A DNA stretch of 64,000 bases from an uncultured virus (IMG/VR IMGVR_UViG_3300022853_000024) (IMGVR_UViG_3300022853_000024), one strand, 5' to 3'; counted from the first letter of the stretch, positions 1 through 64,000 are shown. Notes: generated from the letters alone by a model not told the origin. Numbers and translations are program-made.

Positions 1-340
1 TTTTTTTGATCTTGTTTATACCGCCTGATAAATCTTTTGTCATGTATTGAGTATCTTTATACTCTGGCTCAGGTGTTGTTGATGCTTTTCCAGGAACTTC
101 TTCAACTGCTTTTACTTCTGCTTCTGCTTGTACTGCTTCTGGTGTTGGACCTTCAACTGGTGCTGGAGGAGATACTCCTGCGTTTTTAAAAATTTGTGCA
201 ATAGCATTCATGTCTTCTGGAGTATCTCCATACAACATTACTTGTGATGCTTCGTTAAGATGTATTTTTTTTACATCTTCTTTCATTTGCTCTTTGCTTT
301 GAATAGCATCTATTTTTGTTAAAAAATCTCTTATGTCCAT
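1..340 (-). CDS. Hypothetical protein, partial (runs off left edge), possibly head-associated
   Basis: Not in the ORF track. ATG at 340 reads MDIRDFLTKIDAIQSKEQMKEDVKKIHLNEASQV... open to the window edge, directly after the 345-935 gene with an AGGT SD-like site. Confidence 0.7.
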   Translation of the reverse strand, partial: MDIRDFLTKIDAIQSKEQMKEDVKKIHLNEASQVMLYGDTPEDMNAIAQIFKNAGVSPPAPVEGPTPEAVQAEAEVKAVEEVPGKASTTPEPEYKDTQYMTKDLSGGINKIKK

Positions 341-344
341 GTTA

Positions 345-935
345 CTATTTACCTTTCGACTTGCCTGAAATAGGTGACATTGTGTTTTTGCTGTCGCCTG
401 CATTTTCAGTTGCTCCACCATCTTTTGGTGCTTTAATTTCGCCTGCGGCGTCTGGTGCATTTCTTTCTTTACGTGCTTTTTCTAATTCTTTTAATAAATC
501 CATAACTCTCGAATTGCCCACTGTTTTTTGTTCGTCTTTGCTATCTTCATATGCACTGTTTAATTTTGCTTCGTAAGGTGCATCTGATTTTTCTTCTTGA
601 TATGCTTCTTGTGGCTCATTAGGATTTCTTACTATGATATGACTTTCTGGCATGTTACAGTAAGTTTTAATAAACTGTTGTAAAACTTGTGGTGTTGTTG
701 GGTATTGTAATTCTGTGTCAAAGTATGTTGTTCTTTCATTTTCAAGAGCAGGAAAATCCAATGGTCTTTGTTGTATTGGAGTTTTTTTGCCGTTGCTCAT
801 TTTAACAACTACAAATTTTTCTAATGCTGATTCTAAACTGTCAGCGAAACCTTCTGGCAAATCGCCTGCTACACCTATTTTAAAAGGATAAGTTTTTGTG
901 CTTTCTGCTAGGTACTGTTGTAATTTACTTGTCAT
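345..935 (-). CDS. Hypothetical phage protein
   Basis: 196-aa ORF with a late-promoter motif ATAAATA 5 nt upstream of the ATG. Confidence 0.75.
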   Translation of the reverse strand: MTSKLQQYLAESTKTYPFKIGVAGDLPEGFADSLESALEKFVVVKMSNGKKTPIQQRPLDFPALENERTTYFDTELQYPTTPQVLQQFIKTYCNMPESHIIVRNPNEPQEAYQEEKSDAPYEAKLNSAYEDSKDEQKTVGNSRVMDLLKELEKARKERNAPDAAGEIKAPKDGGATENAGDSKNTMSPISGKSKGK

Positions 936-1455
936 CGTTGTATTTATCCATGTTTTTAAGTTTCTCCAATAAACTATTGCGATCGGATATCACATATCCT
1001 TCTCCTTGTACCACATTTGTGTCGGAATCGCCCTGTTTTTGGTCCTGTTTTTGTTTTTTAAGTTGTAAATCAACCATTTTTAATTTTTTATCTATTTTCG
1101 CTACCTTGGCATCCAATGTGGTCTTTAACATATTGCCTGCCACTTCAAATATACGAGCAGAATATCTACTCTCCACATTCATACCCAAATCCATAAGATC
1201 TTCATAGGCAGTGATAGCACGTGTGCCAACATCATCCAGTTCCGAATCTCCTAATTCTCCTAAGCCATCAACTTTTGGTAGTGCCGCCGCAATTTTGTCA
1301 AACTCGGCAATGTCTCGCATTGTGGATTGTTGCTGTTCAATGCTTTTGCTTTTCTTTTCTGTTTTTTTATCTTCTGCCTGTGCTTTTTCTTGTTCTTCTT
1401 TCACTATCTCTTGTGATTCTGGAAGGTTGAGCAGTTCTTCTAATTTTTTGGTCAT
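925..1455 (-). CDS. Terminase small subunit (gp16-like)
   Basis: Helical protein with SARIFEVAGNMLKT (T4-like PRaYEVag motif), a coiled coil and a C-terminal DRNSLLEKLK. Lies next to gp4. Confidence 0.6.
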   Translation of the reverse strand: MTKKLEELLNLPESQEIVKEEQEKAQAEDKKTEKKSKSIEQQQSTMRDIAEFDKIAAALPKVDGLGELGDSELDDVGTRAITAYEDLMDLGMNVESRYSARIFEVAGNMLKTTLDAKVAKIDKKLKMVDLQLKKQKQDQKQGDSDTNVVQGEGYVISDRNSLLEKLKNMDKYNDDK

Positions 1456-1478
1456 AATATATGTACTTTTATTTAGTG

Positions 1479-1916
1479 TTAACTTTTTTTGGCACCATGA
1501 AAAATGTCTTTTTCGTTGATCACTCTAAAACGGAATCCTTTGTTCTTGCACCACATCTGAGCACTAGCCCATTTGGCTCTATTAATAATCAGTTGTGCTT
1601 GATTGTATCTGCTCTTTCCAACTTTTTCTATCAGTGTTTGATTCTCAGGTTTAATTTCTATCACTTCTGCATGAGGTTTTCCATTTTTATCTGTGTAGGC
1701 AATGAAAAAATCTGGAACATATATAGTGAACTTTCCAGTCAGAGGATGTTTGTAAGGAATTCTTATGGATTCGTTAGCCCATTTTTGTATGCTGGGACTT
1801 TCGTCACAAAACTTCATAAAAGCAAATTCCCAACTGCTTCTATATAGAGGAGTTCGTCCTCCAATATATTTGTCTGCATTTTTTATTTGATATCTACCTT
1901 GAGCGAATTTCGCCAT
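1479..1916 (-). CDS. gp4: Head completion nuclease (gp4-like, TnsA/PD-(D/E)xK fold)
   Basis: YRSSWE, W.NE...IPY, YVPDFF and EIKP motifs. Confidence 0.88.
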   Translation of the reverse strand: MAKFAQGRYQIKNADKYIGGRTPLYRSSWEFAFMKFCDESPSIQKWANESIRIPYKHPLTGKFTIYVPDFFIAYTDKNGKPHAEVIEIKPENQTLIEKVGKSRYNQAQLIINRAKWASAQMWCKNKGFRFRVINEKDIFHGAKKS

Positions 1917-1920
1917 TGGA

Positions 1921-2283
1921 CTATACCACTATGTTACGTTTTTCTGAAAGACTGTTTTCAGTTTTAACTTTATAACCAAGTGATGATGTATTTGATCTAT
2001 TGTGATTTAAAATTTCTGTAACAATGTAACTTAACTGTACTTTATCCATGCCTTGCAAAGTGTCTATCAATTCAAAAACTTTAACACCGTCTATTTTTGC
2101 TTGTTGTAAAATCACTGTTGCTGTAGATATGCTGGCAGTTTTATCAAATCCTCTTGATTCAAAATAACCCACAACAGCATCAACATCGTTGCTAGGGAAA
2201 GCAATAGTGTCATTGAAATATTGGTTGAAAAATTCTTTTACTGGTGCACCACTATCATTGTTTTGTTTTGGTATGTTTGACAT
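1921..2283 (-). CDS. Hypothetical phage protein
   Basis: 120-aa ORF tightly packed between neighbours. Confidence 0.7.
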   Translation of the reverse strand: MSNIPKQNNDSGAPVKEFFNQYFNDTIAFPSNDVDAVVGYFESRGFDKTASISTATVILQQAKIDGVKVFELIDTLQGMDKVQLSYIVTEILNHNRSNTSSLGYKVKTENSLSEKRNIVV

Positions 2284-3414
2284 TTATTTCCTTATTACTG
2301 CTTTTGTTATAGCCTTAAAGCCTGCACCTATATTAGAAGCACTTCTGCCTATAAAAGTATTTGGCACACCATAAGCCTGGTCAGCAGTGTTTCCTATTCT
2401 GCCTATTGCTCCTGTTAAGATGTTGAATCCTTCTTGACGTAATCCTTCTTTGGATAAATTTTTTGCATTTTTTAATCTATTGGCTGTTCTAATTATTGAA
2501 CCAAGAGTTATTCCTTGTCTGCCTCCTCCTAGTTGACTACCAATGTATGTGTATGGGCCATCGTTGGCTCCAAACAATCCTGATAATACACCTCCAGTTC
2601 CAAGTAAACTTGTAGATCCTCCTCCTGATAAACTGTTAGGCGATGGAGTTTTGTCATAGTGTTCTTTTCCAAAGCCAGCAGGAGCACCGTTGGCTTGTAC
2701 TTTACCTCTAGAATAAAATACTGCTTCATATTCAACCGACATCTGATTTTGTACTGGTGCTGATTCTTGATTGTTCATTGAATCGTGTTGCCATCTCTGT
2801 ATAATTGGATTTACTAATGTGTAACAAGTGTAAGTTTTTCTTGCCATTTGATAAATTTGAATACTTGTAAAAAATGGAATATTAGCATCCGAGTCTAACC
2901 CAAATCTATTTTTGGTATTTTTTTTCTCTTTTATTACATTTGATTTACTGTAAGCTCTGTCTGTGCTAGTGGATTGATTTCCTTGGGTATCTTTACTGGC
3001 ATAATTTCCATCGTTGAAATAGTATCTATAATATGTTTCCCACAATGCAGTTGTTACTCCATAGTTGTCGTCATGAAAAGTGATGTTAATTGGATCATAT
3101 GAAATTTTCGTTTGTATTTTTCTTTTTATGTTGTATTGTTGTGCAGTAATCATATCCACAGAGTATTGTGGTAAGTCCACTGCCTTCACTAGCATGTTCA
3201 ATTCTCGTTGATGATTACTTAATGGCGGATCTGTGATTGCCGCTTTTGGGTTGATATTAAAAACCACATGATATAAAAATTTTTGTTTGGGTGCTAATCT
3301 AAAACTGTCATCCACATACAGTCTAGAAGCATGGCTGAAATCTGCTAGATTTCCTTTAGGATTGAGTGTTCCTTTAAAAACATTATCTAAAAAACCTTTG
3401 AGTAAATTTGCCAT
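2284..3414 (-). CDS. Tail tube-like / baseplate-tail tube initiator (gp48/gp54-like)
   Basis: Tube-fold motifs (LVKAVDLPQY, YDPINITFHDD, YTLVNPII), a Gly-rich C-terminus and position downstream of the tail tube gene. Confidence 0.65.
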   Translation of the reverse strand: MANLLKGFLDNVFKGTLNPKGNLADFSHASRLYVDDSFRLAPKQKFLYHVVFNINPKAAITDPPLSNHQRELNMLVKAVDLPQYSVDMITAQQYNIKRKIQTKISYDPINITFHDDNYGVTTALWETYYRYYFNDGNYASKDTQGNQSTSTDRAYSKSNVIKEKKNTKNRFGLDSDANIPFFTSIQIYQMARKTYTCYTLVNPIIQRWQHDSMNNQESAPVQNQMSVEYEAVFYSRGKVQANGAPAGFGKEHYDKTPSPNSLSGGGSTSLLGTGGVLSGLFGANDGPYTYIGSQLGGGRQGITLGSIIRTANRLKNAKNLSKEGLRQEGFNILTGAIGRIGNTADQAYGVPNTFIGRSASNIGAGFKAITKAVIRK

Positions 3415-3456
3415 GTACAGTATTTATGTGCTGTAAAAAGTGATGTGTTAAAAACC

Positions 3457-3484
3457 AAAAAAGGGACTTAAAAAGTCCCCTTTT
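3457..3484 (-). terminator. Rho-independent terminator after the tail tube gene
   Basis: GGGACT-loop-AGTCCC hairpin followed by a T6 tract on the - strand. Confidence 0.8.
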
Positions 3485-3516
3485 CAATACTTTAAATTTT
3501 TAAATGCTTACGAAAA

Positions 3517-4143
3517 TTACGCTCCGCCACCCGTAATCAAAGTGTTTATAGTTCTGCCTACAGCAGTTCCTACACCCGAACCTTGAGGAGTTTGGATAGC
3601 ATTGTCGTATCTTAATGCTAACGTTACAGTAACTGGTTCACTTGTACTGTACGATAATTGATTATAGTTTGCTGATTCAATATAGCAACCGTATAATTCA
3701 AATGTTTCTAATGTGTTTGGAGTGTTTGCTCCGTTACCACCATCTAATATTTCAATTCTAGTAACAAATTTGTAATCAGCACCTGATGCCGCCGCACTCA
3801 TTTCAAAGAAGTCAAATTGTTTCTGTAGTTGCTCGCCAACAAGTTTTTGTACGTTGTTGCTAACATCTTCTCTTAATGTAAGTGTAACAGTTTCCCATGT
3901 GTGTTTACCTGCTAGATAAACTTTAGAGTTATACACGTCAACAGTAGTTGTTTCGAAACTTAAATTAGGTCTTGTAATATCTACAACTTGCTTTGTTAGT
4001 TCAGTAGTTGGTGTAGATACACCAAAGTTTTCTAGTGATACTCTAAAACGATACTGTAACTTTGGCATTAACAGACCTTGGTTAGAAGCAGATTGGTTAC
4101 TGTCTAAAGGTACTGTAATTTTTGATAGTGTAGATATACTCAT
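3517..4143 (-). CDS. gp19: Tail tube protein (gp19-like)
   Basis: Follows the sheath gene. Motifs PKLQYRFRV, YLAGKHTWE and ELYGC...LRYDNA. Confidence 0.85.
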   Translation of the reverse strand: MSISTLSKITVPLDSNQSASNQGLLMPKLQYRFRVSLENFGVSTPTTELTKQVVDITRPNLSFETTTVDVYNSKVYLAGKHTWETVTLTLREDVSNNVQKLVGEQLQKQFDFFEMSAAASGADYKFVTRIEILDGGNGANTPNTLETFELYGCYIESANYNQLSYSTSEPVTVTLALRYDNAIQTPQGSGVGTAVGRTINTLITGGGA

Positions 4144-4168
4144 TTGTTTCTCCTATAATATTTATCTA

Positions 4169-7100
4169 TTATAATCCTGCTATTTCGCCAGTATTTTTCA
4201 ATCTTAATGGTACGTAGATGAACTCTACTGCTTTGACTGGTTCAATAGCAATATCTAAGTACAACTCGTTTCTGTCTATCCTAGTAGGTGTGTTGTTTGA
4301 TTCGTCACACACAACCAAGAAGTCATAAATCGCTCTGTTACCAACTAGTTCAAGTAATAAACTTTCTGCTTGAGCTTTGATTTCATCTCTTGTGATTTTA
4401 TCATTTGGCTCAAAAACATAAGGTCTCGCTAATTTGTTTAACTGACTTCTCATGTAAATTACTAATCTAGCAACGTTAATTCTGTCTAATGCAGAACTTC
4501 CAGCAAATCTTGTTTTTTGTCCGTAGTTGACTAAACCAGCACCTGTTATGAAAGTGATTGGGTTAACATTGTTTGAATACAGTGTATCTCTTTGTCCTTC
4601 ATTTAATGCTGTTGAAACAAATTCGCCTTCGTTGTTAATGTAACCTGTTGAACTTGCATTTGTGATTCCACCACGTCTTGTACCTGCTGGAGCAAACCAT
4701 GGAAAAGAAACTTGATCACTTAAAGCAATAGTTCTCATCATCATGTGACTTGATGGAACAACTACATTGTTTCCAAAGTTATCACTTGTGAATCCTGATG
4801 GATAAAATACTCCAAGATATTCGTCTGTGCTTACAAGTCCGTTATCGTTGTCTTCCACTGCTAGGTTAACATTTGATGCCCAATTTTGTAAACTTGTTGC
4901 ATCTGGTGTTAATCTCATTGGTGAGTCACCGACTATAAATGCTGACAAGCCTCTGTCATTGTTTAACGAAATCATTTCGCCAATCAATTCTGGATAACCT
5001 GGTGTTGCCATAATGTTAAACAATCTAGACTCGTCATCTCTGATTTCTTGATTAGAATTTAACATCGCTTGTAATGATTGTACAACAACTTTTTTCTGTG
5101 CTATTCTACCAAATGATCCCGAACCATCTACTTGGTTAGCCGATTCAGTTGTCCATCTGTGTGGATAGTAAGCCGACATTGGACTGCCGCTGTCTGTGCC
5201 TCTTGTGTTGTTTGCTGTGACATCGACATAATTTCTTGTAAATTTCTTAACATTGAAACCTGATCGTCTTGTGTTCCATAGCAACATACCTTTTGGATAT
5301 AGTGCTGGATCTGGAGCATCAGTGTCTAGGAAGTCACTTGCTAATAATTCTGCAATAGTGCCTGTTGGTGCAACTGTTGCCGTACCACCTGTTGTACCGT
5401 ATCTAGCATCAGCAAATAGAATTCCATTTTCTGTTGTTTGGTCAGTTGAATCAACTAGAATCCATTTTAACAACGAAGTTGCATTCCATTTGTAAATTGT
5501 TGGATAATTTTCTAAGTCTGCTGTTGAAATCCATAAGTCGCCTTCCACCAGTAGTGTTGTTCCATCTGATTGTCTAATTGGAGCAGTTGATTTAACTTGT
5601 GGACCTGCTGGATCTGAACCTGGTACTGCTGAGTAACCTTTCCAGTTGTCGCCGTCGTGATACATGATATCAACTTGATCAACAATTGATGAGTACCATA
5701 GTTGACCATCTGCCGCAGTTGTTGTAACTGCTGTGGCACTTGCTGTGTAAGTTAAAATTTTCCAGTTACTTGCTCTGAATCCAGTGCTTGTTGTGTACAA
5801 GTTCGCTGTACCTGCCTTGGCAACATAGTTGTAACCTGAGAAACCTGCTTCACCCAAAGTACCGCTTGTGTCAACAATTTCAAATTCTCCGCCATCATTG
5901 TGTTCAATTGAAACTCTGTTTGATGCATCAACGCTTGCCACAATGTTTGTGAATCCTGAACCGTTAATAGCACCTGCTATTAAATCAGCATCACTTGCCG
6001 CTCCTGTTGGAGTTACACTAACTGTTACTGCTGAGTTCAATGCTAGTTGTCCTACAACTGATTCAGCAATAGTAAATGTTTTGCTACCTGTTGTGATTAC
6101 TGTACCTGTGATTTTTGTTGAACCTGTGATTTTTGTTGAACCTGTAGATTCTCTTCTAAAAATTGTTTGCTCTAACGCATCTGTTCCATTGTAATGGTCA
6201 ATGTATAAATTGCCTACAGCAAGATTTAATCCACCACCTGTTCTATCTAGATTGTATAGAGCTGTTTCGGCATCTGAATAAATTGGTGCTGTTATGTCTT
6301 CCCATAACTTTGTTGTACCATTGAATTTTTTAACTGTCCAATTTGCACCTGAGTTAGGTGTTGTTGTTTTAACCCATAAAGAACCTGTTGGTCTTGATTC
6401 GTCGTCACCAGTTTTGTATGCTGGTACAGAAGTGTGTGGGGCAGTTGTTAGTTTTGGAACGTAATATGTTCCTACTGCAATACCCAAACCTACTGCTATA
6501 TCCAATGTACCTGATGCAAGTTGAATGTCTTGGTCATTAGAACCATCATAATAGATTGCTAATATTCCGCCTATTGCTCTTGCTGATAAACCTGAAACAC
6601 CAGCACCTGTAATGTCTGAAGCCACTGCTGTTGCTGTTGTACCTGATGTTGTGATTGTAGAATCACCACCGTTGATAGTGATTGTGAAAGTTGTTCCTGA
6701 ACCAATAACACCTGTGTAACCCACTGTTGCTGTTGATCCTGACACAGTTGGATTTGATGCAACCCATCCTGTTGAACCTACGCCTACCCAACTACCGTCG
6801 TATTTTTTGTAAAACATTTCGTTGGCATCTGTTGTTGCCACGATTGCATAATCACCTGCTTGTCCAAATGAAGTTTTTGGAACACCTGCATTTAAAAGTG
6901 TTGCACTTGTAATTACGTGAGGAATTTTGTTGCTAAAAGTTTGTCCACCTGTTGTTGATGCTGAAGCACTATTCCATTCAAATATTCCAAATTTTGAAAC
7001 TGCTGTGTCAAACCAATAAGTTCCAGATTCTGGATTTGCCGCTGGTGCTGTTGCTGTTGCTTCTAATTGACCTAGATCAACATCTGCTCTCACAACGTAT

Positions 7101-7420
7101 GCTCTGTTGGCAACACCTAAATAACTGTAAGCCGCTTGTAATCCGTATTCGTTTGTTTCACCACCATTGATAGGATTATTATTGGCATCTGTTTTAAATA
7201 TTGGATCACCAAATGTTTCTGCTAATTCTCTTTGAGAAGTCATCAAGTACACTTTGCCTGCGTTAGCGGCTGTTGTACCTTGTGCTATTCCTGTTCCGGA
7301 ACTGCTTGTTTTGTCTGTTGCCGAAGCAACGAAAATCATAGGGACTGTGCCCGGTTCTGCTGGTGTGTAGAAACTTTCGTCTATTACACTAACTTGTACT
7401 CCTGGTGAAACTAATGCCAT
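4169..7420 (-). CDS. gp18: Contractile tail sheath protein (gp18-like) with a large central insertion
   Basis: N-terminal LVSPGVQVSVIDES. C-terminal PWFAPAGTRRG, RDTLY..VNPI, SALDRINVARL, FEPND, CDESNNT and PVKAVEFI. Confidence 0.95.
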   Translation of the reverse strand: MALVSPGVQVSVIDESFYTPAEPGTVPMIFVASATDKTSSSGTGIAQGTTAANAGKVYLMTSQRELAETFGDPIFKTDANNNPINGGETNEYGLQAAYSYLGVANRAYVVRADVDLGQLEATATAPAANPESGTYWFDTAVSKFGIFEWNSASASTTGGQTFSNKIPHVITSATLLNAGVPKTSFGQAGDYAIVATTDANEMFYKKYDGSWVGVGSTGWVASNPTVSGSTATVGYTGVIGSGTTFTITINGGDSTITTSGTTATAVASDITGAGVSGLSARAIGGILAIYYDGSNDQDIQLASGTLDIAVGLGIAVGTYYVPKLTTAPHTSVPAYKTGDDESRPTGSLWVKTTTPNSGANWTVKKFNGTTKLWEDITAPIYSDAETALYNLDRTGGGLNLAVGNLYIDHYNGTDALEQTIFRRESTGSTKITGSTKITGTVITTGSKTFTIAESVVGQLALNSAVTVSVTPTGAASDADLIAGAINGSGFTNIVASVDASNRVSIEHNDGGEFEIVDTSGTLGEAGFSGYNYVAKAGTANLYTTSTGFRASNWKILTYTASATAVTTTAADGQLWYSSIVDQVDIMYHDGDNWKGYSAVPGSDPAGPQVKSTAPIRQSDGTTLLVEGDLWISTADLENYPTIYKWNATSLLKWILVDSTDQTTENGILFADARYGTTGGTATVAPTGTIAELLASDFLDTDAPDPALYPKGMLLWNTRRSGFNVKKFTRNYVDVTANNTRGTDSGSPMSAYYPHRWTTESANQVDGSGSFGRIAQKKVVVQSLQAMLNSNQEIRDDESRLFNIMATPGYPELIGEMISLNNDRGLSAFIVGDSPMRLTPDATSLQNWASNVNLAVEDNDNGLVSTDEYLGVFYPSGFTSDNFGNNVVVPSSHMMMRTIALSDQVSFPWFAPAGTRRGGITNASSTGYINNEGEFVSTALNEGQRDTLYSNNVNPITFITGAGLVNYGQKTRFAGSSALDRINVARLVIYMRSQLNKLARPYVFEPNDKITRDEIKAQAESLLLELVGNRAIYDFLVVCDESNNTPTRIDRNELYLDIAIEPVKAVEFIYVPLRLKNTGEIAGL

Positions 7421-7541
7421 CTTTTTATCTCCTATTAAAGTGTAAAACTTTATATTGCTAGTATTTATGACAATGTGTCAAATCAAGCCGTATTAAGTGT
7501 TATTAAAAAAGGGGTTAAAAAGGGCAGGTAAATACATTCGT

Positions 7542-7883
7542 ATGAGACCATTATGCATTAAATGTAACCAAAGACCTTGTGCTGTGAACTATAAAAAAGG
7601 CAATAAGACTTATTATAGAAAGCAATGTGAGATGTGTTTGAAGCATGGAGGACCCAGCGGTTATCAACCCAAATGGTATATTGCTGGATATAGAACTAAA
7701 ACAAAGTGTGATAAATGTGGACACTCCAGCAAGTATAAACAACAATTTAACGTGTTTCATGTGGACAGTAATCTTAATAATTGTAAGTTTAATAATTTAA
7801 AAACAGTGTGTGCTAACTGCCAGAGATCGTTGCACCTTGAAGGAATCCGTTGGCAACAAGGCGATCTTGTACCTGATTTTTAA
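7542..7883 (+). CDS. Zn-finger / HNH-like protein
   Basis: Four CxxC pairs and HVDSNLNNCKFNNLKTVCANCQ. ATG at 7542 follows a TAAATAC late-type motif. Confidence 0.7.
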   Translation: MRPLCIKCNQRPCAVNYKKGNKTYYRKQCEMCLKHGGPSGYQPKWYIAGYRTKTKCDKCGHSSKYKQQFNVFHVDSNLNNCKFNNLKTVCANCQRSLHLEGIRWQQGDLVPDF

Positions 7884-8439
7884 GTTCAGTAATGGTGCCA
7901 TTGTTGGATAATTCTGTGTTAAAATTTGTGTTTGCCCATGCCCATTCAGAAGGATGTACATCTTTGGGTTCTTTTCCAATGTCCTGATACATTTTAAACC
8001 ATAATGGCAGTTGTCCTCTTTTTACCCACCATACTTCTCCGTTAATTTCTTTAATCATTGTGGCTTCATTTTCAAAACGCACATCGGGTATTACCCAGTT
8101 GATGTTTGGATTATCTAAAACTTTCTTTTTTGCTAAACTTACCCACACACCATTATAAAACCCATCACGCATACATTCTGTGCCAAACACTTGAAGCACA
8201 TGTCTGGGAGTAATATCTTTACCCATTTCTTTGCTCCAAAATTCATCAGATTTTTCACGCCATGCTCTACTTTCATCTGTTTTTCCGTCCAACAGTTGTC
8301 TGTCCCAATCAAACATTTCAGCCACACTGTCTTTCAATTTGTCAGCAAAAGATAATTTTTCAAAGTTCTTTTCTTTTACTAAAAAGTCAGCGATGGTATC
8401 TTTGCCTGAACCTATCAGTCCGCATATTCCTATAATCAT
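7813..8439 (-). CDS. gp1: Deoxynucleoside monophosphate kinase (gp1-like)
   Basis: P-loop GLIGSGKDT, SFADKLK, TPRHVLQVFGTE, DVRFENE and HPSE. Confidence 0.92.
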   Translation of the reverse strand: MIIGICGLIGSGKDTIADFLVKEKNFEKLSFADKLKDSVAEMFDWDRQLLDGKTDESRAWREKSDEFWSKEMGKDITPRHVLQVFGTECMRDGFYNGVWVSLAKKKVLDNPNINWVIPDVRFENEATMIKEINGEVWWVKRGQLPLWFKMYQDIGKEPKDVHPSEWAWANTNFNTELSNNGTITELKNQVQDRLVANGFLQGATISGS

Positions 8440-9074
8440 AATTGTAATTGTGTTGTTCCTACTCCTACCTTGCCTTTAACAAAGAAATTAAATGCTAGAC
8501 TTAATCTGTCTTTGTCTGCATCTTGCGGCGGCACTGTGTGTTCCAACCAAGATGGAAACATATACAGATCATTTTTTTTAGGCTTTAAACCGTAATAGTC
8601 TAGATTGAATTGATTATTATTTTTATTTTTAAAAGTTGGTTTGACTGTGTCGTGAAAAAGATTTGTGTAAAAATAAGGCTTGTTAAATATGATCGGAGCA
8701 GATGTGTCATCACTTTCAACATAATACACTCCACTGATCATTGCATTTGGGTGTGAATGTTGAATAATATGATCACCTTTTCCATTTTTGTTTACCCAAC
8801 TTGTTGTCAATTCAAACTCTTGTTCAATATCTAATACATCGCTAACAAAATGATTCATCACTTTCAATATCTGTTGTCTAAGATTTTTTAATTGAGGTTG
8901 ATTCAACACTTGCATTCCTGCATTTTTTGGTTCTTCGTTTTCTGCTTTGTACAGCCCAACACTTTGTGAAGGAAATTCTAAATTTTTAATCCATGATTCT
9001 TCAATAGGATCTAAGGGATCTAAAACTGTTTGATATAACGGTACCGAAAATAAAGGAGTAAGATGATGTTTCAT
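8436..9074 (-). CDS. Putative 2OG-Fe(II) oxygenase (TIGR02466-like)
   Basis: SWVN, HSHPNAMISGVYY, FPSWLEHTV and RLSLAFN motifs. Confidence 0.85.
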   Translation of the reverse strand: MKHHLTPLFSVPLYQTVLDPLDPIEESWIKNLEFPSQSVGLYKAENEEPKNAGMQVLNQPQLKNLRQQILKVMNHFVSDVLDIEQEFELTTSWVNKNGKGDHIIQHSHPNAMISGVYYVESDDTSAPIIFNKPYFYTNLFHDTVKPTFKNKNNNQFNLDYYGLKPKKNDLYMFPSWLEHTVPPQDADKDRLSLAFNFFVKGKVGVGTTQLQL

Positions 9075-9081
9075 ATAGTGT

Positions 9082-9110
9082 ATATTACTATATGTTTAGT
9101 AAATTGTCAA
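9082..9110 (-). promoter_or_regulatory. Sigma70-type (early/middle) promoter for the oxygenase-dNMP kinase pair
   Basis: TTGACA-17 nt-TAATAT on the - strand, with the -10 box 7 nt before the ATG at 9074. Confidence 0.65.
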
Positions 9111-9117
9111 CTAAGAC

Positions 9118-9876
9118 TTAACCAATTGCGAATGAATATCCTTGACCACCGCTGGTTTGTGTTTTAACTTCTATTTCAAGTCTTTCCATCTCTGCTAAGG
9201 CTTCGTTTTTCAATGCATCACCATTCAGTGATGTTCCACCTTGTGGACCTGCTATTGTGTTGAATTTGCTTCTTGCTTCACCCAGCATGTACTTACATTT
9301 TGCAAGTGTGTAATCTTTTAACCATTTTTTTGACAAATAATCTTTAAGCAATTCCGAATCTGGTCTGTAATTGTAAGCCTCTAATAATACTTCTTCGCCT
9401 TGTCTTGGTCTTTGAAGTATCGTTAATTTTTTGGTTGTTGTGTTCCATTTAAATTCTATAAAAGAACCAAACATTCTTCCTACTAATTCTTGGTATTGAG
9501 CAAACATATCATAAGTTGCAACACCGCCCATGTTGGAACTTGCTAATAGATAAGTGTTTGTGTATGCTAGGTTGAATGGTTCGAACAATGTACCACCATC
9601 GCCTCCACCTGATCTTGAACCTATCGATCTTCTGTAGATTTGTCTTACTTCTATCACTTCATTTGGAAGTGTGTAATCGTTTTGATCCTGTACTAGAGGC
9701 AAAAACATGTAACTTTCTTCCACAGAGTTGTCCGATCTTTGACGGAATCTATCTAATGCATCTGTTAGGGCTGTTTCGTAGTGATTAGGGTCTAATTCTA
9801 CGTCTACCATACCGCCACCTAGGCTGGTATAAACATAGTCATATACTTCTTGTTTCTGTGTTGTTAAATCGCTCAT
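9118..9876 (-). CDS. gp13: Neck protein (gp13-like)
   Basis: LGGGMVDVELD, Y.LP..VIEV and KYMLGEARSKF..I.GP.GG.SLNG motifs. Start moved to MSDLTT (9876), which has an AAGGA SD. Confidence 0.88.
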   Translation of the reverse strand: MSDLTTQKQEVYDYVYTSLGGGMVDVELDPNHYETALTDALDRFRQRSDNSVEESYMFLPLVQDQNDYTLPNEVIEVRQIYRRSIGSRSGGGDGGTLFEPFNLAYTNTYLLASSNMGGVATYDMFAQYQELVGRMFGSFIEFKWNTTTKKLTILQRPRQGEEVLLEAYNYRPDSELLKDYLSKKWLKDYTLAKCKYMLGEARSKFNTIAGPQGGTSLNGDALKNEALAEMERLEIEVKTQTSGGQGYSFAIG

Positions 9877-9893
9877 ACAGTTTTCCTTATACA

Positions 9894-9913
9894 TATTTAT
9901 CGTCCGATAAATA
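9894..9913. promoter_or_regulatory. Back-to-back divergent late promoters (ATAAATA on both strands)
   Basis: tatttat at 9894-9900 (- strand) and gataaata at 9906-9913 (+ strand), between gp13 and gp14. Confidence 0.7.
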
Positions 9914-9920
9914 TATGTAT

Positions 9921-11078
9921 ATGCCAAGATTAAGTCTTTATAAACCAGAAAAGGGAAATGACTACACATTCTTAGACAACACCGTGGTGGAAATGTTCAC
10001 TGTGGGCGGTACCGATGTTTTTGTACACAAATACCTAGGACCTAAGAATACAGACGAAGCAGATGCCACTCCAAGCCAGCCAAGATACGATGCTGTGAAA
10101 GAAACCAACATACAAGATATGTTATTTCTAGAAAATAGAGACAGAAAATACGACACAGATGTGTACAGTTTAAGAGGCATATACAATGTGCAAGATATTG
10201 ACTTTGACATGAGTCAATTTGGATTGTTCTTACAAAACGACACATTGTTTATGACAATTCCTATCACTAGTAGTGTTAAAACATTGGGCAGAAAAGTTAT
10301 GCCGGGTGATGTGTTTGAATTACCTCATCTCAAAGACGAATATGCACTGAATGATTTCAATGTAGCACTTAAAAGATTTTATGTTGTGGAAGATATCAGT
10401 AGAGCGGCAGAAGGATTTAGCCAAACTTGGTATCCACACCTTTACAGAGTTAAATTAAAACAGATATACGACTCACAAGAATTTAAAGAGATATTAGACA
10501 AGGATGCAGGAGCAGGTACAGGACAAACATTAAGGGACGTACTGTCTACATATGAACAAGAAATGCAAATTAATAATGCTGTGATTCAACAAGCAGAAGC
10601 AGATGCACCCAAGTCGGGATACGACATAGCACATTTTTATACTTTACAAGTAGATGATAACGGAAAACCAGAATTAGTCACAACTGATACATCAACATTG
10701 GACACAACAACACAAAATACTTTAGCAGACAGAGTAACCCAAACTCCGTCTAAAGAAGGTTACAATGGATATTTGTTAGGAGATGGAATTGCACCCAATG
10801 GTGAACAGTTTGGCTTTGGCATAAGTTTTCCAGCACAGTCAGACAAAGGAGATTATTTTTTACGCACAGATTTTTTACCAAACAGATTGTTTAGAAGCGA
10901 TGGCGGACGTTGGGTGAAAATGGAAGACAATGTGCGTATGACACTAACTAACACTGACACAAGAAGTACTCAAAAAGGAACATTTGTTAATAATACTAAA
11001 ACTTCAACGATTGCTGGTGAATCAGTAACTGAAAGACAAAGTTTATCTACAGCACTGAAACCAAAGGCGGATAGTTAA
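9921..11078 (+). CDS. gp14: Neck / head-closure protein (gp14-like) with an extension
   Basis: DMLFLENRDRKY, DFDMSQFGLF and PGDVFELPH motifs. Divergent from gp13, upstream of gp15. Confidence 0.7.
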   Translation: MPRLSLYKPEKGNDYTFLDNTVVEMFTVGGTDVFVHKYLGPKNTDEADATPSQPRYDAVKETNIQDMLFLENRDRKYDTDVYSLRGIYNVQDIDFDMSQFGLFLQNDTLFMTIPITSSVKTLGRKVMPGDVFELPHLKDEYALNDFNVALKRFYVVEDISRAAEGFSQTWYPHLYRVKLKQIYDSQEFKEILDKDAGAGTGQTLRDVLSTYEQEMQINNAVIQQAEADAPKSGYDIAHFYTLQVDDNGKPELVTTDTSTLDTTTQNTLADRVTQTPSKEGYNGYLLGDGIAPNGEQFGFGISFPAQSDKGDYFLRTDFLPNRLFRSDGGRWVKMEDNVRMTLTNTDTRSTQKGTFVNNTKTSTIAGESVTERQSLSTALKPKADS

Positions 11079-12505
11079 TGCAACATTTTTACGACGGACA
11101 GATTAGAAGATACATTACTCAGATTATTAGATTACTGAGTAATTTTTCTTACAAAGACGGTAGTGATGGATTAAAAACTATACCGGTTATGTACGGAGAT
11201 ATCAGCAGACAAGTTGGACATATCATAAGAGATAATTCAGAAAACAAATTACCTTCAGTGCCAAGAATGGGAATATATGTTACTGGATTAGAAATGGATA
11301 GACAACGTCTATCTGATGCTAGTTTTGTGAGTAAAGTTCACGTTAGAGAAAGAGCATATGATGCCAACAATAATGAATATCTAAACACACAAGGCAAAAA
11401 TGTCACTGTTGAAAGATTGATGCCAACGCCTTACACATTAACAATGAATGCAGATATTTGGACATCAAACACAGAACAAAAGTTACAAATAATGGAACAA
11501 ATAATGATGTTGTTTAATCCATCACTTGAAATTCAAACCACAGACAACTATATTGACTGGACCAGTTTAAGTGTTGTTGAATTGTCAAATATTAATTTTT
11601 CATCAAGAACAATTCCATTGGGTACAGAATCAGAAGTTGATGTTGCCACACTGGGATTCACAACACCAATATTCATATCACCACCAACAAAAGTAAAAAA
11701 ATTAGGAGTGATTACTCATATTATTACAAGTATTTTTAACGAACAATCAGGTAATATAGATCTAAGTCAAACAATGCCTGAATTAAAAGCATATCAAGAT
11801 GGATATGAAAACAGCATCAAGTTAGATGATAAAGGACGAGCAATAAGAAAAGATACAGATTCTGTGCAAGGCACAACAGGTATCAATGTTGACATATATG
11901 TGTTGAACAGTGTTGCTCAAATTATAACTAAAGGTGTTATAGGCGGCGAAGTGTGGACAGGCAATGTGTTAACCATACCAAACTATAAAAATGGATTGAG
12001 CAAAATTTATTTGAATAGACAAGGCATTGATGCTCAAGTGGTTGGTACTGTGGCAGTGAATGAAGCAAATCCACACCAACTTTTAATTGATTGGGATGAA
12101 GACACAATTCCAACTGACACTGTGATTGTTGGTCCAATCACAACAAGTGGATCAGTTGATTTTATTATCGATCCTGCATCGTTTGATCCATCCAGTGTGA
12201 AACAAAATGGTAAAAGATTACTATTATTGAAAGGCATTGGCGATTCCAACAACGAAGTCGGAGCATTTGCATGGAAAGGTGACAGCAACATAGATTTAGT
12301 TGCAGGAGCCAATGACATTGTGGAATGGAACGGAACAAATTGGCAAGTCATTTTTGATGCCAGTGCTAATCCTAACACCGTTGCCAATTTCACAGAATCA
12401 TTTGTTACCAATTTAAACACTGGTGTACAGTACAAATGGAATGGTACAGAATGGTTGTTGTCTTTCGAAGGTGAATATCGTAAAGGCACTTGGAAGATCT
12501 CTTAG
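11078..12505 (+). CDS. gp15: Tail sheath stabiliser / tail terminator (gp15-like) with a C-terminal extension
   Basis: HFYDGQIRRY, IPVMYG, PTPYTL and QIMEQI...FNP motifs. Confidence 0.8.
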   Translation: MQHFYDGQIRRYITQIIRLLSNFSYKDGSDGLKTIPVMYGDISRQVGHIIRDNSENKLPSVPRMGIYVTGLEMDRQRLSDASFVSKVHVRERAYDANNNEYLNTQGKNVTVERLMPTPYTLTMNADIWTSNTEQKLQIMEQIMMLFNPSLEIQTTDNYIDWTSLSVVELSNINFSSRTIPLGTESEVDVATLGFTTPIFISPPTKVKKLGVITHIITSIFNEQSGNIDLSQTMPELKAYQDGYENSIKLDDKGRAIRKDTDSVQGTTGINVDIYVLNSVAQIITKGVIGGEVWTGNVLTIPNYKNGLSKIYLNRQGIDAQVVGTVAVNEANPHQLLIDWDEDTIPTDTVIVGPITTSGSVDFIIDPASFDPSSVKQNGKRLLLLKGIGDSNNEVGAFAWKGDSNIDLVAGANDIVEWNGTNWQVIFDASANPNTVANFTESFVTNLNTGVQYKWNGTEWLLSFEGEYRKGTWKIS

Positions 12506-12521
12506 TCACATAATTAATTGT

Positions 12522-12956
12522 ATGAACAGTAAAATTGTAGGGTGTGGAGCACTCTTCTATACACTAGATACAAAAAGATTTTTATTACTACACAGAACTC
12601 AAAGTAAACAAAATAATGTTTGGGGGCTGGTCGGTGGTACTACAACTTCAGATAAAAATTTATGGGAAGGTCTTCAAAGAGAAATTGAAGAAGAAATAGG
12701 CGAACAATCAATTAAAAAAACTATTCCAATGGAAACATTCGTCAGCAATGATGAAAATTTTTTGTATCATACTTATTTGTGTGTGGTGGAAAAAGAATTT
12801 ATTCCAATATTAAACACAGAACATGATGGATATGCATGGGTAACTTTTGGTAACTGGCCCAAGCCATTACACCAAGGATTACGTAAAACATTCCAAAATA
12901 AAACCAATCAAATTAAATTGGATACTGTGTTTAAAATGTTAAAATTGATCAAATGA
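12522..12956 (+). CDS. Nudix hydrolase
   Basis: Nudix box WGLVGG...EGLQREIEEEIG and LNTEHDGYAW. Confidence 0.88.
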   Translation: MNSKIVGCGALFYTLDTKRFLLLHRTQSKQNNVWGLVGGTTTSDKNLWEGLQREIEEEIGEQSIKKTIPMETFVSNDENFLYHTYLCVVEKEFIPILNTEHDGYAWVTFGNWPKPLHQGLRKTFQNKTNQIKLDTVFKMLKLIK

Positions 12957-14212
12957 AAATAATTGGAGATGTAATGTTGGACGTCTGGGTACAGGGTGAT
13001 TGTACCAAAGTATCTCCAGAAGCATCCACTCTTGTACTGAAAGAAAACTCTCGAAATTACAACATAGGAGGAGCAGGAAACCTCGCTTTAAACCTGTCAA
13101 ATCTTGGCGTAGACACACATCTTTACAGTTCGGTGGGCAACGATGCCCCAGGTCACAGAATACAAGAAATACTGCTTAAAAACAATATCACATCATACAT
13201 CAGTAATGATGCTGTAACCAGCACTGTGAAAACACGTATGATCGGACCAGACGGACAGCACCTATTAAGACTGGATCGTGAAGAACAATACCTTGGATCT
13301 CAGCCCAAACAAAATTTATTAAAAAATTTACAAAAGGATGATGTTGTCTTGGTGAGTGATTACAACAAAGGTGTGATTACTAACACCCTTGTGAGTGATA
13401 TTGTTCATTTGGTAAAAAGAGTTTATGTAGATCCCAAACAAAATCCTGACTGCTATAAAGATGCATATCTGGTTAAGCCTAATATGAAAGAGTACGAACA
13501 ATGGTTTGGAAAATTTAATCCTGAAAATGCTGATCAATACAGAACTCAATTCAATTGGAATTGGTTAGTTGTGACTGACGGAGGCAACGGCATTCATGTT
13601 GTTGGCAATAATGAATACAAACACATCACTGGTGACGCTGTTGAATTAGCAGATGTTAGTGGTGCAGGAGACACAGTGTTAGCAATTATTGTGAAATATG
13701 TTGAACAAGGATATAGTATGACAGATGCTTGTTCTCTTGCTTTAAAAGGTGCAAGTAGTGTTGTACAACACAGAGGTGTTACTGTTGTTCAAATTAGTGA
13801 TGTAGAAGACACAATAGTTTGGACCAATGGAGTTTTTGATATTTTACATCAAGGACATTTAGAATTATTAAAATTTTCTAAAAATCAAGGAGACAAATTG
13901 ATTGTGGGTATTAATTCAGATGATAGTGTGAAAAGATTAAAAGGCAATGATCGACCTTATAACAATTCATTAGTAAGACAACAACAGTTAATGGAACTGC
14001 CTTGGGTAGATCAGGTTGTTGTGTTTGATGAAGATACACCTTTGGAATCAATCAAACAATACACACCAGACGTGATTGTTAAAGGTGGAGATTACACTGT
14101 AGAAACCACAGTGGGCAATGAGATGGCAGATGTGAAAATTTTTCCAACAGTTAAAGGATTTTCAACCACAAATATATTGAATAAAGTGCATGGAACAACA
14201 GATAAAAAATAA
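12953..14212 (+). CDS. hldE: Bifunctional heptose-7-phosphate kinase / heptose-1-phosphate adenylyltransferase
   Basis: Kinase half: IGDVMLD, SPEA, GGAGNLA.N, SDYNKG, VDPK, KPN..E, DVSGAGDT. Transferase half: NGVFDILHQGH, GINSDDSVKRLKG..RP, KGGDY, GFSTT. Confidence 0.93.
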   Translation: MKIIGDVMLDVWVQGDCTKVSPEASTLVLKENSRNYNIGGAGNLALNLSNLGVDTHLYSSVGNDAPGHRIQEILLKNNITSYISNDAVTSTVKTRMIGPDGQHLLRLDREEQYLGSQPKQNLLKNLQKDDVVLVSDYNKGVITNTLVSDIVHLVKRVYVDPKQNPDCYKDAYLVKPNMKEYEQWFGKFNPENADQYRTQFNWNWLVVTDGGNGIHVVGNNEYKHITGDAVELADVSGAGDTVLAIIVKYVEQGYSMTDACSLALKGASSVVQHRGVTVVQISDVEDTIVWTNGVFDILHQGHLELLKFSKNQGDKLIVGINSDDSVKRLKGNDRPYNNSLVRQQQLMELPWVDQVVVFDEDTPLESIKQYTPDVIVKGGDYTVETTVGNEMADVKIFPTVKGFSTTNILNKVHGTTDKK

Positions 14213-14792
14213 TAAAATAATATTAAAAAATGTTTTAAGTGACGAACATTTCAAAAGCATCATGGACATTATGTTTAGTGACGGGTTTCCTTGGTTTTAT
14301 CAAGATCACTTGGTTAACAAAGAACAAGCAACAACTGAAGAAAAATATAAAATACAGTTTGTGCATAAATTTCATGAAAACAGTAACATAGTCACAAGTC
14401 CTGAAATATGGAACATGTGTTTTCCTATTTTTGCTGTGCTTCAACCTCACACTTTTTTAAGAGTAAAAGCAAACAATATACCTAGAAGAGAAACAATTGT
14501 GACTCATGGTATGCACTGTGACGTGAGTGTGCCACTGAGTTACACAGCAATATTTTATTGTAACACCAGCAATGGTTTTACAGAATTTAAAGATGGTGAT
14601 AAAGTTGCAAGTGTTGCCAACTCAATGGTAATATTCCCCAGCAACATGGAACACACCGGAAGTACTTGTTCTGATGAAAGATGTAGAGTTAATATCAATA
14701 TTAATTTCGTTCCTGATTGGAATAACCAATTATTAAAACCTATTTTGCCACAAGGAGCAGAAGCAATTAATAAACTATGGAGTAAGATATGA
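14190..14792 (+). CDS. 2OG-Fe(II) oxygenase
   Basis: HCD...AIFY.NT.NG.T, IFPSNMEHTG and RVNININF (HxD...H...R facial triad). Confidence 0.8.
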   Translation: MEQQIKNNKIILKNVLSDEHFKSIMDIMFSDGFPWFYQDHLVNKEQATTEEKYKIQFVHKFHENSNIVTSPEIWNMCFPIFAVLQPHTFLRVKANNIPRRETIVTHGMHCDVSVPLSYTAIFYCNTSNGFTEFKDGDKVASVANSMVIFPSNMEHTGSTCSDERCRVNININFVPDWNNQLLKPILPQGAEAINKLWSKI

Positions 14793-15604
14793 AAATTTGT
14801 GTAACGGGTGCTGAAGGATTTATAGGAAAAAATTTGTGCAAACATCTAGATAGCATGAATCACGAAGTAACAAAATTTGAATATGCAATCAATAGTTTTC
14901 CTGATCCCAGTATGTATGATTGGGTGATACACCTTGGAGCAATTAGTTCTACAACAGAAAGAAATGTAGAATTAATCATGGATCAAAACTATGAATACAG
15001 TTTAAAATTATTACAAATGTGTGACACCATGGGGGTAAATTTTCAATATGCCAGTTCTGCCAGTGTGTATGGTAACACAAACAGTTTTGTAGAAAACGGA
15101 CCAATATATCCTCAATCACCCTATGCTTGGAGCAAGTATTTGTTTGATAGATTTGTTCAACAAGCCATGGGAGAATTTAAAATATTAGTTCAAGGATTTA
15201 GATATTTTAATGTGTATGGAGATCATGAAGAACACAAAGGAGATCAAGCATCTCCAGTGACTAAATTTTCAAAACAAGCAAAAGAAAATGGCATAATAAA
15301 ATTATTCGAAAATAGTGATCAATATCTTAGAGATTTTGTGTGTGTGGATGATGTGTGTAACGTACACTGTCAAATGCTACAACACGATGTAAGCGGTATT
15401 TACAATGTTGGCACAGGCACAGCAACATCATTTCAAAGTGTTGCAGATTCTGTGGCTAAAAAATACAATGCCAAAATACAAACAATACCAATGCCTCAAC
15501 AACTCAAAGGACAATATCAGTCTTACACCTGTGCAGATTTAACTGAATTAAATAAAAATGTTACAATAAATTATAAAACAGTTGAGCAATATTTAAATGA
15601 TTAA
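14789..15604 (+). CDS. hldD: ADP-L-glycero-D-manno-heptose 6-epimerase
   Basis: TGAEGFIG, HLGAISSTTE, YASSASVYG, YAWSK, RYFNVYG, RDFVCVDDV and YQSYTCAD. Confidence 0.92.
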   Translation: MKICVTGAEGFIGKNLCKHLDSMNHEVTKFEYAINSFPDPSMYDWVIHLGAISSTTERNVELIMDQNYEYSLKLLQMCDTMGVNFQYASSASVYGNTNSFVENGPIYPQSPYAWSKYLFDRFVQQAMGEFKILVQGFRYFNVYGDHEEHKGDQASPVTKFSKQAKENGIIKLFENSDQYLRDFVCVDDVCNVHCQMLQHDVSGIYNVGTGTATSFQSVADSVAKKYNAKIQTIPMPQQLKGQYQSYTCADLTELNKNVTINYKTVEQYLND

Positions 15605-15980
15605 TAAAGAAGGTAAAGTAGAAAAAGGTTGGGGATACGAATTAATTTGGGCTTCCAATGACAAGTACTGTGGAAAAATCATGGTGTTTGAACGCAAAGG
15701 TGCTAAATTCTCAATGCATTTTCACAAAACCAAAGATGAAACTTGGTTTGTGAACGAAGGAAAATTCCTTTTAAGTTGGATAGATACTCAAACTGCATCT
15801 CTGTTAACAAAAGAACTTAAAGAAGGCGAAACGTGGAGAAATTTACCTCTAATGCCACATCAAGTTCAATGTTTAACTGATCGAGGTAGCATCACTGAAG
15901 TGAGCACTGCTGACGATCCAGAAGACAATTATAGAATCATTCCTGGCGATTCACAAAAAATAGAAAATAAAACTACTTAG
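15597..15980 (+). CDS. Cupin sugar isomerase/epimerase-like protein
   Basis: KGWGYE, SMHFHKTKDETW, PHQ and EVST..D..DNYR cupin motifs. Confidence 0.8.
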   Translation: MINKEGKVEKGWGYELIWASNDKYCGKIMVFERKGAKFSMHFHKTKDETWFVNEGKFLLSWIDTQTASLLTKELKEGETWRNLPLMPHQVQCLTDRGSITEVSTADDPEDNYRIIPGDSQKIENKTT

Positions 15981-16104
15981 ACTTTTTGGATTTTCCACAT
16001 TCCTTACAAACACAGTCTGGACAATCTAGACATTCTCCACACGATTTTTTGCAGTGTTGTTCACACCCACACGTCTCGCATATATGTTTGATCTGTTGAT
16101 CCAT
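15973..16104 (-). CDS. 43-aa Cys-rich metallothionein-like protein
   Basis: Below the ORF-track cut-off. Reads MDQQIKHICETCGCEQHCKKSCGECLDCPDCVCKECGKSKKSK (10 Cys). Its ATG overlaps the upstream stop as TAATG. Confidence 0.75.
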   Translation of the reverse strand: MDQQIKHICETCGCEQHCKKSCGECLDCPDCVCKECGKSKKSK

Positions 16105-19100
16105 TAAGCCTGTGCTTCAGACCAACGTAACGTAATTGTAGATGATACATTACCTGCACCAGCAGTTCTAAATACGTTGATGGCCAATACGTCTGGACCA
16201 TTCGGGAACGTACCTCTACCACCCAAAGTGGTATTGGTTAATGCTTTGATTTTGTCTAATCCTAATGTTGCTCTTTCTCCAGGTTGTGCAACGAAAGAGA
16301 AAATAGTTTCTCCAGGTTGTGCATAAGGAGGTTGTCCAAAAGAAAATGATACGTCACTTGCCGCGGCAATTGTGCCAGTAAATGATTGGTTAAAATCAAC
16401 TCTGTAATATTCAGTTGAACCAAACACAGTTTTTGCCTGTACACTTTGCACAGTTGATCCTGGTGGAAATTCAGTTGTTGTTGCTGTGTCAACTTCTGTA
16501 CCACTCACGGCACTAGCGGCTTCCCATGTTGTAGGACTAAAGAACAAGAAGTTACTGTTTGCTTGATCACCACCATATGCAAAAGTTACAGCGGCGCCAC
16601 CTGATATACCTGTGTGTCTGTTTGAAAATCTCACAAAATAGTAAGATCCATTATTCTGAATCTGTGTAACCACAGTGTTGGAAGGGAATTGAGCAGAAGT
16701 AACACGCATACCCACCACATGTCCTTTGTTTTCCCATTCTGCTTCCAAGAAGTATGCATAATCTCTGTTACCACCCAAGTTAAACCAGTGATTGGATGTG
16801 GATGTCATTTCTGCTTGAGTGGTTGCTGTTGCTTGTGTAGTAGAAGCACCACCATTCCAGTTAACTGAACCACCAGGGGCAATCTCAGCAAAACTTGGTT
16901 GTCCACCTTGTGCTGTTCCTTGCAGTCCTGTCCAACCTATATCTGCTGGATCAATTGGATAGTTTTGTGGGTTAATAATTCCTTGAATCACTAACTGACC
17001 TTGTACACCACCACCTGAAACTGGTTCTGTGGTAATTTCAATACCGTCCAGTAGCAACTGGGCTCTGTTCAACAAGTCTCTGTCTCCCAAATCACCTGTT
17101 AAGGCATTGGATACTGAAGGAGCCAATCTCATTAAGAATACTGTTTGTCTAATTGTGGATAGTTGTAATCCAGTACCTGAGTAACTGAATAGGTATCCTC
17201 TGTCTTCATCAAAATTACCATCTGTTAGATATGCTGACCCCCAGTGTGATATGATCGGAGATGCTGTGTTGGATATCAACACAACTCCAGTGTTTCTGAA
17301 GTGAGCCGCCGCCGCACCTGCTGAATAATTTCTTGTGGCACCTGCCGCGAAGTTTGTAAGTTGTGCCGCTCTTGTACATCCTGTTAATGTGTCGCCTGTA
17401 ATACCTGTAAATGTTATAACTTCGTTATCAATATAAACTGTACCACCTGTTTGCGGTAAGAATGAAGCATCTTCCACAGTAAGTGTGGTTTGTGTCGCAT
17501 CCATATTTTCAATTAATCTTGCACCAGGTCCTTCGTTGGTTACTTCATAACGCACAGGTTGGTTACCTGTTCTCATAAATGCTTCTGTGTTTACGTTTGA
17601 GTTTCTCATTCTGTGAACAAATATGAAATTACCTTTTTGACCTCTAGTCATCCAGTCAATAAACCCAGCACCATACCATGAAAATTGTATCCCAATCATC
17701 TGCATTTTAGACACGTCCCAGTTGTATCCACTTGGTCCTGTTCCGTCCAACACGTCTTTGTTAAATTCTGATTGTTTTGCTTTTTTATCAACCACAGCAC
17801 ACATTTTAACACCTGCTGATTGGTTAACACCTCTGTAATCTGGAGTAACACTCATCGTTGTGTTATCTGTAACACTTGATACCACGTGTGTCATACCTCT
17901 GACTACAACTCTGTCACCTGCTTTAACTTGTTCTCTAAATCTTGTTCCCACACCTGTTACAGCATTTGAATTAGGTGTAACTGTGACTGTGCCAGCCAAT
18001 TGTCTTGTGGCAGTTCTTTGTACAGCATTTGTGTTTTGTCCATCATACTCCCAGAAAATTCCGTTTTGATCATCAAATATACCTGATCTAACTGTTGCAC
18101 CATTCCATTGATACAATGATACTTGTGGTTGATCTGTAAATTCAGGAGTTGTTCCTCCCAAAGTGATTTGTGCAATCACTGTGAATGTTCTTTCATTTGT
18201 AACTGCTGTTATTGTGTATTGTCCATCATACCCTGATGTTGCTACACCTACTAATCTTACAACAGCACCAACTTGTAAGTTGTGGTCAACATCATCTGTT
18301 GTTACTGATATTGTTGAACCTGCATTAATTCCATCAGCAGTAATGTTTAGAATGTCATAACTTGGAGCAAATAGAGCACCAGTTGTGTACATACAACCTT
18401 TACCTGATTGATATCTAATATATTTTTTAGATTGACGTATTGCTTGAGCACCGTGTGCCGGACCACCTGTTCCTAATTGAACACCACCATCGAATGGTCT
18501 GTGTACAAAGAATGAATCTGGTCTACCATATATCGATCCTTGCCAACCAGCATCTGTAATAGCGCCTGGTGATCTCACTTGATATGTTAAACTTGTTGTA
18601 GATGGAATAGAAGTTGCCAAGAACGGTCCTGATGCAAGTATGTGATTGTTTGCACCGTCATCTGATTGTATTACAACTAAGAATGCATTACCTGGAACAA
18701 GTCCATGTGGTGTTGTGAAATTCACTCTCATTGTTGCCAATGCTGAATAAGAAATTGTTGAACTTAACGGAATTGCTTGTGAAACTGGATCTGAAATAGT
18801 TACTGATGAATAAACACTTAATCCTGTTCCTCCAACTGCTGTTCCTGAGTGTGTATTATTTAATGCACCACCAAATGAAGATACTGATTGTATTTGAACA
18901 GTTACATCATTGGCTGGTGTTGTTCCGCCTAAACTTGATCCTGAAATTACAACTTTATCACCCACACCGTAGTTTGTACCTTCTTGAACCACTTGACATT
19001 CTGTGTAAGCAGTTGATGAATCTGTGTCATTAGTTCTTGTGATACTGAATTGAGCACCAACTCCTATTGGAGTTCTGTTTGTGCCTGTAACATTTAATGC

Positions 19101-22100
19101 ATTACCTGTTCCTGTGTTTGCTGTTCCTGTTGCTCCTGATACAGAAGTAACTGAACCTGTTGACACAGCATCTATACCTGCAATTGTGAATGTTAAATCA
19201 TTTGTAGGAGAAGATCCAAACACCGATGTACCTAATATTTTGAATACTTGGTCTGGTGCATGTCCGCTACCACCGTTAGCAACTGCCAATGTGTATGTGC
19301 CTGTATTCAGTGTCACGTTCATTGATAATCCTGAAGGTGTTCTATTTGATTTGTTTACATTTGTGAATGTTTGAGTATTCACTGCTGTTCCTGTCACAGT
19401 GTACGTGGCTATTGCACCTGCTGTAACTGTATCAACTGCGATTGTTACATCATTGGCTGGCGTTAATCCACCCAGTGCTGTTCCTAAAACTGTAATTGTG
19501 TCCGATCCTGCAAATGAGGCACCAGTGTTTGTGAATGTTGCTGTGTATGTTGTACCTGTTCTGTTAATATCAATCACTGCACCTGTTCCTGAGCCTGTAG
19601 TGCTCCAAGTTACTGATGTGTAATCTACATTGGCATCTGTGCCTGTTCCACTGATTGTTAAACTTGTAATCCCGCCATTGCCATCAACTGTTGCAACTGA
19701 CACATATGCATCATTGGTTGGAGTTACTGCACCTAAATCAGATCCACTAACAAACAATTGATCTCCTACTGCGTATCCTGATGTACCTTCCAGTGCCGCT
19801 GTACCTGTTGCTGTAATTGTAGCAATTGCACTGGCACCTGCACCTGTAACTGTATCAACTGCGATTGACACATCATTGGCTGGTGTTGCTCCGCCTAAAC
19901 TTGTTCCTAAGATTGTAAGTGTTTGTCCAACACCGTAGTTGTCACCAGCAGTGTTTAAAGTTACTGTGTAACCAGTTCCTGAAATTGCCACATCAAAACT
20001 AGCATTTGATCCTGTAACGTTTGAACCTGAACTTTGATTTGGATATGTTTGTGTGTTTACTGATGTTCCTGCTATTGTGAAAGTTAAAATTCCACCATTA
20101 CCATCAACAGACCCAACAGTTAATGTTGCATCATTGGCTGTTGTTGCTCCACCAAGTTGTGTTCCTGCAAACACAAGAGTTTCTGCCGCTGAATAATTTG
20201 AACCAATTGTTGTTACCACAGCAGAGTATGTCGTGCCTGTTCTAGTTACTGTGAAGTTTGCTGTTACACCTCCAGCACTTGCTGTTGTGTATGTTGGTGA
20301 AACATAATTCACCGTTTGATTTGGTGCTGTTCCTGCCACATTAATTGTTTGAATTTCTCCTGAACCGCCTACAGCAGTTACTCTGATGTCTAAATTATTT
20401 GTGCCTGTTCCACCAAATGTAGAACCTACTATTCTTATAACATCGTTGGCAATGTATCCTGTTCCTGCTGTGTCAACTGTTACAGTGTATGTCGCTCCGT
20501 CTACATCTACATCAAAAATTGCACCAATACCAGATGCTCCTGCGTATGCTGATGTGGGCACGTCTGTGTATGAAGGACTGTTCAATGCCACTGTGTATGT
20601 TGATGCATTTTTTGTTACATTTATTTGAGCACCTGTTCCTGCACCACCTTGGAACACTGGTGACACTGCTGATGCTGTGCCTGTGCCTGTGAATGATGTA
20701 CCTGTGATGGATGCTGTTAAAATTTCTCCACCAGTGTCTACTGATTCTACAGTTACAAAAGCATCATTGGCTGGTGTTGCTCCGCCTAAAATAGTACCAT
20801 TCACAACAACAACATCACCTACAGCATAATCTTGTCCTGATCCAACTTGTCCGTTGGTCACTAATGATACAGAGTATGCTCCACCAACTCTGAATATGTC
20901 GAATCTTCCCAACTGTCCTGCTGGAGTATAATTTACGCCTGCTAAATTTGTGTACTGAGTAACATCACCAATCAAGTTTTGATTTAATGGTGCACTCAAT
21001 GTTAATTCGTTTCCTACAACATTGATAATTGTTACTGCAAATCCGTCACCTCTGTCAATCACAGAGTTTTGAATAATTCCTGCAGAGTCTGCCACAGTAA
21101 CTGATGTTGCACCTGATGAATAATCTCCTGTCACTGTGGGAGACGCTAATGCTCCACCAGTTCCATTAACTGCTGTAATCTGTGTACCTGTCTGAATTCC
21201 TGTTCCTGTAAGTGGTGCTCCTATTTCAGGTTGAACACCTGTGTACGGTAAAATTGTAGATCCTGATAGTGTTGCTAAACTGGTTACAAAATTTCCTGAT
21301 GATCCATTTGATTGTATACTGAATGACGGAAATCCAATTGATGCACCTGTGTAAAAATCACCTTTTCTCAACTGAGTGAAATTTGTAGAAATTGTTGTAG
21401 GATTTACTGTTCCAACTTTTGCTTTTCCATAATAGTTAAAAACTGTTGCTGATGGCACTGTGTTAACCACAAACGAACCTGCGGCTCTACTTGCACCTGC
21501 AACTGAGTTATCAAATCCTGTTATTGTAAACGGTTGTCCAGGCTCAAAACCATGTGGTCCAATTGTTGTTATTGTGATCAAAGATGAACCAATACCTGAT
21601 GTTCCTGCTGAAGCATCTGATGTAACTGACGCTAAATCATAGTCAGTTCCTGGAACTTCATAAATTGAAGGATAACCTCTTTGTGTCGCAATTGCTTGCC
21701 ACTTGGTTGGCTGAAGTCCATATTCAAAGTCAGCATCAAGCATTGACTCTGGTTGTGCAACTCTCAATCTTTCAATTGCATCTGTTCCAAAATCATATGG
21801 ACGTGTTCTTATTTCATCATCTTCAACAAAAATTTGTAATTGGTCTGTTACATCATCTGCAGATGTATCAGCATTTAAATATATAGTGGTGATTGTGTCA
21901 TTGCCATGAAATGCTTTAGGAAAATCTGGATCAACAAATGCTGTTGGATTTGATGTGTTTGTAGTAAATTCTCTTCTGTAAAAAGTTGTGGCGCCTTTTG
22001 CTGGATCATTGAATGTGTATAAAACTGCATTCGATGTAGCATTTGTGATCAATAATAGTTCTGCTAATTCCACTCTTTCAGGAATTTTTACACTTGAAAT

Positions 22101-23138
22101 TCCATTGTTGATCTGTGTTGGTAAATTATCTAATCCGTTTTCAATTACATCTGTAATTATTCCAAACAAAGTAGTCACTCTTGCAGTGGCTCCTGCTTCA
22201 CCCGGTGTACCTACTATTGTTTGTTGTGTTACTACCGGTGATTGTTTTGACGTAAAAGCAACACCTGGTATCACATAATTATTAATGATATTTTTTATTT
22301 CATTTTTTACCTGTAATTCAGGTTGTTTGTCACCATTTAATACTGATACTGTACCAACCCAATAAGTTGATGCATTAAATCTTGATTGTTGATTTCCGCC
22401 ATATCTTATGTCTGTTAATATACCATCAATGTTATAACCCATGTCTCTTTCACATAGAGCACTGTCATAAGTAAAATTGGCAAACGCATACACAGAACTT
22501 GATAGTGCTGGTAAATTTAAAATTCCGTCATCCACAACAGTGTCGATCACAGCCATGTTTGCCGCAAATCCTGTCTTACCAGCCGCTTCTGCATTTGATC
22601 CTGAAGAGTTTTGTGATAATGATTCTCCATTAATTGTGCCGTATGCTAAACCTGTGAAAATGTATAAATCTATAATCTGTTTGGCTTTTATCCAATATGC
22701 TAATTCACGCTCTCCAGCAGATGCCAGTTGAAGTACTCCATCTATATAATAAGTTTGAGATTGTGTTCTAATATTTTCATTACCACCATATCTCATATCA
22801 AGATATGCTGATTGTAAAACTTCTTCTAAATCATTTTTGATTTGTGTTGCTGTGGCAGTGTAACCGGCAAACGGTGCAATGTTTCCAGCAACTTGTACAG
22901 CCACCCATGCCGCCACTTCTGCTTTTACATATTCTCTATTGTTAAGATATCTTAATGTTGCATTTGGATATAAATTTGCCGCTGTGTCTTGAGTAATTTT
23001 AAAATCTAAGAAAGCATTGGATTCGTCTTTTAACCATTCTTTGTTGGCATTGATTTGAGCCCATGCATTGGGATAAAGGTTTCCAGATTGTGGTATTCCT
23101 GGTGTAAATTTGTATGTGTTAATACGTTTTTTTGCCAT
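16104..23138 (-). CDS. Giant virion structural protein (fibre/baseplate), 2344 aa
   Basis: Thr/Gly-rich, with 8 tandem G.LGG.TPAND repeats, N-terminal helical repeats and TTPHG beta-barrel motifs. Confidence 0.8.
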   Translation of the reverse strand: MAKKRINTYKFTPGIPQSGNLYPNAWAQINANKEWLKDESNAFLDFKITQDTAANLYPNATLRYLNNREYVKAEVAAWVAVQVAGNIAPFAGYTATATQIKNDLEEVLQSAYLDMRYGGNENIRTQSQTYYIDGVLQLASAGERELAYWIKAKQIIDLYIFTGLAYGTINGESLSQNSSGSNAEAAGKTGFAANMAVIDTVVDDGILNLPALSSSVYAFANFTYDSALCERDMGYNIDGILTDIRYGGNQQSRFNASTYWVGTVSVLNGDKQPELQVKNEIKNIINNYVIPGVAFTSKQSPVVTQQTIVGTPGEAGATARVTTLFGIITDVIENGLDNLPTQINNGISSVKIPERVELAELLLITNATSNAVLYTFNDPAKGATTFYRREFTTNTSNPTAFVDPDFPKAFHGNDTITTIYLNADTSADDVTDQLQIFVEDDEIRTRPYDFGTDAIERLRVAQPESMLDADFEYGLQPTKWQAIATQRGYPSIYEVPGTDYDLASVTSDASAGTSGIGSSLITITTIGPHGFEPGQPFTITGFDNSVAGASRAAGSFVVNTVPSATVFNYYGKAKVGTVNPTTISTNFTQLRKGDFYTGASIGFPSFSIQSNGSSGNFVTSLATLSGSTILPYTGVQPEIGAPLTGTGIQTGTQITAVNGTGGALASPTVTGDYSSGATSVTVADSAGIIQNSVIDRGDGFAVTIINVVGNELTLSAPLNQNLIGDVTQYTNLAGVNYTPAGQLGRFDIFRVGGAYSVSLVTNGQVGSGQDYAVGDVVVVNGTILGGATPANDAFVTVESVDTGGEILTASITGTSFTGTGTASAVSPVFQGGAGTGAQINVTKNASTYTVALNSPSYTDVPTSAYAGASGIGAIFDVDVDGATYTVTVDTAGTGYIANDVIRIVGSTFGGTGTNNLDIRVTAVGGSGEIQTINVAGTAPNQTVNYVSPTYTTASAGGVTANFTVTRTGTTYSAVVTTIGSNYSAAETLVFAGTQLGGATTANDATLTVGSVDGNGGILTFTIAGTSVNTQTYPNQSSGSNVTGSNASFDVAISGTGYTVTLNTAGDNYGVGQTLTILGTSLGGATPANDVSIAVDTVTGAGASAIATITATGTAALEGTSGYAVGDQLFVSGSDLGAVTPTNDAYVSVATVDGNGGITSLTISGTGTDANVDYTSVTWSTTGSGTGAVIDINRTGTTYTATFTNTGASFAGSDTITVLGTALGGLTPANDVTIAVDTVTAGAIATYTVTGTAVNTQTFTNVNKSNRTPSGLSMNVTLNTGTYTLAVANGGSGHAPDQVFKILGTSVFGSSPTNDLTFTIAGIDAVSTGSVTSVSGATGTANTGTGNALNVTGTNRTPIGVGAQFSITRTNDTDSSTAYTECQVVQEGTNYGVGDKVVISGSSLGGTTPANDVTVQIQSVSSFGGALNNTHSGTAVGGTGLSVYSSVTISDPVSQAIPLSSTISYSALATMRVNFTTPHGLVPGNAFLVVIQSDDGANNHILASGPFLATSIPSTTSLTYQVRSPGAITDAGWQGSIYGRPDSFFVHRPFDGGVQLGTGGPAHGAQAIRQSKKYIRYQSGKGCMYTTGALFAPSYDILNITADGINAGSTISVTTDDVDHNLQVGAVVRLVGVATSGYDGQYTITAVTNERTFTVIAQITLGGTTPEFTDQPQVSLYQWNGATVRSGIFDDQNGIFWEYDGQNTNAVQRTATRQLAGTVTVTPNSNAVTGVGTRFREQVKAGDRVVVRGMTHVVSSVTDNTTMSVTPDYRGVNQSAGVKMCAVVDKKAKQSEFNKDVLDGTGPSGYNWDVSKMQMIGIQFSWYGAGFIDWMTRGQKGNFIFVHRMRNSNVNTEAFMRTGNQPVRYEVTNEGPGARLIENMDATQTTLTVEDASFLPQTGGTVYIDNEVITFTGITGDTLTGCTRAAQLTNFAAGATRNYSAGAAAAHFRNTGVVLISNTASPIISHWGSAYLTDGNFDEDRGYLFSYSGTGLQLSTIRQTVFLMRLAPSVSNALTGDLGDRDLLNRAQLLLDGIEITTEPVSGGGVQGQLVIQGIINPQNYPIDPADIGWTGLQGTAQGGQPSFAEIAPGGSVNWNGGASTTQATATTQAEMTSTSNHWFNLGGNRDYAYFLEAEWENKGHVVGMRVTSAQFPSNTVVTQIQNNGSYYFVRFSNRHTGISGGAAVTFAYGGDQANSNFLFFSPTTWEAASAVSGTEVDTATTTEFPPGSTVQSVQAKTVFGSTEYYRVDFNQSFTGTIAAASDVSFSFGQPPYAQPGETIFSFVAQPGERATLGLDKIKALTNTTLGGRGTFPNGPDVLAINVFRTAGAGNVSSTITLRWSEAQA
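18850..20900 (-). repeat. Eight ~90-aa intragenic repeats (GT.LGGATPANDV.I.V)
   Basis: Visible in the translation and as recurring catcattggctgg DNA. Boundaries approximate. Confidence 0.85.
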
Positions 23139-23144
23139 TCTTTT

Positions 23145-25007
23145 CTATACTCCTAATGCTATCGCTAACACTGTGGCTGTGTTATCGACATACTGCTTTT
23201 TAGTAACATCATTTGCACTTGTCGGATTGTTTGTCACAGTTGCTTGTGTAAATGCCGCCGACGTTGCAGATGTTAATCCTATTGTAGTGTTATTTAACGT
23301 TCCTTGCGAAGAATTCAATGTTGAAAAGGTTCCATTTCTTGGTATTACAGACCCTATTATAACATTGTCTACAACACCAACGTCTGTTGGTCTTACTGTG
23401 AGCGTGCCACCTGCTTGTGGACTCAATGTTACGTCAGCATTGGGTGTTAAACTAACCTGACCACTGGTTGATAAATTTTGTGCATTGATGTTCATGTTGG
23501 TGATTGTTCCTACTGTGGCAGGATTTATAATGACTGTGCCTGTTCCTGTAGGTTTTAATCTTATTTCTGCATTGACGCCTTCTGCTAATAAATCGCCAGT
23601 ATCTAATATCGAACTGAAAACACCTGCTCCAATAATACTTGGCTGGGCCACAGTAAGTGTACCATAAGGAGTACCATCTGAGTCTGCATAAAAAATTGAA
23701 TCTGGAGCATCAACAGGAACAGCATAAGTTAACGTTCCTGATTGTTTTCCTTGAGCTTCTGCTTCTGTTAAAGTTGTTGCAACTGGAATATTTAAATATG
23801 AGCTTGTAGCAATAGTTGTGTTAATTCTTTGTCTAATAGAGTTTTGATATGTTGTAAAATTGCTGGCAACTCCTGTGAAAGCATACATTCTTATTGAATT
23901 ATTATCATAAGAATAACTTTGGCTTCCATCTGTTTCTGTGGTTCCTGCTAGTAGTTTAGTTTCAATTGTGCCATCTGCTTGAGCCATTCCATACACAGTA
24001 TTTTCTGCACTGTAAAATTCTTGTCCAGTAATAGTTCCACCATTGAAAAGAAATTGTAAATCATCTTTACCATTAAACATTAATATATTTTTACTACCTA
24101 GTGGTGTGACGCTTGTCCAATTTATAACAGTTGAATTATCTTGGTTTTGAGGATCCAATGTGTAATTGTAAAAAGTATGATCAGTTGAAAGGTATTGATC
24201 ACTATTTAATAATCCATTAAATGTAATAATATTTTTTACTGATGCATTTTGTGAATAGTTTACATATTGTAATGCCAATTGGGCTCCATTACCATACCCT
24301 ATTATTGTGATATCTCTTGTGTCCACGTTGTCGTATTGACTAAAACTAGAAATTATAGAATCAATTAACGCAATGTCATTTGCTTTTGACGTTTGATAAC
24401 CCACATTCCATTCATTGCCGTATCCTTGTGGAGCAATTAAAATTTTGTCTGAGATAAAGTTTACATTTGTAATACCGTTTGCTTGAGTAAATCCTTTATC
24501 ATGTAATGAAATTACAACTGGAATTTTTTTACCTTCTAGTGGTGTACCTGTTGTGATAGGTACTACTACTTGAGCAGTTCTATTGTACCCTGTTTGCTCT
24601 TGTTCCCAAGTCTGAGGAAAAGTTAACGTGCTTGATTGTAAATTTAATCCTGTAACTGTGTTGGTATGAGATAATCCTTCATTATATAACTGTCCTGGAA
24701 TGGCAGTATTAGCAACATCTGGTTTGTAAACGTTAAAAGCAAGACTGGATGTATCTATAACAAATGTATAAGTTGTTCCTCTTTCTACAGTAATAACTGG
24801 ATTATTTCCGTCAACTGCAACTCCTTTGTTTAAAATTGTAAATTCACCCGCAGTTTCATTTATGTTAAAATCTGGTGCAGGTGGAATAACTGGAGGAGTG
24901 TATGTATTTGTGATAGTACGTACTGTGACATTTCCGTTTACATCAACCGTGAATCCTGGTGATGAATATCCGTAATCTGTTTCAAAAGGTTTAAAAACTA
25001 CTGCCAT
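23145..25007 (-). CDS. Structural protein with an inserted degenerate alpha/beta-hydrolase (LpqC/PHB-depolymerase-like) domain
   Basis: PVVISLHD, ILIAPQG...WN, DIALIDSII..VD, IIGYGNGA and FNGKDD motifs. C-terminal KKQYVD...AIALG. Confidence 0.7.
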   Translation of the reverse strand: MAVVFKPFETDYGYSSPGFTVDVNGNVTVRTITNTYTPPVIPPAPDFNINETAGEFTILNKGVAVDGNNPVITVERGTTYTFVIDTSSLAFNVYKPDVANTAIPGQLYNEGLSHTNTVTGLNLQSSTLTFPQTWEQEQTGYNRTAQVVVPITTGTPLEGKKIPVVISLHDKGFTQANGITNVNFISDKILIAPQGYGNEWNVGYQTSKANDIALIDSIISSFSQYDNVDTRDITIIGYGNGAQLALQYVNYSQNASVKNIITFNGLLNSDQYLSTDHTFYNYTLDPQNQDNSTVINWTSVTPLGSKNILMFNGKDDLQFLFNGGTITGQEFYSAENTVYGMAQADGTIETKLLAGTTETDGSQSYSYDNNSIRMYAFTGVASNFTTYQNSIRQRINTTIATSSYLNIPVATTLTEAEAQGKQSGTLTYAVPVDAPDSIFYADSDGTPYGTLTVAQPSIIGAGVFSSILDTGDLLAEGVNAEIRLKPTGTGTVIINPATVGTITNMNINAQNLSTSGQVSLTPNADVTLSPQAGGTLTVRPTDVGVVDNVIIGSVIPRNGTFSTLNSSQGTLNNTTIGLTSATSAAFTQATVTNNPTSANDVTKKQYVDNTATVLAIALGV

Positions 25008-25026
25008 TGTGCTATATCCATATTTA

Positions 25027-25461
25027 TTATTCTGTTACTTGTGAGCCTCCAACCAAAGCATTCAGTGTAGCAAAATATGTTGCACCAAAAATAATTTTAG
25101 AACCAGTATATTTCTCTGTGGCACTTTTATCTTCTGGATTTATTTTAATTCTAACATATGAATCGTTAACTTCACTATCGATCTTGATTAATTTATTGCC
25201 TAGATTTGATCTACCATATATTGATAGACTGCTTTGATTTGGACTTGCTGATACAAGTACTTTTAAAACTTCTTTATTGTTTGTGTCGTAATCCACACTG
25301 ATTGTGTATTCTGCTGTTGCGAACGTATTCACGTGCCATTGGTCTAAAACCAACCCTTCTTCAACTACTGAATATGGACCATTGTAAGACAGGTTTAACC
25401 CGTTCTTCATTAACAGAGTATTTCTGTCACCTTTTCCAAAAAATCTTGATACATCAAACAT
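25027..25461 (-). CDS. Small structural protein
   Basis: TAEYTISVD...KEVLKVLV...IYGRSN fibre-associated beta motif, with a late motif upstream. Confidence 0.6.
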   Translation of the reverse strand: MFDVSRFFGKGDRNTLLMKNGLNLSYNGPYSVVEEGLVLDQWHVNTFATAEYTISVDYDTNNKEVLKVLVSASPNQSSLSIYGRSNLGNKLIKIDSEVNDSYVRIKINPEDKSATEKYTGSKIIFGATYFATLNALVGGSQVTE

Positions 25462-25530
25462 ATAGAATAATCCTTATTATAGTGTATTTACCTAATCTAG
25501 AACTATTGTATTACTACTGTATTTTGGGTA

Positions 25531-26511
25531 TTACTGCTTGTTTTTACTGTGTTTAAGCATCTTTTCTACAGACTTGATAACTTTGTCTTCTGACTGATCA
25601 TCCATAGCCATAATCCCTTCGTTTGTTCTGTCACTGAACTCATCTGAAGTGATTCTTATAGGTGAATATACTCTATCTTCTAATCCAAGATCAATAATGT
25701 CGACATTATCTGATTCAGGAAATGATGTGTTTACGGGATATGTAGAACCTATTAATACTGTGGCAGTTCCGTTGAATGCATATGCAATGTGTTGTCCAAC
25801 TGAGTCGCAACCAACAAAGTGATTTGCTTGTTTTATGACAGCCATCCATATTCTTATGTGTACATTCATTGGTGTTGCCACGGGAGACGACATGTGTTTT
25901 TTAAATTCCAATGGGAATTCACTCATCATCATAACTCCATACTTTTTAGATAGTTTTCTTACAATACTCCAAACATTTTTTAGTTCTATACTTCTACCAG
26001 TAACATCTGCGATATCTGGCTGTTTGCCTTCTTTCATCTGTTTTTCAGTTAAATTTTCAGGATGAGCACTTCTTCCAAATGGCTGGACCACAACAATTTT
26101 GTCTTTGCCTGTTTTGTCTTTTACTTCAGCAATCATTTTTCTTGCCATAAGTAATTCTTCTTTGCTTAATCTTATAGTTGGTTTGGGTAAATCTCTAATG
26201 CCTTTGTTGTTGATGGCAATATCGTATGCTTGAGCAAGACTACATTTTTGATTATAATATTCCCAAATTCTGTATGGTTCAGGACTGATTAATTCTCGAT
26301 CTTTAAGCAACTCTTGAAATAGGTTTTTGTGCCAACTGTCGTATGCTTTAAAATACAGTTTAGGATGACCTTTAAAAGCATCAGTTCCACCTTCGCAAAC
26401 TAATATAGGATCTTTTTCAGGATTTTCTTCGAGATATTTTTCCACTGCTGGAATAGAACTAATCATTCTGCCAGCACCGCCGTTTAAAAATATTGCTGTT
26501 TTTTTACTCAT
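25531..26511 (-). CDS. GT-B glycosyltransferase, GT9/heptosyltransferase-like (copy 2)
   Basis: VVVQPFGRS and IKQANHFVGCDSVGQHIAYAF..ATVLIGST (GT9 DSG.mH motif). Paralog of 28340-29293. Confidence 0.75.
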   Translation of the reverse strand: MSKKTAIFLNGGAGRMISSIPAVEKYLEENPEKDPILVCEGGTDAFKGHPKLYFKAYDSWHKNLFQELLKDRELISPEPYRIWEYYNQKCSLAQAYDIAINNKGIRDLPKPTIRLSKEELLMARKMIAEVKDKTGKDKIVVVQPFGRSAHPENLTEKQMKEGKQPDIADVTGRSIELKNVWSIVRKLSKKYGVMMMSEFPLEFKKHMSSPVATPMNVHIRIWMAVIKQANHFVGCDSVGQHIAYAFNGTATVLIGSTYPVNTSFPESDNVDIIDLGLEDRVYSPIRITSDEFSDRTNEGIMAMDDQSEDKVIKSVEKMLKHSKNKQ

Positions 26512-28337
26512 TTGTTTGCTACCTTTATCAGTTTTCCGTATTCGGGTAAAAACAAGTATTCTATTTCACTGTTTACTAATGTTCTTACAGCATCGTCTAA
26601 TGTTTCTACTAATGGTTCACCGCCTAAATTAAATGACGTATTGAAAATTATAGGACATTCTGTTTGTTTATGAAACTCTTTTATTAAATCATAATACAAC
26701 GGATTTTGTTCTCTTTTTACAGATTGTATTCTACAAGTTCCGTCAACGTGAATAATACTAGGTATTTTTTCTCCAATTCCTGGTTGACAATTTACTGCAT
26801 ACATCATGTGAGGTGTTTCGTCCATGCCTCTTAAATCGAACCATTCATGCACATACTCGTGCAATATAGTTCCAGCAAAAGGTCTAAAGTATTCTCTGTG
26901 TTTAACTCTGTTAACGTGATCTTTACCATCTGGATCTCTTGGATCGTATAATATTGATCTATTACCCAATGCTCTAGGTCCGTTTTCACTGGCTCCTTGG
27001 AACACTGAAACAATATTCTTGTCAGTGATAATTTTTACAACTTCTTCATTGGTTGCATCTGTAAGTTCGACACCTTCTTGATTACATGCTACTTCAATCT
27101 GTTCTGTTGAATATGTTCTTTTTGGTCCAAGGTATAATGTTGGTTCATCTACTTTCTTTTCTTTAGACTGTGTAAGACTGTAATAAAACAACATTGCCGC
27201 ACCCATTGCCGTTCCAGCATCGTTTGATACTGGCTCAGCATAAAAGTTTATGCCGTCTTTCTTTAAGTGTTCTAAATAATAATAATTGGCAACACAGTTT
27301 AGTCCGTATCCTCCCGAGAATACAACGTTTTTACAACCACTCATTTGTACTGCTTTGTAGATTAAATCCAAACATTCTTTTTGTGATTCAGTTTGAACTG
27401 CGTATGCTAGATCTCTTCTATTTTGTAATGTTGTCCAATCTTCTTTTTTATCTGATGCAGGATTTTCATCAATGAAAGGATAAAGTCCACTGTTAACTAT
27501 TGAGGCATTAGGATATGTTGGTATAATAAAATTTCTATCTGATAAAGAATAGTATCCTTCTTTCTTAAAAAGTTTAGGAACCATGTCGTTTGGTTTACCA
27601 TATGGAAATAATCCCATTGTTTTGCCTGCTTCAATTGCCGAAAATCCACAATACTGTGTAACTGCTTCGTACACTTTTACAATCCCTGCTCTGTCTGTGA
27701 ATAATGCTTGGTGTGTTTTGCCCGGTTCACCTATGGAATCAGAAGCAAAGTCTGGATAAAATGCTCCTGGACTTGCTTCTCCCGTACCATAATGTTTGTA
27801 CAGTGCGAAAATATCATTAGGATAATCGCAACTGAAAATACTTTCAACTTCAAACACTGTCATTTCACCTGAGATACTATTTTTAATTGGAATAAAAGTT
27901 CCAGCACCGTCAACAATTACTGCCACTGCTTTATCAAAACCTGATCTATAAAAAGCACAGGCGGCATGTAGTTTGTGATGAATGTGTGCTAAATCAATTA
28001 CTTGAGGATGTTTTATTTCTTGTACGTGTCTATCAATTAATCCAAGTTTTCTTGCCATACCTGTATAAACATCGTCACCTGAATAATCAACTCTACCTGT
28101 TGATCTATCTTCTAAAGGTTGTGTGTGAGCAACAACAAGATAATCAATTTTATCTGTGTACTTCAATATTTCTACCATTGATGCATATGGTCCACCATCG
28201 TATTTTCTTCTAGATAAACGTTCTTCTTCTATTGAAAAAACCACTTCACCGTCTTTTAAAAGACAAACACCTGCATTATGCCCTCTGGCTATTGCGGCAA
28301 TATATCCTGTTTTATTGTATTTTTCTATATCATCCAT
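26508..28337 (-). CDS. O-carbamoyltransferase (NodU/CmcH/TobZ family)
   Basis: EEERLSRRK, HHKLHAACAFYRS, VDGAG, GKTMGL.PYG, SGGYGLNCVAN, DAGTAMGAA, E.GPRALGNRS, K.RE.FRPFA, HVDGTCRIQ and NTSFN..GEPLV. Confidence 0.95.
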   Translation of the reverse strand: MDDIEKYNKTGYIAAIARGHNAGVCLLKDGEVVFSIEEERLSRRKYDGGPYASMVEILKYTDKIDYLVVAHTQPLEDRSTGRVDYSGDDVYTGMARKLGLIDRHVQEIKHPQVIDLAHIHHKLHAACAFYRSGFDKAVAVIVDGAGTFIPIKNSISGEMTVFEVESIFSCDYPNDIFALYKHYGTGEASPGAFYPDFASDSIGEPGKTHQALFTDRAGIVKVYEAVTQYCGFSAIEAGKTMGLFPYGKPNDMVPKLFKKEGYYSLSDRNFIIPTYPNASIVNSGLYPFIDENPASDKKEDWTTLQNRRDLAYAVQTESQKECLDLIYKAVQMSGCKNVVFSGGYGLNCVANYYYLEHLKKDGINFYAEPVSNDAGTAMGAAMLFYYSLTQSKEKKVDEPTLYLGPKRTYSTEQIEVACNQEGVELTDATNEEVVKIITDKNIVSVFQGASENGPRALGNRSILYDPRDPDGKDHVNRVKHREYFRPFAGTILHEYVHEWFDLRGMDETPHMMYAVNCQPGIGEKIPSIIHVDGTCRIQSVKREQNPLYYDLIKEFHKQTECPIIFNTSFNLGGEPLVETLDDAVRTLVNSEIEYLFLPEYGKLIKVANK

Positions 28338-28339
28338 TA

Positions 28340-29293
28340 TTAGTCCTCTATTGATTCACCATTAACTGCAGAAACTACATAGTCTTCTATTTCAGGTGTC
28401 ATTGCCATTATTTGTTCTTGTTTTCTACTAATTCTTTCATCCATTGTTATTCTTATTGGATCATATTCGCGTGTCATTTGTCCTAGGTCTATGTGTTTAA
28501 TATTTTCTGATTTAGCATATGAAGTGTTTTCAGGATATGTTGCACCAAACACAACACTTGCTGGTGTATCTAAACTGTAAGCAAGATGTTGTCCTAAAGA
28601 ATCGCAACCTAAAAACTGATCAGCATATTTTATAATTGCCGCCCATTGTCTTAATTCCACTTTTTCTGGCATTGCTACTTCATCTGGAAATCCAGCATCT
28701 TTAAAGTCTATGCCGAATTCACTCATCAACATAACTGCAAAATCTTTCTCTTGTAATTTTTTAATAATGCTCTTTAAATTAAAAAACTCAATACTTCTGT
28801 TTGTTTTATCTACAAAAGAACCATCTATTTGTTGTATTGCTCTTCCGAAAGGTTGAATCACTACAACTTTTTCTTTTTTTAATTTCTCTTTAACTTCGTC
28901 TATTGCTTTTTTTCCAGCAAGTAATTCTTCTTTGCTTAATATCAGTGTTGATTTAGGTAAGTCTCTAATTCCTTTGTTGTTGATTAACACATCAAATGCT
29001 TGAGCAATATTACATTTTTGATTGAAATATTCATGCACTCTGTATGGTTCAGGACTTACAATATCCATGTTAACTAACTTTGTATGGAATAAATTTTTGT
29101 GATACATATCATATGTTTTTGAATCCAACGTTGGATGTCCTTTTAGAATATCACAAACACCTTCGATCACAATGACAAAATCTGGATCATTTCCTTCTTG
29201 TTGATATTTTTCTAAGGCAGGTATAGCAGATATAATTCTACCCATTCCACCATTGAGTAAAAATGCTTTAGGTCTTTTTTGTTCTGTGCTCAT
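28340..29293 (-). CDS. GT-B glycosyltransferase, GT9/heptosyltransferase-like (copy 1)
   Basis: VVIQPFGR and IIKYADQFLGCDSLGQHLAY...ASVVFGAT. ATG at 29293. Confidence 0.75.
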   Translation of the reverse strand: MSTEQKRPKAFLLNGGMGRIISAIPALEKYQQEGNDPDFVIVIEGVCDILKGHPTLDSKTYDMYHKNLFHTKLVNMDIVSPEPYRVHEYFNQKCNIAQAFDVLINNKGIRDLPKSTLILSKEELLAGKKAIDEVKEKLKKEKVVVIQPFGRAIQQIDGSFVDKTNRSIEFFNLKSIIKKLQEKDFAVMLMSEFGIDFKDAGFPDEVAMPEKVELRQWAAIIKYADQFLGCDSLGQHLAYSLDTPASVVFGATYPENTSYAKSENIKHIDLGQMTREYDPIRITMDERISRKQEQIMAMTPEIEDYVVSAVNGESIED

Positions 29294-29303
29294 TTGATAC
29301 AAA

Positions 29304-29311
29304 TATTTATA
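29304..29311 (-). promoter_or_regulatory. Perfect T4-type late promoter TATAAATA
   Basis: Exact consensus 10 nt upstream of the GT / carbamoyltransferase / GT operon. Confidence 0.75.
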
Positions 29312-29343
29312 GATTAATTTTTTATGTGATTATAATAGTGATT

Positions 29344-30009
29344 CTATGGTTTTATTAATGGCATGTCTGGGTATTTTAGTTTCCAATGGTGCACGTGTTG
29401 AAAATTATCTCTCATGTTAATCCAACCTGCTTTACATTTTTCAATGGCTTGTCGTTGGGTGTCATTGTACACTATTCTTGACAATTCGTTATCACACATT
29501 TCGATGTGATCTAACACTGTTTGATGAACTTTTTCGTTGGTGTGTTGATGTACCCTAAATCGTGGCTTCACAAATTCACCGTTAATGTACTTCAATTCTT
29601 GATTATAATATATCTGATTCAACACATGGCCCCAATTGTATTCCCATGACATAGAATTCCCGTCATCGTCCAGTTGTCCTACATCTTCTTGATAGTATGG
29701 TACTGGTTCATGATTGTATACTCTTGTCAAATATGATGCTTCCCATGGATTTATTGCACCATCTATTATTAGTGCAGAATGTCCTGGTTCAAGATGAGAA
29801 ATTCTCGTTTCAAGTAATTCCACAGTTGGTGCTCTGTGTAAACATTCTCCAATTATTCCAGTGCTATCGTTGACAGCAAATTTTAAATATCTATCACCGG
29901 CATAATATGCTGTGTGTGTGATACCTTGACTGAAATTATCTACATACGGTTCGTTGGGTATTTCCATTTCAAACTCGTATTGATTTAAGATTTCTCGTTG
30001 GTCTGTCAT
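29344..30009 (-). CDS. Putative tail-fibre assembly chaperone (paralog B)
   Basis: Shares PNEPYV.xFS.G.T..A.Y.G.RY.KF and a C-terminal WK..(F/Y)P..P with 30058-30711. Confidence 0.5.
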   Translation of the reverse strand: MTDQREILNQYEFEMEIPNEPYVDNFSQGITHTAYYAGDRYLKFAVNDSTGIIGECLHRAPTVELLETRISHLEPGHSALIIDGAINPWEASYLTRVYNHEPVPYYQEDVGQLDDDGNSMSWEYNWGHVLNQIYYNQELKYINGEFVKPRFRVHQHTNEKVHQTVLDHIEMCDNELSRIVYNDTQRQAIEKCKAGWINMRDNFQHVHHWKLKYPDMPLIKP

Positions 30010-30057
30010 AACTAGAATTATTTATTGCTAGTTAATCTGGGTAACGACTAAAAGTGA

Positions 30058-30711
30058 TTACTTAAAGTTTGGTTGTGTTGGGAAAGGAATTTTCCAAAAC
30101 GATACACCATCATACTTTGTTGATAAACCTTCCAACATAGTTTTGTGTGCGGTGATTGCTGTCGTTTCTGCATCAGTGTACACACCCGTTCTTGCTAGTT
30201 CTGTTGTGCAAGACGCTATTTGATTTGTGATACTGTCTGTAAACTGCTCTGCTGTTGTACCGTGTGTTAAAAAGTCTGGTTCCACTATGGCGTTGTTCAC
30301 ATATTTAATTGTTTCTAAATTCCAAATCTGAGTTAGAATCTGTTCATCACTCCAAACATGAGTCCAAGTTTCTGCGGCACCTTCAGCATCTGTTGTGCCT
30401 AAATTTTCTGTGTAGTCTGCTTTTTCTCCTGAAGTGTACCATTCTGTGATCATTGCCGCATGCAATGGAGCCGCGTCTGCATCTAATATTCCTGGAAGAT
30501 GACCTTCCATTAAAGGACCTTCATTGGCAACCATTAATTCTTCAGTGTCGCCATTTCCAATAACTCCAGCAATTACTCCTGTAGTTGCGTGGTATTGAAA
30601 TTTAATATATCTTTCACCATTGTACGTTGCCGCTTGTGTTACACCGTCACTGAAGTCGTTAACGTATGGTTCATTTGGTACTGCTATTGTAAATGCTTTT
30701 TCTATTGCCAT
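30058..30711 (-). CDS. Putative tail-fibre assembly chaperone (paralog A)
   Basis: Directly downstream of the Cys-rich trio. Tfa-like C-terminal WKIPFPTQP. Confidence 0.5.
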   Translation of the reverse strand: MAIEKAFTIAVPNEPYVNDFSDGVTQAATYNGERYIKFQYHATTGVIAGVIGNGDTEELMVANEGPLMEGHLPGILDADAAPLHAAMITEWYTSGEKADYTENLGTTDAEGAAETWTHVWSDEQILTQIWNLETIKYVNNAIVEPDFLTHGTTAEQFTDSITNQIASCTTELARTGVYTDAETTAITAHKTMLEGLSTKYDGVSFWKIPFPTQPNFK

Positions 30712-30750
30712 TGTTTTTATCCTGTTATACTTTTATTTATCAAACTATGT

Positions 30751-31725
30751 TTAACTTGACGGAACAAACTTGATTCTTACTCCACCAAATCCACCTCTTA
30801 TTCCATGATCCCTTGTGTCTGGACATGGGTTAGGTGATAGCCCACCTGCTCCCACAGGTAGATAATTGTTACAACCTTGCATCTCGTAACATCCGCAAGA
30901 TCTTGTTGATCTCCAACAGTGTGCATCCGGAGTACCTTGTCTTGGTGTTTTTGTTGCCAAGTTAAGTGCCGCATACCACTGAAATAATTGGTTTCCTGAC
31001 CATTGTGACATTGGCGTGCTATCTGATTCTTTTTGGAACGTGATCAATGCACCGTCTTCTGAAAATAATCCTGCTGGTGTAGCCACGTGTTGTTGAAACC
31101 GACACTTACAGTGTGGACAACATCCAAAGAAACTAGCACATGAAAACTGTCCGCAACAGTTCTTGTTTGTATCTCCACCGTATCCTAATGAACACCATTG
31201 TCCATCACACACGTTACATACTGTTCCGCAGTTGTCATTGTTGCATTTTGTGTAACAGAAACCTTGTGCTCTGAAACAACAAAATAATGAGTCTCCTGAT
31301 GTACACATAGATTTACCACCAAATCCACCTCTTGAACAAACACAACCGTTTCCGTTTGCGGCTGTGATCCAACAAATTTCTGATTGTTCTGAACATCCTG
31401 AAAAACATAAATCATGAGCATAACAACTGTGTCCTGTTTGACCTGTCATTGTGTCGCCTGCTTCCACAGTGATTGACTTTTTCACATATGCACCTGCGTT
31501 GCCTGGTAATCCGTCTCCACAACAGCACATTCTTGCACCTGATCCGCCTGCACCCCAAACTTCTATTTCGGCTGTGCCATCAACGTTTGCTGTCCAACAA
31601 ATACCATTGCAAAATTTTGCGTAATTTGTACCTGAAGTGTATGAATAAATGTAACCAGTTTCAAGATTGTTTTCAATCATCTCTGCTGGGTTTCTAGTAG
31701 TTAATAATCCTTTTAAACTTGCCAT
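30751..31725 (-). CDS. Cys/Gly-rich adhesin-like protein 3
   Basis: IEVWGAGGSG..MCCC and GG.GGVRIKF motifs. 32 Cys in 324 aa. Confidence 0.7.
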   Translation of the reverse strand: MASLKGLLTTRNPAEMIENNLETGYIYSYTSGTNYAKFCNGICWTANVDGTAEIEVWGAGGSGARMCCCGDGLPGNAGAYVKKSITVEAGDTMTGQTGHSCYAHDLCFSGCSEQSEICWITAANGNGCVCSRGGFGGKSMCTSGDSLFCCFRAQGFCYTKCNNDNCGTVCNVCDGQWCSLGYGGDTNKNCCGQFSCASFFGCCPHCKCRFQQHVATPAGLFSEDGALITFQKESDSTPMSQWSGNQLFQWYAALNLATKTPRQGTPDAHCWRSTRSCGCYEMQGCNNYLPVGAGGLSPNPCPDTRDHGIRGGFGGVRIKFVPSS

Positions 31726-31751
31726 AATAATATTTATCCTATCTAGTTAAC

Positions 31752-32768
31752 CTACGGAGTTGAGTCTATTTCGTAATCGTCGGTTGGTGATACAAACTTA
31801 ATTCTAACCAATCCATGTCCACCTCTGTGAGCGTGATCTCTAAAACTATCACAAGGTGTTGGACCTTGTCCACCAATACCTGCTGGATAATAAGCGTTAC
31901 AACCTTGTTCGTCATAACAACCACACATTCTGTTACCTGCCCAACAACCAGTATAAGGACCGCCTGTTGTAGGATTACGTGTTGCTAAATTGAAACCATG
32001 TGAAGCATTCATCCATCCACCCATTCCTGACCAATTTGATCTTCCGTTGCCTGAATCCATTGTGTAGTGTACTTCACCACCCAATGTTGAAATCATTCCT
32101 GGAGGAAATCTATTAACTGGAACTTGTCTACAGTTACAGTTTGGTTGACATCCTCTGAAATAGTGACAACTAAATCCACCATAACAGTTTGTGTCTCCAC
32201 CGTATGCAAAAGCACAAAATTGAGGACAAGCCGCTGAATCCATAAAGTTACAAACGATACCACAATATGCTTCACCGCCCTGTGTGTTACAGAAACCCGA
32301 CGCTACTGCACAACAGTAAATTGAGTTACCAGTTGAACACCAAGTGCGTCCACCAATTCCACCTTGAGCACATATACATCCGTCTGATCCGCCATCACCA
32401 AACCAACATATCTGAGTTGGTTCAGAACAACCTCTAAAACATAGTGTGTCTGAGTTACCACATGACATACCAATAATTGCACAAATGTAACAACCATCTG
32501 CCATTGTGATTGTTTTTTTAGAATATGCACCTGGGTTACCTGGAATTCCTCCACCGCAACAACACATTTTTGCACCTGATCCACCTGCTCCCCAAACTTC
32601 TATTGTGGCAGTACCGGCTGATGGTGCTATAAAACATATGTGACATCTAAAGTTTGTGCCTCTTGATGTACCTGGATAATATTGATAAATTCTACCTTTT
32701 TCAAGGTTAGTTTCATTTCCTACTGAAAAATCGTATTTGGATTGAAGTAATGTTGTTAGACTAGCCAT
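31752..32768 (-). CDS. Cys/Gly-rich adhesin-like protein 2
   Basis: Same motifs. 31 Cys in 338 aa. Confidence 0.7.
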   Translation of the reverse strand: MASLTTLLQSKYDFSVGNETNLEKGRIYQYYPGTSRGTNFRCHICFIAPSAGTATIEVWGAGGSGAKMCCCGGGIPGNPGAYSKKTITMADGCYICAIIGMSCGNSDTLCFRGCSEPTQICWFGDGGSDGCICAQGGIGGRTWCSTGNSIYCCAVASGFCNTQGGEAYCGIVCNFMDSAACPQFCAFAYGGDTNCYGGFSCHYFRGCQPNCNCRQVPVNRFPPGMISTLGGEVHYTMDSGNGRSNWSGMGGWMNASHGFNLATRNPTTGGPYTGCWAGNRMCGCYDEQGCNAYYPAGIGGQGPTPCDSFRDHAHRGGHGLVRIKFVSPTDDYEIDSTP

Positions 32769-32772
32769 AAAA

Positions 32773-33735
32773 TTAACTTACGAATTTAATTCGTACTCCT
32801 CCATGTCCACCTCTGATTGCGTGATCTCTAACTCCTGGACATGGGTTAGGTCCTCTTCCTCCTGTACCAATCGGCATCTGAGGTATACAACCATCATTTT
32901 CATAACAACCGCAAGCAACACCGCCATCCCAACATGATGCAAAAGGCACACCGCCTGTTGGAAATCTGCCTGAACCCATGTTTGCCAAGTGATTATAGTG
33001 TCCTTGACCTGACCAGTTTGCTACTCCGTTATTAGCATCATTGGTGTAAGTAATCATTCTACCTTCTTTAGAACCCATTCCTGCTGGAGTAGGTATATGA
33101 TGATGGAACATACAAATACATGATGGATAACAACCAAATGCTGATACACATGAAATTCTTCCACATTTATTTTCTTGTCCACCGTATGCTTGAGCACACC
33201 ATGAACCGTCGCATTGGTTACAAATAATTCCGCAGTTATCGTTGTCTGTTCTTGTTACACAGAAACCGTTTGCTCTGTAACAACAATAGAAAGATGAGTT
33301 AGTAGAACAATAAGTTACTCCGCCTTTACCACCTTCTGCACAAGCACACGTCTCTGAACTTGCTATACAAAATCTTGCATGAGAGGCTTCTGAACAACCT
33401 CTAAAACATAGTGAGCCTGAGTTGCCACAACTTTGTCCTAAACATCCACATACATAATCTCCTGGAGACATTGAAATTTGTTTTTTGACATACGCACCTG
33501 CGTTGCCTGGTAAACCAAAACCACAACAGCACATATGACCACCTGACCCACCTGCACCCCAAATTTCTACTATGGCAGTACCTGACACTTCTGGGTGAAA
33601 ACAAAATCCGCACCACAATCTAGAATAGTTAGTTCCAGGTGTGTAGACGTAAATACGTCCTTTCTCTAAATTAGATTCCTCTACCGAGACGAATGCATCC
33701 TGTTTTGTTCCAAGTAATGATTTTAAACTAGCCAT
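32773..33735 (-). CDS. Cys/Gly-rich adhesin-like protein 1
   Basis: Same motifs. 31 Cys in 320 aa. Confidence 0.7.
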   Translation of the reverse strand: MASLKSLLGTKQDAFVSVEESNLEKGRIYVYTPGTNYSRLWCGFCFHPEVSGTAIVEIWGAGGSGGHMCCCGFGLPGNAGAYVKKQISMSPGDYVCGCLGQSCGNSGSLCFRGCSEASHARFCIASSETCACAEGGKGGVTYCSTNSSFYCCYRANGFCVTRTDNDNCGIICNQCDGSWCAQAYGGQENKCGRISCVSAFGCYPSCICMFHHHIPTPAGMGSKEGRMITYTNDANNGVANWSGQGHYNHLANMGSGRFPTGGVPFASCWDGGVACGCYENDGCIPQMPIGTGGRGPNPCPGVRDHAIRGGHGGVRIKFVS

Positions 33736-33793
33736 TGTTTTTGTTTCTCCAAGTGTTTAATGATGTAAATTTAATATAAAATATTATAAAAAA

Positions 33794-34126
33794 TTATACA
33801 GCACCAATTATCCAACCATAAGTCGGACCAGTGTAAATCAAAGTTGCGATTGCACCATTTAAGTCCATTGTTAAGTCGTCTGCTGAACCTTGAATTAGTG
33901 AACCATTCCTAGCAACTAAAACCGCGTTAGTTCCAAAGTTCGATGTTGCATCAATGATCTGAATTGTGTCATTAATCAACAAAGAAGCATTAAGAGGTAA
34001 CGTGATTGTGAAAGTAGCACTGCTACTGTCTGCTAAGATTCTATCATTTACCACTGCTTGGTAAGTTGTTGCCACTTGTTTAGTGACTACGCCAGCAGTT
34101 CCAGTTGTTGATATGTATCTTCCCAT
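33794..34126 (-). CDS. Small fibre domain protein (T4 gp34/gp9-10 repeat-like)
   Basis: DSSSATFTITLP...DTIQIID..NF..N.V.V.RNG..I.G...LIY....GW. Confidence 0.65.
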   Translation of the reverse strand: MGRYISTTGTAGVVTKQVATTYQAVVNDRILADSSSATFTITLPLNASLLINDTIQIIDATSNFGTNAVLVARNGSLIQGSADDLTMDLNGAIATLIYTGPTYGWIIGAV

Positions 34127-34183
34127 TGTCTTTATTTCCTTTATTAGTACTCTTTTATACTATTTATATAATTTACCTTAAAA

Positions 34184-34504
34184 TTATGCTGTACTTGTTT
34201 CAATACCGCTTACAACTGCACTTACATTAGCGGCACTTGAATATGCTACCAATAATTGCGTTGCAGACAGTACTAAACCAGTTCTTTCCAACACACCATG
34301 ACTCAAAATCTCTGTTTCGTACTCAAGATATTCTGATGCATCTGGTGTAGCCGTATCTGCCACTGCCAATCTTACTGTAACTGCTTGGTTACCTCTGTTA
34401 CAAAACGATACTGTTGATACTGTAAAAGTGTCAGCAGGTGTTGTGTAGATAGTCGTAAGTGTAGCGGCTGAAAGATCTGCTTTTCCTATTCTTCCTGAAG
34501 CCAT
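34184..34504 (-). CDS. Small beta-sandwich virion protein (family member 1)
   Basis: T.IYTTPA..., CNR and G.E C-terminus. Resembles 47251-47583 and 55207-55533. Confidence 0.65.
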   Translation of the reverse strand: MASGRIGKADLSAATLTTIYTTPADTFTVSTVSFCNRGNQAVTVRLAVADTATPDASEYLEYETEILSHGVLERTGLVLSATQLLVAYSSAANVSAVVSGIETSTA

Positions 34505-34517
34505 TGTTTTTTCTCCT

Positions 34518-37500
34518 TTAACTATGTATTAAGTAGTTCATCGCAATCGGTACACCAGTAACTCCTTTTGTGAAGTTAGTGACGCTTTGGAAATTGATTC
34601 CTACGTTGTTACTTGTACTTATCGTATTACCAGTAATTACCACTAATCCCGCAGTAATCAAGTTAACATTGAGCGAACTAGCACCACCACCAATTTGTGA
34701 AGCGATATAAGTTCTTATTGCTCTCTGAGTCGGAACAATTGCGTCTGAATTAGCCGCCATTGTACCATCAGTTGAGAATTCATTGATAGAAGCACTTGTT
34801 CCACCTAATGCTAAATCACCCAACTGTAATTCTTGTAGTCCTGATATGTTGAATGCATCTGCGTTCAATGAAGCAATACCAGTTGCTTGTTCTACTGAGA
34901 ATAAATCTCCCACTCTAAAGTTACCATCTTGGTCTGTAGAAGTAAAGAATACTCTTCCTCCACCACCTTCAACAGTTTCGTTTGCTGGTATTGGATTTTG
35001 ACTTGGTAAACCTGGATAGTTTGTAGTTGTAAAGTTACCAGTACCTATGTCTAGGAAATCGTGACCAGTTAATCTAACTTGTGAGTATCTAATTCTCATT
35101 TCTATGGACTGTCCATGTTCTGGTGATTCATAAGATTTTATATCTGGTGAAACTTGTAATAGACCTGTGAAAGGAGTTTGTGTTCCAAGTTGTTGATTAA
35201 CAGCAACCAGTTTGAAATATTGTCCTGGTAAATGCCCAAACTCAATGTTTGATCCTGCTCTTGGAATTGATGTTAAATTTTCAACAGCAATATATTTTCC
35301 TGTTTGATAGTCATCTCTAAATCCACCAAATGTTTCTGCTGTTCCGCCACTTGCATATGCTGTGTAGCCAGTTGAATCAATTGGAGTTGTCAGTTCGTAG
35401 TCTGCATAAATTTCAAATGTGTCTGTTGTTAAAACTTTAACATAGTAGAACACACCAGTGTTTAACTCGATCATTCCAAGTATTGTATCAAACTTAACTT
35501 TATCGTTTGTGTTAAAGTTGTGTGCAGATGTTGTTGTGATCACTGCTGTTGTAGCCTGTGTAATTCCTGTTACAGTTGCTTGTACACCTTGCTCTGTGAT
35601 TCCAGCAGAAGCAGTTACATAATCAGAACCTCTTGCAACAAATGTTGGTTGACCTAATACACCATCGCCAATGTATGCTTGTACAGGCGCTTCTGTAGTA
35701 TTGTTTGGATCTGTGAATGTTACTGTTGGTGCACTTGTGTAAGAAGCACCACAATCTAATATTTTAACACTTGAAATAACTTCTCCTGTAACCACTGCTC
35801 TAGCAACTGCCTGTCTAGGAGTTGTTGAACCATCATTACTTGGAGCACCTATAACCACTCTTGGAGTGATTTGGTAGATTGTTGTTGAATCCAGTGTTGT
35901 CTCAACTGCTTTGCCACCTAATGTGTCCCAACCTGATGAGCTGTCTGAGAATTTTTTAATTGCGGCAATTTTGCTAGATGAATTGTAAGTGTCAATGTAA
36001 CCGTACTGTCCAGCACCTTTACCTTCTGTTACAAATAAAGCCATTCCAACATAAACTCCACTTGCCGCTGAATCTGCCGCCGCTAAAGTAATTTGTGTTG
36101 TTGTACCTGTTTGTCCTGAGTTTGTAGTAGTTACAAAACCTGCACCACCTAAATCTGATGGATCAGAAGCAGGAGTTTCTGTTAATCTAATTTTGTACAC
36201 TCCGCCTGTGTTGTAAGTTGCCACAACACCATTTAATCCAAAACCGTCGCCTGTGATAGTCACAGTAGCATCTGAATATTCTCTACCTGCGTTGCCATAT
36301 TCGAGTGCAAGTATTTGATTACCATCTGTAAACACACTATCAACCACTGCATCAGTAGATCTGTTGTTAACTTTACCTGTTACAGGAACTTCAGTTGGAT
36401 CAACACCTTCTGCCACACAACCAAAATCACCATATGATGAGTTACCGTTTGTAGCACGTATTTTTCCACCTGTTTCTGCAAGGTATCCAATGTGTCCATA
36501 GTATGAGAACACAGATACAAGTTCTGCTCTTCCTAAATTAGTGATCCATGCACCAATACCATCTGATATTACCTGCGTAAAGTCATTTGATACCATGGAA
36601 TCATTTCCACCTGCGTGTAAATCTCCATCAATTTTTTGTCCTACAGCACCTGTTCCAAATGTTGTAACGTTTTGAATGTAAGGTGATCTTCCACCTGCAC
36701 CATTCAGTGCACCAATCCACACACTTTCGTCTGCTGTGCCATATCCTGGATCAAGAGAAAGAAAAGCACCTGCTGATGGACGTTTAGTTCCATAACTGTT
36801 TGCCGCTCCCAATGAACCTGATAAACCTTGTACTGTACAGTTTCTTAAACCTGTTGCATTTCTCATGTAGAACATGTCTGAAGTTGTCGAACCGCCAACA
36901 GCATTCACATACCATTTAGCACCTTTCAGTGACATATAGTTTCCTGTATACTGTAAATCGTAAATAATTCCGTCTATGTAATCTTTAATATCGTCTTCAC
37001 AATCATTTTGACCGAATTCATATCCTGGGTTTGCTCTTTTCACAAATTCTGCACATTCTTTAGCCATAAAGTCTCTGTTGGCTAATACTCTTAAACGTGC
37101 ATCTGTGTAACCAACTTCTACGTTTGCTGTGTTTGAACCTGTAACTGCAACATCTGAACCAACTGCATTAATTTTGAAGTCAATGTATTTTTCAATATTG
37201 TCTGCAATTGCCGCCGCTGCTGTGCCTGCCGTACTTGAACCTGCTGGCACTGCCACGTTTTGTGTGATTGTGTTTCCTGATGTTACTGTTAACACTTGGA
37301 ATGTGATTGTTTCACCAATCGCTGTGTCACCAGTATCTGGATTGTTAATTGTTTCTGTTGACGCAATGGTGATTGTTTCACCTATTGCATAATTTTGTCC
37401 TGGAGCCAACACAGTTAATCCTATAACGTAAGCAAATTCGTTTGTTGTCAATGTAAATGTAGCACCTGATCCTGATCCAGAGGCTGTTGTGTTAACTGTT

Positions 37501-39887
37501 CCTGTACCTTCAATTAAACCAGCACCTTGAGAACCTAAACTTGCACCAGTTGGAACTGTTATTATACCACCTGATGGTGTTACTGAAACAGCATTGTTTT
37601 GAACAACATCTGAAATGATTGCTTCTAAACGTTGAATACCTTGTAAAGAATATTGAACATCACCACCAGCAACTAATGAGCCTGCTGGTCTGATGTTGGT
37701 TGATCTCAATTCGTCTCCAACCACAGCACAGTTTGACGGCACACTCATAGGAAGTGTTTCGTAGTATGTACCTGTTTTAACATTCAATGTGATTTGAGGT
37801 TGTAATTTAGCAGGAACACTGTTGATGTTGCCAGCCGTAATTGCATCTGATGGCACTGTCATTAATGAATTTATATCTGCAACCACTGTTGATTCTGCTA
37901 TCTTAGTTAAATCTGTTACTTGAAGTGTTGTACCTTGTGATGGTGTATATCCTGATGAATTCACAACCACTTGTTGAGCAATGTATGCCGCTCTCACAAT
38001 TGCCGCGGCAGTTTCTGCTGTTTGTCCTGCAACGTAACTAGCACCTGCGCCTGTAAAGTAACTTAATGCCGCTTCTCTTGATCTGACATTTCCGCCTTTA
38101 CGTAAATCGTTAATAGTGGCATCAATAATTATACCAATATCTCTTCTGCATTTCACAGCATCATAAGTGAAAGAACTTGTGAATGGTGAAATATTACCTG
38201 CAATTTGAACATTGATCCAAGCAATAATTTCGTCTTGTATGAATGCTTTGTTTCTAGTTAATAAGTTTACACCTTGTGGATTTCTTGGTCCTAAATCAAT
38301 TTGATGCAGTGCATATCTTACATTTTTAAACGGACTGTCTAGTGTGACACCAGCATTAGGAGCCGGTCTATCAACACCGCCTGGACCTACATAGTAAACT
38401 TGATCTACTTGTCCAACAAACCCCCATTGAGGTAATGTACCTGCACCGTTAACAACAAGTGCTTGTCCTGAAGCACCAATCGGTAATCTTGCTGGTCCTG
38501 AAGCACCATAAATTAAAATGTCACCTTCTGATTCTAATACATCATTTTCTGGACCACCTGCTAACAATTGCCAAACAGATGTATCAACACCAGCCCCTGG
38601 TGCGTAATCTGGTTGATTGATTGTTGCTGGTCCAACATTGTTTGAAGTGTGTGCTGTAATACAAATGTAAGAAGTGTCTGTGTTTATAGATCCTCTCACA
38701 ATATCGCCTTTGTCAAAAACAGCCGCATTGTTCCAAGCACCTTTCCAGTATAAACCTTCGTTTAGTTTATCCCATTGTAGTACACTTGGTGGTCTGTTTC
38801 CTGTTGTGTCAGCGATAGCAATGTAAGTTGTACCACCAACTCTAACAACATCACCTGTTTTGTAAGCAGTTGCGTTGTTGTAGTCACCTTTTAAACTGAA
38901 ACCTGTAACAAATAAATCCCAATCAGCAGTTTCTGTTGATGGAACTTTGTTTAAGTTGTTTCTTAATCCAACGTATTGGTAACCTCCGTAAGTAACAATG
39001 TCACCAGGTTGGTATTGTGTAGATGAACTCCACGAATCTTCAAATTCTAAACCTGGAATAAAAATGTCCCAGTTGGCTTCGTCAGCCGCCAATGATGCAC
39101 CTGCTGTGTGAGCCGCTGTTGCAATCCATAAGTTAGCACCATACTTAACAACATCATTAACTTTGTATCTTGTTGCTGTAACCCAAGCACCTAAATATTC
39201 AATACCTTTGTGTAGGTACTGCCATTTTGCTTGATCGTTTTCTAATCCTAATGCAACTGTCGCCGCCGAAGTGTGTCCAGTGATACAAACATAAAGTTGT
39301 CCACCATATCTTACTGTGTCATTTGGTTTGTATCTTGTTGCAATAGCCCAAGTGTTTAACCAGTTAAATCCTTTTGCAAACACTTCCCATTTTGCAATAT
39401 CTGTTTCTAAACCATCAGCCAATGTTGCCGCTGAAGTGTGTTCTGTTACACAAAGATATACAGTTGCACCGTATCTTACTAAATCGTTTACTTTGTATCT
39501 TGTTGCAATAGCCCAGTCTGTTTTGTAATCAAAACCTTCAATGAAAAGATCCCATTTTGCACTGTCGCCTTCCAGTCCAATGTTAACATCTGCGTTTGAG
39601 GCATGACCTGTGTTACAAATATAGATGTAACCACCGTATTTTACAACGTCATTTGGTTTGTATGTTGTGTTTACTCCCCAGTCGCCTTTCCATTCTTGCC
39701 CATCGGACATCAATGCCCAATTTGCCGCTGTTAAATCTACTTGGAATTCTGCGTCAGACGTGTGGTTTACGATACAGATGTAAGTTCTACCACCGTATCT
39801 TACAACATCATCTACTGAATAAAGAGCACTTGTGTACCAAGCACCTTTCCAAACAAAACGTATTCTACCTAATTTAAACTCAGCCAT
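34518..39887 (-). CDS. Large fibre/spike protein, 1789 aa (8 CBM5/12-like repeats, beta-helix)
   Basis: W.G.W...Y..DVV.YGG repeats, a YYV...G.D beta-helix start and YSQVRLTGHDFLDIGTG near the C-terminus. Confidence 0.8.
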   Translation of the reverse strand: MAEFKLGRIRFVWKGAWYTSALYSVDDVVRYGGRTYICIVNHTSDAEFQVDLTAANWALMSDGQEWKGDWGVNTTYKPNDVVKYGGYIYICNTGHASNADVNIGLEGDSAKWDLFIEGFDYKTDWAIATRYKVNDLVRYGATVYLCVTEHTSAATLADGLETDIAKWEVFAKGFNWLNTWAIATRYKPNDTVRYGGQLYVCITGHTSAATVALGLENDQAKWQYLHKGIEYLGAWVTATRYKVNDVVKYGANLWIATAAHTAGASLAADEANWDIFIPGLEFEDSWSSSTQYQPGDIVTYGGYQYVGLRNNLNKVPSTETADWDLFVTGFSLKGDYNNATAYKTGDVVRVGGTTYIAIADTTGNRPPSVLQWDKLNEGLYWKGAWNNAAVFDKGDIVRGSINTDTSYICITAHTSNNVGPATINQPDYAPGAGVDTSVWQLLAGGPENDVLESEGDILIYGASGPARLPIGASGQALVVNGAGTLPQWGFVGQVDQVYYVGPGGVDRPAPNAGVTLDSPFKNVRYALHQIDLGPRNPQGVNLLTRNKAFIQDEIIAWINVQIAGNISPFTSSFTYDAVKCRRDIGIIIDATINDLRKGGNVRSREAALSYFTGAGASYVAGQTAETAAAIVRAAYIAQQVVVNSSGYTPSQGTTLQVTDLTKIAESTVVADINSLMTVPSDAITAGNINSVPAKLQPQITLNVKTGTYYETLPMSVPSNCAVVGDELRSTNIRPAGSLVAGGDVQYSLQGIQRLEAIISDVVQNNAVSVTPSGGIITVPTGASLGSQGAGLIEGTGTVNTTASGSGSGATFTLTTNEFAYVIGLTVLAPGQNYAIGETITIASTETINNPDTGDTAIGETITFQVLTVTSGNTITQNVAVPAGSSTAGTAAAAIADNIEKYIDFKINAVGSDVAVTGSNTANVEVGYTDARLRVLANRDFMAKECAEFVKRANPGYEFGQNDCEDDIKDYIDGIIYDLQYTGNYMSLKGAKWYVNAVGGSTTSDMFYMRNATGLRNCTVQGLSGSLGAANSYGTKRPSAGAFLSLDPGYGTADESVWIGALNGAGGRSPYIQNVTTFGTGAVGQKIDGDLHAGGNDSMVSNDFTQVISDGIGAWITNLGRAELVSVFSYYGHIGYLAETGGKIRATNGNSSYGDFGCVAEGVDPTEVPVTGKVNNRSTDAVVDSVFTDGNQILALEYGNAGREYSDATVTITGDGFGLNGVVATYNTGGVYKIRLTETPASDPSDLGGAGFVTTTNSGQTGTTTQITLAAADSAASGVYVGMALFVTEGKGAGQYGYIDTYNSSSKIAAIKKFSDSSSGWDTLGGKAVETTLDSTTIYQITPRVVIGAPSNDGSTTPRQAVARAVVTGEVISSVKILDCGASYTSAPTVTFTDPNNTTEAPVQAYIGDGVLGQPTFVARGSDYVTASAGITEQGVQATVTGITQATTAVITTTSAHNFNTNDKVKFDTILGMIELNTGVFYYVKVLTTDTFEIYADYELTTPIDSTGYTAYASGGTAETFGGFRDDYQTGKYIAVENLTSIPRAGSNIEFGHLPGQYFKLVAVNQQLGTQTPFTGLLQVSPDIKSYESPEHGQSIEMRIRYSQVRLTGHDFLDIGTGNFTTTNYPGLPSQNPIPANETVEGGGGRVFFTSTDQDGNFRVGDLFSVEQATGIASLNADAFNISGLQELQLGDLALGGTSASINEFSTDGTMAANSDAIVPTQRAIRTYIASQIGGGASSLNVNLITAGLVVITGNTISTSNNVGINFQSVTNFTKGVTGVPIAMNYLIHS

Positions 39888-39922
39888 GGGTTAATATATC
39901 CTCTTATTACAGTTATTTATCA

Positions 39923-42900
39923 TTATTCGCCGTATCCGTTAGAACTATCAATAGCACTAGTCGGATCTCCTTCATTTAATTCTGTACTTGCTGTACCGCC
40001 AGTGAAAAAGTTCAATGCTAACAATGAGCCTGAAAATCCACCATTTAAATTAGCAATTCTATCTATAACAATTTGTCCTGTTTCTGGAAATGCTTCATTA
40101 AATATTTCTTTATTTCTTACTTTAATTTGACCTGCTCTAAAACCTGAAACATTCAAGTTAGCACCACCTCCAGAAACTCTTGATCCAATATATGTAAGAA
40201 TTGCTTTCTGTGTTGGTACTACATTGTCGGAGTTTGCCGCCATTGTAGGATCTGTTGAAAATTCTCTAATAACAACTTCTGTTCCACCCAATACAACACC
40301 ACCTAGTGCTAATTCTGATAGTCCTTGTAAATTGAATAAATCTGCGTTAAGTGTTACAATACCTGTTGCCTGTTCAACAATAAACAATTCTCCAACACGG
40401 AAGTTACCATTCTGATCAGTTGATGTGTAGAATACTCTACCACCGCCATTATTGGCAGTTTCTCTGTTTGATTGGTATTCATAACCTTCTGTGAATCCAG
40501 CATTGGTGTAAAGTTCTGGATAGTTTGTTGTTGTTACTCCACCAGTTCCAATATCTAAGAAATCATGACCAGTTAATCTAACTTGTGAATACTGTTGTCT
40601 AATTGTTATTGTTGTTTCATGCCCTGGAGATTCGTTAGATTTCAAACTTGGTGAAATTCTAAATTGTGCTGTAAGATTTGGAACTGAACCTGTAATGTTT
40701 GTAATCTGTGTTACTCTATAAATTTGATCTTCAATGCCGTTAATGTACAACAAGTCGCCTGGTCCAGGTTCTCTTGATAATTCTTTTATTTGTACAACTT
40801 TTCCTAATTGGAATTCGTCAGCAAATCCATCACCTGTAACCGTTGCACTTACATTGATAAATCCTGTACCTCTGTTGGTGAATGTTGGTTGACTCAATAC
40901 TCCGCTGGCTATTCTTGCTTCGACAGCCACATCTGTTATGTTCACATTGTCTGTGATTGTAACTGTTGGTGCTGTTGCGTATCCTGATCCTGTGTCTAAC
41001 AGTTGTACTTTAGAAACCTTACCTGCATTTGTTATAACTCTTGCTAAAGGTGGAGCACCTTTTTTAAGAACAGTTATATCTGACATTGTGGTATCTTTTA
41101 ATGGAACAAAATAACCGCCAGCATTTCTACCGCCCACGATGCCTGAGTAAGTTCCTGATAATGTTGCCAATTCTTTCCAACTTACTGCGTCATATGAGTA
41201 AGCCACTTCGCCATTCACAGTGATCGCTAAAAAAGTTCCTTGAGAACTTGTTACTGCTGTGTATGGTCCTGTGTGTGGAGGTGTTTCTGATTCTGTCCAA
41301 ACTGTGATAGCACTTGTTGAACTTTGTGCCGCATTTGCATTTGATACAAAGAATTTATTCACTGACGTTGAATCGTCAAATGGTGAATCTTGTACTGATG
41401 CTATAAATTTATCTCCAGTGAACGTCAAGTGCTGTACTATATATCTGTCACCACCTATGTTAGCCGCCAACTCCCAAGTTGTACCACCGTCTACTGATTC
41501 CCAAGTTTGTCCATAGTCGTTGCTTATAACAATTAAACCGTTACCTGCCGCAATTTTTGAAAACACTGCTGTTGATCCATCGTACGGTTCAACTTGTTGA
41601 GATGACCATGTGTTACCTTCATCGCCTGATATGTAAACAACACCTGTTGATGAAACCACAACCCATTGTGCAGATACGTCTTCCCATGCACAACCTTTAA
41701 ATATGTCTGCTCCAATATTGCTTGAAATGTCACTCCAGTTAGCACCGTCTTGTGATCTTGCTAGACCACCTGTGCTAGAAGTTGCCATAAAGTTATTCTT
41801 TCCGCCTACCAAACTGTTCCAGTCCTGTGTTGGTACACCGTTTGCAACAGTCCAGTTAGTAGAATCAACTGATCTTAAACCTCTACCGTTGCCTAATAAA
41901 ATAGTTACGTTTGTGCTTGTAACTCTTCTTGAAGCACCTAATAAATAATCTCCATTTAATGGAATTGATGCTGATGAAGTACTGTATGGTGGTTCACTGA
42001 ATTGTATTCTTGGCTCAATAAAATATTTTGTTGATGGATCTAATGCTGTTTCAATTGCAAATCCACCTAAAAAATGTTGCCATCCTGGTGTGTTATCAAA
42101 TTCTTTTTTAACTGTGCAAACTTTTGTTAATTCATTAAAAGAATCAATGATTCCGTATTGTCCTCTGCCAGTACCTTCCCAAATATAAATTCTTTGTCCA
42201 ACTGTTTGAGCTGAAGTTCCTTGGAATTGTGCATTCAATTGTATGCTGGTAGCAGTACCTGTTATGGCTGGTCCTGATTTACTTGTGTATCCGGCACCAC
42301 CTGCTGGAGTTGAATCTCCAGGGCCTAATATTCTAATTTTATTTACAGCACCGTCTCTGGTGTTTTCATAATTGATTACACCCGATGCACCTTCTCCTGA
42401 ACCTGCTATTGTGATAGTAGCAGATGTATAATCTTGTCCTGCATGATCGTAAGCAAAAGCAAATATCTCATTTTCATCATTGTACACTGCATCTACTTGA
42501 GCTTCTTGTGTTCTGTTATTGAATTTTGCTGTGATAGGTGTTTCAGTGGGTGTTACACCTTCTGCAACTGAACCCCAATCTCCATAAGAGTTGTTTCCGT
42601 TTGTTGCTCTAACTTTACCACCAGAAGTTGCTAGATATCCTATGTGACAATAATATGTGAACACAGATACAAGTTCTGATTTACCTTCACCATTAACCCA
42701 GAAACCAATACCTTGATCGATAACCTGTGTAAAGTCATTGGCAACAATTGATCTGTTACCACCATTGTGAAGATCGCCATCTACTTTTAAACCTACACAT
42801 CCTGTTCCAAATGTTGATACATTTTGTACATAACAAGATCGTGTTGTTATCCAAGCCGCCGCATCTGACGCCCCCGAACCAGGATTTAACGAAACAAATG

Positions 42901-45076
42901 CTCCGCCTGTTGGTCTTTTTGTGCCGTATTCATTGATTGGTCCTAATGTTCCAGATAATCCACTTAATGACATATTTCTAATACCTGAACCATTGTTAAC
43001 ATAAAACATATTTGATGTTTCATAACCAGCCGCCGGTTTAACTTCTGTGCTTCTCAGTTCATCTCCAACTAGTGCAGTGTCTCTTGGCACAGTGATAGGT
43101 AAAATTTCTTGATACAAACCTGTTTTAATAAAGACTGTTGCAGGTGATCTTGCGGCTAAATCGCTATTGATAAAATCACAAGCAAATTTAATCGTTTTAA
43201 AAGGAGCCGCCAACTGCGTTCCTTTTGTTTGATCGTCTGTACCATCTGGTGATACATAATAAACTTTTGGTGTTACATCAAAATCTTCCCAGAAAGGAAT
43301 ATTGTTTGATCCCACCTTTAATACTTGTCCTGATGCTCCTATACCAATTCTTAATCTTGTTGAATCATCATTTTGTGTTTTGATATCTCCAGGATATTCT
43401 AATACATTAGGAGTGTGTCCTGTTGCTACTAATATCCAGTAAGGTCCAACATTTTCTGATTCAAAATCTAATGGTGGTTTAGCATCTGATGAATTTGCTT
43501 CATGTTTTAAAATACATTTGTAAAGTGTGCCTGCAACTGTGACAACGTCTCCAGGGAAATATGTTTGTTCGCCTGACACACCACCTAGATCAGTTTCTTT
43601 CCAAGGACCTTTGAATGCATTACCTGTTACCAATAATTGCCATGGGAATGGAGAATCAGTTCCTTCGTCGTACACAACTCTTGTGCTTGGATCTACACTT
43701 GCATTATCTGTAACAGCAATGTATAAATCACCACCTGCTCTTACAACATCTCCAGTTTTGTATGGGAAAGGTTCAACAGCATTGTTAACTAGATAAGTTG
43801 ATTTCCATTCACCTTTGAATGTGTATCCAACAACTTGTAATTCCCAAGTTGCAGATGCATCTGTGACAGCAGGTGTAACACCAACGTTACTTTTTAGTGC
43901 AACATATGTGTAACCTCCGTAGAGAACAACATCACCTTGTTGGTAGTATTGAGAAATAGTCCATATTGATTCAAATTCTAAACCAGGTACCCATAAATTG
44001 AAATTACTTTCAATCATAGTGGCACTTGTTGCCCAGTGTCCTGTGGTTACTTGCCACATACCAGGAGACCATCTTACTAGTTCTCCTGCTGAATATCTTT
44101 CTCCAACAGTGTAATCTCCTCTGTATCTAATTCCTGTGAACACAGTTGCCCATTGTCCACTGTTTGCTTCTAAACCATCGTTGGCATCGTTGGCTACACC
44201 GTTTACTCCCATCGATGTTATTGCACCACCACCGTCCACTGTGTTGATAACCATGGACACATCATTGGCTGGTGTTGCTCCACCCAGTGCTGATCCTAAA
44301 ATTGTGAAAGTTTCTGAGGCAAGATAAGTTGATCCACCGTTTGTGATTTGAATATTATATGTTGCGCCAACTTTGAAAATAAAGAATTGTAATCCCGTTC
44401 CTGATGCACCACCGTATGTAGCAGTAGGATTTATAAATTTGTTTGAAGCGGCAGATCTGTGACCTGTTGTACATCTAAAAACTGTACCACCGTAGTACAC
44501 AACATCATCTGGATAGTACAAAGTGTTTGCTGTCCAGTCGCTTCTAAAGTTATCTGATCTAGAATATTGATCCCAGTATGACGCATTGAATTGTAATCCA
44601 TCATCAGCACTTCCTGAAGTGTGTGCTGTGTTACATTTCCAAATTGATCCACCGTAAATTACTGTTTGGTCAACATTGTAAAGTGTGGCAGGTGTCCAAA
44701 TACTTTGCCAATCTTCTCCACGAGCAAAGTAAACCCATTTTAATTCATCTCCTAGTACACCATTTGAAACAGATGCATTTGAAATGTGACCTTCAATACA
44801 TTTGTAAATTAATCCACCAACTTTAACCAGTTCACCAATTTTGTAAAATGTTGAAGGTGCCCACGCACCAGTCCAACTTTGGCCATCCATCATCTGAGAC
44901 CATTTTGGAGTCGAGTTGTTTAAGTCGTTGTAAAAGTTTGTGTCTGATGTGTGTACGTTAACACATACAAATACTTTTGCACCGTATCTTAGTACATCAT
45001 CTTTTACATAAAGAGTATTGGCTGACCAATCACCTCTCCATCTAAATCTAATTCTATCTATTCGAAAATCTGCCAT
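39923..45076 (-). CDS. Large fibre/spike protein, 1717 aa, paralog of 34518-39887 with an Asp-box propeller insert
   Basis: Same architecture plus S.DG.tW Asp-box repeats. Confidence 0.8.
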   Translation of the reverse strand: MADFRIDRIRFRWRGDWSANTLYVKDDVLRYGAKVFVCVNVHTSDTNFYNDLNNSTPKWSQMMDGQSWTGAWAPSTFYKIGELVKVGGLIYKCIEGHISNASVSNGVLGDELKWVYFARGEDWQSIWTPATLYNVDQTVIYGGSIWKCNTAHTSGSADDGLQFNASYWDQYSRSDNFRSDWTANTLYYPDDVVYYGGTVFRCTTGHRSAASNKFINPTATYGGASGTGLQFFIFKVGATYNIQITNGGSTYLASETFTILGSALGGATPANDVSMVINTVDGGGAITSMGVNGVANDANDGLEANSGQWATVFTGIRYRGDYTVGERYSAGELVRWSPGMWQVTTGHWATSATMIESNFNLWVPGLEFESIWTISQYYQQGDVVLYGGYTYVALKSNVGVTPAVTDASATWELQVVGYTFKGEWKSTYLVNNAVEPFPYKTGDVVRAGGDLYIAVTDNASVDPSTRVVYDEGTDSPFPWQLLVTGNAFKGPWKETDLGGVSGEQTYFPGDVVTVAGTLYKCILKHEANSSDAKPPLDFESENVGPYWILVATGHTPNVLEYPGDIKTQNDDSTRLRIGIGASGQVLKVGSNNIPFWEDFDVTPKVYYVSPDGTDDQTKGTQLAAPFKTIKFACDFINSDLAARSPATVFIKTGLYQEILPITVPRDTALVGDELRSTEVKPAAGYETSNMFYVNNGSGIRNMSLSGLSGTLGPINEYGTKRPTGGAFVSLNPGSGASDAAAWITTRSCYVQNVSTFGTGCVGLKVDGDLHNGGNRSIVANDFTQVIDQGIGFWVNGEGKSELVSVFTYYCHIGYLATSGGKVRATNGNNSYGDWGSVAEGVTPTETPITAKFNNRTQEAQVDAVYNDENEIFAFAYDHAGQDYTSATITIAGSGEGASGVINYENTRDGAVNKIRILGPGDSTPAGGAGYTSKSGPAITGTATSIQLNAQFQGTSAQTVGQRIYIWEGTGRGQYGIIDSFNELTKVCTVKKEFDNTPGWQHFLGGFAIETALDPSTKYFIEPRIQFSEPPYSTSSASIPLNGDYLLGASRRVTSTNVTILLGNGRGLRSVDSTNWTVANGVPTQDWNSLVGGKNNFMATSSTGGLARSQDGANWSDISSNIGADIFKGCAWEDVSAQWVVVSSTGVVYISGDEGNTWSSQQVEPYDGSTAVFSKIAAGNGLIVISNDYGQTWESVDGGTTWELAANIGGDRYIVQHLTFTGDKFIASVQDSPFDDSTSVNKFFVSNANAAQSSTSAITVWTESETPPHTGPYTAVTSSQGTFLAITVNGEVAYSYDAVSWKELATLSGTYSGIVGGRNAGGYFVPLKDTTMSDITVLKKGAPPLARVITNAGKVSKVQLLDTGSGYATAPTVTITDNVNITDVAVEARIASGVLSQPTFTNRGTGFINVSATVTGDGFADEFQLGKVVQIKELSREPGPGDLLYINGIEDQIYRVTQITNITGSVPNLTAQFRISPSLKSNESPGHETTITIRQQYSQVRLTGHDFLDIGTGGVTTTNYPELYTNAGFTEGYEYQSNRETANNGGGRVFYTSTDQNGNFRVGELFIVEQATGIVTLNADLFNLQGLSELALGGVVLGGTEVVIREFSTDPTMAANSDNVVPTQKAILTYIGSRVSGGGANLNVSGFRAGQIKVRNKEIFNEAFPETGQIVIDRIANLNGGFSGSLLALNFFTGGTASTELNEGDPTSAIDSSNGYGE

Positions 45077-45104
45077 TGACTAATTCCTATATGTATTTAT
45101 TTCC

Positions 45105-45479
45105 TTAACCATTATAAGGTTCTACATATCCTGGATATGTATGAGCCTCGTTAACTTTTAATACTAATTCACCTTCACTATTCACATAATAAAACAGGTT
45201 TCTACCATCCCATTTGTACTGTTCGTACACCAAATTTGGATAATTTTTTCTGTGTTGTTGATCTCTACCTTCAAAAAAGTCTTCTCCTCTACTCCAATTA
45301 TTGTAGTTTTCATCAATATTTCCTGGTCTATTCAATTGAACTCCATCTTCTAGTTTTAATAAATCTGATTTCACCATGTACAAATCGCCCACATCTGTTC
45401 TACGCAACCCATAGAAATATCTATTGTTTGCCAGTGTCTTCTGTAATTCGTCTATGCCTACGCCAAATACTTGTGCCAT
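45105..45479 (-). CDS. Hypothetical virion protein (RYFYGLRRTD family)
   Basis: Paralog of 46788-47249, sharing RYFYGLRRTD, F.EGRD, YEQ..WD and YY.N.EGELV. Confidence 0.7.
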   Translation of the reverse strand: MAQVFGVGIDELQKTLANNRYFYGLRRTDVGDLYMVKSDLLKLEDGVQLNRPGNIDENYNNWSRGEDFFEGRDQQHRKNYPNLVYEQYKWDGRNLFYYVNSEGELVLKVNEAHTYPGYVEPYNG

Positions 45480-45485
45480 GTTCTA

Positions 45486-46772
45486 TTAACTCACTATGTT
45501 GATTGTGTTACCCATTGCTGAATGAATTGTACATTGATAATAAAGTGTGCTTGGAGCATCCATAGGAACTTCTAAAACCTGCGTTCCTGTTTTGCTTCCA
45601 CTCACTCCTGATGAATATTCTGCACCACCGTTTGATACTCTAAATTCAAATGGATGACTAGAACCTGTTCCATTTACAAAAATATAAGTGTGTCCTCTCA
45701 TCAAATATAACACAGGATCATTTGTTGCACTTGCAAATCCTGGACCTGTGAATGTGTAATTTGATGAACCTGCGGCTCCAACAGCCCATCTCATTGTTGG
45801 ACCGTTTTGTTTTTCCCAACCTGTACCGTTGTAATACAACACATCACCTTGAGCTGGTGTTGTTATTGTTACATCAGTTAAGTCGTTAAGAGTACTTGCT
45901 CCACCACCTGCGTCTGATACAAATTCTAAAGCAGTTCCACCTGCGTTTACTTTAACAGTTCTTCCTGCTGAACCTGAAAAAGTTGCTGGAGTGTCTGTTA
46001 ATGTTAATATTGAAGTTGGAACACTTGGTTTGTTGTTCAAGTTATTGTAATTTAAATAATATGTACTATCTAATCCGTCCAATGTGTCAGCATCAGTTCC
46101 ACCACCGCCAGTGGTTGCATCATCACCTGGTACCCATTTTGTTCCATTCCATTTTAATACTTGTCCTGAAGTTGGAGTAGTTGTTGTTGTGTCAACATCT
46201 GAAAGTTTATCAACTGAAAATGCCGCAACAATTTCTAATCCATCAGCCGTACCATTAACTTGTAAAAAGCCGCCCGATAGTCCAGAGTATGTTACTGGAG
46301 TGTCTGTTAATCCAAGAAATGCAGTTGCACCTCCACCGCCACCGCCGCCTGCTGAAACATCACCTGGTTTCCAAGTTTGTGAACCTGAATCATAAATTAA
46401 TGCTTGTCCGTTAGTCGCCGTTGACGAAAGATCAACATCTGAAAACATTCCGATAGATTTATTTGCATCTGCAATTTGTACCCAGGCACCTGCGTGAGCA
46501 TAGTAGGAAGCATTCTCACCGTGTACATGAGCAAACATACCATGATACGTTGCCGCATCTGGTAACTCTGCTAGAGTGTTGTATAAAAAAGTAATTTTGT
46601 TAGCACCTGTGGCAGTAATCAAATTATTATTGACTATTGTTAAGGCTGTTCCGTTTCCAAGAGCTGTGTACAATTCTTGAAAATTGTTATTCATTTTTCC
46701 ACCAGCATCTCTTAACGAATCACCTTGACCGTCATTTGGAATAATACCAGTGTTTATAAGTTGTCTTGTCAT
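45486..46772 (-). CDS. Fibre protein with a gp9/gp10-like N-terminus and a C-terminal cupredoxin-like domain
   Basis: IN.G..PNDGQGDSLR.A..K.N.NF.ELY at the start, LSDV/GQVLKWNG repeats, and HPF...YYQCTIHSAM at the end. Confidence 0.78.
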   Translation of the reverse strand: MTRQLINTGIIPNDGQGDSLRDAGGKMNNNFQELYTALGNGTALTIVNNNLITATGANKITFLYNTLAELPDAATYHGMFAHVHGENASYYAHAGAWVQIADANKSIGMFSDVDLSSTATNGQALIYDSGSQTWKPGDVSAGGGGGGGATAFLGLTDTPVTYSGLSGGFLQVNGTADGLEIVAAFSVDKLSDVDTTTTTPTSGQVLKWNGTKWVPGDDATTGGGGTDADTLDGLDSTYYLNYNNLNNKPSVPTSILTLTDTPATFSGSAGRTVKVNAGGTALEFVSDAGGGASTLNDLTDVTITTPAQGDVLYYNGTGWEKQNGPTMRWAVGAAGSSNYTFTGPGFASATNDPVLYLMRGHTYIFVNGTGSSHPFEFRVSNGGAEYSSGVSGSKTGTQVLEVPMDAPSTLYYQCTIHSAMGNTINIVS

Positions 46773-46787
46773 ATGTTTTCTCCTACT

Positions 46788-47249
46788 TTATCCTCTATCG
46801 AATGTTATTTCATTACTGTCCATTAAGTAATTTGTTTTATCTAAAGTGAAAATTGTTTGTTCTACAATCACAGTTTCATCAGTTTGCGGATATGTAATTT
46901 CTCCGTCAGCGACATTACTGTTAATTCTAACTACCAGTTCACCTTCTGGATTAATATAATAATTTAGATTTACATCGTCCCATCTAAATTGTTCGTATCT
47001 TAAATTTTTAAATGGTTTTGCGTGGTTCAAATCTCTGCCTTCATAAAAATCATAACCTTGATCAAACTCTTTAAAGTTGTCATCAATATTTCCTGGATTG
47101 TTTATTGCCACAGGATCGTTTGCCGCCAATTGGTCAACTTTACCGACAAATAACGTTCCCTCATCGGTTCTTCGTAATCCATAAAAGTATCTGTCTTTGA
47201 TACCATTTTGAAGATATACGGAAGTATCCTGTCCAACTGTGTTTGACAT
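46788..47249 (-). CDS. Hypothetical virion protein (RYFYGLRRTD family)
   Basis: Paralog of 45105-45479. Confidence 0.7.
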   Translation of the reverse strand: MSNTVGQDTSVYLQNGIKDRYFYGLRRTDEGTLFVGKVDQLAANDPVAINNPGNIDDNFKEFDQGYDFYEGRDLNHAKPFKNLRYEQFRWDDVNLNYYINPEGELVVRINSNVADGEITYPQTDETVIVEQTIFTLDKTNYLMDSNEITFDRG

Positions 47250-47250
47250 C

Positions 47251-47583
47251 TTATGTTATCTCCACGTAACTCAACACACAATCTAATGAGTCGTTGATGT
47301 TTGATTTTACATTTAAACTGTTTTGACTTGCCACAATTAATTTTTCTCCTGAGTTTAACACACGTAAACTAGAGTTTGGTGCAATCAAAACATCTTTTAC
47401 AATAAATCCTGTAACTGAATCTGGAGTTGCTGTTAATGTTACACTGGCTTCCACAACTGATTCTGTTAAGTTTGCTAAAACCATTCCAATGATCGTTGTG
47501 TATGATCCCGGTGCGGCTTCATAAACAGCCGCAGTCACAGTTCCTATACTTTTTGTTACAGAGTTTCTAAAATTTGTTGCCAT
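47251..47583 (-). CDS. Small beta-sandwich virion protein (family member 2)
   Basis: VYEAA...TIIGMVLAN...GEKLIV...SYVEIT. Confidence 0.65.
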   Translation of the reverse strand: MATNFRNSVTKSIGTVTAAVYEAAPGSYTTIIGMVLANLTESVVEASVTLTATPDSVTGFIVKDVLIAPNSSLRVLNSGEKLIVASQNSLNVKSNINDSLDCVLSYVEIT

Positions 47584-47590
47584 ATTTTTC

Positions 47591-50500
47591 CTATCCTAAT
47601 GCCAGTGCGTATTCCACTGCTATTTCTGTTGCGTCAATAATACTTACAGCACCTGATGAACCTGCGATTGAACCCCATGAACTACCATCATACAATTCAA
47701 CACGTTGATCTGCGGTGTTGTAACGTATCATACCTGTTATGGGTGTAAACGGTCTGTTTGCTGTTGTTCCAACCGGAAGTACAAACCCACCAGAATCTGA
47801 CACATCAATATATCCCGTTCCAGTTGTTTTTAATACAATCGGACTAGATATAATATTAGTTATCGCATTTCCTTCAAACTTGAAGGCTTCAATTCTAATG
47901 CTACCATTTCCTTGAGCATTAAGGATCAAATCTTGGTCAGTTCCTGTGGTCGTTACAGTATTTCCACTGATTGTTATGTCATCTACCTGTAAAGATGTGA
48001 CATCGAACCTTGTTGGATTAACATCTGCTACCAAAACTCCACCAGCATAAAATCTAAGTGTGTCATCATCTGCACCTGGTGTAGCCTCAGCAGTGATGTA
48101 TGTGTCTTTGTCAAGGTCATAAACACCAGACAATGCCAACCAGTTTGTTCCGTTGTATCCTTCAAACACTGAATCATCTGTGTTGTATCTCATCATACCT
48201 GCTGATGCAGAACCTGGTCTTTGGGCAGTTGTACCTGTTGGAATTCTAACAGATCCAGTACCGTCAACTCTGAACACACCTGAAGCAGGATTAACTATGA
48301 AGTCTCCTGAATCATTTGTTAGTGTATCTCCTGATGCTGTGAAGTTTTCAACTCTTACTCCACCAGTTCCACTTGATCTTAAATCTAAATCAGCATTTGT
48401 ATTATTACTTTGAATTAAATTTCCTTTGATATTAACACTGTCTATTTGTGCTTCGTTGGCAAATATTGTGTTCCATCTTTTTGTAGATGAGCCAATATCG
48501 TAAAAATTATCTTGTGCAGGAATAATATCAGAACTGATGCCTGCTGTGATGTTAATTGAATCTGTTGTTTCGTCACCTATTGTAACATTTCCACCTATTG
48601 TGATATCTCCTGTGATATCTAAATTTCCAGTAATGTTTACATCATCAACAAAATTAATTTGATTGTTAAATGAATCAATATTTAAATCACCCGATGTTGT
48701 TGTGATATTATTTCCAGATATTTGAACATTTCCTGTTTCAATTTTATCTCCTGATATAACTGTAACGTTGGGTCCTGATGTAAATGTTAATGCTTGATCA
48801 ACATCTATGTTAAGTGATGCTGATGTAAACGCAACTTGTCCTGTTTCTTGATTAACATAAAATTGATCACCAACTCTAAAGTCACCTTTATGGTCAACTG
48901 ATGAATAATAAATTTTTGCGTTATTGTTTGTGATAACTTCGTTGGCTTGAATCACTGTTGTTGCATCGTTATCAACTTCGTAATCATTTCCAATGTAAGC
49001 AAAGTTGTGCGAGATCAAATACATTTTTATACCAACACCATCTCCCACAACACCGTATGTTCCGTAGATAGATGCAGATGCAATTGATCTTACTTCTGCT
49101 CCAAAGTCTGTGTAATCAACCAGAGTAAAGTTTGTTGCTGTTGCTCCTGCTGATGTTCTAATATCTTGAATCGCTATGTTTGTGTCTAAAAATGTAGTTG
49201 TTAAGTTTGGACCATTAAATCTACTTACTAACACAGTGTCAGGATTTCCAATTGCTTCTGTTGTTGGTGGAGTAAAGTTTCCCGAACGTATTGCTGAACC
49301 TTTGTAAATTGTGAAGTCGTCCATGTTTCCTATGAAACCATTATTGGCATCATAGTTGTTACCCATCACAAGTGGTTTTGCCGCACCTAAATCATTTGCA
49401 ACTGTTGCCGTTCCAACATTTTGTCCTGCAACATACATTGTCACAGTGTTACTGCTTCTTACTAATGAGAAGTGAGTCCAAACATTAAGATTAAAACCTT
49501 GACTTCCTATGATTACATTTGCTCCGTTAACATAAAGTTTTGGACCATTGTTGGTCATGTACAACATCAATGAATATTCAATTGATGCATTGTTTCTGAA
49601 ATCAAATAGTGTTGTGGATTGAAGTTGTGTTGGGTATGCCCAAAATTCTATTGTAAAATCTCCTGTACCAAATCCAAAATCTGCTGTTGTTGAAATAGAT
49701 GCACTGTCTCCTACACCATCTAACAGCAAACTGGATTGTCCAAACTTTTTAACAGACGTATCTAATTTTGCATCACCGTTAGCAGTGATCTGTTTGCCTG
49801 TTGTTTCTGGTGGCATTGCAAATCCTGTTGATTTTCCATCAATTATAATTTTGTCGTTGTCTATAGATTCGATAGTACCCGATGCCAGTTGAGTTACATT
49901 GTCTGTGTCGTAGTATGATATAACGTGACCTGCCGCAAGCGGTGTTCCAGAAAATCCTGAAACTCTTAATTGTGTTTTACCATCTTCAGCCAAGCCAGTT
50001 GTGCCGTCAACAGCATAGATACTTCTTGCCGCAAAATATGTGAAACTGTTTAACCATTCTATTCTTACACCGTTTGTAAGTGTAAGTGCATCAACACCTG
50101 GAGTAATAAATGTTGTGTTTTGAAACAAACAAGCGGCTTCGTTGGATGCCGGTGTTGCCACTGAACCATCTAACAATGCACCTTTACCAGCATCAGCAGA
50201 TCCAAATCCTCTAGGATCATTTGCTGTTGTAACTGAACCTGATGTAATTACAGTGACATTTCTAATGTAAGGTGATCTTGATGTTACTTGAAATCCTGTT
50301 GAATCGTCTGCACCTGTTGAATTAAATCTGAATGCATGTCCTGTGTTTGTTCCACTGTTGTAATAAAAACCTGTAACAGTTAAATCTTCAACTGTTGTTT
50401 CACCATTCAATATAAAAGCATCATTACTGTTTGTGGTCACACTTGGTTGAACTGTTACTGCTCTAATTCCATCACCTCTAATACTAACTCCTGTGGGAAT

Positions 50501-51322
50501 AGTTAATGGAAAATCTTCTGTGTATGTGCCTGGATAAATGTAAACATGATCTCCAGCAACAGCCACTGACAATGCTTGTTCTATTGAAGCATAAGGATCA
50601 TTTTGGTGTGTTCCAGAATTAGAATCATCACCGTTGGTTGCTACATACAACACTTTGCCTGGACGTGCTGTTAAATCCAACCCTTGTACTGATATGTTTC
50701 CAGACAGTGTTAAATTGTCCACAGTCAAGTTGTTGGCATATGCATTATTCCAACGTTTTGTTGGTGTTCCTAAACTGTATGTGTCTGAAGCATCAGGTAT
50801 AATGTTTGACGTAATATCAGCATTGATTGTGATAGAATCTGTATCAGAATCACCAATAGTTATGTTACCGTCTGCTCTGATGTTTCCTGTTGCGTGTATG
50901 TTACCTTGTACTTCTGTGTTACCTACAATATCTACAACACCTGTTCCGCTGGTTACAATCTCAAAATTTTGATTGGTGTCAGTTGCTCTAATGGTGTTGT
51001 TAGTGATTACAAGATCATCTACATGAATCTCGTTGTTGTACACAATGCCGTCTGCGGCTGAAAAATTTAGTGCTGATTGTGTTGTTGAAATTGTGTTGCC
51101 AGTTACTGTGATGTTTCCTACATCTACTTGTCCAGTAACTTCTGCATTTGTTGTACGTGCTGTTCCGTTTATATCTAGCGGGTATTGAGGAGTGCTGGTC
51201 TTAACACCAATCCTGTTGTTATTAACATCAATGTATAACAAGTTAGTCTCGAACGCCAAATCTGCTCCATTACGCAGAAGATTAGACTTCAAGAGCTGAC
51301 CTGATATTCGACCTACAGCCAT
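47591..51322 (-). CDS. Large structural protein, 1243 aa (beta-helix plus LamG/ConA lectin domain)
   Basis: GRISGQLLK.NL.R N-terminus, FGTGDFTIEFW...WTHF...FIGNMDDF LamG motif, P.GTTAQRP repeats and a C-terminal ALALG. Confidence 0.8.
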   Translation of the reverse strand: MAVGRISGQLLKSNLLRNGADLAFETNLLYIDVNNNRIGVKTSTPQYPLDINGTARTTNAEVTGQVDVGNITVTGNTISTTQSALNFSAADGIVYNNEIHVDDLVITNNTIRATDTNQNFEIVTSGTGVVDIVGNTEVQGNIHATGNIRADGNITIGDSDTDSITINADITSNIIPDASDTYSLGTPTKRWNNAYANNLTVDNLTLSGNISVQGLDLTARPGKVLYVATNGDDSNSGTHQNDPYASIEQALSVAVAGDHVYIYPGTYTEDFPLTIPTGVSIRGDGIRAVTVQPSVTTNSNDAFILNGETTVEDLTVTGFYYNSGTNTGHAFRFNSTGADDSTGFQVTSRSPYIRNVTVITSGSVTTANDPRGFGSADAGKGALLDGSVATPASNEAACLFQNTTFITPGVDALTLTNGVRIEWLNSFTYFAARSIYAVDGTTGLAEDGKTQLRVSGFSGTPLAAGHVISYYDTDNVTQLASGTIESIDNDKIIIDGKSTGFAMPPETTGKQITANGDAKLDTSVKKFGQSSLLLDGVGDSASISTTADFGFGTGDFTIEFWAYPTQLQSTTLFDFRNNASIEYSLMLYMTNNGPKLYVNGANVIIGSQGFNLNVWTHFSLVRSSNTVTMYVAGQNVGTATVANDLGAAKPLVMGNNYDANNGFIGNMDDFTIYKGSAIRSGNFTPPTTEAIGNPDTVLVSRFNGPNLTTTFLDTNIAIQDIRTSAGATATNFTLVDYTDFGAEVRSIASASIYGTYGVVGDGVGIKMYLISHNFAYIGNDYEVDNDATTVIQANEVITNNNAKIYYSSVDHKGDFRVGDQFYVNQETGQVAFTSASLNIDVDQALTFTSGPNVTVISGDKIETGNVQISGNNITTTSGDLNIDSFNNQINFVDDVNITGNLDITGDITIGGNVTIGDETTDSINITAGISSDIIPAQDNFYDIGSSTKRWNTIFANEAQIDSVNIKGNLIQSNNTNADLDLRSSGTGGVRVENFTASGDTLTNDSGDFIVNPASGVFRVDGTGSVRIPTGTTAQRPGSASAGMMRYNTDDSVFEGYNGTNWLALSGVYDLDKDTYITAEATPGADDDTLRFYAGGVLVADVNPTRFDVTSLQVDDITISGNTVTTTGTDQDLILNAQGNGSIRIEAFKFEGNAITNIISSPIVLKTTGTGYIDVSDSGGFVLPVGTTANRPFTPITGMIRYNTADQRVELYDGSSWGSIAGSSGAVSIIDATEIAVEYALALG

Positions 51323-51465
51323 TGTTTTTGCTCCTTTATAGCACGGGGATCTTGTCCCACCAACCTAATTTTCACCTTACGTTATTCATAAGTTCTTCGC
51401 CGGTTGTACCACGGTTTGTCCTGCTGAATCTGGTCAGACTCTGCATTAGTATTATTTATCGTGCT
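51323..51465 (-). other. Candidate structured 5' leader / cis-regulatory RNA
   Basis: GC-richer intergenic segment with four hairpins between a late motif (51453-51459) and an AGGAG SD. Confidence 0.5.
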
Positions 51466-51497
51466 TTTGGTATTATATTGTACAAGGTTAATTTATA

Positions 51498-54368
51498 CTA
51501 GTTTAATATGAGGTTGTAAACCACATTGAAATCTTCCGCAATTTCGTCTGTCACAGTGACTGCTTGTACACCAATAGAACTAATCCAACCATCCACTGCT
51601 CCAGCATACACTTCTAAAATACCACTGTCTGAGTTCCACCACACAGCACCCAGTCTAGCAATTGTGGCATCACGTTGTGCAGTTGTTCCAAATGGTCCTA
51701 TATATCCGTTGAGTGAATCAAATTGTACTGTTCTGTTTGCTTTTACGCCTGTTCCTGTGAATGTGATATCTTGGTTGACTAATTTGTTCTCAATAGTTCC
51801 CCCAGAAATTTGAAGATTAGCAGTGTCCAACACCACTTTCCCGTTGCCGTTTGCTGTGAAACCTGCTTGTGGATTTGAGGCACTGCCCACACCTATTGTG
51901 TTGCCATTAATAAGAATCTGATCTTGGCTAGAAAAAATAGGCACAACTAAATTACCCGAACCGTCTATTTCACCAGCATATCCATTGGCTGTGTAAAAAG
52001 TAAATTTGTTACTGCTTAAATCAATTTGAGTGTCTCTGTCACCATCTTTTATTCCATTCAGTGCTATTTTACCTGTTGAAAATAACTCAAATTCATTTAT
52101 ACTTGAATCAAACCTTACAGCATTTCCTTGATTAGGATTTTGTGCTGTGGTTCCTGATGGTAGCAACATATTACTTGTTGAGTTGATTATTGTGTTAGTT
52201 GTTCCTCCACTAAATGCAACATCTCCTGATGCAGATGTTATATTTGTTTTGAATCCAACAGTGCCTAAATTAACTACACCTGTACCACTTGCTCTCAATT
52301 CTAATTGTGAATTTGTGTCTGTGGTTTGTATTATGTTGTTGTGAATATCAATATTGTCTAAAGTTATTCTTGCTGAATTTGTTGTTTTCCAATTTTTTGT
52401 TGCACTACCTATATTGCTCTGCGTGTCTTGACTTGGTAATAAATCTTGTTCAAAGTCCATTGCAAAATTCACAGTGTCTCCTGCTTCATTACCAAAGTTT
52501 ATTCCTGATCCACCTATTGTGGCATTGCCTGTGATATCAACATTTGGCATCAGCACATTGGAAGTTAAATTTACAGCATTGGCTGATCCCACTGCACCTA
52601 TCGACATGCTGTTGTTTAATGTTTGAATTGTGTTGTTTGAAATTCTAAAATTCGGCACATCTATTTTTGTAGCATCAATCAATGTGGTTGTGCCTGCAAC
52701 ACCAACAGTTAGTGTTGATGCACCTAAATCACCATCGTTAACTGCTATAGAAGTTGTGCCTTTTCCTAAATCAACAATAAAATTATCACCAATTCTAAAA
52801 TCTCCACTCTGATCTTGACTGACAAAATAAACTCTACCGCTGTTGGTTTGTTCGGTTTCTTTAGTTTGATCCCATAACGACTCGTCATTTTCTACATCTC
52901 CGCCTGCACCCACATAAGCGAAGTTGTGTGATATAGCATATGCTTTTGTGTCGACACCGTCTGCTGTGATACCTTTGTTACCATACACGTTTGCAGAACC
53001 TATAATTCTAGATTCTGATCCGCTTAATAATTTGATTCCTGTGTCTGCAAAATATGTGAAGCAGTTTATGATCTCTGTTCTTGAATCATTTTTACAAGTA
53101 ATACCATCTGCACCTGGAGTAATAAATGTAACAGCATTGAATAACATTGATGCTCTTGGTGATGCTGAATCCAATACTGATCCGTCTACCAATGCACCTC
53201 TGCCTGCATCACCTGAATTAAATCCTTTTGGATCATCTGCCGGTCGTGTGTCTCCTTGTGTTACCACTGTGATATTTTGTACGTATGGTGATTTTGTAAC
53301 AATGCCGGCATTTGGTGCAAATCTAAAACCGTATCCACGATCAGTGTTTGCATCATAATGGAAATTTGCAACAGTTAAATCTGTTACAACTGATGCATCA
53401 TTTAATAAGAATGCATCTTGATATCTGTTAGGCACATCTGGTTTAACTGTAACTGTTCTGATGCCTGAACCTTTTACTGTGACGTTTGCTGGTACTTCTA
53501 ATGGAAATTGTTCTGTGTATGTGCCAGGTAAAATGTGCAGTTCGTGTGGACCTGCTGTACTTTCCTCAATGTATGCCAATGCATGACGTATTGTTCCAAA
53601 TGCAAAGTTTGGGTGATTACCTGCTAGATCATCGGTACCATTTGTACTCACATACCATTTATTTTCAATACCTAAGTTAACAGCAACACCTGATAAAGAA
53701 ATTGTGTTATCAATAACAATGTCATTAAGTCCTGTCATACTTTTTATTTCAACATCTCCCCAACGTTGACTGTTGGAACCTATATCATAAGTTCCGGTAA
53801 CATCTGGAATTAAATCTGATTCTATATCACCATTAAAACTTAAAGTATCTTCTGGACCATCACCGCCTATAAAAATATTTCCATCAAAAGAAATATCTCC
53901 TGTGGCATGAATATTTCCTGTTGTGTTTAGGTCTGATAGAATGATCACTTTACCTGTTGTTGCTACTCCACCGCCTGCACCAGGTCCTGGTTGAAATCTA
54001 ATATCCTCACCATTGTGTGCTCTTATTCCACTGTTAGTAAATGCTAAATTACCTGTGCGTAATTCAGTCATTTGGAAATTAGTACCAGCAATCATGTTGA
54101 TTGGACCTGTCAAAGTTGAAAATGTGTCTGTTGGTCCGTCTATACCAATGTTTCCAATTGAGGCCGAGTTGGTGGCAATTAAATTGCCTCTGTAAATGGC
54201 ATCGCCAGATACTAGTAATTCTCTTGTGGGGGCATCATCTTTGATACCTATTCTGCCATTGATAACATCAATGTATAATAAGTCCGTTTCAAAAGCCAAA
54301 TCCGACGTTCTTGTAAGATTTTCTTTTAATAATGGTCCTGATATTCTACCTACATTGGTTACTGCCAT
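51498..54368 (-). CDS. Large structural protein, 956 aa, paralog of 47591-51322
   Basis: GRISGPLLKENL.R, shared beta-helix (SPYVQNITV, FITPGAD, ISHNFAY). Lacks the LamG domain. Confidence 0.8.
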   Translation of the reverse strand: MAVTNVGRISGPLLKENLTRTSDLAFETDLLYIDVINGRIGIKDDAPTRELLVSGDAIYRGNLIATNSASIGNIGIDGPTDTFSTLTGPINMIAGTNFQMTELRTGNLAFTNSGIRAHNGEDIRFQPGPGAGGGVATTGKVIILSDLNTTGNIHATGDISFDGNIFIGGDGPEDTLSFNGDIESDLIPDVTGTYDIGSNSQRWGDVEIKSMTGLNDIVIDNTISLSGVAVNLGIENKWYVSTNGTDDLAGNHPNFAFGTIRHALAYIEESTAGPHELHILPGTYTEQFPLEVPANVTVKGSGIRTVTVKPDVPNRYQDAFLLNDASVVTDLTVANFHYDANTDRGYGFRFAPNAGIVTKSPYVQNITVVTQGDTRPADDPKGFNSGDAGRGALVDGSVLDSASPRASMLFNAVTFITPGADGITCKNDSRTEIINCFTYFADTGIKLLSGSESRIIGSANVYGNKGITADGVDTKAYAISHNFAYVGAGGDVENDESLWDQTKETEQTNSGRVYFVSQDQSGDFRIGDNFIVDLGKGTTSIAVNDGDLGASTLTVGVAGTTTLIDATKIDVPNFRISNNTIQTLNNSMSIGAVGSANAVNLTSNVLMPNVDITGNATIGGSGINFGNEAGDTVNFAMDFEQDLLPSQDTQSNIGSATKNWKTTNSARITLDNIDIHNNIIQTTDTNSQLELRASGTGVVNLGTVGFKTNITSASGDVAFSGGTTNTIINSTSNMLLPSGTTAQNPNQGNAVRFDSSINEFELFSTGKIALNGIKDGDRDTQIDLSSNKFTFYTANGYAGEIDGSGNLVVPIFSSQDQILINGNTIGVGSASNPQAGFTANGNGKVVLDTANLQISGGTIENKLVNQDITFTGTGVKANRTVQFDSLNGYIGPFGTTAQRDATIARLGAVWWNSDSGILEVYAGAVDGWISSIGVQAVTVTDEIAEDFNVVYNLILN

Positions 54369-54409
54369 AGCACTCCTTTTTTAGTATTTATTGAAATTTG
54401 GTAAAGGAA

Positions 54410-55207
54410 TTATTTGTCAAAGTTGTGTAAAACAGTGACTGGCTTACCTGTGGGAACTGATGTTCCGAATGTTATGTATTGCCCTGACGGATAAGATAGT
54501 CCTGTAACTGAACTTTTTCCATCCATATTGAATGTGTTTCCACCAACTGAGTTTGCTTCAGTATTCAACAAAGTGTTTACACTTAAATGGCTGGGTGTTA
54601 CTGCTGTTACTGTGAATGTTCCGTTGTTTGTGGCTGACCCTGTGACAACAACAGATTGCCCAACATGGTAACCTTTAGATTGCCAGTCAATCAGTACAGG
54701 ATTACTGCTTACAAAAGCACCAACGCCTGTTGCACTGTAATTTGCCACAGCACTTATGGTGTTGCTGTTAACATCACATGGATTTTGTGTTAATGTGTAG
54801 TTGGTATTTGGAATCTGTAAAACATTTTCCACCATCACTAAAATATTTTCAGATGCTGTTGGATATCCTAATCCTGATCCAAATCCATCATTAAGAATTC
54901 CAAAGTTTACTTCTGTGTCATCACCGTTACTTAAATTTTGTACCACAATATTTTGTGGTTCTGATAATCTAAACTGTTTCCATACTGGAGCACCGCCACC
55001 TAACGACTCATACACTTCAAGTTGTCTCAGTGTTGTGTTGAATCTCAATTGTCCTTCAATTGGTGTAACAGGACGTTGTACTTGAGTTCCTTTTGGAACT
55101 AAAAATGCACCTGTTGATTGTGCTTCAATTGTTTCGTACTGAGTGTATATTAAACCTTTACCGTTTAATAATCTTTTATTAGTGGATTGACGTTTTAGAT
55201 ATCTCAT
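54410..55207 (-). CDS. Virion structural protein
   Basis: VPKGT..QRP...G.LRFNT...EVY and ENVLQIP..NY motifs, shared with neighbouring structural proteins. Confidence 0.7.
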   Translation of the reverse strand: MRYLKRQSTNKRLLNGKGLIYTQYETIEAQSTGAFLVPKGTQVQRPVTPIEGQLRFNTTLRQLEVYESLGGGAPVWKQFRLSEPQNIVVQNLSNGDDTEVNFGILNDGFGSGLGYPTASENILVMVENVLQIPNTNYTLTQNPCDVNSNTISAVANYSATGVGAFVSSNPVLIDWQSKGYHVGQSVVVTGSATNNGTFTVTAVTPSHLSVNTLLNTEANSVGGNTFNMDGKSSVTGLSYPSGQYITFGTSVPTGKPVTVLHNFDK

Positions 55208-55533
55208 TACACCTCCAAGTAACTGACTACAACTGATAAGTTGTTAGCACCTGATTGAGCAACTTTGATAACGTCACCTGCACCCAACACTATTTTTTCT
55301 GAATCTAGTGTGAATGTTTCTGCTCCTGGTAATAATGCACTGTTCACTATCATAGATTGGTTTGCAACGTAGGCTCCAGTTACAGCATACAAAGTGAAAT
55401 TACTATCTTCTCCACCTGTAGCATCTTCTGGACCAACATTTGTGATCAATATAGATGTAACAGCATAACTTTTACCTGCAGGTACTGTGAGAACATCTTG
55501 TGTTCCATTTACGTTTGCGTTTGTTATTGCCAT
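55207..55533 (-). CDS. Small beta-sandwich virion protein (family member 3)
   Basis: TVPAGKSYAVTSILITN...EKIVL..GD...VSYLEV. Confidence 0.65.
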   Translation of the reverse strand: MAITNANVNGTQDVLTVPAGKSYAVTSILITNVGPEDATGGEDSNFTLYAVTGAYVANQSMIVNSALLPGAETFTLDSEKIVLGAGDVIKVAQSGANNLSVVVSYLEV

Positions 55534-55543
55534 TGTTTCTCCT

Positions 55544-56557
55544 TTAAAAAATTAATCCGAAAAGTAGTGCTCTATTCTTGCTGATCACTTCTCCTCTTGT
55601 GTCATTTGTATTTACAAAATATAATCCTGTATCTCCGCCAGATGGTGTTTTTGCATACAATTTAACGCCGTTGGCGTCATATAACGGGTCTATTGCCGCA
55701 TCTTGCACACTTGGTCTATTGCCAATCACAAAGGAATCATTTGCCCTTACAGACCCTGTTCCTGGTGCTACCAATTCTAAATCTTCATTGGAATTAAGAC
55801 TGCTGATCTTGTCGCCTTCAATTCTGATACTGCCAATATCTGTTGTTTGTTGATATAATTCAAATCTAGTGGGTTCCCATAGTCCAACCAAAGTGTTATC
55901 AATTTTGATTTCAATTTTTGATGTGTTGCCTGATGAACTGTTGTCTGTGATTTTAACTTCTGTGTCACCATCAACAATTCTTGGAAACGCCGCACCAATC
56001 ACAACAGCATTGATTTCGTCGTCAACATATTTTTTGTTTGGAATATCGTTGTCGTCATTCATTCTGCTGATATAATTTGCTGGAGCAATACTGGCACCTA
56101 ATCTCAATGTGCCTGTTCCGCCTGGCTCAAAATAAATTGCATTGTTGTTGTTGATGTTGGCAACTCTTAATGCCAGTATATCATTTCCGTCTGCTGAAGA
56201 AATTTTGTATGAACCATAACCAGGTCCTTGTAAGTTTGGTCCTTGTGACACTGTCTGTGTGCTTGGATTATTCCATGCAATAGATTCATCATAAATCATT
56301 TGCACACCAGTGAGTGATCCTCTGTCTACTCTAACACCTGCTGTGCCTTCTCCAACACCTGCACCTGCTTCGTTTTTGTTAAGTTCAATTATGTTGTCTT
56401 CGATTGCTAAATTTGTTGTGTTTACTGTTGTTGTTTCGCCTTCGATACGCAAGTCACCAGTAACTCTAGTAAGTGCAGACTCCAACGTGATTTCGTTGCT
56501 GGCATCTGCTACCTTAATTTTGTAACTACCCGATTCTAAATAAACTGTTTTTGCCAT
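55544..56557 (-). CDS. Virion structural / fibre protein
   Basis: G.L..EG.TTTVNT.NL.IEDNII.LN, AG..VDRG and PNKKYVD motifs. Confidence 0.7.
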   Translation of the reverse strand: MAKTVYLESGSYKIKVADASNEITLESALTRVTGDLRIEGETTTVNTTNLAIEDNIIELNKNEAGAGVGEGTAGVRVDRGSLTGVQMIYDESIAWNNPSTQTVSQGPNLQGPGYGSYKISSADGNDILALRVANINNNNAIYFEPGGTGTLRLGASIAPANYISRMNDDNDIPNKKYVDDEINAVVIGAAFPRIVDGDTEVKITDNSSSGNTSKIEIKIDNTLVGLWEPTRFELYQQTTDIGSIRIEGDKISSLNSNEDLELVAPGTGSVRANDSFVIGNRPSVQDAAIDPLYDANGVKLYAKTPSGGDTGLYFVNTNDTRGEVISKNRALLFGLIF

Positions 56558-56568
56558 AGTTTTTATAA

Positions 56569-56594
56569 TTTAGGGAGTGTTGCCACTCCCTAAA
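56569..56594 (-). other. Perfect 11-bp hairpin with a GCAA tetraloop
   Basis: TTTAGGGAGTG-GCAA-CACTCCCTAAA. No U-tract follows on the - strand. Confidence 0.65.
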
Positions 56595-56606
56595 CTGTAT
56601 TCTATC

Positions 56607-57239
56607 TTAAGTTGCTTGAGCGTCAACAACAATGTTGCCTGCGCCTACTGCCGCTTTAGTTGCCACACCAGCACTACCGTATGCAGTAAAGCCTATACTA
56701 TCAATTCCTGTTAATTCGAATGTGTTAGTTGCTTTGTTTGCTACTGTGTATGCAGTTTCAAGGTTAAGCTCAACCATGCCAACTACGCCACGGATAGATA
56801 CTTTATCTCCGTTGCTGAAGCCGTGTCCAGTTGCTGTGATAACACATGGATCTGCCTGTGTTGCACCTGAAATAACTTTTTCAACTGCATCAGATAAACC
56901 GTCAGCATCTCTAGTCCATACGTGTCTAGTTGCGCCTTCAAGTTGCATTTTTCTGTTGTACAGTTTAGTAACTTGTTTTGTAACACCGTCACTGTCAGTT
57001 ACGTTAATGCAAAATTCGCCTGCGCCTAAAGCACCAGCACCTACACCACCGATTGACTTGTTTACAAGTGTACAAGTTTCTGTTTTTGATCCATCAGTTA
57101 CAATAAATTTGTTTGTTGATCTTTGTGACACAATATGTGATTCAGTAGTAATTTCTCCACCTGCCGCGAATTTAACCGCAGTTACTTGAAGTTTACCTGC
57201 TCCATCACCAATGTGTTTTTTGTTAATTGGTCTTCCCAT
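56607..57239 (-). CDS. Putative head decoration/structural protein with an FCCH-like beta-barrel
   Basis: MGRPINK N-terminus and ISGATQADPCVITATGHG..GD.V...V.GM.ELN domain, also present in the 1789-aa protein. Confidence 0.6.
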   Translation of the reverse strand: MGRPINKKHIGDGAGKLQVTAVKFAAGGEITTESHIVSQRSTNKFIVTDGSKTETCTLVNKSIGGVGAGALGAGEFCINVTDSDGVTKQVTKLYNRKMQLEGATRHVWTRDADGLSDAVEKVISGATQADPCVITATGHGFSNGDKVSIRGVVGMVELNLETAYTVANKATNTFELTGIDSIGFTAYGSAGVATKAAVGAGNIVVDAQAT

Positions 57240-57334
57240 TTTGTTTCTCCTGTTGACGTTCTAGGTCTACGGGGTTGATTCCCCATAAGTCCAGCCGAAA
57301 CTGGCCCAAAACAATTGTTTATAGAAGTATTTAT
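57240..57334 (-). other. Late promoter plus structured 5' leader
   Basis: ATAAATA at 57328-57334, then hairpins CCAGT-TTCG-GCTGG and TATGGGG-AATCAA-CCCCGTA before the AGGAG SD. Confidence 0.55.
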
Positions 57335-57603
57335 CGTTTGCTGAGTGATGCTATCAGTTCTACTTTTGAGAATTTTTTTGCTAGATCGATGGCTTCTATG
57401 AGCACAGAACTGGCTTCTTCTAGGTATCTATCTTTCTTGGTTCTACGGTAATCTATCAAAATAGTGGTGTATTCATCATACATTTTGTTCAGAGTGTTTT
57501 CTAATTTTTTGATATCGTTGATGAATATGCCATGACTGGTCTTCCATACTTGCAGTCTGTCCATGTATTCTTTGAATTCTAATAATATTTTTTCGTGTTC
57601 CAT
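57331..57603 (-). CDS. Hypothetical helical protein
   Basis: ATG at 57603 directly after the hemB stop. 90 aa. Confidence 0.65.
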   Translation of the reverse strand: MEHEKILLEFKEYMDRLQVWKTSHGIFINDIKKLENTLNKMYDEYTTILIDYRRTKKDRYLEEASSVLIEAIDLAKKFSKVELIASLSKR

Positions 57604-57604
57604 A

Positions 57605-58408
57605 TCAATCCAATTGACCAATCAAGTCTCTGGCTCCGTATGTTACTAAAAATTTTGCACCTGCTGATTTATACACTTTGGATATTTCAATCTGGTGTTG
57701 CAGTGTGGGCAATCCTTTGTATTCATCTCCCACTTGATACACTCCAACCGGAATGTAAGATCCTGCATTTATCATGCTTAAATTATGTAAACTGTGTTGT
57801 CCTGGTTTCAGCAACAAGTAATCTGCTTTTTGTTTTTTGTATTGATTGGCTGTGGCAATCATGCCCCAATCATTGTCAACAGGCAGTTGGTATGTTCTGC
57901 TGGTGGTGGGTGTGCTGTCTGCTAGATCTCTAAAAGAACTGTAAAACACACTGCGGTATTTTACATATGCCATCACTTCACTGTGAGTTTCTGATTTTAA
58001 ATTTTGAACTGTGCGTTCTCCCATGTCTGAAGGAGCCAATATGTCTGCACCTGCAGATTTTAATTTCTTACCCAAATCAATCAACAGTGCTTCACTGGTG
58101 TCTGGTTTGTCCATCACTCTACAATGCCCATCTGGTAAAGAGGCACACAAGCACACATCCACAATCAGTTGTATGTTGGGAAATTTTGTTTTTATTTGAT
58201 TTACAATTCTTTGATTAAAACTCCAATCAGGAGTCCAAGATTTATGTTCTGGTGTTATGAACAGCAAGAAACTGTCTACACCTTTGTCTATGTCTTTTTG
58301 AATTCTGTCTTCTATTAAGGATTCGGACCAACTGCTGTTATCAGCACCTAATCCAGCCGTTTCTGTTCTGCCTTTTTCGTTGACAAACAATGGCTGGATT
58401 AAGTCCAT
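57605..58408 (-). CDS. hemB: Porphobilinogen synthase (ALA dehydratase)-like protein, divergent and N-terminally short
   Basis: DLIQPLFV, DVCLCASLPDGHC (Zn triad), GADILAPSDM, YVKY.S.FY..FRD, TYQ, LKPG and YQV..EY. Confidence 0.85.
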   Translation of the reverse strand: MDLIQPLFVNEKGRTETAGLGADNSSWSESLIEDRIQKDIDKGVDSFLLFITPEHKSWTPDWSFNQRIVNQIKTKFPNIQLIVDVCLCASLPDGHCRVMDKPDTSEALLIDLGKKLKSAGADILAPSDMGERTVQNLKSETHSEVMAYVKYRSVFYSSFRDLADSTPTTSRTYQLPVDNDWGMIATANQYKKQKADYLLLKPGQHSLHNLSMINAGSYIPVGVYQVGDEYKGLPTLQHQIEISKVYKSAGAKFLVTYGARDLIGQLD

Positions 58409-58412
58409 ATGA

Positions 58413-58616
58413 TTACTTCTCTTCTTTTTTAGGAAGTGCCGCACACTGTTCTTCGTCTGCTGGCAGACCAGTGTTTTTATCATAGATCCAAACATACGAA
58501 TAAGTGATGTTGTCATCAGTCATTGAACATTTTTTTCCAAATGATACTCTTGGTTCTTTAATAGAACAAGCAGATACTATGAAGAAAGATAATATTATTA
58601 TTGCAATACTTTTCAT
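58413..58616 (-). CDS. Small lipoprotein
   Basis: MKSIAIIILSFFIVSA-C signal peptide with lipobox, plus two more Cys. Confidence 0.75.
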   Translation of the reverse strand: MKSIAIIILSFFIVSACSIKEPRVSFGKKCSMTDDNITYSYVWIYDKNTGLPADEEQCAALPKKEEK

Positions 58617-58644
58617 TTTAGTCCTTGTTAGTGTTTCCTCGTTA

Positions 58645-58673
58645 ATTATACTACATTTTGGTATAAAAGTCAA
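58645..58673 (-). promoter_or_regulatory. Near-consensus sigma70 promoter
   Basis: TTGACT-17 nt-TATAAT just downstream of the capsid terminator. Confidence 0.85.
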
Positions 58674-58693
58674 GTCCTGAACATTCAGTCAAT

Positions 58694-58718
58694 AAAAAAG
58701 GGGGCCGAAGCCCCCTTT
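58694..58718 (-). terminator. Rho-independent terminator after the major capsid gene
   Basis: GGGGGC-TTCG-GCCCCC followed by T6 (T4-type UUCG loop). Confidence 0.92.
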
Positions 58719-58741
58719 AATATGTAAGTGTTTACTGTTGA

Positions 58742-59914
58742 TTATGCAAACGAAATGTTTGACATAGTAACTTTACCAACATAGTCCCCAGCATTTCCTA
58801 GTGAAGATGCTGTGTTGTTTAACTCTACATAACCATATCTAGTCATGAAAGAAACAACTGGTTCAAAAGTTGATGGGTCAAGCACAACACCGCTAGACAT
58901 TAACGGAATGTATGGGCAATAGAACGCCGCCGCATCTGCTTCAGATGAGCCTTTGTATCCTACCAATACAGACGTATCGTCTGCCGCATATGTGTCAACA
59001 TATACTTTCATTGCACTGTTTAAAGTTCCAACCATCTTTTGGTTAGTTGGTGCTTCAAAAGAACCTTCAGTTGTTCTTGCGAACGCTGAAGTTGTTGCAG
59101 ATTGAAGTACAGTTAAAGCCTGTGGTGATACCACAGCCCAGTTTCCTGCGCCTCTTCTTGTTCTTTGTGCAATTTTATTTGCTGTTCTGTTGATTAACAC
59201 AGCCAATGCCGCATGTTCATCGCCTACAAAAGTTGCAGTTCCTGATACAGCCGCTTGGTTAAATGTTTCTTCATCAGCCGCTAAAGCTCTTAATGAGTTG
59301 ATGACTTCTTGGTCGATTTCAGCAGTAATTTCTTGTGCTAATGCCGCCATGATTTCAGCCTCTACATCAATACCTTGTTGAGCTTGTGCGTCTTGAGCAG
59401 ATTCAAATGTCCATCTTGCTTGTAACTTTCTGCTTTTTGCTTCAACAGTTTGTTTCAAGATTTGGATTGACATTGCTCTACCACCACTACCTTCTTTAGT
59501 GGCTGTTGCGTCTGCATTACCATTTGGATCTGCTACATCGTTACCTGAATAACCTTGTGCAATTGCAAATGGTGATAATGCTTCAGCCCCTGCCGCTAGT
59601 CCGCCGCCTGATGTTGCCGCTTCTGCATATCTTACTCTTAGTGTGTGGATTTGTCCAACTGGGCCAGTCATTGGTTGTACTCCAACCAATTCGTTAGCAA
59701 TTACAGTAGGCATAACCCTTCTGATCACGGGTAGGATCACTCTGTTTAGAGTTGCAACGTTACCGGCAGATGTAGCACCTGCTGTTGCCGACTCTGAAAG
59801 ATACTGTCTAGTATTTTCCAAAGTTGTAGCCATAACTGCTTTTTTATTTCCAGTTAGGCCTTCTAGTAACGCACTCTTTGTATCCTGCCAGCGAGTTTCT
59901 GTTAGTTCTGACAT
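58742..59914 (-). CDS. gp23: Major capsid protein (gp23-like)
   Basis: RRVMPTVIANELVGVQPMTGPVGQI, KSRKLQARWT.E.AQD, EITAEIDQE, YCPYIPL and TRYG. Confidence 0.97.
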   Translation of the reverse strand: MSELTETRWQDTKSALLEGLTGNKKAVMATTLENTRQYLSESATAGATSAGNVATLNRVILPVIRRVMPTVIANELVGVQPMTGPVGQIHTLRVRYAEAATSGGGLAAGAEALSPFAIAQGYSGNDVADPNGNADATATKEGSGGRAMSIQILKQTVEAKSRKLQARWTFESAQDAQAQQGIDVEAEIMAALAQEITAEIDQEVINSLRALAADEETFNQAAVSGTATFVGDEHAALAVLINRTANKIAQRTRRGAGNWAVVSPQALTVLQSATTSAFARTTEGSFEAPTNQKMVGTLNSAMKVYVDTYAADDTSVLVGYKGSSEADAAAFYCPYIPLMSSGVVLDPSTFEPVVSFMTRYGYVELNNTASSLGNAGDYVGKVTMSNISFA

Positions 59915-59935
59915 TGTGTTTTTCTCCTTTGTTTT

Positions 59936-61024
59936 TTATATACCAGCAAGTCTTCTAATATCAACGATGTTGCTATTGAATTGACTGCTGTTTACAATGT
60001 TAATTTGTTTATCGCCTGTTACTTCTGTGCCTTCATTTATAGCCTGTTTTTTCGCTGGAGTCCTACCGTTTAGAACAGATGGTATGTACTTTTCGAATTG
60101 CTTTCGTAAAGCACCCGTCTGCACACTCTCCAGTAGATTGTTCATTATTTCTTTTTGTTCTGTGTTCAATGGGTGTGTTAACTCATTGATTACGTTACTT
60201 CTCTCTGCCGCTTCTTTAATTGTAGCAATTTCTAATTCTTTTGCTTCAATTACTTTTTGCTTCTCATTGACAGTCTTCATCGCTTCTTCTGCCTGTAGTT
60301 TCGAAATGTCCACTACCTTCATAAGTTTTGCTGTTTCACTTTTTTCATTCAAGAACGATTGTGAATATTCTTGTTGATAAGATTCAAACAGTCTGCGACC
60401 AAAGTCGTTTTTGCGAGCCGCTTCAATGTCTTCTTTTAATGAACTGATCTCTGACTTAAGAGTTTTGCTCACTATTTCTGACACTTTACTAGCACCTTTT
60501 TTCACAAAGTTACTTCTAACTTTTTCAAAATGTGCTTTTGCTTCTCTGATAAGACGTACTTTTGTTTCAGCAACGTCTTGTTTGTCTTTTTGAAATTCTG
60601 CAATTTCTTTAGACAGAGCTTCTACCACAAATTCCTCAAGTTTGACAAAATTTTCTGCCATAACTTTTTGGTCTGCGTATAGTTCAGCAACTTCGCCTTT
60701 AAGTTTTTCAAAAACAAACGATTTTAACTTTTCTGCGTGTTCACCGATTTGAGTAGCATACTTAACTCTCTCTTCAGCAAGTGCTTTCTTGTCGTCTGCG
60801 AACTCTGCCATTTCTGCTTCGAGTCTTTCAGATACCATTTTATCAACAGCGTCTGTTAAATTTGCTTTGTCGTGTTCATACTTCTCTGCAAATTCTTTAC
60901 GAAGATCAGCAGTGGCAGAAAGTTTGTTTTCTTCAACTTTCTGGTTCCATGCGGATTCTATTTCTGCTCTGATCTCTTCGGAAATACCGTTATTTTCAAA
61001 AAGTGATTTCAGTGCTTCTAACAT
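59936..61024 (-). CDS. gp22: Prohead core scaffolding protein (gp22-like)
   Basis: Glu/Lys coiled coil between protease and capsid genes, with GRRLFES. Start MLEALK at 61024 has an AGGAG SD. Confidence 0.85.
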   Translation of the reverse strand: MLEALKSLFENNGISEEIRAEIESAWNQKVEENKLSATADLRKEFAEKYEHDKANLTDAVDKMVSERLEAEMAEFADDKKALAEERVKYATQIGEHAEKLKSFVFEKLKGEVAELYADQKVMAENFVKLEEFVVEALSKEIAEFQKDKQDVAETKVRLIREAKAHFEKVRSNFVKKGASKVSEIVSKTLKSEISSLKEDIEAARKNDFGRRLFESYQQEYSQSFLNEKSETAKLMKVVDISKLQAEEAMKTVNEKQKVIEAKELEIATIKEAAERSNVINELTHPLNTEQKEIMNNLLESVQTGALRKQFEKYIPSVLNGRTPAKKQAINEGTEVTGDKQINIVNSSQFNSNIVDIRRLAGI

Positions 61025-61034
61025 TCTTTTTCTC

Positions 61035-61658
61035 CTATTTAGATTGGAGTTTTCCAATTATGTTTATTAGTTGTTCTTTTAGATATTTTTGTGCCTTTGT
61101 GTCCCTTGCTGAGTTAAATGCTTTTAAACCACCCTTTGTGTTCATTAGATGCTCGTATATTGGCTCAGGATATGCTCCCGGTGCCGATGGTTGTGCAACG
61201 ATATCTACTGTGATGATTTCAAAATCTGATACATGTCCGGATCCGTCTTCTTTAACATTACCGGAACCCCTACTGGACACACCAAGTTTAACTCCGCTTT
61301 CCAGCATTGTTTTAACTAGTTGTCCCATAGGAGTCGGTAACACTTTTAATTTTCCGTATCCGTTTGGTCCGTCCATCCACATTTCATTTACCATGTGGCT
61401 GACACGGTCAAGGTTAATATTAAGTCCTTCAGGATGATCCACTTCGCCCAACACCGAGTATCCACCAGTGACTTGATCGTTAAGTGTGCTGACAGCCCTC
61501 TGGATTTCGTTAACAGGATACACTCTCTGGTTGGCGTTTTTAACACCTCCCTGAATGCAGATTCCCTTCATGTAAAGGGATTTACCGTTGTGTTCGTCCT
61601 TAGTCTCAACGACTATTCCCGCCTGGTCAAAAGTCAGCGTCTCACGTAATGATAACAT
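61035..61658 (-). CDS. gp21: Prohead protease (gp21-like)
   Basis: N.N.RVYP, LGEVDHP, VSH, TPMG, GVSSRGSG and DIVAQPSAPGA. Confidence 0.96.
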   Translation of the reverse strand: MLSLRETLTFDQAGIVVETKDEHNGKSLYMKGICIQGGVKNANQRVYPVNEIQRAVSTLNDQVTGGYSVLGEVDHPEGLNINLDRVSHMVNEMWMDGPNGYGKLKVLPTPMGQLVKTMLESGVKLGVSSRGSGNVKEDGSGHVSDFEIITVDIVAQPSAPGAYPEPIYEHLMNTKGGLKAFNSARDTKAQKYLKEQLINIIGKLQSK

Positions 61659-61680
61659 CCGTTTTCCTTATACTACCTTA

Positions 61681-62625
61681 TTAACTGCCAATTATCGACT
61701 TTGCAGAAGTATCATCTTCTGTGCTAGTCTTGGCCTTTGGTGCCGCAACAGGTTTCGCTTTAGCGCCTGGTACATTAATGTTACCTGCGTTGTCTTCTTT
61801 TGGAGCAGGTGCTTTACCACCTGTTTCCTCACCGCCTTTAGCGATGTTAGAAGCCGTTCCGCCCATATCATTTTTGCCAGCAACTGGTGATTTAGAGTTA
61901 TCTGAACCATCTGTATGCGTTACGCCTACTTTGTTCACATATTCTCTAATTTCTTCACTTGCTGTTTTTGGCACTGCTGTTTCTACTGCTGGTTGTTCAC
62001 CAAGTTCAGGAGCAACTGCGATTGCAGTTTCACCTTCTGCTGATTGATCTACAAAGGCTTCGTCTTCTTTTTCTTCGCCGTTGTCTTCTGCGTCGTCGCC
62101 TTCTGCGTCGTCGCTTTTGTCCTCATCGCCCATCATTTTTTCAAATTCGGCTTTAAGGTCATCAATAGCATCTTCTAGGTCAACTACTCTGTCTTCGATT
62201 TCTTCTTCACCTTTTTCAGAGTCGTCGCCGTTATCTTCATCACCTGTAGGTGCTGGCATTCCGATGTCAGCAACCATATCGTCTGTTGCGTCTCCACCGT
62301 GTGCTTCTACTGGTGCAATTTCTGTGTTTTCGATATCTAATAAAGATTCGTCTGTTGTTTCTTCATCTTTTGATGCTTCATCAACTGCATCATCTTCTTT
62401 AGACTCATCTTTTGATGCTTCGTCAACTGCGTCGTCATCTTTTTTAGATTCGTCTTCTTTTGAAGTTTCTTCTACTTCGATATCTTTGATATCATTTTCT
62501 AAAAGACCTTCATAGATTGATCTTGATTTTTCCACAACGATATCATGGAAAATTTCTTCTGCCGCTGTTCTATCGTCAGCGACTAATTTTTCAAGCATTT
62601 GCTCGAATTTACTTTTATCTGACAT
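61681..62625 (-). CDS. Highly acidic prohead core-like protein
   Basis: Asp/Glu-rich, with AEEIFHDIVVEKSR. Lies between portal and protease genes. Confidence 0.65.
   Translation of the reverse strand: MSDKSKFEQMLEKLVADDRTAAEEIFHDIVVEKSRSIYEGLLENDIKDIEVEETSKEDESKKDDDAVDEASKDESKEDDAVDEASKDEETTDESLLDIENTEIAPVEAHGGDATDDMVADIGMPAPTGDEDNGDDSEKGEEEIEDRVVDLEDAIDDLKAEFEKMMGDEDKSDDAEGDDAEDNGEEKEDEAFVDQSAEGETAIAVAPELGEQPAVETAVPKTASEEIREYVNKVGVTHTDGSDNSKSPVAGKNDMGGTASNIAKGGEETGGKAPAPKEDNAGNINVPGAKAKPVAAPKAKTSTEDDTSAKSIIGS
62363..62446. repeat. 42-bp tandem duplication (DDAVDEASKDE x2)
   Basis: tcatcttttgatgcttc..caactgc starts at both 62363 and 62405. Confidence 0.8.
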
Positions 62626-62754
62626 TGTTTTCTCCTATTAACTGTTAATGGTAACCATAAACATTGTCTATGGTAAGACTGTCATGTATTATTTAACAAA
62701 TAGGTATAAAAACGGGTAGATAATGGTCCGATATGGACTTGTTTGACGCAGATT

Positions 62755-63342
62755 CTACAAATGAAAGCGTCTTTTAAATTCTTGCACTGTGATTTCACTA
62801 TAATTTGTGAACTTCTTAAGGTCTTTGGCCTCAAACACACTAGTGCCTTCTGGTACTACTCGTATATATCTCTTTAGTGGATTTTTCTGTAGGATAATGC
62901 TGGTTTGTCTGTTCCAATTGCCGTGGTATGTGGCAGTGTCTGCATTCTTTTTGTAGTTGGGTGTGTCGCCAAATATGTTGTTCAACTTGCCTTCACTGGT
63001 GCCTGTGAAGTCGAAACCCAATAAAAATATCAATGGATGCATGTTTTTAGATGCCAACCACAGTGCTGTGGGTCCAGATGACCATCCTAGACTGGGTTCA
63101 AAAAAGTTTAACCCTGGATACTTTTTATATGCTCTGTTTGGATTGGTCCACACAGGAATTTTCAACTGAGCACCTGCTGTGCAGATTTCATTGATCATTT
63201 TGGCATCCACTGCCACTAGATAGTTAGGAGTATATGTTCTATAAACAGCATTGCAGGCATATACTTTGCCAAATTGTTGTAAGGGGTCTAAAGGAATTGG
63301 TTTACGACTGAGACCATTGCCTAATACAAAAGCAATAGACAT
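62755..63342 (-). CDS. DUF115/Maf/MptE-like (sialyltransferase-related fold) protein
   Basis: VLGNGLSR, ACNA.YR, PNYLVAVD, SSGPTALWLA and IFLLGFD motifs. Confidence 0.65.
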   Translation of the reverse strand: MSIAFVLGNGLSRKPIPLDPLQQFGKVYACNAVYRTYTPNYLVAVDAKMINEICTAGAQLKIPVWTNPNRAYKKYPGLNFFEPSLGWSSGPTALWLASKNMHPLIFLLGFDFTGTSEGKLNNIFGDTPNYKKNADTATYHGNWNRQTSIILQKNPLKRYIRVVPEGTSVFEAKDLKKFTNYSEITVQEFKRRFHL

Positions 63343-63345
63343 TTA

Positions 63346-63579
63346 TTACATTTCCGGTTGGTTGGCGTACATCTGCCTCACAAATTCCAACTCTTTTTCT
63401 TGTTCTTCTTTGTGGAATTCTCCGGCTTTTCTTGCTTTGTTGATCTGTTTCAACGAAAGTCTAGTTTTACGTGTGTCACCCAATGACATCACAGACTGGT
63501 CTTCTGAAGCATCATACTGTTTCTGCTCTCCAGGCTCTGTTGTGATTTGATCGTAATAAAAAAGTTCACGTAATATCAT
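63346..63579 (-). CDS. Small hypothetical protein downstream of portal
   Basis: DTRKTRLSLKQINKARK...VRQMY, with a perfect TATAAATA at 63585-63592. Confidence 0.75.
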   Translation of the reverse strand: MILRELFYYDQITTEPGEQKQYDASEDQSVMSLGDTRKTRLSLKQINKARKAGEFHKEEQEKELEFVRQMYANQPEM

Positions 63580-63593
63580 AAAATTATTTATAC

Positions 63594-64000
63594 CTATGTG
63601 TTGGAAGTTGGTGTTCCGCCACCTGGTGCTCCTGCTGGCGATGGTGCTTCCTCTTCTCCTGGAGCAGTTGGATCTTCTGTTGGCTCTGCCGCATCTAAAT
63701 CTGCTTGTATACCTGCTGTGCTGACTCCTGCACTTCTTAATTCAGTTGCTGAAGTGGTTGGTTTACCTGACATAGTTTCATCATTTTCTTCTCTCCACAT
63801 TCTTTCGTTTTCTGCCATCTCTTCTGGGGATAATCCTAAGAATCTTGACAGAGCATAACGTTTGCTTACAAACGGCACTGTTGCTATTTGTGAGTATGTG
63901 GAAATTCTGTTGTTGTCTACTTCTGCTTGTCTGTAAGAAGCAAAGTTCATTGGCGGCTGAAACTTGATATCAAACATTGCTATATCAATATTCACACCTT
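63594..64000 (-). CDS. gp20: Portal protein (gp20-like), C-terminal part
   Basis: F..P.NFASYRQAE, SKRYAL.RFLGL..EE..ENE..W.EE and an acidic/Pro tail. Lies upstream of the head genes and is truncated by the window edge. Confidence 0.8.
   Translation of the reverse strand, partial: GVNIDIAMFDIKFQPPMNFASYRQAEVDNNRISTYSQIATVPFVSKRYALSRFLGLSPEEMAENERMWREENDETMSGKPTTSATELRSAGVSTAGIQADLDAAEPTEDPTAPGEEEAPSPAGAPGGGTPTSNT

Follow-up and report, generated by a model that had tools for sequence, protein, structure and literature searches.

Can a porphobilinogen synthase (PBGS, HemB) work without its N-terminal arm, and what would a virus gain from carrying one? In enzymology PBGS serves as the textbook example of a morpheein: the contacts that the arm makes within the octamer close the active-site lid, and activity is held to depend on them. 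The question is raised by a gene in a 64,000-nucleotide stretch of DNA from an uncultured virus (IMG/VR IMGVR_UViG_3300022853_000024), here called the window, which encodes a short HemB homologue. A sequence-only reading of the window had proposed that the protein lacks the arm, and had offered three explanations for it: a deregulated auxiliary metabolic gene that boosts tetrapyrrole synthesis, a dominant-negative subunit, or a repurposed aldolase-like enzyme. The gene and the features around it are listed in Table 1.

Table 1. Features of the HemB locus, with positions counted from the first letter of the window
Feature	Position	Strand	Basis or remark
Conserved 96-residue helical ORF (orf96)	57331..57621	minus	Directly downstream of HemB
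Short (armless) porphobilinogen synthase/HemB homologue	57605..58408	minus	267 aa + stop; PF00490, PDB ALADs, model, catalytic residues
In-frame upstream open stretch, 36 codons	58409..58516	minus	Judged to lie outside the gene; overlaps 3' end of the small upstream gene
Small predicted lipoprotein gene (MKSIAIIILSFFIVSAC...), first of cassette	58413..58616	minus	Lipobox-like VSAC
Sigma-70-like promoter, TTGACT-17-TATAAT	58645..58673	minus	11/12 match to consensus
Intrinsic-terminator-like hairpin (AAAGGGGGCTTCGGCCCCCTTT then T-run)	58697..58718	minus	Directly after the capsid stop
gp23-like major capsid protein	58742..59914	minus	PF07068, 1.3e-99; anchors the cassette in the head module

The translated protein matches PF00490, the Pfam ALAD family, with an E value of 2e-40 and 139.3 bits against a cut-off of 24.6, over profile positions 26–314 of 317. 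Its best solved relatives are ALAD/PBGS enzymes, with that of P. aeruginosa at the top (1e-17, query residues 2–265 aligned to chain residues 37–332). The translation contains VDVCLCASLPDGHC, MAYVKYRS, LLLKPG, APSDMGERT and VYQVGDEY. The identification as a HemB that has its Zn ligands and both Schiff-base lysine motifs is therefore borne out by the translation, by PF00490 and by the PDB matches, and the divergent motifs SDMGERT and YQVGDEY are present as the sequence-only reading described them. We note that the protein scores far under the NCBIfam PBGS equivalog cut-offs (125.3 bits against 297 for NF006762, and 98.6 against 507 for NF009923), above which the exact function could safely be transferred, and this speaks against reading it as an active enzyme; the HemB proteins of the other viral lineages described below likewise fall under them, at 178 and 159 bits. 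In PHROGs, HemB matched no family at an E value of 1e-5.

Modelling with AlphaFold from 19 family members gave a pLDDT of 86.6 and a pTM of 0.89, the sole part of lower confidence being the lid (approximately residues 150–180), at about 64. Every PDB match listed by Foldseek is an ALAD/PBGS structure, human 1e51 having the highest TMq (0.90), and the predicted fold is an (alpha/beta)8 barrel of the ALAD type. Canonical PBGS (E. coli 1b4e/1i8j, P. aeruginosa 1b4k, human 1e51) has the same TIM barrel, with TMq of 0.86–0.90, and shares with the phage protein the Schiff-base lysines, the three-cysteine Zn site of the Zn-dependent type, the Arg/Arg(Lys)/Gln set of the lid, and the C-terminal Tyr. 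The phage HemB differs from these enzymes in that it is only 24–28% identical to them, is approximately 60 residues shorter, has no arm, carries five loop deletions that include at least two lid residues, has Thr in place of the Arg of SDMMDGR, and does not keep the Glu that binds Mg.

The phage HemB begins two residues ahead of the LIQP strand, and the N-terminal arm of about 35 residues, which in octameric PBGS wraps a neighbouring barrel, is absent: alignment with canonical enzymes shows approximately 33–35 N-terminal residues to be gone, and approximately 27 more across the five loops, including part of the active-site lid. A mis-assigned start codon would give the same appearance, and in the window an in-frame ATG at 58516, 36 codons upstream, would yield an ORF of 303 residues. 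We compared 79 loci, comprising 78 IMG/VR loci and one (L080) from G001, the record nearest to the window. The upstream ATG and its open frame occur in 16 of these (L002–L015, L041 and L080), which are the closest kin of the window. In the remaining 63 the frame is closed 0–27 codons upstream of the conserved ATG (47 codons in L058), and no ATG, GTG or TTG adds more than 13 residues, except in L058, where there is a TTG 30 codons upstream. Furthermore, all 19 aligned family members begin M-x-[LF]-I-Q-P. It is therefore clear that the short start is a trait of the family and that the arm is truly absent. The protein does start at DLIQPLFV, as had been proposed from the sequence, and no start further upstream restores an arm.

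The 36-codon stretch itself was considered as a relic of the arm and rejected. It extends the BLASTP alignments only weakly, by 12 residues with two or three identities, it raises the Pfam score by merely 7.8 bits, and its frame is closed in most relatives. The loss of the arm appears graded across the sequences compared: the number of residues before LIQP is approximately 35 in canonical enzymes, 14–18 in the HemB of SAR11 bacteria, approximately 12 in basal phage sequences (P0053 and L061), and two in derived phage sequences. The position of the allosteric Mg ligand is not conserved either. E245 of P. aeruginosa, which we take to be the allosteric Mg ligand at the arm–barrel interface of bacterial and plant PBGS, aligns with Ala185 in the window's HemB, and a Glu is found at this position in only one of 42 distinct viral sequences.

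The catalytic residues are strictly kept. With positions mapped from the alignment to P. aeruginosa PBGS, D84, C86, C88, H95, C96, S127, D128 and Y148 are invariant in the 42 distinct viral sequences, as are K150, R160, R171, Q174, K201 and Y257. K150 and K201 align with the P. aeruginosa Schiff-base lysines K205 and K260, and the cysteines of the Zn site (C86, C88 and C96, in the pattern DxCxC...C) with the engineered Cys sites of P. aeruginosa mutants. R160, R171 and Q174 correspond to P. aeruginosa R215, K229 and Q233, which we take to be the ligands on the lid for the A-side carboxylate; position 227 and Y257 correspond to S286 and Y324, presumably the ligands for the P-side carboxylate.

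Position 227 is Gly (QVGDEY) in the window's HemB alone, and Ser in the other 41 of the 42 sequences, including P0002, which is 93% identical to the window's protein. The Gly-bearing protein is not confined to the window: three IMG/VR contigs, each from a different sample, and G001 encode it with 100% identity. The other altered motif is general, SDMMDGR having become SDMG[DE]xT family-wide, with the Arg replaced by Thr133 in all 42 sequences. Thus, of the two motif changes that had been described as features of this protein type, SDMGERT stands as a family trait, which is seen in part in the SDMMKNT of SAR11 HemB, whereas the Gly of QVGDEY is private to the strain.

The HemB gene is under purifying selection. 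The median dN/dS is 0.22, with a range of 0.02–0.65 (Nei–Gojobori, for the 298 of 861 pairs with dS of 0.05–1.5); for the window's HemB it is 0.15–0.20 against its nearest relatives, and 0.15 against L005. The reading frame is intact in 78 of the 79 loci, the exception (L052) being cut by the end of its contig.

The window constitutes a structural region of a large myovirus, with a portal fragment, prohead protease, scaffold, gp23-like capsid protein, sheath, tube and baseplate, together with very long fibres, a 2344-residue virion protein and interspersed metabolic genes. The capsid protein shares 65–69% identity with its counterparts in Sinorhizobium phage Phosso, Vibrio phage 2.275.O and Pseudomonas phage PA5oct, and the carrier is a marine, PA5oct-like jumbo myovirus. 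G001 is 66.8 kb long, an estimated 21% of a genome that would accordingly measure roughly 300 kb. The GC content of HemB, 0.39–0.41, is that of the neighbouring genes. The virion genes on both sides and the conserved synteny in viral contigs confirm that the gene is phage-encoded, and cellular contamination is excluded; the sequence-only reading had named contamination and pseudogene decay as outcomes that would overturn it, and the intact frames, the dN/dS, the flanking virion genes and the matching GC content show neither.

Relatives of the gene are numerous among viral contigs, with 125 in IMG/VR, of which the 78 loci above were compared. A protein search gave 48 clusters, most of 263–284 residues, plus fragments, at 35–93% identity and on contigs of up to 280,940 bp (P0020). 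An exhaustive profile search found approximately eight short-form representatives, followed by a gap from 237 to 203 bits and then by canonical enzymes of 325–335 residues. The order orf314-protease-scaffold-capsid-(small lipoprotein)-HemB-orf96-...-orf337 is shared by 63 of the 79 loci. Across these syntenic loci the capsid identity is 77–100%, and HemB identity drops to 40%.

The other 16 loci represent two further phage lineages. In one (L053, L054, L056 and L057) HemB is 43% identical to that of the window, and the DnaB helicase of L057 is nearest to those of PA5oct-like jumbo phages, at 52%. The other (L062–L072 and L076) is T4-like, with HemB 37–38% identical and a GC content of 31–33%; among 50,697 phage records, the best match to the L067 DNA polymerase is the enzyme of Pelagibacter phage Mosig (67.8% identity), and judging by such matches this lineage is pelagimyophage-like. 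The INPHARED search gave only HemB matches of 28–30% identity, in nine records, most of them unannotated and short and resembling cellular DNA; it turned up no isolate phage with a short HemB, and Pelagibacter phage Mosig was not among the matches.

A phylogeny against bacterial HemB, one of the checks proposed in the sequence-only reading, shows the viral family to be monophyletic and sister to the HemB of Pelagibacteraceae. In an IQ-TREE analysis of 64 rows, the 23 viral sequences form one clade (support 100/99) and four Pelagibacteraceae-like sequences another (100/99), and the two are joined as sisters with support of 100/98, with the caveats that the SAR11 rows were flagged for unusual amino-acid composition and that the cellular sample was drawn with one peptide pattern from the matches listed, so that other donors may be unsampled. 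A quick tree of 117 rows has the same topology. Among the matches listed from species-representative genomes, the best is to an alphaproteobacterial MAG (L085), at 39% identity. Its hemB lies in an operon that encodes, in order, a HemC-like protein of 531 residues, HemB (307 residues), HemE, HemH and HemF, and an ALA synthase gene lies close by. NCBI records for proteins that match this HemB exactly or nearly so (MEK9885463.1 and MAD14083.1) bear the name Pelagibacteraceae delta-aminolevulinic acid dehydratase.

The SAR11 HemB, of 302–307 residues, is thus the nearest cellular relative sampled. It shares with the phage protein the LIQP[IL]F strand, the Zn motif, the sequence ITYGAR and the Thr of SDMMKNT; unlike the phage protein it retains about half an arm, has loops of canonical length, and belongs to a cellular heme operon. 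Apparently a single acquisition, from a Pelagibacteraceae-like HemB that already had a shortened arm, gave rise to the viral gene, which has since spread through at least three phage lineages. The tree also suggests SAR11-type bacteria as the presumed host group. By its context, namely viral flanks, synteny, purifying selection and a cellular sister group, the gene fits the description of a viral auxiliary metabolic gene.

Between the capsid gene and HemB in most syntenic loci there is a homologue of the small predicted lipoprotein gene, at 48–99% identity. Its VSAC resembles the lipobox consensus. An alternative TTG start of this ORF, at 58673 (giving an ORF of 58413–58673), would fall within the promoter. 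On the other side of HemB, orf96 follows in the syntenic loci at 36–99% identity, and matches no Pfam or PHROG family. We considered orf96 as a dedicated partner of HemB and rejected this, because it lies next to HemB only in the syntenic clade and is absent from the other two lineages.

A promoter-like site matching at least 10 of the 12 consensus positions occurs in all 38 distinct capsid–HemB intervals; shuffled intervals equalled the observed scores in 207 of 7600 trials, a figure which is not a probability because the intervals are related to one another. A GC hairpin followed by a T-run is also kept after the capsid stop across lineages, with stems that differ in sequence yet stay self-complementary. 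With a terminator and a promoter between the capsid gene and the cassette of lipoprotein gene, HemB and orf96, the cassette looks separately transcribed rather than forming the tail of a capsid transcript, and it looks like a unit with a predicted host-type promoter of its own. In one marine study, four RNA libraries yielded contigs that overlap HemB in part, and some of them bridge the 3' end of the capsid gene, the lipoprotein gene and the 5' half of HemB; with DNA carry-over possible, this means presence in RNA libraries only, and the stretches that lack cover carry no information.

Further indications of function come from the neighbours of HemB in related phages. We searched 36 viral records for ALA synthase, heme oxygenase, HemF and HemC. 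ALA synthase was found in one record, heme oxygenase in one, HemF in two and HemC in none, and all the matches are in the L054 and L057 contigs, from the lineage with 43% identical HemB. On L057 the genes for HemF, HemB and heme oxygenase overlap, with HemF upstream (PF01218, 1e-78; 295.7 bits against the NF003727 cut-off of 297) and heme oxygenase downstream (PF01126, 6.5e-17). The L054 contig carries HemF and an ALA synthase whose TIGR01821 score, 558 bits, exceeds the cut-off of 338. In the syntenic clade of the window, none of the four genes was found in 29 records, which are 5–37% complete. The check for hem and ho1 genes in the rest of the genome that had been proposed thus covered genome fragments, with partners in L054 and L057 and none in these records of the window's own clade. 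In the pelagimyophage-like contigs the neighbours of HemB are 2OG-Fe(II) oxygenases and not heme genes.

A homodimer of the phage HemB was predicted with a score of 0.54, against 0.00 for the best control; of 30 proteins solved as homodimers, 20 scored as high, as did one of 23 solved as monomers. The runs agreed in at least 97% of contacts, and the pLDDT of the partner was at least 90. The predicted symmetric interface comprises residues 153–155, 177–180, 204–211 and 228–250, and so includes the flanks of the lid and the shortened 231–235 loop. The score may reflect likeness to the barrel-to-barrel contact in solved PBGS oligomers.

PMC7729013 describes lid closure as depending on an octamer-specific contact between the arm of a neighbouring subunit and the barrel, places the allosteric Mg at the arm–barrel interface, and gives the non-octameric forms of PBGS a high Km. 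What the sequence-only reading says of the arm, namely that octamer assembly and allosteric regulation are driven by it, is in line with this paper. On the same account, in which the lid closes securely and the Km is low only when the octamer-specific arm–barrel interface is present, an armless enzyme could be a poor catalyst.

We consider it probable that the phage protein is a working, unregulated, barrel-only minimal Zn-PBGS, whose gene would serve the virus as an auxiliary metabolic gene that increases the flux through tetrapyrrole synthesis in the course of infection. Judged from the conserved residues, two molecules of 5-aminolevulinate (ALA) would bind as Schiff bases, to Lys201 in the P site and Lys150 in the A site. 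The A-side carboxylate would be held by Arg160, Arg171 and Gln174 of the lid, and the P-side carboxylate by Tyr257 and, in the relatives, Ser227. The Zn on Cys86, Cys88 and Cys96 would activate the A-side substrate, and porphobilinogen would be released. Without the arm, the arm-side Mg ligand and some 27 loop residues, there should be no arm-dependent equilibrium between octamer and hexamer, and the protein is probably an always-on dimer formed from barrel to barrel. The gene would presumably be transcribed from its own sigma-70-type promoter beyond the capsid terminator, together with the small lipoprotein gene, and its purpose would be to keep or raise the tetrapyrrole (heme) supply of the infected cell. 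Of the three explanations originally offered, the deregulated, tetrapyrrole-boosting auxiliary metabolic gene fits best with the invariant residues, the purifying selection and the neighbouring genes for HemF, heme oxygenase and ALA synthase, and the other two are not supported.

Three further observations sit less easily with a minimal PBGS, namely the Gly227 of the window's copy, the lack of pathway partners in the available records of its clade, and its location in a structural module. The likeliest of the alternatives, itself judged unlikely, is a neofunctionalised enzyme of PBGS fold. Such an enzyme would retain the Schiff-base and Zn chemistry and apply it to another pair of substrates, make another pyrrole or aminoketone, or remove ALA. 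This would account for scores so far under the PBGS equivalog cut-offs, for the shortened lid loop and the Thr at the end of SDMG[DE]xT in all 42 sequences, for the available records of the window's clade, which hold no pathway partners, and for the 2OG-Fe(II) oxygenases beside HemB in pelagimyophage-like contigs. However, all the residues that contact both ALA molecules in solved PBGS are invariant, save Ser227 in one strain; in relatives the gene shares an operon with those for HemF and heme oxygenase, or has an ALA synthase gene in its vicinity; and the nearest cellular relative, which sits in a heme operon, already has the Thr change (SDMMKNT). Nothing indicates new chemistry, so that the repurposed aldolase-like enzyme of the sequence-only reading is not supported.

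There is also some small chance, and we would not put it high, that the family as a whole is active and that the change from Ser227 to Gly leaves the enzyme of this particular strain impaired or inactive. The position corresponds to that of the Ser that binds the P-site carboxylate in solved PBGS, and Gly occurs there in one of 42 sequences, with Ser in a relative as close as P0002. The variant nevertheless persists in nature, being found unchanged in three IMG/VR contigs and G001, and the dN/dS of 0.15–0.20 shows no relaxation elsewhere in the gene; even with Gly, binding of the carboxylate through the backbone amide and Tyr257 is conceivable.

We think it very unlikely that the protein is a dominant-negative or regulatory subunit, which would pair with the barrels of the host HemB, block the formation of octamers, and shut down or re-tune host heme synthesis. 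In favour, the arm has gone while a barrel-to-barrel interface is confidently predicted, and hetero-pairing is conceivable, given that the donor lineage is also the presumed host group. However, a poison subunit would not need its catalytic residues conserved, and all 42 distinct viral sequences keep them; that relatives carry ALA synthase, HemF and heme oxygenase as well indicates the making of tetrapyrrole and not its blocking; and identity to the SAR11 enzyme is just 39%. Finally, that the gene is in decay, that its start is wrongly assigned or that the contig contains cellular DNA is scarcely credible, in spite of the in-frame ATG 36 codons upstream and of phage-database matches that are solely 28–30% identical and mostly to short, unannotated records, given a frame that is intact in 78 of 79 loci at a dN/dS of 0.22, an upstream frame that is closed in 63 of 79, virion genes on both sides and a GC content equal to that of the neighbours.

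A minimal PBGS of this kind differs from the assembly variants already described. The PBGS of Rhodobacter capsulatus is reportedly a hexamer in which the arm is present and re-oriented. In the human F12L hexamer (1pv8) the arm is re-oriented but present, whereas in the phage HemB it is deleted outright. Quaternary-structure variants of PBGS share a changed arm-dependent assembly with kinetic consequences, according to PMC7729013.

The known viral tetrapyrrole genes, namely the heme oxygenase and bilin reductases of cyanophages and the viral ALA synthase valaS, are likewise host-derived and occur on aquatic phage contigs; HemB represents a different step. According to the paper that describes valaS (PMC11480375, Nat Commun 2024), the phage tetrapyrrole genes known earlier were heme oxygenases and bilin reductases, and neither hemB nor porphobilinogen synthase is mentioned in its main text or in the 11 supplementary files covered. 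PMC7029224 refers to 'coprophyrinogen oxidase, porphobilinogen deaminase' in one deep-water pelagimyophage, and the 10 supplementary files covered contain none of the terms. Our full-text literature searches found no paper on a phage-encoded porphobilinogen synthase, in agreement with the earlier remark that HemB is not commonly cited as a phage gene. In the automated annotation of JGI, such proteins already go under the name porphobilinogen synthase.

A bolder proposal, which we put forward tentatively and regard as doubtful in its entirety, is that this is a natural PBGS that works without arm, allosteric Mg site or octamer, as a barrel-only dimer whose shortened lid closes unaided. Its carriers would be jumbo phages of approximately 300–350 kb and pelagimyophages of SAR11-type hosts, which between them would use ALA synthase, HemB, HemF and heme oxygenase to gain control of the heme metabolism of the host. 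If a working barrel-only PBGS is indeed what the phages encode, then the morpheein machinery would be regulatory and dispensable for catalysis. The conserved armless family constitutes a ready-made test of whether PBGS activity depends on the arm, and as a very small PBGS the phage protein would be useful for structural work. For the viruses, the second step of tetrapyrrole synthesis, with HemF in the relatives, would join a viral repertoire so far described as heme oxygenase, bilin reductases and ALA synthase. HemB distinguishes a clade of marine jumbo phages that is widespread and has a fixed metabolic cassette adjoining the capsid gene, and its SAR11-like origin provides a testable lead to the host of phages for which there is no cultured host.

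The gene lying between the capsid gene and the short HemB (the armless porphobilinogen synthase homologue) in most syntenic loci encodes a small predicted lipoprotein, with 48–99% identity between loci. The encoded N-terminal signal peptide carries a lipobox-like motif, VSAC, and the gene is the nearest one downstream of the sigma-70-like promoter. Its product may belong to the superinfection-exclusion class of phage lipoproteins. On the other side of HemB, the gene for a 210-residue protein lies downstream of the 96-residue ORF orf96, and its presence varies among relatives; it has a weak PHROG match to ‘major tail protein’. The coordinates of these and other features are listed in the table.

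Features in the window and in related loci
Feature	Location	Strand	Details
Small ORF, predicted lipoprotein	Window 58413-58616	-	N-terminal MKSIAIIILSFFIVSAC
210-aa protein	Window 56607-57239	-	Ubiquitin-E1 FCCH-like domain, PF16190, 3e-11
Adjacent fibre-like proteins, 1789 and 1717 aa	Window 34518-45076	-	phrog_9851 common to both
Virion structural protein, 2344 aa	Window 16104-23138	-	Apart from the fibre-like pair, further along
Sugar and envelope-modification genes	Window 12423-15980	+	
Sugar and envelope-modification genes	Window 25531-29302	-	
2OG-Fe(II) oxygenase	Window 8436-9074	-	One in window
2OG-Fe(II) oxygenases	L068 9240-10004 and 10876-11472; also L071		
Orotidine 5'-phosphate decarboxylase	L057 8564-9226		PF00215, 7e-33
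HemC homologue, 531 aa	L085 1355-2950		PF01379 over residues 43-267 only

The clustered sugar and envelope-modification genes of the window encode a NUDIX protein, a PfkB kinase-cytidylyltransferase fusion (HldE-like heptose kinase/adenylyltransferase), an NAD epimerase, a cupin (PHROG label ‘cysteine dioxygenase’), a carbamoyltransferase, a GT9 heptosyltransferase-like protein and two phrog_8954 paralogues. 2OG-Fe(II) oxygenases (PF13759, PF05118) were found repeatedly, both in the window and in pelagimyophage-like contigs (L068, L071), where two of them flank the short HemB.

In the jumbo-phage contig L057, the HemF, HemB and heme oxygenase genes are directly preceded by the orotidine 5'-phosphate decarboxylase gene. 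In the heme operon of the Pelagibacteraceae-like locus L085, the C-terminal half of the HemC homologue lies outside the Pfam match, and could be a fused HemD. One NCBI relative of the short HemB (P0032, 332 aa) is 79% identical over residues 1–163 and unrelated beyond, a record that probably reflects a frameshift or chimeric assembly.

Comparison of window segment 57605-59914 with the syntenic loci L013 and L015 gave a mosaic pattern: identity to the window's proteins reaches 99–100% for the protease, scaffold, lipoprotein, orf337 and orf108, against 92% for the capsid protein and only 82% for HemB. These mosaic sequence identities suggest that recombination has occurred within the capsid-HemB segment.
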